The notes beneath the pieces were generated by a model, which was given only the letters and a program-made list of their open reading frames with translations, did not search any database and was not told the origin of the DNA. A stretch of DNA of 32,000 bases from Puniceicoccales bacterium (GTDB lineage: Bacteria; Verrucomicrobiota; Verrucomicrobiia; Opitutales; JAIRLG01). Shown piece after piece: positions 1 through 32,000 of the stretch. The translations under genes and the position numbers were made by a program. The stretch lies in the NCBI GenBank assembly GCA_031288595.1, contig JAITRB010000011.1, forward strand, positions 1 through 32,000, in the 5' to 3' direction. Each line of letters begins with the position of its first letter. The first letter of the stretch is position 1.

Positions 1-61
1 TTCCGAAGGGCATCGTCTATCGCACGGCAAGAGGGAGGAAATCCCAAGGGACATCGCGGCA

Positions 62-1141
62 CTAGGGATTTTTCGGCCGAGTCGGCCGCGCCTCCATCGA
101 GATGAAGGACTTCACATAGCGGGCTCGCTCCGCATCCTCCTGCTCCCTCGAGAGATCATTTTCTCCCAGGCAGACCCGAAATGTTCCGCTGAGCAACTGG
201 CGGACCCAGCGGTCGATCCGCGATAGCCAGTCCTTCGGCAGCCATCCACCAGCGGCGGCCCATCTCAGGTATGAGAGGCAGTGGAGGGCCTCCGCAGCTC
301 CCAGCAGTTGGCAGGAGAACAGAGTCCCCCAGGCGCGATTCACCCGATCCCAAATCCTCAGGTTCTGCTGTTGCCAGAGCCGGTTCCGCTCGACAGCTTC
401 CTTGTCCCGAATAAGAACGACCGCTTCCTGCAGGGTGCGCAGGGCCTCGGCCGGAGAGCGCGAAGGCGCATCGTGAATGATTCTTACGATGGGCAGCAGT
501 TCGAGGGCGACGAAGCTGTATTCCGGACAGCTTTTCAATCCCAGCAGGGGCAGCTCGGCCATCGTCTGCTCGTAGAGTGCGCTCTCGACGATGGCCGGCA
601 AATGCAGCGTGACCGAAGCGACCAGGCCACTCCCCCAGTCCTTGGAATCCGATGAGAGATAGCCGTGCTGCAGAGAAAAGGCGTAGTCGGCATCCGCTAG
701 GGAAGAGGCCCAGCGGAAGATCTGCTTCCACAGGCGTTCCAGGCAAAGCCCTTTTTGGAAAACGCCCCAGGAGAGGTGTTGGTGCCCGCCGAGCCATAGG
801 CTGACATTCCCCCCTTCCTTCAGCAATAAATGGCTTCCCTCGTAACGGGCGGCCTCCAGGGCGGAAGTATATCCCCACTCCCGCAGCGACCAGTGCTCAT
901 CTTCGCTGAGGGACCTGAGGTCGAGGACAAGGCTTCGGCGAAAGGTCGATAGTTTTCGCAGGCGTGCTGCCCACTTCCTGCTGAAATCCCGCCGTTCATC
1001 CGGACTCAGGCGTTCCGGAAAGGGAAGATCTCTGAGATTTCGCGAGAGCCGAAGATGGGTCCGCAGGACGATCGGTTCGCTGGCCGTGTCAGCCCTTTCC
1101 TCCGACTGCCACTTCAGCCAAAAGTCCCGAAGGGCCGTCAC
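62..1141 (-). CDS. mcsB: McsB-like protein (protein-arginine-kinase / ATP:guanido phosphotransferase fold) with degenerate catalytic motifs
   Basis: 359-aa ORF with a GTG start that overlaps the upstream stop (GTGA). The blocks LRLSRNLRDLPFP, DYAFSLQHGYLSS..GSGLVASVTLHLP and C-terminal RAWGTLFSC..EALHCLSYLR line up with Bacillus McsB as I remember it. It lies directly downstream of an McsA-like gene. Confidence 0.65.
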   Translation of the reverse strand: MTALRDFWLKWQSEERADTASEPIVLRTHLRLSRNLRDLPFPERLSPDERRDFSRKWAARLRKLSTFRRSLVLDLRSLSEDEHWSLREWGYTSALEAARYEGSHLLLKEGGNVSLWLGGHQHLSWGVFQKGLCLERLWKQIFRWASSLADADYAFSLQHGYLSSDSKDWGSGLVASVTLHLPAIVESALYEQTMAELPLLGLKSCPEYSFVALELLPIVRIIHDAPSRSPAEALRTLQEAVVLIRDKEAVERNRLWQQQNLRIWDRVNRAWGTLFSCQLLGAAEALHCLSYLRWAAAGGWLPKDWLSRIDRWVRQLLSGTFRVCLGENDLSREQEDAERARYVKSFISMEARPTRPKNP

Positions 1142-1659
1142 GGATGCTCTTGTTCCAGCTGTCGGATGCGATCTCGCAGAACGGCCGCTGTCTCAAACTG
1201 CTCCCGCCGCACCGCGCGCTTCAGCTGCGATTTCAGAAGGGACAGCGCATCGCCATCATAGGAGGCGAATCCGGAAAAGGAGAGGTTGAAGATATAGCCT
1301 TGCGCCTGGGACGGAATGCTACCCAGAACGTCATCCCCCTGGGGGCGAGCGATGGAAGGACAGGGCGAATCCTTCTGCTCCGATGGGAGAAATTCCTCCA
1401 GACAGCGACTGCAGCCGATACGCCGGGAGCGGAAGAATTCCTTCCATTTCATCCCGCAGCAGGAACAGGTCTTGGTTGCAAAGGGGGCCCAGGCATGCGA
1501 CTGTTCCAAGAGCTCGGCGAACGGGTCTTCTGCTGATGGGTCGCAGCGCTGCGCGCAGGCCGTACACAACTCCATGCATAGGCTCAAGCCGCCATCATTG
1601 CGAACGAGGCGTAGCTGGGCCGGTCTTCCGCAGAGGTGACACGGGATAGGGTCTTCCAT
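1138..1659 (-). CDS. mcsA: McsA-like zinc-finger / UVR-domain protein
   Basis: 173 aa with an ATG start. It has two CxxC..CxxC zinc-finger units (CHLCG..CTAC; CSCCGMKWKEFFRSRRIGCSRC) and a C-terminal UVR-like helix (EQFETAAVLRDRIRQLEQ). The stop overlaps the mcsB-like start by 4 nt. Confidence 0.7.
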   Translation of the reverse strand: MEDPIPCHLCGRPAQLRLVRNDGGLSLCMELCTACAQRCDPSAEDPFAELLEQSHAWAPFATKTCSCCGMKWKEFFRSRRIGCSRCLEEFLPSEQKDSPCPSIARPQGDDVLGSIPSQAQGYIFNLSFSGFASYDGDALSLLKSQLKRAVRREQFETAAVLRDRIRQLEQEHP

Positions 1660-1692
1660 GGGCCGAATTTTTAAATGAAAATGCCCGGAAGG

Positions 1693-2775
1693 TCAATGGC
1701 CGATGCGCTCCACATTGAGCCTGTATTTCTTGATCCCCTCCACTATCGCCCCAGCAAGTCTCTCGCGATTTTCCGGTTTTGAAAAAATTTCGAAATCCTG
1801 AGCATTGCTCATGAATCCTCCTTCGACCAATACCGACGGGCAGGGGTTATTTCTCAAGACCTGAAAGCGCGCCGCCTTGATACCGCGATTTTCCAAATTC
1901 GGAAAGGCATCGTGTATGCAGGAAGAAATGGCATAGGCCTCTATCGTATTGCCGGCCGCAAAGGGGTGATTGCCAAGCGAAACCGGGGCATTTCCTCTCT
2001 GGCGGTTGCCGGCGTGCGTAGCGGGAGCGCCTGGGATGGGAAAGGTGAAGATTTCAAATCCTTTGGCTCCGGCATTGGGATAGGCGTTGAAGTGAAGGCT
2101 GAGGAATAGGTCCGGCTGCGCCCGTTTCGTCACCGCCGCACGGTCGGCCAACGGGACAAATTTATCCCCCTCTCTCGTCAGGATCACCCGATAGCCCAGC
2201 GAGGACAATTGCTGCCGTAGGCGCCGGACGACGTCCCATGTCCAGGTCTTCTCGCTGACCCCACGAGCCACGGCGCCCGAATCCTTGCCCCCGTGACCGG
2301 CATCCAGGACGACGGTTCTCGGCACGGGAATTTTGGCCGTGATGCCCTGTGGATGGATCAACGGCTGAATCTTCGACTCAAAATCGTCCCTGCTGACGTA
2401 GAGCTCTTGTCTTTCCCGAAAAAAGGGAAAGCTGAGGAAGATCTTGCAGCCGTTGTAGAGGAAATAGCTTCCATCTTGACCAAAGGACATTTCCGCCGTA
2501 CCCCGATGGACTTTTAATCTTCGCGGATCGGGCTTCTCCGAACAGCAGTCCGGAGGAAGTGATGAGGGAAGGGCGAGGTACTCTCTGCCCTGCCGCCAGG
2601 TGCAGACGGTCTTGCTCCGGCTGACGCTGGGGCTTGCGACCTTTGCCGGAATGGGAACAACCTGCTTGCGGAATGGCCATACTGCGACGCCCCCTGCCTT
2701 GCCGGCCCCCGCCGTGGGCGCAAGGCCGTACAGACAGGCAATCCCGAGTGCAGTTAGGAGGTGATTTTTTCTCAT
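1693..2775 (-). CDS. N-acetylmuramoyl-L-alanine amidase (Amidase_3 family), secreted
   Basis: 360 aa with an N-terminal signal peptide (LLTALGIACLYGLAPTAGA). The C-terminal half carries VVLDAGHGGKDSGA, LFLSLHFNA and PSVLVEGGFMSN, which are typical Amidase_3 zinc-ligand blocks. Confidence 0.85.
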   Translation of the reverse strand: MRKNHLLTALGIACLYGLAPTAGAGKAGGVAVWPFRKQVVPIPAKVASPSVSRSKTVCTWRQGREYLALPSSLPPDCCSEKPDPRRLKVHRGTAEMSFGQDGSYFLYNGCKIFLSFPFFRERQELYVSRDDFESKIQPLIHPQGITAKIPVPRTVVLDAGHGGKDSGAVARGVSEKTWTWDVVRRLRQQLSSLGYRVILTREGDKFVPLADRAAVTKRAQPDLFLSLHFNAYPNAGAKGFEIFTFPIPGAPATHAGNRQRGNAPVSLGNHPFAAGNTIEAYAISSCIHDAFPNLENRGIKAARFQVLRNNPCPSVLVEGGFMSNAQDFEIFSKPENRERLAGAIVEGIKKYRLNVERIGH

Positions 2776-2800
2776 CTCTTCGCCGGAGTGGCCTTGCGTT

Positions 2801-3430
2801 TTAGGAGGCTCGCGGAGCCGAGCTTGGCAAATCCACCTGAAGCGTAGTGCTTACACTCGGCTTAAGTCTGTTCGCCGAGGATTTGGGAGAGAACATCACC
2901 GCAATTTCACGGCCGGAGAGACGGGGCTCCGCATCGGGTGTGCCATAGGCACTCAGCTCCGCCATGGCCCGTCGGATGATGTCTAGACCGAATGCCTGAC
3001 GTTCCATCTCTCGAAATCGCAGGATCAAGGCGATTTTCAGCTTGTTTCCCTCCTGGAGAAAGGCGATGCCGTGCTTGACCTTGGTCTCGAAGTCGTGAGC
3101 CTCGATGTTGAGCCGAAATTTCACCTCCTTCAGCCGCGAGGACGAATCCTTTTGGCCCTTCTGCCTCTTCCCCTCCTCGTACTGATGCTTGCCGAAATCC
3201 GCGATCTTGCAGACCGGCGGATTGGCATTGGGGCTGATCTCGATCAGGTCTAATCCGCAATCCCTGGCCAGGCGCAGCGCTTCGCCGATGGACAAAATGC
3301 CCAGTTGCTTCCCCTCCGGATTGATCACCCGCACTGCCTCGGCGCGGATCCGCTCGTTTTTTCGGATAAAAGGTTCCCGCGGGCGCTTACCATAGTGAGC
3401 TCTGGGCCTGAAGGACGAGGTACCGGACAT
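2801..3430 (-). CDS. infC: translation initiation factor IF-3
   Basis: Motifs IRAEAVRVINPEGKQLGILSIGEALRLARDCGLDLIEISPNANPPVCKIADFGKHQYE and LKEVKFRLNIEAHDFETK. The start is uncertain. The ORF opens at TTG 3484, which adds an implausible 18-aa hydrophobic extension, so ATG 3430 is used here. IF-3 genes often use atypical start codons. Confidence 0.85.
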   Translation of the reverse strand: MSGTSSFRPRAHYGKRPREPFIRKNERIRAEAVRVINPEGKQLGILSIGEALRLARDCGLDLIEISPNANPPVCKIADFGKHQYEEGKRQKGQKDSSSRLKEVKFRLNIEAHDFETKVKHGIAFLQEGNKLKIALILRFREMERQAFGLDIIRRAMAELSAYGTPDAEPRLSGREIAVMFSPKSSANRLKPSVSTTLQVDLPSSAPRAS

Positions 3431-3620
3431 GCAAAAACTAAAAACTGAGAGGGCTAGGATAGTGAGAATCGAGAGCCTTGACAATGCTTTTCATCGCCTC
3501 AACCCATCGTCCGATGGGACGCGATAGAAATTTCCAGCATTTCCCAGATTGCAGAAAAGTGCGAACCGGATACTCGGAACAGTTCCGGAAATTTTTCGAA
3601 GCCGGGCCCAAGGCCAAAGA

Positions 3621-5315
3621 CTAGGATTTTTTCTCCTCTTCTTGGGCGGAGACATGGGTCTTTTCGAATCGATTGAATATCTCGCTCAAACTATTCATCT
3701 CCTGGGCACTCTGGAGCTTATCCAGGCTCTGGACCTCTTCTTCCAGCTTCTGCTCATCGTAGTGGGCGGCCTTGATCGACAGCCCGATGCGGTGCTCCTC
3801 GCGATCGGCCAGGATCACCCGCGCATTCAGCTCCTGCCCGATGGGAAACATCTTCTTGATCTTACCGAGGTCGCTTTCGCCGATTTGGCTGATGTGCACG
3901 AGGCCCTCGATGCCCTCCTCCAGCTCGACGAAGAGCCCATAGGAGGTGATTTTGTGCAGCTTGCCGCTGACCAGTTTCCCGATGGGGAAATGCCTCTCGA
4001 TCTGCTCCCAGGGGTCGGGTTTCAATTGCTTCATGCCCAGGGCGATCTGCTGTTGGGCGCGATCCACCTTTAGCACCACCGCTTCCACTTCATCCCCTAC
4101 TGCCACGAGGTCCGCAGGAGAGGCCACGTGTTTCGTCCAGCTCATGTCCGAGACGTGCACCATGCCGTCGATGCCCTCTTCCAAACCCACGAAGGCGCCG
4201 TAGGCTGTCAGATTGCGCACGACTCCGCGGACGCGGGCGCCGACCGGATAATTGTGCGGCACCATGTCCCAGGGATTCTCCTCCAATTGGCGCAAGCTGA
4301 GCGATATTTTCTGATTTTCCTTGTCGACTCCCAGCACCACCGCCGTTACCTCCTCGCCGACCTTGAGCACATCGCTGGGCCTGATGACGCGTTTCGTCCA
4401 GGACATCTCGCTCGTGTGGATCAGGCCCTCGACCCCCTCCTCCAGCTCGACAAAGGCCCCGTAGTGAATTAAATTGACGACCTTGCCCTTGACCTGGCCG
4501 CCGATGGGATAGCGGTGCACCGCTTCCTCCCAGGGATTGGGCTTCGTTTGCTTCAGGCCCAGCGAGACGCGCTCGCGTTCCAGGTCGATGTCGATGACCA
4601 TCACGTCGATCGCCTCGCCCACTGAGACGATGGACGACGGATGGGAGACGCGCTTCCAGGACATGTCCGTGACGTGCAGCAAACCGTCGATCCCGTCAAG
4701 ATCGACAAAGGCACCGTAGTCCATGACATTTTTGACGATGCCGCGGCGCACATCCCCAACCCGAATCGAGGTCAGGAGATTTTGGCGCTTGAGCTGGCGC
4801 TCCTCTTCGATCAGCTCTCGGCGCGAGACGATCACATTCCGCCGGTCACGGTTGACCTTGACGATCTTGAAATCGTAGGTCTTGCCGATGTACTGGTCGA
4901 GATCTCTGGGTGCCTGGACATCGATCTGAGAAGCCGGACAAAAGGCATCGACGCCGATGTGGACCACCAGACCTCCCTTGATCTTGCCCTTGATGCGGCC
5001 AGCTATGACTGAGCCCTCCTGGCAGTTCTCGATGATCAGGGTCCAGTTCTTCTGCTGTTCAGCCCGATCGAAGGACAGGAGCGGTGTCCCATTCTTATCC
5101 TCCAGCTTTTCGAGAAAAACCTCAATGGTCTCGCCGATACTGATGGTGTTAATGTCGCTGAACTCCGCGGCTGGGATCAGACCCTCAGCCTTGAGACCGA
5201 TGTCGACCTTGACGACATTGTCGCGGATTTCCGTAACCGTCCCCGGAACGATGCTCCTCGGCTTTAAGGTTTTTATAGGATGTTGAGAGAGGAGCTCTCT
5301 CATCGTGTCTGCCAT
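3621..5315 (-). CDS. rpsA: 30S ribosomal protein S1 (six S1 domains)
   Basis: Repeated S1-domain pattern (G.V..V...GAFV.L..G..GL.H.S....). The start is set at ATG 5315 (MADTMRELL), preceded by AGGAG. The 95 upstream codons in the ORF track run through a structured repeat and are rejected. Confidence 0.92.
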   Translation of the reverse strand: MADTMRELLSQHPIKTLKPRSIVPGTVTEIRDNVVKVDIGLKAEGLIPAAEFSDINTISIGETIEVFLEKLEDKNGTPLLSFDRAEQQKNWTLIIENCQEGSVIAGRIKGKIKGGLVVHIGVDAFCPASQIDVQAPRDLDQYIGKTYDFKIVKVNRDRRNVIVSRRELIEEERQLKRQNLLTSIRVGDVRRGIVKNVMDYGAFVDLDGIDGLLHVTDMSWKRVSHPSSIVSVGEAIDVMVIDIDLERERVSLGLKQTKPNPWEEAVHRYPIGGQVKGKVVNLIHYGAFVELEEGVEGLIHTSEMSWTKRVIRPSDVLKVGEEVTAVVLGVDKENQKISLSLRQLEENPWDMVPHNYPVGARVRGVVRNLTAYGAFVGLEEGIDGMVHVSDMSWTKHVASPADLVAVGDEVEAVVLKVDRAQQQIALGMKQLKPDPWEQIERHFPIGKLVSGKLHKITSYGLFVELEEGIEGLVHISQIGESDLGKIKKMFPIGQELNARVILADREEHRIGLSIKAAHYDEQKLEEEVQSLDKLQSAQEMNSLSEIFNRFEKTHVSAQEEEKKS

Positions 5316-5462
5316 GAACTTGAATCTCCTGAAGGAGGGTTGAAGGTTATTCCCGTCTACCGCCGGCCCCCTGCCGAACGAGGCGGAAGGGTGCACGATG
5401 CGCATTTTTTGCAAAAAACAAGCCCTTTGTTCGCCGAGCCTATGTCCCTGGAGCATTCTCCC

Positions 5463-5559
5463 GCTTCGCCGCCTTTGTGCCCCCGGGCCAGCAATCGCTG
5501 GCCCGGGGGCCTGCCCGCGCAGCGGGCAGGAATCCCTGTGGGATTCCAAAGGCGGCGAA
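5463..5559 (-). repeat. Four-way-junction extragenic palindromic element, copy D (inverted relative to copies A-C)
   Basis: Read on the plus strand: CTTCGCCGCCTTTG / CCCCCGGGCCAGC-aatc-GCTGGCCCGGGGG / CCTGCCCGC-gca-GCGGGCAGG / AATCCC-tgt-GGGATT / CAAAGGCGGCGAAG. All stems are perfect. It lies in the divergent rpsA-mreB spacer. Confidence 0.8.
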
Positions 5560-5721
5560 GGAAAACAAGCTTCAACGAAAACTCTTCCGATCACAGCCAC
5601 CGAGAAGGACAGAGGCCGTCAAATGGACACTTGCCATGGGGGAAATTTTCCGTTCCCTGGCTCCAGGTAGCTGGGTGCCGTGATCCGTATCCCCATCCAC
5701 TCGGCCTGGCTCCAGTCCGTC

Positions 5722-6762
5722 ATGCGATTTTTCTCTCAGGCCAAGAGCTTTCTGGGGCGCGTCTTCAGCTTTCTGTCCCACGACATAGGCATCGACCTCG
5801 GCACGGCCAATACGCTCGTCTTCGTCAAGGACAAGGGCATCGTCCTGCATGAACCCAGCGTCGTCGCCATCTACAGCCAATCCCGCAAGGTAAGGGCAGT
5901 GGGGGCCGAAGCCAAGCGCATGCTCGGCCGCACGCCCGGGAGCATTGTGGCCCTTCGCCCGATGAAAGATGGGGTCATCGCCGACTTCGAGGTCACCGAA
6001 GCCATGCTGCGCTACTTCATCAAAAAGGCCTCGAAGGTGATGGAGTTCATCCCCCCGCGGGTTGTCATCGCCGTGCCCTCCGGCATCACGGAAGTCGAGC
6101 GCCGTGCCGTCAAGGAATCCGCCATCCGCGCGGGTGCGAGGGATGTACTCCTGCTCCAGGAACCCACGGCTGCCGCCATCGGCGTGGGCCTGCCCATCGA
6201 CGAGCCCACCGCCAACATGATCGTGGACATCGGGGGTGGAACCACAGAAGTGGCCATTCTCTCCCTGAACGGCATCGTCTTTTCCAAGAGCATCCGGGTG
6301 GGCGGTGACGAGCTGGACAATGCCATCATCGACTACATCAAGAAGAAGTATGGCCTCATCATCGGCGAGCGCACCGCTGAGGAGATCAAGATCAGCATCG
6401 GCTCGGCAGCCCCACTGGAGGAGGAGCTCTCGATGAAGATCAAGGGCCGTGACAGCCTGATCTGCCTGCCTAAAACCCTGTCCATCCATTCCGCCGAGAT
6501 CCGCGAGGCCATGCAGGATCCCCTTGCCCTGATCATCGACAGCATCCGCAGTGCCCTCGAATTCTGCCCTCCGGAGCTCTCGGCCGATCTGGTCGATCGC
6601 GGCATCATTCTCGCCGGCGGAGGTTCCATGATCCGCCGACTGGATCACCTCTTGCGCGACGCGACGGGTCTGCCCGTCATCCCCTCCGAAGACCCACTTC
6701 GGGCGGTCGCCAACGGGACGGGAACCGTTCTGCAGGATCTCGGTCTGTGGTTAAATGAATGA
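5722..6762 (+). CDS. mreB: rod-shape determining actin homologue MreB
   Basis: Motifs DIGIDLGTANTLVFVKDKGIVLHEPSVVA, PRVVIAVPSGITEVERRAV, DIGGGTTEVAI and ILAGGGS. ATG 5722 is chosen as start; GTG 5680 is also open. The N-terminus is about 10 aa longer than E. coli MreB. Confidence 0.92.
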   Translation: MRFFSQAKSFLGRVFSFLSHDIGIDLGTANTLVFVKDKGIVLHEPSVVAIYSQSRKVRAVGAEAKRMLGRTPGSIVALRPMKDGVIADFEVTEAMLRYFIKKASKVMEFIPPRVVIAVPSGITEVERRAVKESAIRAGARDVLLLQEPTAAAIGVGLPIDEPTANMIVDIGGGTTEVAILSLNGIVFSKSIRVGGDELDNAIIDYIKKKYGLIIGERTAEEIKISIGSAAPLEEELSMKIKGRDSLICLPKTLSIHSAEIREAMQDPLALIIDSIRSALEFCPPELSADLVDRGIILAGGGSMIRRLDHLLRDATGLPVIPSEDPLRAVANGTGTVLQDLGLWLNE

Positions 6763-7646
6763 AGCATGGACTCCTTTCTAGGATCTTGCATTCCACTTCT
6801 CGATCGCTCCTTCTCTACAGTGCCCTAGGGGTACTGGTCTTGGGGCTCCTTCTCGCTCCAGATACTCCCTTCGAGGGGACTTTGTGCCTACAGCAAGCCT
6901 GCCAGCACGCCTTTCATTTCTCCTCGCGGCTGTGGTGTGCCCTGACGGGGAAAACGGAGCTCGTTCGGGAGAACAAGGCGCTGCGGGAGCAGTGCCAGTA
7001 CTACGCCTATCGCCTACGGGAACAGCGTGGAGAAAAGCAGGTTCTGAAGCGCCTCGCCTCGCTCCTGCCCCTCGAGATCGATGAGCGCTTTCGCCACGTG
7101 TATGCCCGTGTACTCCGCCGAAATGTCCAGTGGTGGTGGAATACGATCTGGATCGACAAAGGCCGTGACGACGGCATTGCCGAGAACTGCGGAGTCCTGT
7201 CTGCCTACGGCGTCGTCGGGAAGATCCATCAGGTTTTCCGAAACACTGCCATTGTCGAGCTGATCACGAGTCCCAGGTTCCGTTCCGTCGTCCACGTCGA
7301 AGGGGATCTGCGCCCCATCCTCTATGAGGGTCAGGCCTCGGCACCATGGTCCCTCGCCGTCCCTCGAGGCAGATTGTCCCAGCTCCCTCAGGATTTTCAT
7401 AGAGGATACACCCAGCAGCCGCTCCGCATCGTTTCCTCCGATCTCAGCGGCACTTTTCCAGATGGCATCAGCTATGGGAGCAGCTGGCTTAAGGATGACC
7501 CCTGCGATCAGGAGCAGAGGGTCCCCGTCGCTCTTTTCCCCGAAATTCAATCGCTGCGGGAGCTCATCGTTCTCCTTCCAGGCTGCGGTTCGGAGGAAAG
7601 CGACGAGAGGACAGGGAATTTCCCCTCTTCCGCGATTGCCGATTGA
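6759..7646 (+). CDS. mreC: rod-shape determining protein MreC
   Basis: The ATG overlaps the mreB stop (ATGA). It has an N-terminal TM segment, a coiled-coil (LVRENKALREQCQYYAYRLRE) and a beta-rich core (GVVGKIHQVFRNTAIVELITSPRFRSVVHV) typical of MreC. Confidence 0.75.
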   Translation: MKHGLLSRILHSTSRSLLLYSALGVLVLGLLLAPDTPFEGTLCLQQACQHAFHFSSRLWCALTGKTELVRENKALREQCQYYAYRLREQRGEKQVLKRLASLLPLEIDERFRHVYARVLRRNVQWWWNTIWIDKGRDDGIAENCGVLSAYGVVGKIHQVFRNTAIVELITSPRFRSVVHVEGDLRPILYEGQASAPWSLAVPRGRLSQLPQDFHRGYTQQPLRIVSSDLSGTFPDGISYGSSWLKDDPCDQEQRVPVALFPEIQSLRELIVLLPGCGSEESDERTGNFPSSAIAD

Positions 7647-7682
7647 CGAGGCCCCTTTCGGGGCTTTCCTCAGGGGCGGTTT

Positions 7683-8753
7683 ATGGATTTGCGTATAGTT
7701 TTGTTCCTCCATCTATGGGGAGCTCTGGCCTGCGCCGAACCCTTTTTCGTCGAGGTACCGTCAGAGAAAGCGAATAGTCCGCCTATCCTTGAATTCACGG
7801 AAACGGGAAAACAGATCACCCGAATCTTGCGATTGGAAGAGGACATAAAACCCAAGGAATTCATCGCCTATGCCACCCACCGTCCTTCCTGTACTCCGTG
7901 TACGTCCTGGCAAGAAGACGGCGGAGATCTGGGGCTCAAATGCCCCCCCGAAGACCTCTACGACACCCTGCAAAGGTGTGGCTGGATCGACGAGAGATCT
8001 CTCTCAGCTGCTTCCTATTTCGGCTGCATCATCATCTTGGGCGGGACGATTCCGGGCATGCGCAACCGTATTCACTTGATCCTTCGCCTGTTGCGCGAGC
8101 AGAAAATTCTCGGCGAACCGAAGATATGCTTTTTGACCAGCGAAAGGCCGTTGACGGCCTACGATGGCAAGGGATTTTCTCAAGAGCTTCAGGAGCATGG
8201 CTGCAGTGCCACGGAATCCAGTGCGGCCCACTATCTGTGGGAGGGTATTGTCCCTTCCCGCTACGCCTTCAAGTGCGAGTTCATCAATACCATGAATGAA
8301 GATTCCCTCCAAAAGACCGGCACAAGGGAGATTCTAACTTCATGCATTCACTGGCTCAAGTCTCAGGCTGGTAGCAACTCCTGGCACATCCTTTTAGTGG
8401 GCAGCCAGCCCTGGCTCCAACATCAGAGATTGGTCTTCGAACATGTATTGCGCCAGTGTTTCCCTCAATTTTTCCAGGATGGCGGAATCCTGGAGATCAT
8501 CGGTATTCCGGCGCCGGCTATGTACTTCAGGAGCGGAGCGCGGCGTTCTGAGGCCTTCAAGATCAATGTATTATGGTCCAGCATTGCTCAAACCGTCGGC
8601 GAGGAATGGGAAATCCTAAAGCTCATGAACCCAGAGCTGCTCTTATCCCAAGCGGTCATCACTGCCGGATCGCAGGCAAATCCGACCGATGCTGCAGCCC
8701 CATATCCCTCAGCAGCGTTACCCCATCATTCTCCCTCGAGTGCAGATCAGTGA
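7683..8753 (+). CDS. secreted protein, possibly DUF218/YdcF (ElyC/SanA-like) fold
   Basis: 356 aa with a signal peptide (VLFLHLWGALACAEP). The blocks CIIILGGTIPGMRNRIHLILRLL, ATESSAAHYLW, INT..T.E and ILLVGSQPWLQHQRLVFE resemble the DUF218 pattern. The family call is from motif memory only. Confidence 0.5.
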   Translation: MDLRIVLFLHLWGALACAEPFFVEVPSEKANSPPILEFTETGKQITRILRLEEDIKPKEFIAYATHRPSCTPCTSWQEDGGDLGLKCPPEDLYDTLQRCGWIDERSLSAASYFGCIIILGGTIPGMRNRIHLILRLLREQKILGEPKICFLTSERPLTAYDGKGFSQELQEHGCSATESSAAHYLWEGIVPSRYAFKCEFINTMNEDSLQKTGTREILTSCIHWLKSQAGSNSWHILLVGSQPWLQHQRLVFEHVLRQCFPQFFQDGGILEIIGIPAPAMYFRSGARRSEAFKINVLWSSIAQTVGEEWEILKLMNPELLLSQAVITAGSQANPTDAAAPYPSAALPHHSPSSADQ

Positions 8754-8981
8754 TTCAGTGCGAATTCGCTCTCTAGGGACTGCCCCCCTGGGCGAAGAAT
8801 CCATCTCTTCAGGTCTCCCCACGACACCCAATCTACCGCCACAATAAAAGAGCTCGTCCAGGCATGCCTTCAGGTTCTTCGAGCATCACTGCATTTTGAG
8901 CGTAATTGAGCGGAAGATAGGCGCTATGAATAGACTTGCTGTCGTGCGGCAGGCCGTAATCATCCTCGGACAAGCGACAGA

Positions 8982-9058
8982 GGGGGATTAGCTCAGCTGG
9001 TTAGAGCGCCTGCTTCACACGCAGGAGGTCGGTGGTTCGAGTCCACCATCTCCCACCA
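8982..9058 (+). tRNA. tRNA-Val (anticodon CAC), CCA encoded
   Basis: Hand-folded cloverleaf: GGGGGAT/ATCTCCC acceptor (one G:U), GCTC..GAGC D arm, CCTGC-ttCACac-GCAGG anticodon arm, GGTGG-TTCGAGT-CCACC T arm, then ACCA. Confidence 0.92.
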
Positions 9059-9239
9059 GGAGGCTGCCACCCAGCTGCCAAGCGTAAATTTCTGGCTTAA
9101 AAGAACACTTCCGTTCCCAGGGAAACTCGCCCTAAACCACGCCCATTCCCAGAAGCATGCTGGCCATAACCCCATCATCAGCTCGGCGCCATCGAATAAT
9201 GGCCCGCGAGCGATACATCCCCCTCAAAGGCTCATGTAC

Positions 9240-9314
9240 TGGTGCCCCCACCCAGACTCGAACTGGGATTAACGGTTTAGGAAACCGCGGTTCTATCCAT
9301 TGAACTATGAGGAC
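9240..9314 (-). tRNA. tRNA-Arg (anticodon CCU), CCA encoded
   Basis: The reverse complement folds as GTCCTCA/TGGGGGC acceptor (two G:U), GTTC..GAAC D arm, GCGGT-ttCCTaa-ACCGT anticodon arm, CCCAG-TTCGAGT-CTGGG T arm, then ACCA. Confidence 0.88.
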
Positions 9315-9408
9315 ATGGGCCAAAATCCGCTCCAAGCGGAAATATCATCCGAAATACCCTGAGCAGAAATGTCATTCGAAATTATAAGGACTGTCGTTTT
9401 CCCAGAGC

Positions 9409-9484
<76 letters not shown>

Positions 9485-9558
9485 CTCCTGAGACGACAGG
9501 CATGCTTATCGCGTGCTTCCTGTTGGCAAGAATTTATTCCATCAAGGTTTTCCTCGCG

Positions 9559-11574
9559 CTACGCCGTAGCGCTCCTATCGAGATAATGCCCTGAACATCC
9601 GCAGCGATCTGCGACAGCCTGAGGCGGCCGACCGTTGATAAAATCATCCACTGAGCTGGTGTAGGCCATTTCCATATGAATATTGCAGGGGACACTGCTT
9701 TGCCGATCTTGTTGTCCAGGTTCCATTAGCGTATGCCTCACATTGAGTGCATTAACACTATGCGAAATAGTACACGAACCATCATCACCTATCTGCAGAG
9801 CAGCATGTATATGGTCCATCAAACCGAAGTCATATCGATTTTGAGCATTTCCTAAATGCTGAGAAGGAAGCACTGAAAAAGTACCAGATCCAGCCTGTCC
9901 TATGTAAGTTCTCAGAAAATTTTTCAGAACAGCAACGCGGTCGAGACCGTTTGCATTCGCCAATTGAGTGATCTGCTCCAAAATAAATTTTCGAGTCTCT
10001 TGTTTAGCGTTACTGCCGCGGGGCGATTCCAAGCTCTCTTTCCCTATGGTCAATGTGAAGGGACCGCGGAAAAGATCTATTTCGAAAAAACACTTTTCTG
10101 GGAAAACAGGCTTATCTTGTTTAAAAGTATCTTCCGTAATGGCGGTGTTCCAATCGATTTTGAAGTGTAAACTGTTCGATGAAATATACTTATCGCCCTT
10201 ATCATCCAGACGCCTCCCTTTGAGGGTTTCGTTTATATCTCTACAAAAAGCTTTCCCCAAGGGAGGGACCTTCTTCCGTGGTCCCAATGCCAATATAAGA
10301 TTACTTATTTCCGATGAGGTAGTGGCCAGGGTAGTCTCATTTTCTGCTCGTGCATTTTTTATATCAGCTCCTTCCCCTCGGGCAGTCTGAACTGCAGCTT
10401 GCTCTTCCAAGCCGTCAAACGCCGATACCAAAGATCGAATACTTCGATGTACATTTGTAGCTTGCCGTTTTACCGCTTCTTCGAAGCCCAGAGGCTCTCG
10501 TTGGAAAACCTCATCTGGCTCCCCCAGAGGGACTAGCTTTCCGCGGGCATCAAAAGCTCTCCCTTCCCCGCTGCGCATTATCTCGTTCAGGCTGTCGAGC
10601 TCAGCCGATAAGGCCTGGACTTGCTCTTTGATAGCATCTGTATCCGCAGCATCCGGAAGCCCTTGGAACCTGTTCTCCAGTCTCCTGAGTGTCAGATCAA
10701 GAGGAATGGGAGTCCCGTCGGACATCCTTTCTAGGGATGCACAAACCTCTCGACAGGCGTTCCGCCCACTTTTATAGCGATCTTTTTGCTCCGCTGTATC
10801 TCCTGGAATATCCGAGGAAGAAAATCCTGTGACTTGAGTTAGCGTCGACCTAGAGTCCTTCAGTTGCTGCTGAACACCTTGCAGGGACTCGGGGACTTCT
10901 TGAGCCTTGCTAAGCTGCTGTTTCAATTCTATGTCACGAGTAGCTAATGCATTCAATTTCTGAAATTTCTCGAAGAGTTGATTGAATTTCTGAAGTTTTT
11001 CTTCATTAACTTCACCATTGCCCAGGAGATAACGCGAGAGTGAATGGGCCAAATCGCTCTTGGGCGCGATGAGCTTTGCCAACCCGGGCAGAACTCCAAG
11101 CGTCACAATACTGCCGATCCAGCAGAGCACGCGCATACCCCAGATTTTAGCCTGGCCTTGGTTCTTGAAATCAGCCGAACGCTGAAGTTCTGCATGAAGT
11201 TCTGTGCCCTCGTCGACGAGCCGCCGGACGAGAACTGCAGAAATTTCTGTCCCGCCGGTTTCTCGGATTACATGTCGCGCCAAATCCTGCGTGATGAGAT
11301 GGATTGTCTGCTGAACGACAGCTCTATCTGCAGGGGCACGAGCGAGATCTTTTAAGCTCAATGTCCCCGACATAGCCGGCGGCTGGCTGGCAGCTTGGGC
11401 TCCCGACGGATTCCCGCCAGATTGCTGAAGCGCCGGCACTGCGCCTGTTCCGCTTGCTGCGATTGCTCCTGGCCGACTCCCAACTCCTTCTATTCTGCCT
11501 TCCATACCCTTCCCCTCAATTACCTCTACTTTGAGTTTAACATTTTCTTTCCCGTCGACAAGAAGTCTTTCCAT
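9559..11574 (-). CDS. large orphan protein: disordered N-terminus, one hydrophobic segment, long coiled-coil region, globular C-terminus
   Basis: 671-aa ORF with an ATG start and an AGGA about 13 nt upstream. GC is visibly lower than in neighbouring genes. It has a Gly/Ala/Ser/Pro-rich N-terminus, a hydrophobic stretch (IWGMRVLCWIGSIVTLGVLPGLAKLIA) and heptad-like helical segments. I recognise no family motif. Confidence 0.75.
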   Translation of the reverse strand: MERLLVDGKENVKLKVEVIEGKGMEGRIEGVGSRPGAIAASGTGAVPALQQSGGNPSGAQAASQPPAMSGTLSLKDLARAPADRAVVQQTIHLITQDLARHVIRETGGTEISAVLVRRLVDEGTELHAELQRSADFKNQGQAKIWGMRVLCWIGSIVTLGVLPGLAKLIAPKSDLAHSLSRYLLGNGEVNEEKLQKFNQLFEKFQKLNALATRDIELKQQLSKAQEVPESLQGVQQQLKDSRSTLTQVTGFSSSDIPGDTAEQKDRYKSGRNACREVCASLERMSDGTPIPLDLTLRRLENRFQGLPDAADTDAIKEQVQALSAELDSLNEIMRSGEGRAFDARGKLVPLGEPDEVFQREPLGFEEAVKRQATNVHRSIRSLVSAFDGLEEQAAVQTARGEGADIKNARAENETTLATTSSEISNLILALGPRKKVPPLGKAFCRDINETLKGRRLDDKGDKYISSNSLHFKIDWNTAITEDTFKQDKPVFPEKCFFEIDLFRGPFTLTIGKESLESPRGSNAKQETRKFILEQITQLANANGLDRVAVLKNFLRTYIGQAGSGTFSVLPSQHLGNAQNRYDFGLMDHIHAALQIGDDGSCTISHSVNALNVRHTLMEPGQQDRQSSVPCNIHMEMAYTSSVDDFINGRPPQAVADRCGCSGHYLDRSATA

Positions 11575-11621
11575 TGCGCGGATTTTTCCTATGCTAGCCG
11601 CTAAGGGAGAGTGGATGGGAC

Positions 11622-12578
11622 ATGCACATTGAAAATCTGAGAATATTTCTGGATCTCGTGGAGAGTGAGAGCTTCTCGCACGCGGCTAGAATGAACCGCA
11701 TGACGCAGTCAGCCGTCAGTCAAAAGCTCCGGTCGATGGAGAAATATTTCAATATCCACATCGTCGATCGAGAGAAGAAGCGCTTTCACTTGACCCCTGA
11801 AGGACAACGCCTCTACCACTGGGCCAAGCAGATGTTGCGGGATTACAACGAGCTCCTGACAGATGTACAGGAATTCAAGACCCACATCTCGGGTGATCTC
11901 ATGATCGCCGCCAGCTACGATGTCGGCTCTTATATCCTGCCGCGCTACCTCCGCGATTTCTTTCGGGCCTTCCCCAGCGTGCAGGTGCGAATGGACTTCT
12001 TTCGGCACTCGCTTGTCTGGAATGCCGTCCATTCCAACATCGCCGATGTCGGTTTTGTCTCACTGCCCCAGAACCATGACGACATCGAAGCCCGAAATTT
12101 CGCCGAGGAGGAACTCGTCGTCATCGCATCGCCTGAGGATAATCACTGGTCGACGGGATCCCTGCCGGTAAAAGCCCTCGATCAGGCCGCGTGGATCTGC
12201 TTCGGCCAGGGCCATCCCCTTCGCATCTGGTCGGACTTCTTCTGCTTGCAACACCGGGTTCAGCCGAAGATCGTCAAGGAACTAGCGCACATCGAGCTGG
12301 TGAAATGGGCCGTCGAGGCCGCCCAGGGGATCGCAATCGTTCCGCGGTCGAGCGTGCAGCGGGAAAGTGAGCAGCATCGCCTGAAGGCCCTGTCCCTCGA
12401 TGGTCTGTCGCTGCGCATTCCCATCGCCGTCATCCGCAAGACCAGTCGCTTCATGACGCCCTGCGTCCGGAGCCTGCTGGCCCTTCTGACCGGTGACATC
12501 CGCATGCTGCCCCGAGCGATCCAGAAGGAATTCCAAGAAGCGGCGCAAGAGAAGCATCCACCGTTCCCTTCGGCATGA
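11622..12578 (+). CDS. LysR-family transcriptional regulator
   Basis: N-terminal winged HTH (FSHAARMNRMTQSAVSQKLRSMEKYF) followed by a LysR-type substrate-binding domain. It is divergent from the 671-aa gene across a 47-bp spacer. Confidence 0.88.
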   Translation: MHIENLRIFLDLVESESFSHAARMNRMTQSAVSQKLRSMEKYFNIHIVDREKKRFHLTPEGQRLYHWAKQMLRDYNELLTDVQEFKTHISGDLMIAASYDVGSYILPRYLRDFFRAFPSVQVRMDFFRHSLVWNAVHSNIADVGFVSLPQNHDDIEARNFAEEELVVIASPEDNHWSTGSLPVKALDQAAWICFGQGHPLRIWSDFFCLQHRVQPKIVKELAHIELVKWAVEAAQGIAIVPRSSVQRESEQHRLKALSLDGLSLRIPIAVIRKTSRFMTPCVRSLLALLTGDIRMLPRAIQKEFQEAAQEKHPPFPSA

Positions 12579-13285
12579 GCGTCAGGGCGCGCAGTTCGTC
12601 CCAGGATGGCCATCGCCGCCACCTGCGCGAACGCTTTTTAAAACACGGCCTGCGCGGATTTGCCGACTACGAGAAAATCGAAATCCTCCTGACCCTATGC
12701 CTGCCACGGCGAGATGTGAAGCCGTTGGCCAAAATGCTCCTGGAACGCTTCGGTTCCTTAAAAGGTATTCTGGAAGCAACGGCGGAGGAATTGCAGGAAA
12801 TGCCCGGTATCGGCACGGTCGTGCCGACGGCCTTTCAGATCATTCGCCAAGCGGTGGAGCTCTATCTGGAGGAGCAGGCGGAAAACAGAATACTCCTGAG
12901 CAACAGCACAGCCGTTGAGCATTATTGGCGCGTGCGCTTTGGGGGAATCCGCTATGAAGTCTTCGAGATAGCGCTATTGGACAGCCAGTTGCGCCTCCTG
13001 AAGGATGGAATCCATTCGTTGGAGGAAGGTACCGTCGACCGCGTGATCGTGTGGCCGAGAAAGGTCATGGAAGTCGCCCTGCAGTTCGGCGCATCGGCCT
13101 TCATCGTCGCCCATAATCACCCGTCGGATGATCCCTCTCCTTCCTCCCAGGACCAGCTCCTGACCCGGAAAATTTTAGAGGCGGCCGAAAGTCTGGGCCT
13201 CCGCTTCATCGATCATCTGATCTTTGGCGGGACGCGATGCCATTCGATGCGACGGGACGGGAACCAGGCGATAAAATTCCACTGA
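12575..13285 (+). CDS. radC: RadC-like JAB-domain protein
   Basis: N-terminal HhH region (LLERFGSLKGILEATAEELQEMPGIG) and a C-terminal JAB/MPN motif (FIVAHNHPSDDPSPSSQD). The ATG overlaps the lysR stop (ATGA). Confidence 0.85.
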   Translation: MSVRARSSSQDGHRRHLRERFLKHGLRGFADYEKIEILLTLCLPRRDVKPLAKMLLERFGSLKGILEATAEELQEMPGIGTVVPTAFQIIRQAVELYLEEQAENRILLSNSTAVEHYWRVRFGGIRYEVFEIALLDSQLRLLKDGIHSLEEGTVDRVIVWPRKVMEVALQFGASAFIVAHNHPSDDPSPSSQDQLLTRKILEAAESLGLRFIDHLIFGGTRCHSMRRDGNQAIKFH

Positions 13286-13296
13286 AAATGGGATTT

Positions 13297-13662
13297 TCAC
13301 AGCGCTTTTCGATGATCCAGGATTTTGTCGATGTAAGACCGTAGCAGCCGCAGCTGTTGGGATTCCTTTGTCCGGAGCAGGTCGGCGACATGCCGCAAGA
13401 AATCCACCGGTTCGAAGTTAGCCGTCTCCAGAAGGTAGAGCAAAATCCCCTCCCGATGGATGCGGTAGGAGTGGCGCTTTTCCTGGCCTTTGGGAGTACG
13501 CCCATTCAGAATGTGACCGAGAATTTTCTGGTTATCGAAGGCGTCGCGTACGTATTGGTCCGTCTTGCCGATGATCAGGGCGACCTCTCTCGGCGAGAAC
13601 CATTCTTGACCTTCGGGGAGCATAAAATCAAAATAGGTGAGGCGGGTGGTGATCATGGCCAT
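13297..13662 (-). CDS. small HTH DNA-binding protein (excisionase/MerR-like HTH)
   Basis: 121 aa. FSPREVALIIGKTDQYVRDAFDNQKILG looks like an excisionase-family HTH. The ATG immediately follows the TAA of the upstream 88-aa ORF. Confidence 0.6.
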   Translation of the reverse strand: MAMITTRLTYFDFMLPEGQEWFSPREVALIIGKTDQYVRDAFDNQKILGHILNGRTPKGQEKRHSYRIHREGILLYLLETANFEPVDFLRHVADLLRTKESQQLRLLRSYIDKILDHRKAL

Positions 13663-13929
13663 TTATGGAAGGGTATTCGCGCTCATACCGAGTTTCAGGT
13701 TTTTGAACTTTTGCTCGAGCAGGCGCAGTTCCTGCAGGTGGTTCTGGAGCTGGCGAGAGATATGTTCGTCGGGCAGCAGTTCCGACATGGTTTCGTACAG
13801 CTCGATGCGCTTTTTCAGCGGTTCATCTTCGAGTTTTTCGAAGACGAAGGCCATTAATCGACATATTTCCTTGCGTCCCATCAGATGTCCTAAGATGAAT
13901 GGTGAATGCCGCTGTTCTACGGGAAGCAT
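13663..13929 (-). CDS. small helical hypothetical protein
   Basis: 88 aa with a strong SD (GGGAGGA) about 7 nt upstream of the ATG. It is tightly coupled to the downstream HTH gene. No motif recognised. Confidence 0.55.
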   Translation of the reverse strand: MLPVEQRHSPFILGHLMGRKEICRLMAFVFEKLEDEPLKKRIELYETMSELLPDEHISRQLQNHLQELRLLEQKFKNLKLGMSANTLP

Positions 13930-13954
13930 CCTCTATCCTCCCACAGTTCACGAC

Positions 13955-14021
13955 AAGTGTAAATTTTACACTTGATGACTTATAAATCAAACAAATTCTA
14001 CTTCAAATGTAAAAATTACAT
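13955..14021. promoter_or_regulatory. AT-rich divergent promoter region with two related inverted repeats (candidate operators)
   Basis: AAGTGTAAA-t-TTTACACTT at 13955-13973 (9-bp arms) and ATGTAA-aaa-TTACAT at 14007-14021 share the TGTAA(A)..(T)TTACA core. They lie between the divergent 88-aa/121-aa operon and the XRE gene. Confidence 0.6.
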
Positions 14022-14032
14022 AGAAATTTCCG

Positions 14033-14530
14033 ATGAAAATTTCTGAAGAGGAGAAAAGGGAGAAACGCGAGAGCTTTGGGCTGAGGTTCCGCCTGCTCAT
14101 GGGTTACCACAACCTGACGCTCAAGGACATCGCCGCCGCGACGCAGAATGCGATTTCCACTGTCAGTACCTGGAAAAATGGCCGTATTCCCTCCTCTCCT
14201 GAGACGATCAAATGCCTGGCGAAACAGTTCCGTGTCAGCCCGGCCTTCCTCCTCTGCGGCTGCCATAACCATGTTCAGGGCCCCTTTCAGCGCGACTGGG
14301 AAGCTGTGTCCGCCTGTGTAGAGGGAAAAGCGGAAACAGATAAGCTCCCCTGCCCTGCCCCTCCTCTGTTGGCGGAGCAGATCTTGGCCCATCTAGAAGC
14401 CTACATCCGCAAGGCCTCAGCTTTTCCCTATCTTCTGGAACATCTGTGGATCCAGCTCCAAAAGGAGTTCCCCCTGGGGGACATCCCAGCTGCTCCGGAA
14501 GCGGGAGTGAATTTTTCCAAAAAAAATTGA
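14033..14530 (+). CDS. XRE-family HTH transcriptional regulator with C-terminal extension
   Basis: 165 aa. FGLRFRLLMGYHNLTLKDIAAATQNAISTVSTWKNGRIPSSPETIKCLAKQFRVSPAFLL fits the Cro/CI-type HTH pattern. No obvious SD, so it may be short-leadered. Confidence 0.75.
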   Translation: MKISEEEKREKRESFGLRFRLLMGYHNLTLKDIAAATQNAISTVSTWKNGRIPSSPETIKCLAKQFRVSPAFLLCGCHNHVQGPFQRDWEAVSACVEGKAETDKLPCPAPPLLAEQILAHLEAYIRKASAFPYLLEHLWIQLQKEFPLGDIPAAPEAGVNFSKKN

Positions 14531-14597
14531 ACGAAAGGAGAGGTTACTTCGTCTTATATAACGAAACCAGCGTTTCATATGGTTTTGTGGTTTGGAT

Positions 14598-14630
14598 CCG
14601 GTCACCTTCCCAGGTGGCCGGGTCTTTTTC
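14598..14630 (+). terminator. intrinsic terminator downstream of the XRE gene
   Basis: CCGGTCACC-ttccca-GGTGGCCGG (one G:U) followed by GTCTTTTTC. Confidence 0.6.
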
Positions 14631-14652
14631 TGAGGGTTGCTCGCTTTAGGAT

Positions 14653-15462
14653 TTACTCGTCCCGATCGTGCCAGCGGCAATCCGCAAGGGCTGAGGCAGG
14701 ACCGGTTTGATGGAGTACTCCCTGCGCGTCCTGATGTACGAGCAGGCTTCCGCCGGGCATGTGAAGATTGACGCTGTCGTCGCAAAGACCGAGCTTGTGG
14801 GCGACGGCAAAAGCAGCACAGGCACTGGAACCGGAAGCTAGGGTGTAGCCGGCTCCGCGCTCCCAAATCTGCAGCTCGATGTTCTTGCGGTCGCGCACGC
14901 GGATGAACTGCACATTCGTCTTCTGGGGGAAGAGAGGATGATTTTCGATCCGTGGGCCGTAGTGCCGGATGGCTTCCGGATCGATCACGGGAGAGCAGAT
15001 GACCGCATGGGGATTGCCCATAGAGACGGCATGCACTTCCAATGACTGTCCCTCCAAGTGGAGGAGCTGGTCGCAGGGCGATGGCAGCTGAAGGGTGTTC
15101 CATTGGGGAAGGCCCATTCTCGTCGTGATGTCGGTGTTGCCGGCATGACGGAAGCAGAGGACCTCGCCGGAGGGAACGCGAACGCTCAGAGAACTGGCCC
15201 GGCTGTAGCACTTATCCCAGAGAAAGCGCGCGAAGATGCGGATCCCATTGCCGCTCTTCTCCGCCTCCGAGCCATCCGGATTGAAAATTCTCAGCGGAAA
15301 GCAGTTGTTTTCCCTTTCGCCGCCGTAGAGCAGGCCATCCGAACCGATGCCGAAGTGCCGGTCGCAGACGCGGACGATGCTCTCCTTTGACGGCAGGGGA
15401 TTTTTTCTGGCATCCAGGACGAGGTAGTCGTTGCCGAGTGCGGTGTATTTATAAAAGAGCAT
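14653..15462 (-). CDS. dapF: diaminopimelate-epimerase-family protein with Ser at both catalytic Cys positions
   Basis: 269 aa with motifs YKYTALGNDYLVLD, IFNPDGSEAEKSGNGIRIFARF, VSMGNPHAV and WERGAGYTLASGSSACAAFAVA. It is collinear with E. coli DapF as remembered, but both active-site Cys positions are Ser. Confidence 0.8.
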   Translation of the reverse strand: MLFYKYTALGNDYLVLDARKNPLPSKESIVRVCDRHFGIGSDGLLYGGERENNCFPLRIFNPDGSEAEKSGNGIRIFARFLWDKCYSRASSLSVRVPSGEVLCFRHAGNTDITTRMGLPQWNTLQLPSPCDQLLHLEGQSLEVHAVSMGNPHAVICSPVIDPEAIRHYGPRIENHPLFPQKTNVQFIRVRDRKNIELQIWERGAGYTLASGSSACAAFAVAHKLGLCDDSVNLHMPGGSLLVHQDAQGVLHQTGPASALADCRWHDRDE

Positions 15463-15511
15463 GTGCTTGAACCCAAGCTAAGCGCGAGGGTAAAGCTGAC
15501 AAGTCCGGAGA

Positions 15512-15559
15512 AATTGCGCTTGCTCTAGAATTGCGCTTGTTCTAGAAGAAATTTCTTCG
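15512..15559. repeat. 17-bp tandem direct repeat plus adjacent 14-bp perfect palindrome in the dapF/MFS divergent promoter region
   Basis: AATTGCGCTTGCTCTAG (15512-15528) and AATTGCGCTTGTTCTAG (15529-15545) are followed by GAAGAAATTTCTTC (15546-15559). Confidence 0.7.
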
Positions 15560-15576
15560 TAAATGAAGAGGCTTTT

Positions 15577-16869
15577 ATGATCCCAGATTGCTCTTCGGAA
15601 AAAAACGCAAATCGCATCTCCGGGCATTCTTGGCTGAACTTGAGCCTCTGTACCTTCGTCATCGTGTGCAGCGCACCCGGGCACAGCAGCGGGCTCTGTG
15701 CCTTCACGGAACCGCTGCTGCGGGACACTCCCCTCACGCGGCAGGACTTCAGCTCGATCTATGCTCTGGCGACCGTGTTGGCGGCCTGCTTGACCGCCTG
15801 GGGAGGACGGCAGTGCGACCGGTTCGGAATGCGAAGAGTGCTGCTCGGCTCCTTCTTCGCCTTTGGTCTGGTCCTCCTGCTGCTGAGCGGCTTACCGCTC
15901 GGATACCGCTGTTTCTCGGCCATCGGCCACAAGCTCTACTGGGGCGTCGGTCTGGCCCTGGGTTTCGCCGGACTCAAATTCCTCGGCCACAACCTGATTC
16001 CCCTGAGCTCTCGAGCCATCTACATCCAGTGGTTTCCTGGGCATCGCTCGTTGGCCGTGGGCTGTTCAGGCCTCCTTGTGACCTTCTTCTTCGGCCTTGC
16101 GGCGAAGAGTTTCGACTGGGGCATCGGGCGCTATGGTTGGCAATGGGTCTGGGGGGCCTGGGGCCTTCTGTCCTGGTTCCTCGTCCTGCCTGTGATTTTC
16201 CTTGGCCTCCGCGAACGGGGCCACGGCGTCTCTTCAAAATCCCCCTCTGTTCCCTCGGCGGAGGGCCAAGCCCCTGCAGCTTCCTTTTTTCAAACGGTCG
16301 TCGCGTCCTGGGAATTCTGGATGCTCTCGTTCGGCGTGACCTTGCAGCTCCTGATCGCCCATGGGATTTCCCTGCACATCGTCGACATCTACCGCGAGCT
16401 CCGACCGGAATTTCAGCGGGTCTTCGACATTTTCATCCCCATCGGCATCATCGGAGCGCTCAGCGGTTTCCTCTGGGGTTGCCTGCTGGACAGGATTTCC
16501 ATGAAACACGGGCTACTGCTGCTCTATGCCCTGCAATTCACCCTATTGGGTTCCTTCTTCATCCCCTCGATGAAGGCCAGTTCTGCCTTCTTTGTCCTGG
16601 CTATGGGGAGTTCCTGGAGCCTCTACGGCATTCTTCTGACCGCCGCCTGGCCGCGCTTCGTTCCGGTGAGCTATCAGGGGCGCACATGGGGATGGGTCTA
16701 TGCCCAAGCCATGCTGGGCAGTGCCGCCGGCCCCTGGATCTTCAGCGCCTCCCGCCTACATGGGGGCAGTTACCTTCCGGCCATGCGTTGGCTGATGTTC
16801 AGCGTAGTCACCCTGGCCGTGCTGAGCTTTTGCTGCGTCCGGAGAGAGGTTCTGGCGCCAAAGGCCTGA
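15577..16869 (+). CDS. MFS transporter
   Basis: 430 aa with about 12 hydrophobic helices and an MFS loop signature (GGRQCDRFGMRR) between TM2 and TM3. Confidence 0.8.
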   Translation: MIPDCSSEKNANRISGHSWLNLSLCTFVIVCSAPGHSSGLCAFTEPLLRDTPLTRQDFSSIYALATVLAACLTAWGGRQCDRFGMRRVLLGSFFAFGLVLLLLSGLPLGYRCFSAIGHKLYWGVGLALGFAGLKFLGHNLIPLSSRAIYIQWFPGHRSLAVGCSGLLVTFFFGLAAKSFDWGIGRYGWQWVWGAWGLLSWFLVLPVIFLGLRERGHGVSSKSPSVPSAEGQAPAASFFQTVVASWEFWMLSFGVTLQLLIAHGISLHIVDIYRELRPEFQRVFDIFIPIGIIGALSGFLWGCLLDRISMKHGLLLLYALQFTLLGSFFIPSMKASSAFFVLAMGSSWSLYGILLTAAWPRFVPVSYQGRTWGWVYAQAMLGSAAGPWIFSASRLHGGSYLPAMRWLMFSVVTLAVLSFCCVRREVLAPKA

Positions 16870-16930
16870 GGCATGGCAGACGAAACCGAGAGAGGAAAGC
16901 GAGGGGGCAACGGAGACGCGTATTAGTGCT

Positions 16931-18124
16931 ATGAACGGCTCGCCCATTCCGAGCTTCGGCTTCGAGATCATGCATAGGGACAAGGGGAGCCAGGCCCGCT
17001 GTGGCCACCTTCGGACTCCACACGGAAGCGTTGAGACCCCGAACTTCATCTTCTGCGCCACCAAGGGGGCGATGAAGTCGGTGAGCCTGCAGCAGATGCG
17101 CGAGGCCGGTGCGGAGATCATCTTGTCCAACACCTATCACCTCCTGCTGCGTCCGGGCGGCAGGGCCGTCGAGCGCCTGGGAGGCTTGCACCGCCTGATG
17201 GATTGGCAGGGCCCCCTGCTGACCGATTCCGGCGGGTTTCAGATCTTCAGCTTGGGTCACGGCGGCGTGGCCCAAGAGATCAAGGGCCATCGTCCCTTTG
17301 AGAATGATTACTCAAGGACACTCATTAGGGTCGAAGAGGAAGGGGCCGTATTTCGCTCCTATGTCGATGGGAAGCAGTTCCGCCTGAGCCCGGAACTGGT
17401 AATGGAAACCCAGCGGCAGCTCGGAGCCGACCTCGTCCTAGCCTTGGATGAGTGTACGCCCTTCCATGTGGGAAAAGCGGAAACCGAGGCGTCGATGGAG
17501 CGCAGCCATCGCTGGGAGGAGAGAAGTTTGAAGGCCTTTCTGGCCCACGATGACGGGCGGCAGGCGCTCTACGGCATCCTGCAGGGCGGGGTTTACGAAG
17601 ACCTGCGAGCCCGAAGCGGAGCCTACATCGCGGGCCGGCCCTTTTTCGGCCAGGCCATCGGGGGCAGTTTGGGCGATACGGCCGAGCGGATGCACGAGGT
17701 GGTTGCGATGACGAGCCGTTATCTCCATCCCGAACGCCCGACGCATCTGTTGGGCATCAGTGGATTTCGGGATATTTGGAACGGCGTCGCCTGTGGCGTC
17801 GACACCTTCGACTGCGTCCACCCGACCCGGGTCGCCCGACATGGCATCGCCCTCGTCCCTCCCTCTCTGGCCGAAGGCAGAGGATTTCTGAATCTGAAGA
17901 ACAGCCGATTTCGCTGCGATGATAATCCGATCAATGCCGATTGTCCCTGCTATGGCTGCCGCTCCTTCACGCGGTCCTATCTGCACTACCTCTTCCATGC
18001 CCGCGAGCTGCTGGGCGGCCAGCTACTGACGATGCACAACGTCGCCTTCATGGTCCAGCTGATGCGGCAGATCCGACAATCCATCCGCGAGGGCCGTTTC
18101 GCCGAAGCCCGAAAGGAGTGGTAG
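16931..18124 (+). CDS. tgt: queuine/preQ1 tRNA-ribosyltransferase
   Basis: Motifs ILSNTYHLLLRPG, LLTDSGGFQIFSL, LALDECTP, LYGILQGG and GVDTFDCVHPTRVARHG, plus a zinc site (CPCYGCRSFTRSYLHYL). There is an insertion of about 20 aa after the DSGGFQ block relative to E. coli Tgt. Confidence 0.9.
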   Translation: MNGSPIPSFGFEIMHRDKGSQARCGHLRTPHGSVETPNFIFCATKGAMKSVSLQQMREAGAEIILSNTYHLLLRPGGRAVERLGGLHRLMDWQGPLLTDSGGFQIFSLGHGGVAQEIKGHRPFENDYSRTLIRVEEEGAVFRSYVDGKQFRLSPELVMETQRQLGADLVLALDECTPFHVGKAETEASMERSHRWEERSLKAFLAHDDGRQALYGILQGGVYEDLRARSGAYIAGRPFFGQAIGGSLGDTAERMHEVVAMTSRYLHPERPTHLLGISGFRDIWNGVACGVDTFDCVHPTRVARHGIALVPPSLAEGRGFLNLKNSRFRCDDNPINADCPCYGCRSFTRSYLHYLFHARELLGGQLLTMHNVAFMVQLMRQIRQSIREGRFAEARKEW

Positions 18125-18139
18125 ATTCGGTTCTACGTC

Positions 18140-18230
18140 GGCTGGCTTTCGATTCCTCCGGAATCGTGCCCGCTGCGCGGGCCGCCTGGAGGAAAAGGGC
18201 AAAGCCCTTTCCCTCCAGGCAAAGCCAGCC
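18140..18230 (+). repeat. Four-way-junction extragenic palindromic element, copy A
   Basis: GGCTGGCTTT / GATTCC-tcc-GGAATC / GCCCGC-tgc-GCGGGC / GCCTGGAGGAAAAGGGC-aaa-GCCCTTTCCCTCCAGGC (one A:C mismatch) / AAAGCCAGCC. It starts 16 nt after the tgt stop. Confidence 0.8.
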
Positions 18231-18407
18231 CCGAGATATCCCAGCATTTTCTCCACGACCAGAACTCTCTCTACCCTCCCCTCCCTCAAGAGAGGCCCCC
18301 ATAGCGCAGGGGCGAGTTTTAGCCCTCGGACTTGCCGAGCACGGCACCCTCTTCGGGAATCCCGTTGACAATGATCGGCAAAGCTTTCTGTTCCGTATAC
18401 GGAGTAC

Positions 18408-18482
<75 letters not shown>

Positions 18483-18502
18483 GGAGAGATTCCATCATCA
18501 TC

Positions 18503-18546
18503 GACCTTCCTTTGCAGGAAGACCTTCCTTTGCAGGAAGATTTTTA
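18503..18546 (+). terminator. tandemly duplicated 18-bp hairpin unit ending in a T-run (probable tRNA-Asn terminator)
   Basis: GACCTTCCTTTGCAGGAA occurs twice (18503-18520, 18521-18538). Each unit forms CTTCC-tttgca-GGAAG. The second copy is followed by ATTTTT. Confidence 0.55.
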
Positions 18547-18592
18547 GACGGCTTGGGCTTGCCACAGGCTTTTTTTATATTACACTGAAATT

Positions 18593-21352
18593 ATGGATGT
18601 TGTATGGAATAGATCTAGAGGGGCATTCCTCGTATGTGTTGGGAGCACGCTCTTCGCCGTCCAGTCTTCGTCGGAGACAACAACGGTTTTCACTTCGGCC
18701 TATGGGGATACCGCTGAGGAAAAGATACTACACTTGGGTGAAATTTCAGAAGACTTTCTCGAAAAATATGCTCTCGAGGGAGATTCATGGAGTGAAGAGG
18801 ACAGTCCGGCAAAGTTGGTGATGCCGCAATCTGTTCCGAAACAGAAGCCGGATCCCTCGGCTCAGAAAAAGGCGAGCTCATCGATGGCACCGGAATCGAC
18901 ATCATCGCCCTCATCGGGTTCACCGAGATCGGCGAGGCCGGAACGCGCATCGAAGAGGGGCAATACCGAGATGAGAGGAGACGCTCCGAGAGCAAAGGGC
19001 GAAAAATCGTCGGTGGATGCGAAGAGGAAGGCGGCGCCTCCGGAAGAATCTTCAGGGAAGAGAAGACGGAAACGGGCATCGGCTGCGGAAGACTTCGATC
19101 CGGAGGCCGAGATGCGTTCATCGGATTCCCCGAGACCCAAAAGATCCAGACGGGCGAGACGAGCGAGCAGAGCCGCAGCCTATTCAGGCGATAGATCCGC
19201 ATCGCAAGCAGGGGGCTTTGTCTACGTATCGAAGAGCTATTATGCCGATGCAGGAGCTTTCTCTCAGGGGGGAGATGATGCTTCCTCTGCCTTCCCCTCA
19301 GCTCCCGAGGGAGGCTATGCTGATAGAACTGCTGATCCTTACGCTGTGCCTTCTTGGAACGATCAGGCGACTTGGGCCTCTAGCACGGGCGCTAATTCTT
19401 TCCCCTCAAGTGAGATGCCGATGGCCTACTGGGAGAACACCGGAGCCACTGACCCTTTCCTCAGCATCTCATCGGGTTATGGGGAGCATTCTTTTGCCCA
19501 GTCCTCGTCTTTCGGCAGCGCCAGCCACAGGGATCTTTCCTCTCCTCGGGAACTTTCTCCAGGCCACACGCAGGATGAGAGCAGGGCCACTCCTCCTTCC
19601 AATAGACCAGTAGGCGCGCCGGAAGCGAGGGTAGATTTCTCTTTTCCCCAAGTACCCTCTTCTGCACCCTATCCGTCTTATGGGGGCTATGGGGCTCCGG
19701 CAGATGTGCCGCCCTACCACGAGGCTCTGGTAATGCCCGTTCCGACCGGAGGTGGAATCGCGTTAAGCGAAGAACAGCTCCTAAAAATCGTCGATGCCCT
19801 CTGCAAGCGGCAAGACGCCGGAGACCCGCGACTGCAGCTTCCCGCAGATTCCCAATCGCCATCGGAAGAGCTATCAGGACAGCAACAGGGGCAAGAACGG
19901 GAACAGGCACCACTGAACAGAAGCCTGATCATGCACCTTTTGGAGACCTGGTTTCAGGAGCACGGCCAGGAATCCGAAGAGGGACAGCAGCTATTGCAGG
20001 AATTGGACGGATTTCTGGCGAAGTACCTGCCGAGAGAGGCCAAGGAAAGGGTTGTCATTCAGGAAGTGATCAAAGAGGTATATAGGGATCGATATGTCAC
20101 AGAAACTCCTGGTTCTGATGATGGAAACTGGAGGCAGTATGTCGATTTTTCACTGCCACCGACGCCAGAAGAATTCACGCAATTTTTCACGAGCAGCGAA
20201 CACGACGCTGCCGTCTTGACAGAAGTCTTTTTTAAAAGATGGCGAAGCATCGTAGAAGATTTGGGGATTTGGAGCCTCAAGCCCGACCTGAATTCTTTGG
20301 AGCGAAAACAATTAGAAGAGATCGTGGATCAATGGAAGAGGCTCGAGCAGAATAGCCAGAATGATGCCGCTCTGGCATTTAATTACGAAAAATTTAGGGG
20401 GAAAGGCATAGCGGCTTGGCGTAAGTTTGCTTGGGCGAGTCCCCTAGACGCTATATTTCCCGGTGATGAGGGAAAAGAGAAACGGGATCTGATTGAATTG
20501 TGCCTGCAGGAGGAAAGACAAGCGGAAGAAGTAGAAACTTTGATGAAAAGACAGGGAGAGCTGGAACAGCGGCTGTCTAATGAACCCTCTAATTCTGTAC
20601 TGAGTGACACGGCTATACGATCCATCATTTCGGCACTTCCGCTGAAGCGCTGTGAACAGGAAGAATGGATATTAAATAGAGCAAAAATGGCTCAAATGTT
20701 ACTGATAAAGCCGATTTTCGAAAAACTGCGCCAGTTAAAAAAAGAGAATAAGATGGCAGAAGCTGTACAGCTGTTCATCGAAAAAGCCATGATCCCTTTT
20801 GAGCGGGAAGCGGCAGAGAGAAGACGGAGAGAACTTGGAGATCCGAGTCTACATGAGTCGTTTTTGGCCAACGAGTGGTATATTTTGATGAACCATGAGA
20901 AGAGCGCCTTTGAGAACCTGAAAAGGATGTTCCTGAACAACCTCACCCTGTGGCAGAAACAAACCCTATCTCCAGAAAAACTGACCCAGTTTAAGGAAGC
21001 CCTTGAGGTGCTGGAGCGCTATCGTCGTTCTGCGACTTCAAGCGAAGAGATAAATTCAGGGGAAGAGTTGAGGTCGGCGGATCTACTCGCGTTGATAGAA
21101 ACTCTGGTAGAATGGCTGCGAGATGAATGGATGCAGGCTGAAGCTCAGAAAAAAAATAACATCATATCGGAACAGGCCTTATCGGATATGAAGGCTTTCC
21201 ATAAGACCTTCAAATGGATCTTGAACCCAAAATCCGAGTCTTTTCGGATGCCGGAAAAGCCAAAGCCTGGCGCTGCGCCATCGTTCCGGGGATCTCCGCC
21301 ACCACCGCCACCTCCTCCGCCGCCGCCTCCTCCTCCTTCTGGTGGTAAATAG
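18593..21352 (+). CDS. large orphan protein: hydrophobic N-terminus, disordered Ser/Pro/basic region with NLS-like clusters, helical C-terminal domain, terminal Pro14 tract
   Basis: 919-aa ORF behind an AT-rich upstream region. Basic clusters are GKRRRKRAS and PRPKRSRRARRAS. The helical, lower-GC C-terminal half ends in SFRGS-P14-SGGK. The Pro tract at 21296-21337 uses mixed CCN codons. Confidence 0.8.
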   Translation: MDVVWNRSRGAFLVCVGSTLFAVQSSSETTTVFTSAYGDTAEEKILHLGEISEDFLEKYALEGDSWSEEDSPAKLVMPQSVPKQKPDPSAQKKASSSMAPESTSSPSSGSPRSARPERASKRGNTEMRGDAPRAKGEKSSVDAKRKAAPPEESSGKRRRKRASAAEDFDPEAEMRSSDSPRPKRSRRARRASRAAAYSGDRSASQAGGFVYVSKSYYADAGAFSQGGDDASSAFPSAPEGGYADRTADPYAVPSWNDQATWASSTGANSFPSSEMPMAYWENTGATDPFLSISSGYGEHSFAQSSSFGSASHRDLSSPRELSPGHTQDESRATPPSNRPVGAPEARVDFSFPQVPSSAPYPSYGGYGAPADVPPYHEALVMPVPTGGGIALSEEQLLKIVDALCKRQDAGDPRLQLPADSQSPSEELSGQQQGQEREQAPLNRSLIMHLLETWFQEHGQESEEGQQLLQELDGFLAKYLPREAKERVVIQEVIKEVYRDRYVTETPGSDDGNWRQYVDFSLPPTPEEFTQFFTSSEHDAAVLTEVFFKRWRSIVEDLGIWSLKPDLNSLERKQLEEIVDQWKRLEQNSQNDAALAFNYEKFRGKGIAAWRKFAWASPLDAIFPGDEGKEKRDLIELCLQEERQAEEVETLMKRQGELEQRLSNEPSNSVLSDTAIRSIISALPLKRCEQEEWILNRAKMAQMLLIKPIFEKLRQLKKENKMAEAVQLFIEKAMIPFEREAAERRRRELGDPSLHESFLANEWYILMNHEKSAFENLKRMFLNNLTLWQKQTLSPEKLTQFKEALEVLERYRRSATSSEEINSGEELRSADLLALIETLVEWLRDEWMQAEAQKKNNIISEQALSDMKAFHKTFKWILNPKSESFRMPEKPKPGAAPSFRGSPPPPPPPPPPPPPPSGGK

Positions 21353-21755
21353 CGGGAACAGGAACCATGCCCCAAGCGGAAGAGGGAATAAAGGCTGGAG
21401 GGGCGTAGTCGCAGCAGGTGGCGTGGAAAGGTGGAGAGATCTTGCCTCACGAAGGCCAGCATCTGCCCTTGCGGCGACGATACCTTCCCAAACTCCGGAA
21501 TAAGTAGGAGCGGAAGGATTGGGTTATCGACTCATGGATCCCTATCGGCAGGCCAAAGCATGGGTAGAGGGCTAAAATCCTCCCGTACCAGTACCTGAGA
21601 GTTCAGAACATGGTCGGAGATGAAACGCTAAACGTAAATAGGCCAAGGGGAGGGAGAGCCTATCCCTCTTGGGGAGAACGAGGGACTTATCCCTTTTCCC
21701 GTTCAAGGAGAAAACGGAAACAGTTCTGAGCTTTACAGTTACAGGATTCGGCTCT

Positions 21756-22628
21756 TCACCCCAAAATGGAGAGCATTTCTCCGCGGTAGAAGCAGGTCAC
21801 GCGGCGAGTGCTCTGGGAAACGGCGATGGCGACGCATGGGATCAAGGAGGAGATGGCCGCCGCGGCTGCGTGGCGGGTTCCCAGGCCCAGAGGAAGTGAG
21901 ATATGGCAGACCTTGGGCGTCTGGATCATCATACCCGCCGCTTCGATGATCCCATCGCTGCGGATGATGAAGGCGCCATCGAGGGAGGAGAACTCCTTGA
22001 CCGTTTCGACGACAAAGGGATCGAGAATATTGCGCTGCTTCTCCGCGTGGCCGTGGAAGGGATTGAGGATGAGCGGGCAGGTATAGGGGCGGATCTGCTC
22101 GCTGTCCCCGAGGATGAAGAGGCAGCCGGTGGCCCTGCCTTCCCGACCCTCGACGGCGATTTCGGAGGCGACGGAGAGAACATTTGCCAGAACGGAAGGC
22201 TGCACTTCGGACGGCAGCGATTTCCCCTTTAACAGGGCCATCGACTCCATTTCATCTCTCACATCGACGAGTGCAATGGTGTCGAATGTGTTGCTTCCGG
22301 TGAGACCGGCGACGCAGCAGATCCTCTCATGAATGGAAAAAATGCCCCGGGTCGTCCCGATGACGATCGCGCTTCGCCGCTGGGAAAATCGCTGTGAGGT
22401 AATCGAGGCGACCTCGATGAGGTAATCGAAATGATCCTTTTCCGAAAAATCGACGGACTTCCGAGTCACGAGAACGATCTTTCCTTTTTCAAAGGAGAGA
22501 TTTAGGTCCTTCCACTCCACCATCGTATCGCCAAAAATCATCAGGGCAACACAATGAGCCACCTCGGCGATCTTCCCCGCTTCCTGGAAGATCAGATCGT
22601 TAAAACTATCCTTCCGGCATGGATTCAT
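21756..22628 (-). CDS. diadenylate cyclase (DAC domain) with a soluble N-terminal alpha/beta domain
   Basis: The C-terminal half has SLDGAFIIRSDG (DGA motif) and LGLGTRHAAAAAIS (a GTRHR-type motif, here RHA). The N-terminal ~150 aa have no TM helices. The start is trimmed to ATG 22628 because the longer ORF overlaps gmhA. Confidence 0.75.
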   Translation of the reverse strand: MNPCRKDSFNDLIFQEAGKIAEVAHCVALMIFGDTMVEWKDLNLSFEKGKIVLVTRKSVDFSEKDHFDYLIEVASITSQRFSQRRSAIVIGTTRGIFSIHERICCVAGLTGSNTFDTIALVDVRDEMESMALLKGKSLPSEVQPSVLANVLSVASEIAVEGREGRATGCLFILGDSEQIRPYTCPLILNPFHGHAEKQRNILDPFVVETVKEFSSLDGAFIIRSDGIIEAAGMMIQTPKVCHISLPLGLGTRHAAAAAISSLIPCVAIAVSQSTRRVTCFYRGEMLSILG

Positions 22629-22695
22629 GGGCGTATAGGTCAGCGAGGCGAATTTTAGCAGGGGAAAATTTTGGGAGCAAGGTCCAATTCCGCCA

Positions 22696-23325
22696 TTAGG
22701 CGAAAAAATATTGCTCCAGCATAGCGCAAAGGGTGTGGTAGATCGGCAGGTGCAATTCCTGGATCTTGTAGGTTTCCCGCTCCGGTGCACAGATGCAGAC
22801 ATCACAGAGGGCTTTCAGATGACCGCCGGTCTCGCCGGAAAGTCCGATGACCTTCATCCCTTTGGCTTGGGCGGTTCTGGCGGCCAGACATACATTCTTC
22901 GCATTGCCGGAAGTGCTGATGCCCCAGAGAATGTCTTCGGGATGGCCAAAGGCCCAGGTCAGCTGGGCAAAGGTATAGGATGGGTCGCAGTCATTGGCGT
23001 AGGCCGTAGCGATGGCGACAAAATCCGGCAGCGCCAGAGCCGGCAGTGCGCCCTGCAAATTTCTGGCCAACTCGTCTCCCAGGAGCCTGTGCCCTTCCTC
23101 TGGCAGGGACCGTGGGCAGCGAAAGCCCTTCAGCAACTCACCGGCAATATGGCCGCAATCCGCCGCACTCCCACCATTGCCACAGAGCAGGAGCTTCCCT
23201 TTTTTCTGAAAGGCGAGGCGCAGGCAGTCGTAGGCCCCTTCGATCTCCGACCGACAGGACGCCAGGCAGGGATAGCGCCGCAGACAATCCTCTAAAATGG
23301 CTAGAACGGACGGTAGAAATTCCAC
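22696..23325 (-). CDS. gmhA: SIS-domain phosphoheptose isomerase
   Basis: Motifs KGKLLLCGNGGSAADCGHIAGEL and GISTSGNAKNV, with a length of 209 aa. GTG start. Confidence 0.8.
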   Translation of the reverse strand: MEFLPSVLAILEDCLRRYPCLASCRSEIEGAYDCLRLAFQKKGKLLLCGNGGSAADCGHIAGELLKGFRCPRSLPEEGHRLLGDELARNLQGALPALALPDFVAIATAYANDCDPSYTFAQLTWAFGHPEDILWGISTSGNAKNVCLAARTAQAKGMKVIGLSGETGGHLKALCDVCICAPERETYKIQELHLPIYHTLCAMLEQYFFA

Positions 23326-23518
23326 GGGGCTTTTCTAATCATTGGACTGCCGGCGAAAAGTAAAAATTTCACGCTTGCGTTTCCGGGTCCTGGGAAAAGC
23401 ATTTCTCTCCATCTGTCAGCGGAGATGGTGAAAAATATTGACAACCCTCCTGTTCATAGGGCAAAAATAGATATTCATCCGTCAAGAGGGAGAATTCTGA
23501 ACACATCACTGCAGGTTT

Positions 23519-25393
23519 ATGGATAACGCATCGGAATCGATTTTCAAAAAGCATCCGGTTCTGGCTCAGGAACAGGAGAAGGTGAAACGCATGATGGCAG
23601 GGGCCTATTGCCTGCACGCCAGCTGGGGATTGGGCAAGATTCAGCTCTACGATGCGGTGTTGGATCGCTTTGTCCTTGACTTTGAAGCGGGGCCGAAAAA
23701 CCACCTGATGGAGCCGGAATTCTGCGTTCGGAAGCTGGAGATCCTGGATGAGCAGCACCTGTTGGTCCGCTTTCAGCAGGATCCCGATGGGCTGAAGAAG
23801 CAGATCAAAGAGGATCCTATTGGTCCGATCCTGCAGATGATGAAGGAAAACCAACAGACGCAGATCCTCGCGAGCGAGATCGAGCGCCACTTCAGGCCCA
23901 TCATCGGTGTCTCCGCCTATCGCAGCTGGTGGAATCGCACCCAGAAGCTCATGGCGGAAGATGGGCGCATCCGGCCGCTAGAGGGAAAGATCAACACCTT
24001 CGTCCTCTGCGAAGAGCCCATGGATGTGGTCGCCGAGCTGCTTTGCCAGTTCGACCTGCACCGCGAGGCGATTGGGAAAATTTCCGTTCTGGAAAAAGTT
24101 CTTCGGCTCTCGGAGGAGCATCGCCTGGGGCTCATCGACCACATTCCGCTCTTCGTCAAGGCACTGCAGGCGGCCATCACCGGTGATTCCCCACTGCCCA
24201 TCGCCAAAAAACTGCAGGCCTGTTTCCTCCGTGACCGCCTCTTCCAAATCCAGGGAGAAAGCGCGGATTTCGTCGAGCCATCGGCCAAGTCGATCTTGCT
24301 CGAGGCCGGCAATCATCTCAGTCCACTGGCAGAGGCATTACCTCCTCACTACAGTGCCCAGTTTCTGAACCTCGTGGCTTGTGCCTATCCCGACGAATGG
24401 GAGGAGCGCTGTGCGCAGCTGCTGAGAAACAGCTCGGAGAAATTCATCAGTGACTGCGTGGCGTTCTTCATGGAACGCGGCTGTGGCGACGTCGTCGCTG
24501 CCTACTTCCTGCGCTGGTTGCGGGAGCATACGATGAAGGCGCCGGTGCTCCACTGGATACTCAAGAACCGCCATGCGCGCCGCTTCGCCGATGTCATCGA
24601 TGGGCAGCTCATAGGGGTTGCGCTCCTGCGGGCCATTTTTCGCGCGGTGGACATGGAAGCCGTACATCTCTCGGGCAACAAGCGCATCCCTCTCGCGGAG
24701 CTCCTGAGCAAGGATTACAATCTGATCCCCGACCTCCTGGCCGATGCTTCGGCCGAGGAGGCCCGCGACCTGGCCCAGATGCTGTGGACCAGCCAGGGAT
24801 TCAATGCCCTGACCAAGAAATCGCTCCTGGCGCGCTTCATCAAGCTCTTCCCCCAGGTCCAGAGCCTGCTCATGAAGGATGTCCAGAGGGACGTCGAGGA
24901 GCAGGAAACCCTAAAGGTGTCACCGGAAAGCCTAGAGGCCAAGCGGCGGGAATACGAAGACCTCCTCTCGCGCCGGATTCCGGAGAACAAGCGGGCGATT
25001 CAGATTGCTAAGGAGGAAGGAGATTTGCGGGAAAACTCCGAGTACAAGATGGCCCGCCAGGATCAGGAAACGCTCCTGGCCCTCAGGGCCCAGCTGGAGA
25101 AGGATTTGGCCCGGGCCCAGGTCATCCGCTTCGAAGAGGCCGATACCAGCAGCGTTTCCATCGGCTCCACCGTGACCCTGCGCCATCGCGACACTCAGAA
25201 AAGCGAGACTTTCTCCATACTCGGAGCTTGGGACGGCAATCCGGACAAGAACATCCTCTCCTACCGTTCGCCGCTGGGAAAGGACCTCATGGGCAAGAAG
25301 TTGGGCCAGACGGTTCTTCGGGCCAACGGTCAAGAGATCGACGAGTGGATCATCGAGTCCATCGGCCGCTGGGTCGATCGGGAGAAGTGCTGA
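23519..25393 (+). CDS. greA: GreA-family transcript cleavage factor with a ~460-aa N-terminal extension
   Basis: The C-terminal ~160 aa carry the Gre coiled-coil (REYEDLLSRRIPENKRAIQIAKEEGDLRENSEYKMARQDQETL) and a C-terminal globular domain (VSIGSTVTLRH..FSILGAWD..ISYRSPLGKDLMGKKLGQTV). Confidence 0.85.
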   Translation: MDNASESIFKKHPVLAQEQEKVKRMMAGAYCLHASWGLGKIQLYDAVLDRFVLDFEAGPKNHLMEPEFCVRKLEILDEQHLLVRFQQDPDGLKKQIKEDPIGPILQMMKENQQTQILASEIERHFRPIIGVSAYRSWWNRTQKLMAEDGRIRPLEGKINTFVLCEEPMDVVAELLCQFDLHREAIGKISVLEKVLRLSEEHRLGLIDHIPLFVKALQAAITGDSPLPIAKKLQACFLRDRLFQIQGESADFVEPSAKSILLEAGNHLSPLAEALPPHYSAQFLNLVACAYPDEWEERCAQLLRNSSEKFISDCVAFFMERGCGDVVAAYFLRWLREHTMKAPVLHWILKNRHARRFADVIDGQLIGVALLRAIFRAVDMEAVHLSGNKRIPLAELLSKDYNLIPDLLADASAEEARDLAQMLWTSQGFNALTKKSLLARFIKLFPQVQSLLMKDVQRDVEEQETLKVSPESLEAKRREYEDLLSRRIPENKRAIQIAKEEGDLRENSEYKMARQDQETLLALRAQLEKDLARAQVIRFEEADTSSVSIGSTVTLRHRDTQKSETFSILGAWDGNPDKNILSYRSPLGKDLMGKKLGQTVLRANGQEIDEWIIESIGRWVDREKC

Positions 25394-25454
25394 GCGATTT
25401 TTGGGAAGGCTCCAGAGAGTCAGCTCGAATCCCTTTCATGCTTGGAAAATCGGG

Positions 25455-26252
25455 ATGGATGCCCTGAGAGCAGTTTCCCGAACATTTCTCCGACTGGCGC
25501 ATCCGGTATTGGATTTTCTCTACCCGCGCTACTGCCTCTTCTGTCTCCGGGCGATTCAGGGGGGGGAGACCTGGCATATCTGCGAATCCTGCCGACGCTC
25601 GCTGGAACCGCGAAGCCCCCATTCCGCTGAGCTTCAGGATGCTTCCTTAAACCCAGAAGCTTGTGGGGAAAAGGATTCCTTCCTCTCCATCGCCGGAGCC
25701 CCTCGTTCTTCTGAGCAAGGCCAGAATCTTTCCGGCCAAGGCCGAAATTTTCCACTGCGGCAGATCCGCTACCTCTGGAACTTTCGGGGTCTGCCTCGAG
25801 AATGGATCCATGCCCTGAAGTACCGCGATGGCGAATACCTGGTCGCGGATCTCGAAAAAATTCTCAGGCATCACCCCGAGTGGGGCGACTACCTCTCCGG
25901 AGCGATTTTGGTCCCTGTGCCGCTCCACTGGCGGCGGCTCTGGCGGCGAGACTACAACCAGAGCGAGGTGATTGCCCGTGCTTTATCCCGGGTCTCGGGT
26001 TCACCGGTCATGTCCCTCCTTCGCCGGCGAAAAAACTCCCCGTCCCAGACCCAACTGGGGCACGGTGAACGTCAGAAGAACATCGAAGGAGCCTTTAGCA
26101 TCCAGCGCCGAGCCAAGCGCGTCGACCGTGAGCACCGCCTCATCCTGATCGACGATGTGCTGACCACCGGCGCGACGCTTCGGGAATGCGCCGCTGTGCT
26201 CTTCCAAAATGGATTTCGGGCCGTCGACGTTGCTACCCTGGCCCACGGGTAA
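25455..26252 (+). CDS. comF: ComF-family phosphoribosyltransferase-domain protein
   Basis: N-terminal zinc finger (YCLFCL..CESCRRSL) and C-terminal PRTase motif (LILIDDVLTTGATL). The start is set at ATG 25455, after the greA stop. Confidence 0.8.
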   Translation: MDALRAVSRTFLRLAHPVLDFLYPRYCLFCLRAIQGGETWHICESCRRSLEPRSPHSAELQDASLNPEACGEKDSFLSIAGAPRSSEQGQNLSGQGRNFPLRQIRYLWNFRGLPREWIHALKYRDGEYLVADLEKILRHHPEWGDYLSGAILVPVPLHWRRLWRRDYNQSEVIARALSRVSGSPVMSLLRRRKNSPSQTQLGHGERQKNIEGAFSIQRRAKRVDREHRLILIDDVLTTGATLRECAAVLFQNGFRAVDVATLAHG

Positions 26253-26373
26253 ACCTCTCTCTAGGGCATAGATCCCTCCTCCTGTATGGCAATTTCCCTG
26301 GGGGATTGCCGCTCTTTTCCGGCATTTGCCGCTCCCTCATTGGGGAAGATTGTGCGTTTGGGTATTGGGTTCA

Positions 26374-26459
26374 GGGGCTGTCTTTAGATTCCGGAGGAAT
26401 CCGCCCGCGGAGCGGGCGCCGGCGCGCAAACGGAGTTTGCGCGCCGTAAAGACAGCCCC
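26374..26459 (+). repeat. Four-way-junction extragenic palindromic element, copy B
   Basis: GGGGCTGTCTTTA / GATTCC-gga-GGAATC / CGCCCG-cggag-CGGGCG / CGGCGCGCAAA-cggag-TTTGCGCGCCG / TAAAGACAGCCCC. All stems are perfect. It lies in the convergent comF/hldD spacer. Confidence 0.8.
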
Positions 26460-26523
26460 AGTACCTCACCAGAGCCATACAGGACAAGCGCGCGATGTGC
26501 GGACACTTCCGTCCGCTCCATAT

Positions 26524-27555
26524 CTAGCTTAGATCCTCCTCGCCGAGATATTTGTGAGAGGGGAGGAGATAGCGCTGAACGTAGTCCTGGACAGCTTCCT
26601 TCAGGGGCGTGATTTCCTCATCATAGCCGAGATGCCGCAACTTTTGGATGTCGGCTAGGGTGTGGTACTGATACTGGAGTTTCAAAATCTCCGGCATGTC
26701 GATGTACTCGACGCGAAGGGGCACTCCCATGGCATCGGCGATGGCTCGGGCGAGATCGATCCAGCGGGAAGCGATACCGGAACCGATGTTGTAAATTCCC
26801 CCCGTCGGTGCTCCGTTCTGGATCGCAGGCACTTCGGCCAAGAAAAGACTCATCCGTACGGCATCCTTGACATAGAGAAAATCTCGAGTCTGTTCGCCGT
26901 CCGAACAGTCCGACCGACAACTCCTGAAGAGGCCCAGCGTCTCGCTCTCGGAAATCTGCCGAACGCCCCGAGGGACAAAGCTCATCATCGGACCTTTGTG
27001 GTACTCGTTGGGACCGAAGATGTTGAAATACTTCATGCCGTAGATCTGGGACAAAAATCCCCGGCGCCGGGCATAGAGATCGAAGAGATGCTTGGAGTAG
27101 CCGTAGATATTGAGCGGGCGCAGGTACGGCAGTTGCTCCTCGTCGTCGGGCATGCCCGGAGCCGCCGCTCCATAAGTGGCCGCTGAGGAGGCATAGACGA
27201 AACGAATTCCCTTCGCCACGGCCCATTCAGCCAGCTGCCTGCTGAAGCCATAATTGTTCCGGATCAAAAAGTCGGCATTGTGTTCGGCTGTATCGGCGCA
27301 GGCACCCAGGTGAAAGATGCAGGAAATGCCTTCCAGCTTTACCTCGTTACGGCCGATACAGTCCAGCAATTCCGACGGCGAAAGGAGCTCGGTGAAACGC
27401 AGGGGGATGAGGTTCCGGAAGCGCTCGTCCTGCCCAAGAGAATCGCAAATGAGCACATCTTCCCATCCCCTCCGATTGAGCTCCCACAACAGTGCGCTGC
27501 CGATAAAACCAGCTCCCCCGGTTAGGAGAATCTGGCCTTGATCCCAGGCTTTCAT
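26524..27555 (-). CDS. hldD: ADP-L-glycero-D-manno-heptose 6-epimerase
   Basis: Motifs ILLTGGAGFIGSAL, ASSAATYG, LNIYGYSKHLFD, YFNIFGPNEYHKG, TRDFLYVKD and YQYHTLADIQKLRHLGY are collinear with E. coli HldD as remembered. Confidence 0.88.
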   Translation of the reverse strand: MKAWDQGQILLTGGAGFIGSALLWELNRRGWEDVLICDSLGQDERFRNLIPLRFTELLSPSELLDCIGRNEVKLEGISCIFHLGACADTAEHNADFLIRNNYGFSRQLAEWAVAKGIRFVYASSAATYGAAAPGMPDDEEQLPYLRPLNIYGYSKHLFDLYARRRGFLSQIYGMKYFNIFGPNEYHKGPMMSFVPRGVRQISESETLGLFRSCRSDCSDGEQTRDFLYVKDAVRMSLFLAEVPAIQNGAPTGGIYNIGSGIASRWIDLARAIADAMGVPLRVEYIDMPEILKLQYQYHTLADIQKLRHLGYDEEITPLKEAVQDYVQRYLLPSHKYLGEEDLS

Positions 27556-27662
27556 CTTGCCATGGGATAAGTCCAGAGGGGGGAGTCAAGCCTTCTTCGA
27601 AGGGGGCTGTGGCGGCCAAGTGGGAGATTTAGGGGCGATGTTCTTTGGGAAGTGGTTTTCTT

Positions 27663-27760
27663 TGGCCAGCTTTGGATTCCGAAGGAATCGTGGCCCGCTC
27701 CGCGGGCCACCCCCGGGCCCACGACAAAAAATTTGTCATGGGCCCGGGCAAAGCTGGCCA
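27663..27760 (+). repeat. Four-way-junction extragenic palindromic element, copy C
   Basis: TGGCCAGCTTTG / GATTCC-gaa-GGAATC / GTGGCCCGC-tcc-GCGGGCCAC / CCCGGGCCCACGAC-aaaaaattt-GTCATGGGCCCGGG (one C:A mismatch) / CAAAGCTGGCCA. It lies 108 nt upstream of the hldD start. Confidence 0.8.
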
Positions 27761-28107
27761 GAAGCGGCCTTGGTGTCGAAACTCGTAGCGCACACCGAGT
27801 GCTCAGCAGCGGACTCCCGGGACAAGTTTCCCGCCGGCCTTCTGGGAGCTTCCGGGTCCTCGCTCTGCTCTTCCGGCTGCCAGTACTGCCCGAGAAGGCC
27901 GCTGCCCAGTTCATCATCCATCCTGTCTCGGGTGATTCCCTGGAAAGCAGAAGGCCTGGAGGCAAGACCGTTTCCCGAATGGCGAAACGAGCGCTTCTAG
28001 GCAGGCGGCCGCTCCGCGCTTCCACCCGCCGAAGCGGGTTTTCCCGCTGTGAACAAGTTCCGATAAAAAAGTCTAGACCGAGGTGAGAATATGATATATA
28101 TAGATGC

Positions 28108-28129
28108 ATAGCACAGATATATGTGCTAT
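28108..28129. promoter_or_regulatory. NrdR-box-like palindrome upstream of nrdD
   Basis: ATAGCACA-gatata-TGTGCTAT gives CAC-N8(AT-rich)-GTG, the spacing of the NrdR box consensus. It is embedded in a TATATATA-rich tract 28 nt upstream of the nrdD ATG. A clear second box is not evident. Confidence 0.45.
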
Positions 28130-28156
28130 ATGTAGTCTTGAATTATTGAAAATACC

Positions 28157-30301
28157 ATGTCACATTCCAACGATTTGAAAGCCTCAGCCCTTCCTCTCGG
28201 CCAGAAGGGAGATGAGGCTGCCCTCTGCGGGCAGATTTACCAGATTTTCCTGGAGGCCGGACGGACAACTGGAGAATACGAGAGCTCCCAGGCCTGGGAG
28301 TTGGCCCGCGAAGTCCTGTCAAAGCTGTGGGAAAAGACCGCTTCTGGTGTCGAGATCACTCCAGCCGTCATCGAGGAGAATATCGAGGATTGTCTGATGC
28401 GCTCGACGTTTTTACTGACCGCCAAGACCTTCATCATCGCCCGCGACCGCCGCTCCCACTTACCGGAGATTTCACACCAGAAGGAGCTCGAGAACGTCGA
28501 CCAGTACCTCTCGCGCTCGGACTGGAAGGTGCGGGAAAACAGCAACATGTCCTACTCACTACAGGGACTGAACAATTACCTCTCCGCTGAGATAAGCCAG
28601 AACTATTGGCTCTACCGCGTCTATCCGCAAAAAATACGCGAGGCCCACGAATCCGGCGATTTCCACATCCATGACCTGAGCCAGCTGTCCGTCTACTGCG
28701 TGGGTTGGGACTTGGCCGATCTTCTGCGAGAGGGTTTCCGCGGTGTTGTCGGTAAGCTGGAGGCCCAGCCGCCAAAGCACTTTAGGACGGCCCTAGGGCA
28801 GGTGGTGAACTTCTTCTACACCCTGCAGGGGGAAGCGGCCGGCGCCCAGGCCTTTTCCAACTTCGACACCCTTCTGGCTCCTTTCATTCGCCATGACCAG
28901 CTGGATGAGGCCCGGGTGGAACAGGCCCTACAGGAGTTCGTCTTCAACATCAATGTCCCGACACGGGTTGGTTTCCAGACGCCCTTCACCAACATCACCT
29001 TGGATTTCTTCTGTCCCAAACACCTGGCTGCCGAGCCGGTGATTATCGGCGGGGAGTTACAGTCCATGACCTATGGGGAATTCCAGGAAGAGATGAATGT
29101 CTTCAATCGGGCGCTCTTTCGGGTGATGACCCGGGGGGATGCCCGCGGACGGGTCATGACCTTTCCGATTCCGACGATCAATCTGAGCAAGGATTTCGAC
29201 TGGGACAATCCCAACCTGCGCGGTCTCTGGGAAATGACCGGCAAATACGGCATTCCCTACTTCTCGAACTTCATCAATTCCGACATGAAGCCGGAGGATA
29301 CGCGTTCGATGTGTTGCCGTCTGCGCATCGACAATACACAACTGGAAAAGCGCGGTGGCGGGCTATTTGGAGCCAATCCTCTGACCGGCAGCATCGGCGT
29401 CGTGACCATCAATCTCCCCCGCGTCGGTTACCTAGCCCAGAGTCAAGCGGAGTTCTTCGATCGCCTGGGACAGCTGATGGACCTCGCCAAGGAGAGCCTG
29501 GAGATCAAGCGCAGCTTTCTGGAGCAGCTGAGCGAGCGCAATCTCTATCCCTACATCTCCTTCTACCTCGGACGAATCAAGGAGCGGTTCGGCCATTACT
29601 GGCAGAATCACTTCTCGACCATCGGTCTTGTCGGGATGAACGAAGCCTGTCTGAATTTCCTCGGCGAGCCCATCACCAGTGAGGAGGGTAAGGCCTTCGC
29701 CCTTAAAGTTCTGGATTTCATGCGCGAGCGACTGCTCCAGTATCAGACCCAAACGGGACACCACTACAACCTGGAAGCCACACCAGCGGAGGGAACCTCC
29801 TATCGCCTGGCCCGCAAGGATAAGCAATGCTTTGGGGATGCGATTGAGGCGGCCAACGACACTACGTGCGGCGCCAGTGGTGGAGTGCCCTTCTATACCA
29901 ATTCCGTCCACGTGCCGGTCAATCATACGGATGATCTTTTTGGCCTTCTCGATCATCAGGATGATCTGCAGACGAAATTCACCGGTGGTACCGTCGTGCA
30001 TCTCTTTCTGGGTGAGCGCCTAGAAGATCCCGAGGTCGTAAAGGGATTGGTCCGAAAGGTCGCGGAGAACTACCATCTGCCCTATTTCTCCCTCACGCCG
30101 ACCTTTTCCGTCTGTCCGGACCACGGCTATCTCCCCGGAGAACAGCCCCGCTGCTCCCGCTGTGACAAAACGACGGAGGTCTATTCCCGCGTCGTCGGTT
30201 ACTTGAGGCCTGTTCAGCAATGGAATGATGGGAAACAGGCAGAATTTAACCTGAGGAAAGAGCTGAAGTTCGCACAAGCTGAAGTTGCAGATTGTTCGTA
30301 A
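28157..30301 (+). CDS. nrdD: anaerobic (class III) ribonucleoside-triphosphate reductase
   Basis: 714 aa. It has the active-site block TRSMCCRLRID, a C-terminal zinc ribbon (CPDHGY..CSRCD) and a glycyl-radical motif (YSRVVGYLRPVQQWNDGK). Confidence 0.92.
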   Translation: MSHSNDLKASALPLGQKGDEAALCGQIYQIFLEAGRTTGEYESSQAWELAREVLSKLWEKTASGVEITPAVIEENIEDCLMRSTFLLTAKTFIIARDRRSHLPEISHQKELENVDQYLSRSDWKVRENSNMSYSLQGLNNYLSAEISQNYWLYRVYPQKIREAHESGDFHIHDLSQLSVYCVGWDLADLLREGFRGVVGKLEAQPPKHFRTALGQVVNFFYTLQGEAAGAQAFSNFDTLLAPFIRHDQLDEARVEQALQEFVFNINVPTRVGFQTPFTNITLDFFCPKHLAAEPVIIGGELQSMTYGEFQEEMNVFNRALFRVMTRGDARGRVMTFPIPTINLSKDFDWDNPNLRGLWEMTGKYGIPYFSNFINSDMKPEDTRSMCCRLRIDNTQLEKRGGGLFGANPLTGSIGVVTINLPRVGYLAQSQAEFFDRLGQLMDLAKESLEIKRSFLEQLSERNLYPYISFYLGRIKERFGHYWQNHFSTIGLVGMNEACLNFLGEPITSEEGKAFALKVLDFMRERLLQYQTQTGHHYNLEATPAEGTSYRLARKDKQCFGDAIEAANDTTCGASGGVPFYTNSVHVPVNHTDDLFGLLDHQDDLQTKFTGGTVVHLFLGERLEDPEVVKGLVRKVAENYHLPYFSLTPTFSVCPDHGYLPGEQPRCSRCDKTTEVYSRVVGYLRPVQQWNDGKQAEFNLRKELKFAQAEVADCS

Positions 30302-30323
30302 ATTCTGCTTTTGCACGAAAAGG

Positions 30324-30355
30324 AAAACGACTCTCTCGTAGAGTCGTTTTTTTTT
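30324..30355 (+). terminator. intrinsic terminator of nrdD
   Basis: AAAACGACTC-tctcgta-GAGTCGTTTT runs into a T9 tract about 25 nt after the stop codon. Confidence 0.85.
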
Positions 30356-30802
30356 AGGGCAGTAAAGAAGCTGAGAGGGAATCGGTATTCTCTAGGGCAC
30401 AGTCCTGTTCTTCTCGAGTGAGAACAGGGCTGTCTTGGTTTAGGTCAAATCGTTAAAAGGCCCTACGGCAGAGAAGAATAGAGCATGAGCCCTTTCTTTT
30501 TCAGACAAAGAGCTGTAAGAACCTACTCTCTGAGCCCGAGCATATGGGAATTGCCTGTATGGCGATCGAGGTTTAGGGAAAATGCCATTCACGCAAAGTC
30601 GAAGGCTCCCAAGGGGCTACTGGTTTCTAGGGGCCTTATCCTATCTATCGCCTTGTCGCACTTGGCTGCCTCATATGCTGCGAGATATTGTGCAGGATTT
30701 AAAGCGCATGGGTGCAGGCGTTTGGGCACGCCAACTCTTAATGAGTTGCTTCCCTAGATGCTTAGGGTCCCCTTTCAAGTCCGTTTTCCCAGACCATTGC
30801 AT

Positions 30803-30859
30803 GAACTTTACTCAGGAACTTTAGCTGGAAATTTTCCCAGAACTTACGCTAGAACTTTG
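30803..30859 (+). repeat. four direct GAACTT(T) repeats in a non-coding tract
   Basis: GAACTTTA begins at 30803 and 30816, GAACTTAC at 30840 and GAACTTTG at 30852 (spacings 13/24/12). A GGAAA-t-TTTCC palindrome lies between the two pairs. Confidence 0.4.
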
Positions 30860-31069
30860 AGCAGAAGAGAGGGAAGGAGGAAAGATTGGGATAGATCCAT
30901 TCCCTTGATCGCCAATCGCAGCGGTTTGGCAGCTTGGGAGGCGGAGGAAGGTGAGGACGTTCTTCGCGATGAATATTCTTCCGCGCTATTCGTTCATCTC
31001 CCAGATGACAGGGTTAAGGGCATAATCATGCTAGGTACAATTTCCCGTCCTAAAATTTCTGGTAGCCGA

Positions 31070-31846
31070 CTAGGGAAGCGTTCTGCTCTCCCCGTTCCGC
31101 TCTTCATCCCCATAAGCCACATATTCTAGGAACAATCCTTTAGCCGGAGCCGTTGGGATTTTCTCCATCTTCTCTTGACGAAAAAAGGCATTGAGAACTT
31201 CTTCCGCACTCAGCTGTCCGAGGGCAATTTCCATCGCAGCGCCGGCGATGCGACGGGCCATTTTGTAGAGATACCCGCTGGACTCGATGATCATCTCGAC
31301 CCGTGGGTCCTCGCGGATGAACTCGAGACGTCGCAGCTGCTTGACAGGATTTTCCTGCCGGTCTGGGCGGGAGGCCCCGAAAGTCGAGAAGTCATGGAGA
31401 CCGATGAGGGTGGAGCGGAAAGGCCCCAAAAGCCCCAGAGAGAGACGGCGTTCGCCGAGGCTGTGGACATAGCGCCACTGGAAGGGCGAAGGGAAGCCCT
31501 CGTAGAAGGAATAGGTATAGCGCTTCCAAAGGGTGGAGTAGCGTGCATGGAAACTGTCCTCGGTGGGCGAAAGGGAGAAAATCTGAATTTCCGCCGGCAG
31601 GCCAGAGCGCAATGCGCGGAGGAGGGCCAAAGGTCCATGGGGCCAGTCGGCATCGAAGTGAAAGACCTGATCGCGTGCATGAACACCGGCATCGGTGCGG
31701 CCACTGCCGTGGATGCGAATCGGTCGATGAAGGATTGCCGCCAGGTGGGCCTCGATGAAGTCCTGCACCGTATGGCCGCCGATTTGACTCTGCCAACCGT
31801 GGAAAGGAGTCCCATCGTAGGCGCAATGGGCGCACCAGCGCGTCAT
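31070..31846 (-). CDS. truA: tRNA pseudouridine(38-40) synthase
   Basis: Motifs YDGTPFHGWQSQ and GSGRTDAGVHA (catalytic Asp). The start is set at ATG 31846, which overlaps the lepB stop (ATGA). The longer ORF-track start is rejected. Confidence 0.88.
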   Translation of the reverse strand: MTRWCAHCAYDGTPFHGWQSQIGGHTVQDFIEAHLAAILHRPIRIHGSGRTDAGVHARDQVFHFDADWPHGPLALLRALRSGLPAEIQIFSLSPTEDSFHARYSTLWKRYTYSFYEGFPSPFQWRYVHSLGERRLSLGLLGPFRSTLIGLHDFSTFGASRPDRQENPVKQLRRLEFIREDPRVEMIIESSGYLYKMARRIAGAAMEIALGQLSAEEVLNAFFRQEKMEKIPTAPAKGLFLEYVAYGDEERNGESRTLP

Positions 31847-32000
31847 TGGGCCAGGCCCCAGCGGGAAGTGAAGGGGTAGAAGATGAAAGAGGCTCGGCCT
31901 ATGACCTCCTTCTGCGGCACCGGCCCCCAATAGCGACTGTCCCCGCTGTAAGGAGAATTATCCCCCATGGCGAAGAAATGCTCCTCCGGAACCCTTACGT
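31843..32000 (-). CDS. lepB: signal peptidase I, C-terminal fragment (continues beyond the window)
   Basis: The minus-strand translation of 32000-31846 is VRVPEEHFFAMGDNSPYSGDSRYWGPVPQKEVIGRASFIFYPF, which contains the GDN..S.DSRYWG box E signature. The stop TGA is at 31845-31843. Confidence 0.8.
   Translation of the reverse strand, partial: VRVPEEHFFAMGDNSPYSGDSRYWGPVPQKEVIGRASFIFYPFTSRWGLAQ

What the first reader, a model, noticed from the sequence alone, without database searches (positions are those of the whole stretch)
14653..15462. DapF homologue with both catalytic cysteines replaced by serine
Every DapF landmark is present (GNDY, NPDGSE, SMGNPH, ERGAGYT). However, E. coli NADGSEVAQCGNG reads NPDGSEAEKSGNG here, and ERGAGETQACGSGACA reads ERGAGYTLASGSSACA. 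These two positions are the thiol/thiolate pair (Cys73/Cys217) that carries out the two-base epimerisation. I re-read the codons on the minus strand. They are AGC and TCC, two different serine codon families, each one substitution away from a Cys codon. This argues against a single sequencing slip. The window also encodes a peptidoglycan amidase and MreBC, so meso-DAP or an alternative should be needed. The protein may be a repurposed isomerase, a pseudoenzyme or an unusual Ser-based catalyst.
Basis: partly seen in the sequence, partly recalled or inferred. Interest (0 to 1): 0.6.

Follow-up and report, generated by a model that had tools for sequence, protein, structure and literature searches.

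The report
Serine-serine diaminopimelate epimerase (DapF)
The gene is an intact cell-wall enzyme (diaminopimelate epimerase) whose two "essential" catalytic cysteines are both serine; this is a conserved, order-wide variant in Opitutales/Puniceicoccales bacteria, and it belongs to a Ser/Ser enzyme type first reported as active in 2025, so it is real and unusual but not new.

Summary
ORF 14653-15462 (-) is a full-length DapF (TIGR00652, 219.8 bits against a cut-off of 114.65). Ser70 (AGC) and Ser210 (TCC) sit exactly where H. influenzae has Cys73 and Cys217.

It is not an error or gene decay:
- The Ser/Ser pair is present in 34 of 37 genomes of the same order (Opitutales/Puniceicoccales).
- It is present in all 121 closest database proteins and in 135 of the 150 best 50%-identity cluster representatives.
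- These proteins form one clade.
- Every DAP-binding residue is kept, and dN/dS is 0.24.

It is the only DapF homologue in this 0.78-Mb genome, which keeps dapA, dapB, a DapL-like transaminase and a meso-DAP-type MurE. No lysA was found. Free-living relatives have dapL and a lysA-like gene, no ddh, and only this DapF. Elsewhere, Ser/Ser DapF domains are fused to LysA, MurE-like ligase, alanine racemase and an aminotransferase.

The best reading is therefore a working Ser/Ser DAP epimerase that supplies meso-DAP for peptidoglycan. This enzyme type was published by Lamer et al., J Mol Biol 2025 (cited in PMC13728532), so I file this as a new member of a known kind. The apparent order-wide displacement of the native Cys/Cys DapF may be an incremental addition. 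This scan had already flagged Ser/Ser DapFs in other genomes.

The parts
14653..15462 (-). dapF coding sequence (269 codons plus TAA stop), Ser/Ser-type diaminopimelate epimerase
15253..15255 (-). Codon AGC = Ser70, at the position of catalytic Cys73 of H. influenzae DapF. It is preceded by the clade-typical Lys69 (EKSGNG).
14833..14835 (-). Codon TCC = Ser210, at the position of catalytic Cys217. It lies in the clade signature YTLASGSS.
15007..15015 (-). Asn150-Pro151-His152 (GNPH). It corresponds to Asn157/His159 of H. influenzae DapF and is conserved in both Ser/Ser and Cys/Cys types.
14857..14862 (-). Glu201-Arg202 (ERG). It corresponds to Glu208/Arg209 (substrate binding / catalytic dyad partner) and is invariant.

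Best explanation
This is the organism's working diaminopimelate epimerase, of the Ser/Ser type. It keeps the two-domain DapF fold and the whole DAP-binding pocket. [quoted passage not shown] By inference these act as the acid/base pair that inverts the alpha-carbon of LL-DAP to give meso-DAP. In this reduced (0.78 Mb) termite-gut Puniceicoccales genome the product feeds a meso-DAP-type MurE for peptidoglycan rather than lysine synthesis, since no lysA was found. The Ser/Ser form is the only DapF homologue found in nearly all Opitutales genomes searched, and it appears to have displaced the Cys/Cys DapF that is typical of the rest of the class. Shown here: residue identity, fold, conservation, distribution and pathway context. 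Inferred: catalytic activity, taken from context and from the published activity of other Ser/Ser DapFs, and the exact proton-transfer chemistry.
For: (1) The protein scores above the curated cut-off for the DapF equivalog model, and the model has the DapF fold.
(2) The DAP-binding and dyad residues N11, N61, G71, N72, N150, H152, N183, E201, R202 and G211 are conserved in both the Ser/Ser set and the Cys/Cys set.
(3) Ser/Ser occurs in 38 genome loci, 121 of 121 nearest proteins and 135 of 150 representatives. These form one clade (SH-aLRT 92; 98 when the single Ser/Cys sequence is included).
(4) dN/dS is 0.24 against the same-genus orthologue. Serine is kept across switches between the AGY and TCN codon families: position 70 is AGY in 34 and TCN in 4; position 210 is TCN in 34 and AGC in 4.
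(5) Each genome has a single DapF-family hit, so the Ser/Ser and Cys/Cys types are mutually exclusive within the order.
(6) G000 has dapA, dapB, a DapL-like transaminase (NF004937, 516 bits, below its 585 cut-off) and a MurE with the DNPR motif. No lysA or ddh was found.
(7) Free-living Ser/Ser relatives have dapL, a lysA-like gene (250-260 bits, below the 297.9 cut-off) and no ddh, so they need an epimerase.
(8) No lysA match was found in any of the seven reduced genomes (0.8-1.3 Mb, five families). All seven keep this DapF: six as Ser/Ser and one, G022, as Ser/Cys.
(9) Ser/Ser DapF domains are fused to LysA-type decarboxylase, a MurE-like Mur ligase (8 cluster members), alanine racemase and an aminotransferase.
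(10) Literature: Lamer et al. 2025 report DapFs with two catalytic serines and the same fold, and Ser-to-Cys replacement inactivates the Anabaena enzyme (as cited in PMC13728532). Opitutaceae contain DAP and peptidoglycan sacculi (PMC5303756).
Against: No activity data exist for this protein or for any Opitutales orthologue. I could not read Lamer et al. or obtain their sequences, so kinship with the characterised Anabaena Ser/Ser enzyme is untested. In H. influenzae DapF, single Cys-to-Ser mutants are used to hinder catalysis (PMC12039745), so activity depends on the clade's other changes. The DapL-like and lysA-like hits fall below their curated cut-offs. G000 is only 91% complete. The DAP isomer in Opitutales peptidoglycan has not been determined.
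Confidence: 0.8

Rival explanations
1. It is a repurposed or broadened isomerase. The Ser/Ser pocket acts on another substrate, or on DAP plus a second substrate. One candidate is glutamate, as in the bifunctional chlamydial DapF, since no MurI or D-amino-acid transaminase was found in this genome.
For: No MurI hit was found in any of five Opitutales genomes. No Dat-like hit was found in G000 or G006. G000 has only one alanine-racemase-fold protein. PVC bacteria are reported to lack MurI, and chlamydial DapF makes D-Glu (PMC5885031). Ser/Ser homologues also occur in Streptomyces, Micromonospora and the Pseudomonas syringae group, where they may serve other pathways; whether they are extra copies there was not checked.
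Against: The DAP-binding residues are fully conserved. The protein scores 60 bits against a 350-bit cut-off for the bifunctional chlamydial model NF038284. The chlamydial racemase activity needs the cysteines. The fusions and pathway context point to DAP. Gene neighbours in Opitutales are housekeeping genes, not a biosynthetic cluster.
Confidence: 0.1
2. It is a catalytically dead pseudoenzyme kept for a non-catalytic role, such as DAP binding or sensing, or partner activation as with E. coli DapF-RppH. Epimerisation would then be done by another enzyme or not at all.
For: Single Cys-to-Ser mutants of canonical DapF are catalytically hindered. E. coli lacking dapF grows normally through a weak side activity (PMC13759103). 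DAP content of Opitutaceae is about ten-fold lower than in E. coli.
Against: The catalytic-site geometry and dyad residues (H152, E201) are invariant, and both positions are serine in every member of the Ser/Ser sets examined rather than drifting. The gene is retained in seven reduced genomes that have no lysA match. No second DapF-family gene and no ddh were found. Published Ser/Ser DapFs are active. The reduced genome has no spare racemase beyond one Alr.
Confidence: 0.07
3. It is a sequencing or assembly error, or a decaying pseudogene in a shrinking genome.
For: The genome is a reduced, fragmented assembly (20 contigs, 91% complete).
Against: The frame is intact. The same residues appear in independent assemblies of three same-genus genomes and in well over a hundred other sequences. 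dN/dS is 0.24.
Confidence: 0.01

Closest known systems
Ser/Ser diaminopimelate epimerases of Lamer et al., J Mol Biol 437:169375 (2025), e.g. the second DapF of Anabaena sp. YBS01 (known to me only through PMC13728532)
   Same: DapF fold, with serine at both catalytic positions and the DAP pocket kept. By context it has the same job, LL- to meso-DAP.
   Different: In Anabaena it is a second copy beside a Cys/Cys DapF. Here, and in nearly all Opitutales genomes searched, it is the only DapF homologue. Sequence kinship to the characterised enzyme could not be tested. The host is an anaerobe-type gut symbiont (NrdD in the window), so the oxidative-stress rationale suggested in PMC13728532 is not an obvious fit.
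Canonical Cys/Cys DapF (H. influenzae 1gqz/2gke, E. coli 4ijz, cyanobacterial 9mro)
   Same: 34-38% identity, TM 0.82-0.91, the same two-domain fold, the same substrate-binding residues and the same His/Glu dyad.
   Different: Cys73 and Cys217 are Ser. The third conserved Cys (CGNGxRC, 99% of Cys/Cys sequences) is Ile. Other clade-specific changes are Lys69 (for Met/Gln), Tyr206 (for Glu), Ser213 (for Gly, 100%), Tyr6, Gln185, Ile199 and Met235.
Verrucomicrobial/chlamydial-type Cys/Cys DapF (RTYERGVExETLACGTG), including bifunctional chlamydial DapF (NF038284)
   Same: Same family and the same pathway (DapL route). It is the type found in the other orders of the class and in two Opitutales genomes.
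   Different: Only 28-35% identical to this protein. It is a separate clade with cysteines retained. The NF038284 score here is 60 bits against a cut-off of 350.
Cofactor-independent racemases with one Cys replaced (EcL-DER Thr/Cys aspartate/glutamate racemase; Cys/Thr 3-hydroxyproline dehydratase)
   Same: A hydroxyl side chain sits at a two-base racemase catalytic position (PMC8142540; 6r76 appears among distant fold hits).
   Different: Those enzymes replace one residue and become unidirectional or change reaction type. Here both residues are Ser, and the context calls for a reversible epimerase.

Membership tests
DapF, diaminopimelate epimerase (TIGR00652 / PF01678) | Score above the curated cut-off of the equivalog model, with two DAP_epimerase domains | tested here: met
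   219.8 bits against 114.65; PF01678 matches twice
DapF, diaminopimelate epimerase (TIGR00652 / PF01678) | Two-domain pseudo-symmetric fold, with catalytic residues at the N-termini of two facing helices | tested here: met
   AF2 pLDDT 94.7; TM 0.91 to 9mro and 0.85 to 1gqz; helices start at residues 71 and 211
DapF, diaminopimelate epimerase (TIGR00652 / PF01678) | DAP-binding residues and His/Glu dyad (H. influenzae N11, N64, G74, N75, N157, H159, N190, E208, R209, G218, S219; this list is from my knowledge of the structures, with H and E named in PMC5885031) | tested here: met
   N11, N61, G71, N72, N150, H152, N183, E201, R202, G211 and S212 align and are conserved across the clade
DapF, diaminopimelate epimerase (TIGR00652 / PF01678) | Cys/Cys catalytic pair | tested here: not met
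   Ser70 and Ser210. This feature is no longer strictly defining since Lamer et al. 2025.
DapF, diaminopimelate epimerase (TIGR00652 / PF01678) | Interconversion of LL- and meso-DAP | not testable with these tools
   Only indirect support: it is the sole homologue beside dapA, dapB, a DapL-like gene and murE, plus the fusions
Ser/Ser DapF (Lamer et al. 2025) | Serine at both catalytic positions in an otherwise intact DapF | tested here: met
Ser/Ser DapF (Lamer et al. 2025) | Sequence kinship with the characterised Ser/Ser enzymes (e.g. Anabaena sp. YBS01) | not testable with these tools
   The paper is not held. No Ser/Ser structure turned up in the PDB copy. No cyanobacterial name appeared among the 30 clusters looked up.
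Bifunctional chlamydial DapF / glutamate racemase (NF038284) | Score above the model's cut-off, with catalytic cysteines required for racemase activity | tested here: not met
   60.4 bits against 350; no cysteines at the sites
PhzF / proline-racemase-like relatives of the fold | Closer structural or sequence match than to DapF | tested here: not met
   TM 0.64-0.77 and 10-16% identity, against 0.82-0.91 and 34-38% for DapF

The most novel reading that the evidence does not exclude
In this MurI-less and Dat-less 0.78-Mb genome, the Ser/Ser DapF is the only cofactor-independent amino-acid epimerase. It might then supply both meso-DAP and D-glutamate, as chlamydial DapF does, but with serine chemistry. 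This would sit on top of an order-wide horizontal displacement of the native Cys/Cys DapF in Opitutales.
Probability: 0.1. Interest if true: 0.6.

Novelty: new member of a known kind. Interest (0 to 1): 0.3.

Why it matters
DapF is a textbook two-cysteine enzyme and an antibiotic target attacked with thiol-reactive inhibitors. A cysteine-free form that serves as the sole DapF homologue of most of a bacterial order shows that the chemistry is not obligatory, and that such inhibitors would miss these organisms. The principle was published in 2025, so the added value here is limited to three points. (i) In Opitutales/Puniceicoccales the Ser/Ser form is not a spare copy but the only one found, and it appears to have replaced the lineage's own Cys/Cys enzyme. 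(ii) It survives extreme genome reduction together with a DAP-for-peptidoglycan-only pathway. (iii) There is a short list of co-varying residues (Lys69, Ile76, Tyr206, Ser213) to test for pKa tuning. It also warns annotators and screens that "missing catalytic Cys" in DapF does not mean a dead enzyme.

Tried and rejected
- **Sequencing error or pseudogene:** rejected, because the residues are conserved across independent assemblies and dN/dS is 0.24.
- **A second canonical dapF in the genome:** none found. TIGR00652 gives one hit in G000, and there is one DapF-family hit per genome in 37 order members.
- **Bypass by meso-DAP dehydrogenase:** no ddh in the five genomes tested.
- **Other cysteines taking over:** only Cys33 is conserved. 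It lies in helix 1 and is shared with the Cys/Cys cyanobacterial DapF.
- **Operon context:** uninformative. Neighbours in the window are an HTH protein, an MFS transporter, TGT and RadC. There is no conserved synteny over 30 relatives' loci.
- **The search for related loci on genome contigs:** it spent its one scan on generic MGNPH-type patterns and returned mostly distant Cys/Cys DapFs. These were still useful as an outgroup.
- **Reading Lamer et al. 2025:** the paper is not held.
- **Finding the Anabaena Ser/Ser sequence:** three cluster look-ups gave no cyanobacterial name.
- **"C130/D131 shared invariant":** I judge this a gap-column artefact (not checked further) and do not use it.

Full report
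**Observation.** The minus-strand ORF 14653-15462 encodes 269 residues. It matches Pfam DAP_epimerase twice (E 8.6e-49). It scores 219.8 bits on the NCBIfam DapF equivalog TIGR00652, whose cut-off is 114.65. The phmmer alignment to solved DapFs puts Ser70 on Cys73 and Ser210 on Cys217 of the H. influenzae enzyme. The crystallised C73S and C217S mutants (2q9h, 2q9j) are among the top hits. The codons are AGC (15255-15253) and TCC (14835-14833). An AlphaFold2 model built on 27 clade members has pLDDT 94.7. It superposes on the cyanobacterial DapF 9mro at TM 0.91 and on the H. influenzae and E. coli enzymes at 0.82-0.86. The two serines lie just before helices 71-83 and 211-223, the two facing helices that carry the catalytic pair in DapF.

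**Not an accident of one gene.** The window comes from a 783,735-bp, 20-contig assembly estimated at 91% complete. Database names of the nearest proteins place it in Puniceicoccales/Opitutales (Verrucomicrobiota), in line with earlier scan notes.
- I extracted the DapF homologue from 37 genomes of the same order. Of these, 34 are Ser/Ser with a near-invariant signature (EKSGNG ... WERGAGYTLASGSS), one reduced genome (G022) is Ser/Cys, and two (G019, G040) are Cys/Cys.
- All 121 best hits in the 5.8-billion-protein collection are Ser/Ser.
- 135 of the 150 best representatives of 50%-identity clusters are Ser/Ser.
- A maximum-likelihood tree of 97 sequences needs a single change to explain the Ser/Ser state (SH-aLRT 92; 98 for Ser/Ser plus the one Ser/Cys row).
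- Against the same-genus orthologue, dN/dS is 0.24.
- Within the clade, position 70 is AGY in 34 sequences and TCN in 4. Position 210 is TCN in 34 and AGC in 4. Serine was therefore kept through two-step switches between codon families.

**Displacement pattern.** Other orders of the same class, and two Opitutales genomes, carry a different Cys/Cys DapF (RTYERGVExETLACGTG) that is only 28-35% identical to this protein. The Ser/Ser type is closer to DapFs of other phyla, at roughly 35-43% identity. Each Opitutales genome gave only one DapF-family match, so the two types are mutually exclusive there. The Ser/Ser clade also includes three genomes of other classes of the phylum and a MAG labelled Kofleriaceae. 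Source names for other Ser/Ser clusters include Streptomyces, Micromonospora, Jatrophihabitans, the Pseudomonas syringae group, a Lachnospiraceae MAG, SAR324 and Prosthecobacter. The simplest reading is that an Opitutales ancestor acquired a Ser/Ser DapF horizontally and lost the native enzyme. This is an inference from an unrooted tree.

**What it does.** The residues that bind DAP and assist the catalytic pair in canonical DapF are all present: N11, N61, G71, N72, N150, H152, N183, E201, R202, G211 and S212. All but S212, which alternates Ser/Thr, are conserved in both the Ser/Ser and the Cys/Cys sets.

The pathway context supports a working epimerase:
- The own genome has dapA and dapB above cut-off.
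- It has a full-length transaminase whose best model is LL-DAP aminotransferase NF004937 (516 bits, below the 585 cut-off).
- Its MurE carries the DNPR motif of meso-DAP-adding ligases. That motif meaning is from established knowledge; the motif itself was seen.
- No lysA and no meso-DAP dehydrogenase were found.
- Free-living Ser/Ser relatives (G035 at 4.5 Mb, G020 at 2.6 Mb) have dapL above cut-off, a lysA-like gene (250-260 bits, below the 297.9 cut-off) and no ddh. Lysine and peptidoglycan synthesis in them therefore needs an epimerase, and this is the only DapF-family candidate found.
- No lysA match was found in any of seven reduced genomes from five families. All seven keep this DapF. 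That fits a role in making meso-DAP for the wall.
- In metagenomic proteins, Ser/Ser DapF domains are fused to LysA-type decarboxylases (three cases), a MurE-like ligase (a cluster of eight members on separate contigs, annotated as the DAP-adding ligase), alanine racemase (two cases) and a class I/II aminotransferase. Some single-member fusions could be gene-calling artefacts.
- Opitutaceae have been shown to contain DAP and sacculi. That paper lists a DapF in the pathway without remarking on its active site (PMC5303756).

[quoted passage not shown] According to that summary, some DapF enzymes use two catalytic serines on the same fold. Anabaena sp. YBS01 has one Cys/Cys and one Ser/Ser DapF. 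Changing the serines to cysteines inactivates the Ser/Ser enzyme (PMC13728532). The principle is therefore published. I could not read the paper itself, so I do not know whether Verrucomicrobia were covered, or whether the characterised enzymes fall in this clade.

In canonical DapF, single Cys-to-Ser changes hinder catalysis (PMC12039745). The clade's co-varying residues are thus candidates for tuning: Lys69 (for Met/Gln), Ile76 (for the third conserved Cys, 99%), Tyr206 (for Glu), Ser213 (for Gly, 100%), plus Tyr6, Gln185, Ile199 and Met235. The suggested oxidative-stress rationale is not an obvious fit here, because the window encodes an anaerobic ribonucleotide reductase and the source is reportedly a termite gut.

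**Rivals.** A dead pseudoenzyme, a repurposed or bifunctional isomerase, and an error are weighed in the Rival explanations section. The one open thread concerns D-glutamate. No MurI was found in five Opitutales genomes. No D-amino-acid transaminase-like gene was found in the two reduced genomes tested. Only one alanine-racemase-fold protein was found in G000. The source of D-Glu in this genome is therefore unexplained. A chlamydia-like second activity of DapF (PMC5885031) cannot be excluded, although the protein fails the chlamydial model.

**Verdict.** This is a new member of a known kind. Interest is modest: the finding would have been striking before 2025, and what remains is the order-wide sole-copy status and its retention under genome reduction. 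Earlier notes of this scan had flagged Ser/Ser DapFs in other genomes and called the clade unrecognised. The literature found here qualifies that.

Noticed in passing
window 15512-15559: The divergent 114-bp spacer between dapF and the MFS transporter gene holds two head-to-tail copies of a 17-bp unit (TTGCGCTTG[C/T]TCTAGAA). A 14-bp palindrome (GAAGAAATTTCTTC) follows. This may be an operator. An earlier scan note (e1-2723176) also flagged it.
   Followed up: partly
window 14595-14634: A perfect 13-bp GC-rich hairpin followed by a T-run lies between the convergent HTH gene (14033-14530 +) and dapF. It looks like a terminator for the + strand gene. The spacer folds at z = -3.4.
   Followed up: partly
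whole genome G000 (and G006): No glutamate racemase (TIGR00067) and no D-amino-acid transaminase-like gene were found, and there is only one alanine-racemase-fold protein. The source of D-Glu for peptidoglycan is unexplained.
   Followed up: partly
P0141, P0197, P0212, P0207, P0167, P0263, P0215 (database proteins): Natural fusions of Ser/Ser DapF domains with LysA-type decarboxylase, MurE-like Mur ligase, alanine racemase and a class I/II aminotransferase. There are also fusions with a methyltransferase (P0177) and GGACT (P0155).
   Followed up: partly
L118 (G022:C6, same order, 0.9-Mb genome): A Ser/Cys hybrid DapF (AEMSGNG / SSCGSG) sits on a very long branch as sister to the Ser/Ser clade. 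It could be an intermediate or a partial reversion. A Pseudomonadota MAG (L035) shows the converse, Cys/Ser.
   Followed up: no
L032 (JAWKQX010000003.1, MAG labelled Kofleriaceae) and P0086 (nr: Prosthecobacter sp.): Ser/Ser DapFs of the Opitutales type appear in records labelled with other taxa. The cause could be horizontal transfer or mislabelled bins.
   Followed up: no
window 9559-11574 (-), 18593-21352 (+), 7683-8753 (+): Three long ORFs (671, 919 and 356 aa) have no Pfam match at E <= 0.001 (0.0001 for the 356-aa ORF) in a strongly reduced genome.
   Followed up: no
window 21756-22805 (-): A diadenylate cyclase (DAC domain) with a DacZ_P sensor domain. So c-di-AMP signalling is kept in a 0.78-Mb genome.
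   Followed up: no
window 23519-25393 (+): A 624-aa protein whose GreA/GreB domains occupy only residues 467-599. The roughly 460-residue N-terminal extension has no Pfam match.
   Followed up: no
window 28157-30301 (+): An anaerobic ribonucleotide reductase NrdD (650 bits), which marks an anaerobic lifestyle.
   Followed up: no

Follow-up and report, generated by a model that had tools for sequence, protein, structure and literature searches.

Described palindromic repeats and the termite-gut elements

REP and BIME repeats of Proteobacteria are high-copy, GC-rich palindromes that are strictly intergenic, occur in both orientations and in clusters, form mosaics with short motifs, are restricted to particular lineages, interrupt assemblies and have no target-site duplications. 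A single REP consists of an imperfect hairpin, 20-40 nt long, with a GTAG or CGTC tag at its foot, and its genome also carries a RAYT gene (Y1 HUH transposase) flanked by the repeats. REPINs are composed of two inverted copies of one REP and can refold to a long hairpin. Their populations are old and vertically inherited, and a single-stranded DNA (ssDNA) intermediate was proposed for them. The ~100-nt REPIN unit has conserved ends and a variable spacer whose pairing is kept via compensatory changes, with a possible "clover" fold read by RAYT, the transposase that mobilises REPINs (Bertels & Rainey 2011, PMC3116915).

The 32,000-nucleotide stretch of Puniceicoccales DNA analysed here (the window) holds four copies, A to D, of an element whose family is undescribed and clade-specific to termite-gut Puniceicoccales. 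The family has the REP/BIME traits given in the opening sentence and shares with REPINs the unit size, the conserved ends, the paired variable middle, the proposed ssDNA intermediate and the old, inherited populations. The first-pass annotation had opposed the elements to ordinary REP/MITE repeats; this contrast is not supported, since REPINs also have a compensated variable spacer and a possible clover fold, and the family acts as an interspersed repeat. It differs from REP/BIME in being found in Verrucomicrobiota, in a unit of 88-148 nt (median 99) whose four helices surround a perfect junction, and in a consensus that carries neither REP tag (GTAG in 5/82 copies and CGTC in 22/82, element plus 15 nt on each side). 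Unlike in REPINs, hairpins H1 (GATTCC) and H2 (GCCCGC) are unrelated to each other and the order H1-H2-H3 is fixed, H3 being the variable helix.

The first-pass annotation had also proposed a search for RAYT or IS200-type genes. Transposase motif scans of ~0.3 Mb of fragmented Puniceicoccales assemblies returned no RAYT, IS200-type or other transposase. Searches by tblastn with three Y1 transposase probes found nothing in the ~0.3 Mb of Puniceicoccales DNA (~10% of a genome); the same probes did pick up one IS200-like gene in L102, a locus unrelated to these assemblies. The genes beside the copies are housekeeping genes, and a Pfam scan of 18 flanking ORFs yielded only housekeeping domains, with no transposase and no reverse transcriptase. 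A retron msr/msd was rejected on this last result and on the dozens of dispersed copies. The missing REP tags and an architecture that is no REP doublet count against a REP-type assignment; the lack of a transposase in ~0.3 Mb of fragmented assemblies does so weakly.

The MITEs Correia/NEMIS, ERIC, RUP and Rickettsia RPE resemble the family in their size, inverted termini (here the outer stem), interspersed distribution and stable folds. The family is unlike them in having no target-site duplication, no copy inside genes and a turnover of sequence with pairing kept instead of one consensus. In addition, neither a parent IS with matching ends, as expected of a TIR-type MITE, nor a transposase was seen in the loci examined. 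Integron attC sites are recognised as folded ssDNA, as is proposed for the family, and share with it a conserved structure with a very variable, sometimes branched, central arm. However, the attC R''/R' cores RYYYAAC and GTTRRRY are present in 0 and 2 of 82 copies, respectively, and the family has no extrahelical bases, cassette array or integrase, and its neighbours are housekeeping genes. A structural analogy exists with the ITRs of parvoviruses/AAV and the telomeres of Streptomyces, in which short GC-rich hairpins are nested inside a longer stem, tips of 3 nt (GNA, AAA/TTT) are closed by C-G, and loops occur in flip/flop orientations. These structures end linear molecules and prime replication, whereas the family copies are internal, dispersed and number dozens.

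Screening of the window with Rfam 15 at gathering thresholds identified only four tRNAs, located elsewhere in the window. At E<10 the interval 26300-27850 gave noise, the best score being 22.7 bits against a threshold of 89. A tRNA-like reading was discarded, as the tRNA model has no hits other than the four true tRNAs. No match to the family turned up in viral contigs, plasmids or phages. The elements match no Rfam family, in line with the initial view of the fold.

The four copies of the window

Copies A to D each have an outer stem, H1, H2 and H3 joined by linkers of 0-2 nt (Table 1). Their positions and gene contexts (the 3' flank of tgt, a convergent spacer and two divergent spacers) had been given correctly in the first-pass annotation; the limits used here were set by the covariance model and differ by 1-3 nt. 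The four-way junction that it had described was confirmed in all four copies and on both strands. Energies computed with RNA parameters range from -65 to -88.6 kcal/mol (z -8.2 to -10.1), a stability that no sequence among 200 shuffles attains, and folding is just as good on the complementary strands. The z-score of copy B is -8.5 with RNA parameters and -10.3 with DNA parameters (-44.8 kcal/mol). Note that RNA folding is energetically as good as DNA folding, a point that weighs against the ssDNA reading favoured below. The junction is the only stable fold of the window copies, accounting for 26-77% of the structural ensemble, and there is no alternative fold into a long hairpin.

Table 1. Coordinates of the window copies, of the parts of copy B and of a neighbouring hairpin (CM, covariance model)
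Feature	Position	Strand	Context or composition	Score
Copy A	18137..18233	+	13 nt past the tgt stop codon, upstream of the tRNA at 18408-18479	CM 82 bits
Copy B, whole element	26373..26460	+	spacer of the convergent comF-like and epimerase genes; first-pass limits 26374-26459	CM R1 81.6 bits, E 3e-17
B outer stem, 5' arm	26374..26386	+	GGGGCTGTCTTTA; 13 perfect pairs with 26447-26459	
B hairpin H1	26387..26401	+	GATTCC-GGA-GGAATC; tip is a C(GNA)G triloop	
B hairpin H2	26402..26418	+	CGCCCGC-GGA-GCGGGCG	
B hairpin H3, variable arm	26420..26446	+	CGGCGCGCAAAC-GGA-GTTTGCGCGCCG; 12 perfect pairs	
B outer stem, 3' arm	26447..26459	+	TAAAGACAGCCCC; complement of 26374-26386	
Copy C	27661..27762	+	between the divergent epimerase and nrdD genes	CM 78.6 bits; fold z -10.1
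Copy D	5464..5560	-	between the divergent rpsA and mreB	CM 75.5 bits on the minus strand vs 50.4 on the plus strand; fold z -10.1
Ordinary terminator-like hairpin with T-rich tail (context only)	26287..26321	+	in the gap separating copy B from the comF-like stop codon (26252)	

The H1-H2 core pattern occurs three times in the window against 0.00 expected. Copy D carries a variant H1, GGAATCC(C)-ACA-(G)GGATTCC; this copy is the most divergent of the window and its closest neighbour is 75% identical. The nearest relative of copy C, L032 1882-1982, has 86% identity. The outer stems of all four copies have GC-N-G-N-CTTT...AAAG in common, and the outer-stem type of copy B ("GCTGTCTTT") is present in 23/73 family copies. 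The comF-like gene has its own canonical terminator candidate (Table 1), so that copy B is not needed as a terminator. The candidate function of intrinsic terminator was rejected for the elements: their T-run is on the wrong side, copies A to D are absent from the terminator scan and canonical terminator-like hairpins are found separately.

Pairing, inheritance and mobility of the family

The covariance-model search that the first-pass annotation had called for identified ~85 copies, with all four helices covarying, in 230 kb composed of the window and related Puniceicoccales MAGs from lower-termite gut. Model R1 at E<1 marks 89 distinct places, true copies score 50-103 bits, and the three-branch junction is formed in 83/84 full-length copies. 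The control was 747 kb of unrelated metagenome DNA, picked for carrying H2 and the junction motif, in which a relaxed pattern gave at least 120 chance loci; it contained 0 copies and its best model score was 26.7 bits. The median nearest-neighbour identity in the family is 86%, and a partner at ≥95% exists for only 6/73 copies. A G-run motif adjoins copies or sits within them in a mosaic-like manner.

Covariation was scored in an alignment of 73 copies with 37 modelled pairs against shuffled and slid partners. Pairing is found in 97.0% of the cells versus 74.9% after shuffling, changes on both sides occur in 30/37 pairs, and the covariation score is 0.558 compared to 0.137 (shuffled) and 0.07-0.17 (slid partners). 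Double changes (563) by far outnumber the ~30 cells with one-sided changes. In the outer stem, whose arms are ~70 nt apart, 11/13 pairs covary strongly, and all 11 modelled pairs of H3 show double changes. H1 and H2, initially described as conserved in sequence, proved to covary as well. Among the helices H2 varies least: its GCCCGC core is kept in 63/73 copies, with rare compensated variants (GCTCGC, GTCCGC, GCCCAC). H1 occurs as GATTCC, GATGCC, GAGCCC, GCTTCC, GATTTC and others. Of the claim that the outer stem and H3 keep pairing without sharing sequence, the first part is correct; the second was an effect of comparing four copies only. The outer stem (10-14 bp, at times reaching into the T/A-rich flanks) can be sorted into three main types, and its CTTT/AAAG junction is invariant; H3 forms recurrent subfamilies with a purine-rich 5' arm. 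The conserved feature of the family is the fold, as had been proposed, and compensated changes between orthologues (see below) agree with the figures given above.

H3 is 31% different between copies whose other 62 positions differ by 3%, a disparity that simple spacer drift does not obviously predict. Relative to its sister copies, L013 80-182 carries a symmetric 3-bp insertion in both arms (TAT...ATA). The loops include pairs with complementary sequences, and L019 and L024 carry an 18-nt H3 loop in opposite orientations.

Orthologues were compared for copies A and B. Copy A has orthologues downstream of tgt in five other genomes, and in all six the element is in the orientation of the gene. 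The copy of bin38 is identical to copy A at 84/97 positions, with two compensatory pair changes in H3. The copy B orthologue (bin38 L010 3796-3883) is identical at 82/88 positions, its flanks being ~50% identical with large indels. Overall, true orthologues are 87-93% identical as opposed to 49-68% for their indel-containing flanks, and their differences include three compensated pair changes versus two uncompensated ones. Such conservation above the flanks and a presence in the majority of intergenic gaps would suit a host function as well, which counts against the repeat reading favoured below. In more distant relatives the tgt 3' flank holds different subfamilies.

The family shows signs of past mobility, and its population is old. 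Inside the H3 loop of one copy lies a second, complete copy with a G-run motif; this composite is itself repeated. A site filled at L158 2524-2629 is empty in both the window and bin38; note that the intergenic DNA of L158 and of the window is too diverged to be aligned at this filled/empty site. The lengths of direct repeats match the shuffled distribution, that is, no target-site duplications were detected, as in ssDNA/HUH transposition. Subfamilies, clusters, nested insertion, presence/absence differences and assembly breaks at copies are traits of a repeat population.

The folded molecule and its possible mobilisation

Watson-Crick pairs amount to 3561/3615 of the predicted pairs (98.5%) and G·T pairs to 54 (1.5%), the Watson-Crick pairing being strand-symmetric. 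The helix is perfectly Watson-Crick in 81/83 copies for H1, 74 for H2 and 71 for the outer stem. The tips of H1 are GNA (30 copies), TNC (29), AAA (13) or TTT (3), closed by C-G in all copies but one. Triloops of GNA or TNC type with a C-G closing pair are known as a motif of DNA and not of RNA, and C(GNA)G is an exceptionally stable DNA mini-hairpin. In tandem gaps, the sense strand has 6 G·T pairs and the antisense strand 13; this lack of a G·T excess on the transcribed strand argues against a structure in mRNA. G·T pairs favour the H1-to-H3 strand of the element itself (39 vs 21, p=0.03), which fits a single active "top strand".

All copies are intergenic, in both orientations and in clusters, with none inside genes. 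Their contexts are tandem gaps (22 co-oriented and 13 anti-oriented copies), divergent gaps (18) and convergent gaps (15). Among intergenic gaps of ≥150 nt, 54/78 are occupied (tandem 69%, convergent 60%, divergent 81%). T-runs precede and A-runs follow the element on either strand. The flanks have no conserved promoter-like motif, on which ground an sRNA gene was discarded. Two further candidates were rejected: a replication-strand bias, as orientation relative to local GC skew is 45:39 (p=0.76), and a role of the GANTC methylation sites of H1 (GATTC/GAATC), as H1 variants lose the site and keep the pairing.

On balance the observations favour folded single-stranded DNA over an RNA gene or an RNA structure embedded in mRNA. 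Plain cruciform extrusion from duplex DNA is unlikely to be the selected state, because the outer stem closes ~70 nt. The original alternative of RNA or extruded DNA is narrowed accordingly, with single-stranded DNA preferred.

With moderate confidence, copies A to D are assigned to clade-specific, interspersed nested-palindrome DNA repeats of the REP/BIME/REPIN kind with a new architecture, folded as ssDNA and mobilised in trans. They are probably not a new RNA gene. The state that is propagated or functional would be one strand self-folded into a four-helix cloverleaf, most likely of ssDNA as found on the template of the lagging strand or in an intermediate of transposition. A structure-specific protein may read the conserved parts, namely the CTTT/AAAG junction, the inner part of the outer stem, and the hairpins H1 and H2, tipped by triloops with C-G closing pairs. 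H3 would be a spacer arm that needs only pairing, hence its sequence drift. New copies would arise rarely and without target-site duplication, preferentially in DNA already single-stranded or hairpinned, such as the H3 tip of another copy, and settled copies would then be inherited vertically for long periods. A trans-acting enzyme presumably carries out the mobilisation, the best precedent being an HUH/Y1 RAYT-like transposase.

A cis-acting role at the RNA level is considered unlikely, though it accounts for several observations. The fold would lie in 5' or 3' untranslated regions and block exonucleases, mark RNase III processing or insulate transcription units; in E. coli, REPs have a comparable stabilising effect on upstream mRNA. 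It folds strongly with RNA parameters, covariation is a classic RNA signature, copies lie between most transcription units and are better conserved than their flanks, the tgt-flank copy follows the orientation of the gene in 6/6 genomes, and there is a weak co-oriented excess in tandem gaps (22 vs 13). However, the G·U fraction and the ratio of one-sided to double changes are unusually low for RNA, G·T is not enriched on the transcribed strand, and divergent gaps, which hold promoters only, are occupied at least as frequently as convergent ones. The C-G-closed triloops characteristic of DNA, the lack of a downstream U-run and of a conserved promoter, and the separate canonical terminator-like hairpins also argue against it.

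Quite a low probability is given to the cloverleaf being the substrate of an undescribed mobilisation or recombination system, or alternatively a host-domesticated genome-wide single-strand signal. In such a system a Holliday-junction mimic would insert at hairpin tips without target-site duplication, a structure-specific enzyme would read H1, H2 and the CTTT/AAAG junction, and the hypervariable, always-palindromic H3 would be actively re-templated in each round. Re-templating would explain the symmetric indels and the tenfold faster divergence of H3.

It is similarly doubtful that the elements act as architectural duplex DNA, either with H1-H3 extruded as small cruciforms under negative supercoiling or with the 6-N3-6 inverted repeats bound by dimeric proteins, for supercoil absorption, nucleoid organisation or replication pausing. 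Proposals of this kind exist for BIMEs, involving gyrase, IHF and Pol I. Perfect Watson-Crick palindromes on both strands are consistent with this function, as is a high density independent of orientation and without bias relative to local GC skew. T/A-rich sequence lies directly outside the GC-rich stem, and flanks of this type favour cruciform opening. Yet pairing of the covarying outer arms needs the whole element to be single-stranded, the sequence changes of H1 and H2 with pairing kept leave no fixed operator conserved, and the nested insertion and presence/absence differences point to mobility.

Least probable is an unselected fold, in which a decaying old repeat would keep its pairing by intrastrand template switching, one arm being copied onto the other: templated correction of quasi-palindromes counts among the established classes of mutation and suits the symmetric insertion of L013, the tenfold faster change of H3, the longest hairpin, and the complementary or inverted loops, but it leaves unexplained the conservation of the element above neighbouring intergenic DNA between species, the invariant CTTT/AAAG, the complementarity of the distant outer arms and the ~85 copies, and is better seen as a contributing mechanism.

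If the elements were instead the substrate of an undescribed system or a domesticated signal, they would represent structured mobile DNA of a new class, which the REP-RAYT paradigm does not cover. The discovery of an enzyme able to read a perfect four-way DNA junction would be interesting for its mechanism and possibly for biotechnology. The strong covariation leaves these repeats open to being mistaken for structured RNA genes, and they fragment the short-read assemblies of these MAGs, whose contigs end in repeat copies. As it numbers ~100 copies in each genome and has orthologues across several species, the family offers a clean natural data set to ask whether selection or templated mutation maintains the pairing of palindromes. 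Palindromic repeats of REP/REPIN type matter in shaping bacterial genomes. If the assignment of copies A to D to this kind is true, REP/REPIN-like repeats reach beyond Proteobacteria and a few other groups into the uncultured Verrucomicrobiota of the termite gut, where they would have a more elaborate four-helix architecture and fill most of the spaces between transcription units.

Structure and setting of the four window copies

Copies A to D each fold as a three-branch multiloop, hairpins H1, H2 and H3 being closed by an outer stem. This is the four-helix fold proposed in the first-pass annotation, whose coordinates, sequences and gene contexts for the four copies were all found correct (see table). 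Their fold energies lie between -65 and -88.6 kcal/mol with z-scores of -8.2 to -10.1, no shuffled sequence folds as well, and the complementary strands fold equally well. With DNA parameters copy B adopts the same structure (-44.8 kcal/mol, z -10.3). Three matches to the H1-H2 core are present in the window, and none of 100 shuffled sequences has one. The four-way-junction feature is real and statistically overwhelming.

A canonical terminator-like hairpin, distinct from copy B, lies 50 nt before it. The tRNA gene ahead of which copy A is found is directly followed by two tandem copies of a small hairpin, CTTCCTTTGCAGGAAG (18506-18539), with a T-run behind the second. Further downstream is a 919-residue ORF (18593-21352, plus strand) without a Pfam match at E<0.001. 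The other three of the four window tRNA genes lie together in the 8754-9558 spacer. No copy of the cloverleaf, as this four-way-junction repeat family is called here, is present in that spacer.

Coordinates of the window copies, of the parts of copy B (read from the sequence) and of associated features; L-numbers are loci outside the window
Feature	Location	Strand	Sequence or setting
Copy A	window 18140-18230	+	13 nt past tgt, ahead of a tRNA
Copy B	window 26374-26459	+	between convergent comF-like and epimerase genes
B outer 5' arm	window 26374-26386	+	GGGGCTGTCTTTA
B H1	window 26387-26401	+	GATTCC-GGA-GGAATC
B H2	window 26402-26418	+	CGCCCGC-GGA-GCGGGCG
B linker		+	single base between H2 and H3
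B H3	window 26420-26446	+	CGGCGCGCAAAC-GGA-GTTTGCGCGCCG
B outer 3' arm	window 26447-26459	+	TAAAGACAGCCCC
Copy C	window 27663-27760	+	between divergent epimerase and nrdD genes
Copy D	window 5463-5559	-	between divergent rpsA and mreB
tRNA gene	window 8982-9055	+
tRNA gene	window 9243-9314	-
tRNA gene	window 9412-9484	-
tRNA gene	window 18408-18479	+
Nested composite	L011 ~2112-2328
Nested composite	L013 1-~300
Nested composite	L026
Nested composite	L028
G-run motif	L011 2149-2164		abutting copy
G-run motif	L009 6298-6313		abutting copy
G-run motif	L004 1690-1705		abutting copy
G-run motif	L022 4760-4775		abutting copy
G-run motif	L025 3037-3053		abutting copy
G-run motif	L030 2761-2776		abutting copy
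G-run motif	L019 6971-6986		inside H2/H3 loop
G-run motif	L024 6661-6676		inside H2/H3 loop
G-run motif	L027 2680-2696		inside H2/H3 loop
G-run motif	L024 1899-1916		inside H2/H3 loop
79-nt repeat	L027 4709-4787
79-nt repeat	L009 ~3522-3600
79-nt repeat	L019 ~5240-5317
79-nt repeat	L011 ~3341-3419
79-nt repeat	L017 1-71

The cloverleaf family, its covariation and neighbouring repeats

A core-pattern scan of one genome per bacterial species gave 33 loci: 30 in the MAG Puniceicoccales bacterium Pcl387_bin38, two in Pcl387_bin136 and one, matching by chance, in a MAG of Mycobacterium. The Pcl387 MAGs originate from lower-termite guts (bioRxiv 10.1101/2025.08.05.668610). The window belongs to a third related genome; its region 14664-26248 shares gene order and 75-88% nucleotide identity with contig JAITKE010000071 of bin38. 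A covariance model, the check proposed in the first-pass annotation, recovers the family in these relatives: built from 25 copies and searched against 229 kb (window plus 32 loci), it matches 89 distinct places, 73 of them at E < 1e-12. It finds nothing in the window beyond copies A-D, search filters off included. In 747 kb of unrelated metagenome DNA, selected for presence of H2 and the junction motif, no match exceeds 26.7 bits, while true copies score 50-103 bits. Two soil-type metagenome contigs (L085 121-192, L144 2998-3071) share the motif GCTNCGTGTCCCCCGCCCGC-NNN-GCGGGCTCCTCCTTNACCT inside a CTTTG...CAAAG stem; it has the frame and H2 of the cloverleaf, lacks the H1 and H3 hairpins, has no Rfam match and may be distantly related to the family or a separate repeat altogether.

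In the 73-copy alignment 97.0% of cells form a standard pair (74.9% when shuffled), 30 of 37 pairs are changed on both sides (shuffled mean 20.5), as are 563 cells (159 shuffled), and the covariation score is 0.558 against 0.137 for shuffles and 0.07-0.17 with the 3' partners slid. The first description, of two conserved and two covarying helices, holds for the covarying outer stem and H3 but not for fixed H1 and H2; all four helices covary, and the distinction is thus only a matter of degree. H1 is GATTCC in 45 copies, other forms being GATGCC, GAGCCC, GCTTCC, GATTTC, GCTCCC and more, and H2 is mostly GCCCGC with compensated variants GCTCGC, GTCCGC and GCCCAC. Three types account for most outer stems (GCTGGCTTT and GCTGTCTTT, 23 copies each; GCCGGCTTT, 12), and the junction-proximal CTTT/AAAG pairs of this stem are nearly invariant.

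H3 (11-26 bp) is by far the most variable part, nonetheless with recurrent subfamilies, and in 73 of 83 copies it has a purine-rich 5' arm. In a set of 37 copy pairs H3 differs by 31%, against an average of 3% at the remaining 62 positions. Three pairs match completely in everything but H3, including the loops, and differ by 24-37% within it; in one of these cases both arms carry a symmetric 3-bp insertion. Partial candidate explanations of this fast divergence are a tighter sequence constraint on the rest of the element, a swapping of H3 modules among copies, or templated "symmetrising" mutation that acts on H3 as the longest hairpin.

Other repeats accompany the family. A G-quadruplex-type motif, GGGNGGGNGGGNGGG (e.g., GGGGCGGGTGGGCGGG), occurs 20 times in the 229 kb and is absent from the window; seven occurrences are inside copies, six lie 1-4 nt from a copy end, always with the G-rich strand 5' of the copy, and two more overlap an end. 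It may have arisen by slippage at the TGGGG stem end, or it may represent a second, small mobile motif. Bin38 also carries a second four-way-junction repeat, of 79 nt (GGGGCCCCGGGAC / GCTCGC-TTC-GCGAGC / AAGCGGC-TTTA-GCCGCTT / AAGCCCTC-TTT-GAGGGCT / GTCCCGGGGCCCC), which is shorter than the cloverleaf, near-identical between copies and devoid of a variable arm. The motif TTTGACGACACCCTCTAG is often near it, and the window counterpart (14594-14625) of its L017 site is an ordinary terminator-like hairpin.

Single-stranded DNA or RNA

The first-pass annotation left the choice between RNA and extruded DNA. Several independent features of the cloverleaf sequences lean towards DNA. Predicted pairs total 3615, and all but 54 G·T pairs (1.5%) are Watson-Crick (3561); in the 73-copy alignment double changes outnumber one-sided ones by about twenty to one. 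In H1 and H2 the tip nearly always has 3 nt and a closing C-G pair (H1: GNA 30, TNC 29, AAA 13, TTT 3; H2: GNA 23, TNC 39). C(GNA)G is a classic hyperstable DNA mini-hairpin and TNC is the complement of GNA. Loops that occur in complementary versions, together with an 18-nt H3 loop that is inverted between L019 and L024, reveal hairpin "flips".

Orientation of the cloverleaf is independent of transcription: 22 copies are in tandem gaps co-oriented and 13 anti-oriented, 18 are in divergent and 15 in convergent gaps, and gaps of at least 150 nt are occupied in 69% (tandem), 60% (convergent) and 81% (divergent) of cases. A structure embedded in mRNA would predict enrichment of G·T pairs on the sense strand; tandem gaps have 6 on the sense and 13 on the antisense strand, which counts towards DNA. 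A mild excess of G·T pairs falls on the H1-to-H3 strand of the element itself (39 versus 21, p=0.03), as would fit one active "top strand". A terminator role was rejected, the T-runs upstream and A-runs downstream of copies, whichever strand is read, being the opposite of a terminator layout. No conserved promoter-like motif was found in the flanks.

Plain cruciform extrusion is unlikely. Some 70 nt separate the two outer arms, and 11 of their 13 pairs covary, so that the selected state must be fully single-stranded, which argues against simple extrusion from duplex DNA.

Mobility, age and relation to known repeats

The family is mobile but old. At four bin38 loci a complete copy and the G-run motif are lodged within the H3 loop of a second, oppositely oriented copy. 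The composite forms one junction nested inside another (-99 kcal/mol, z -12.3), and the H3 of its inner copy is different at each locus. The dapF-MFS spacer holds a copy at L158 2524-2629 and is empty in the window and bin38. Copies are clustered, e.g., seven within the 8 kb of L027. Public short-read contigs of the lineage stop at or inside the cloverleaf (L154, 28 nt after tgt; L157 2146-2194, inside a copy), and the repeat thus fragments assemblies. L154 (6054 nt, Logan SRR14710895) codes for a Tgt protein identical to that of the window.

Nearest-neighbour identity has a median of 86%; of 73 copies, just 6 reach 95% or more with any other copy. Copies A and B are 87% and 93% identical to their bin38 orthologues, the flanking indel-rich intergenic DNA being 49-68% identical. 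The tgt 3' flank is occupied in six genomes (Tgt 72-89% identical to the window protein), always in the gene's orientation; contigs examined from relatives with Tgt identity of 66% or less have no copy. The three closest genomes share the same copy, with three compensated and two uncompensated pair changes. More distant ones hold other subfamilies there, the L158 copy resembling that at 6235 of bin38 locus L014, which indicates that the site was re-used or copies converted. In a distant cloverleaf-free Puniceicoccales MAG (Tgt 63% identical), a Mu-like prophage (L160 12596-21209; terminase, Mu portal and Mu-like protease genes) lies ~1.4 kb downstream of tgt.

The cloverleaf differs from classical REPs in size, in not being a single hairpin and in lacking the GTAG/CGTC tag, from REPINs since H1 and H2 do not form an inverted pair of the same REP, from TIR-MITEs by the absence of target-site duplications around copies, and from attC in core sites and context. 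The Rfam search suggested earlier matched no family, viral contigs, plasmids and phages gave no match, and no account of an element of this sort emerged from full-text literature searches. It works like the REP/REPIN kind yet is a member of no defined family, and was not previously described.

The cloverleaf is most likely an interspersed repeat of REP/BIME/REPIN-like type whose four-helix architecture is new. One strand would probably fold on itself as single-stranded DNA, a structure-specific protein would read the junction, H1 and H2, and H3 would act as a paired spacer. New copies would arise rarely, without target duplication and preferentially at exposed hairpin tips; established ones would persist by vertical descent under selection for pairing, probably helped by templated correction of quasi-palindromes. 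The closest mechanistic precedent is mobilisation of REP/REPIN by RAYT (HUH/Y1) transposases, and a mobilising enzyme is inferred for the cloverleaf. In REP/REPIN, a variable spacer with compensatory changes has been described, as has a "clover" fold (PMC3116915). Motif scans and tblastn with Y1 probes, covering about a tenth of a genome, gave no transposase, and Pfam scans of 18 flanking ORFs gave housekeeping genes only. A XerC/XerD-type tyrosine recombinase gene (L003 464-1438, minus strand), probably a housekeeping Xer, adjoins two overlapping cloverleaf matches (133-230 and 223-303). Recombinases of the XerC/XerD type act on four-way junctions. It is improbable that an undescribed mobilisation system underlies the junction, the covariation and the hypervariable arm of the cloverleaf.

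Most plausibly the cloverleaf is a bacterial repeat of the REP/REPIN kind rather than a new RNA class, of interest to specialists of bacterial repeats for its perfect four-way junction, the covariation in all four helices and its hypervariable palindromic arm.
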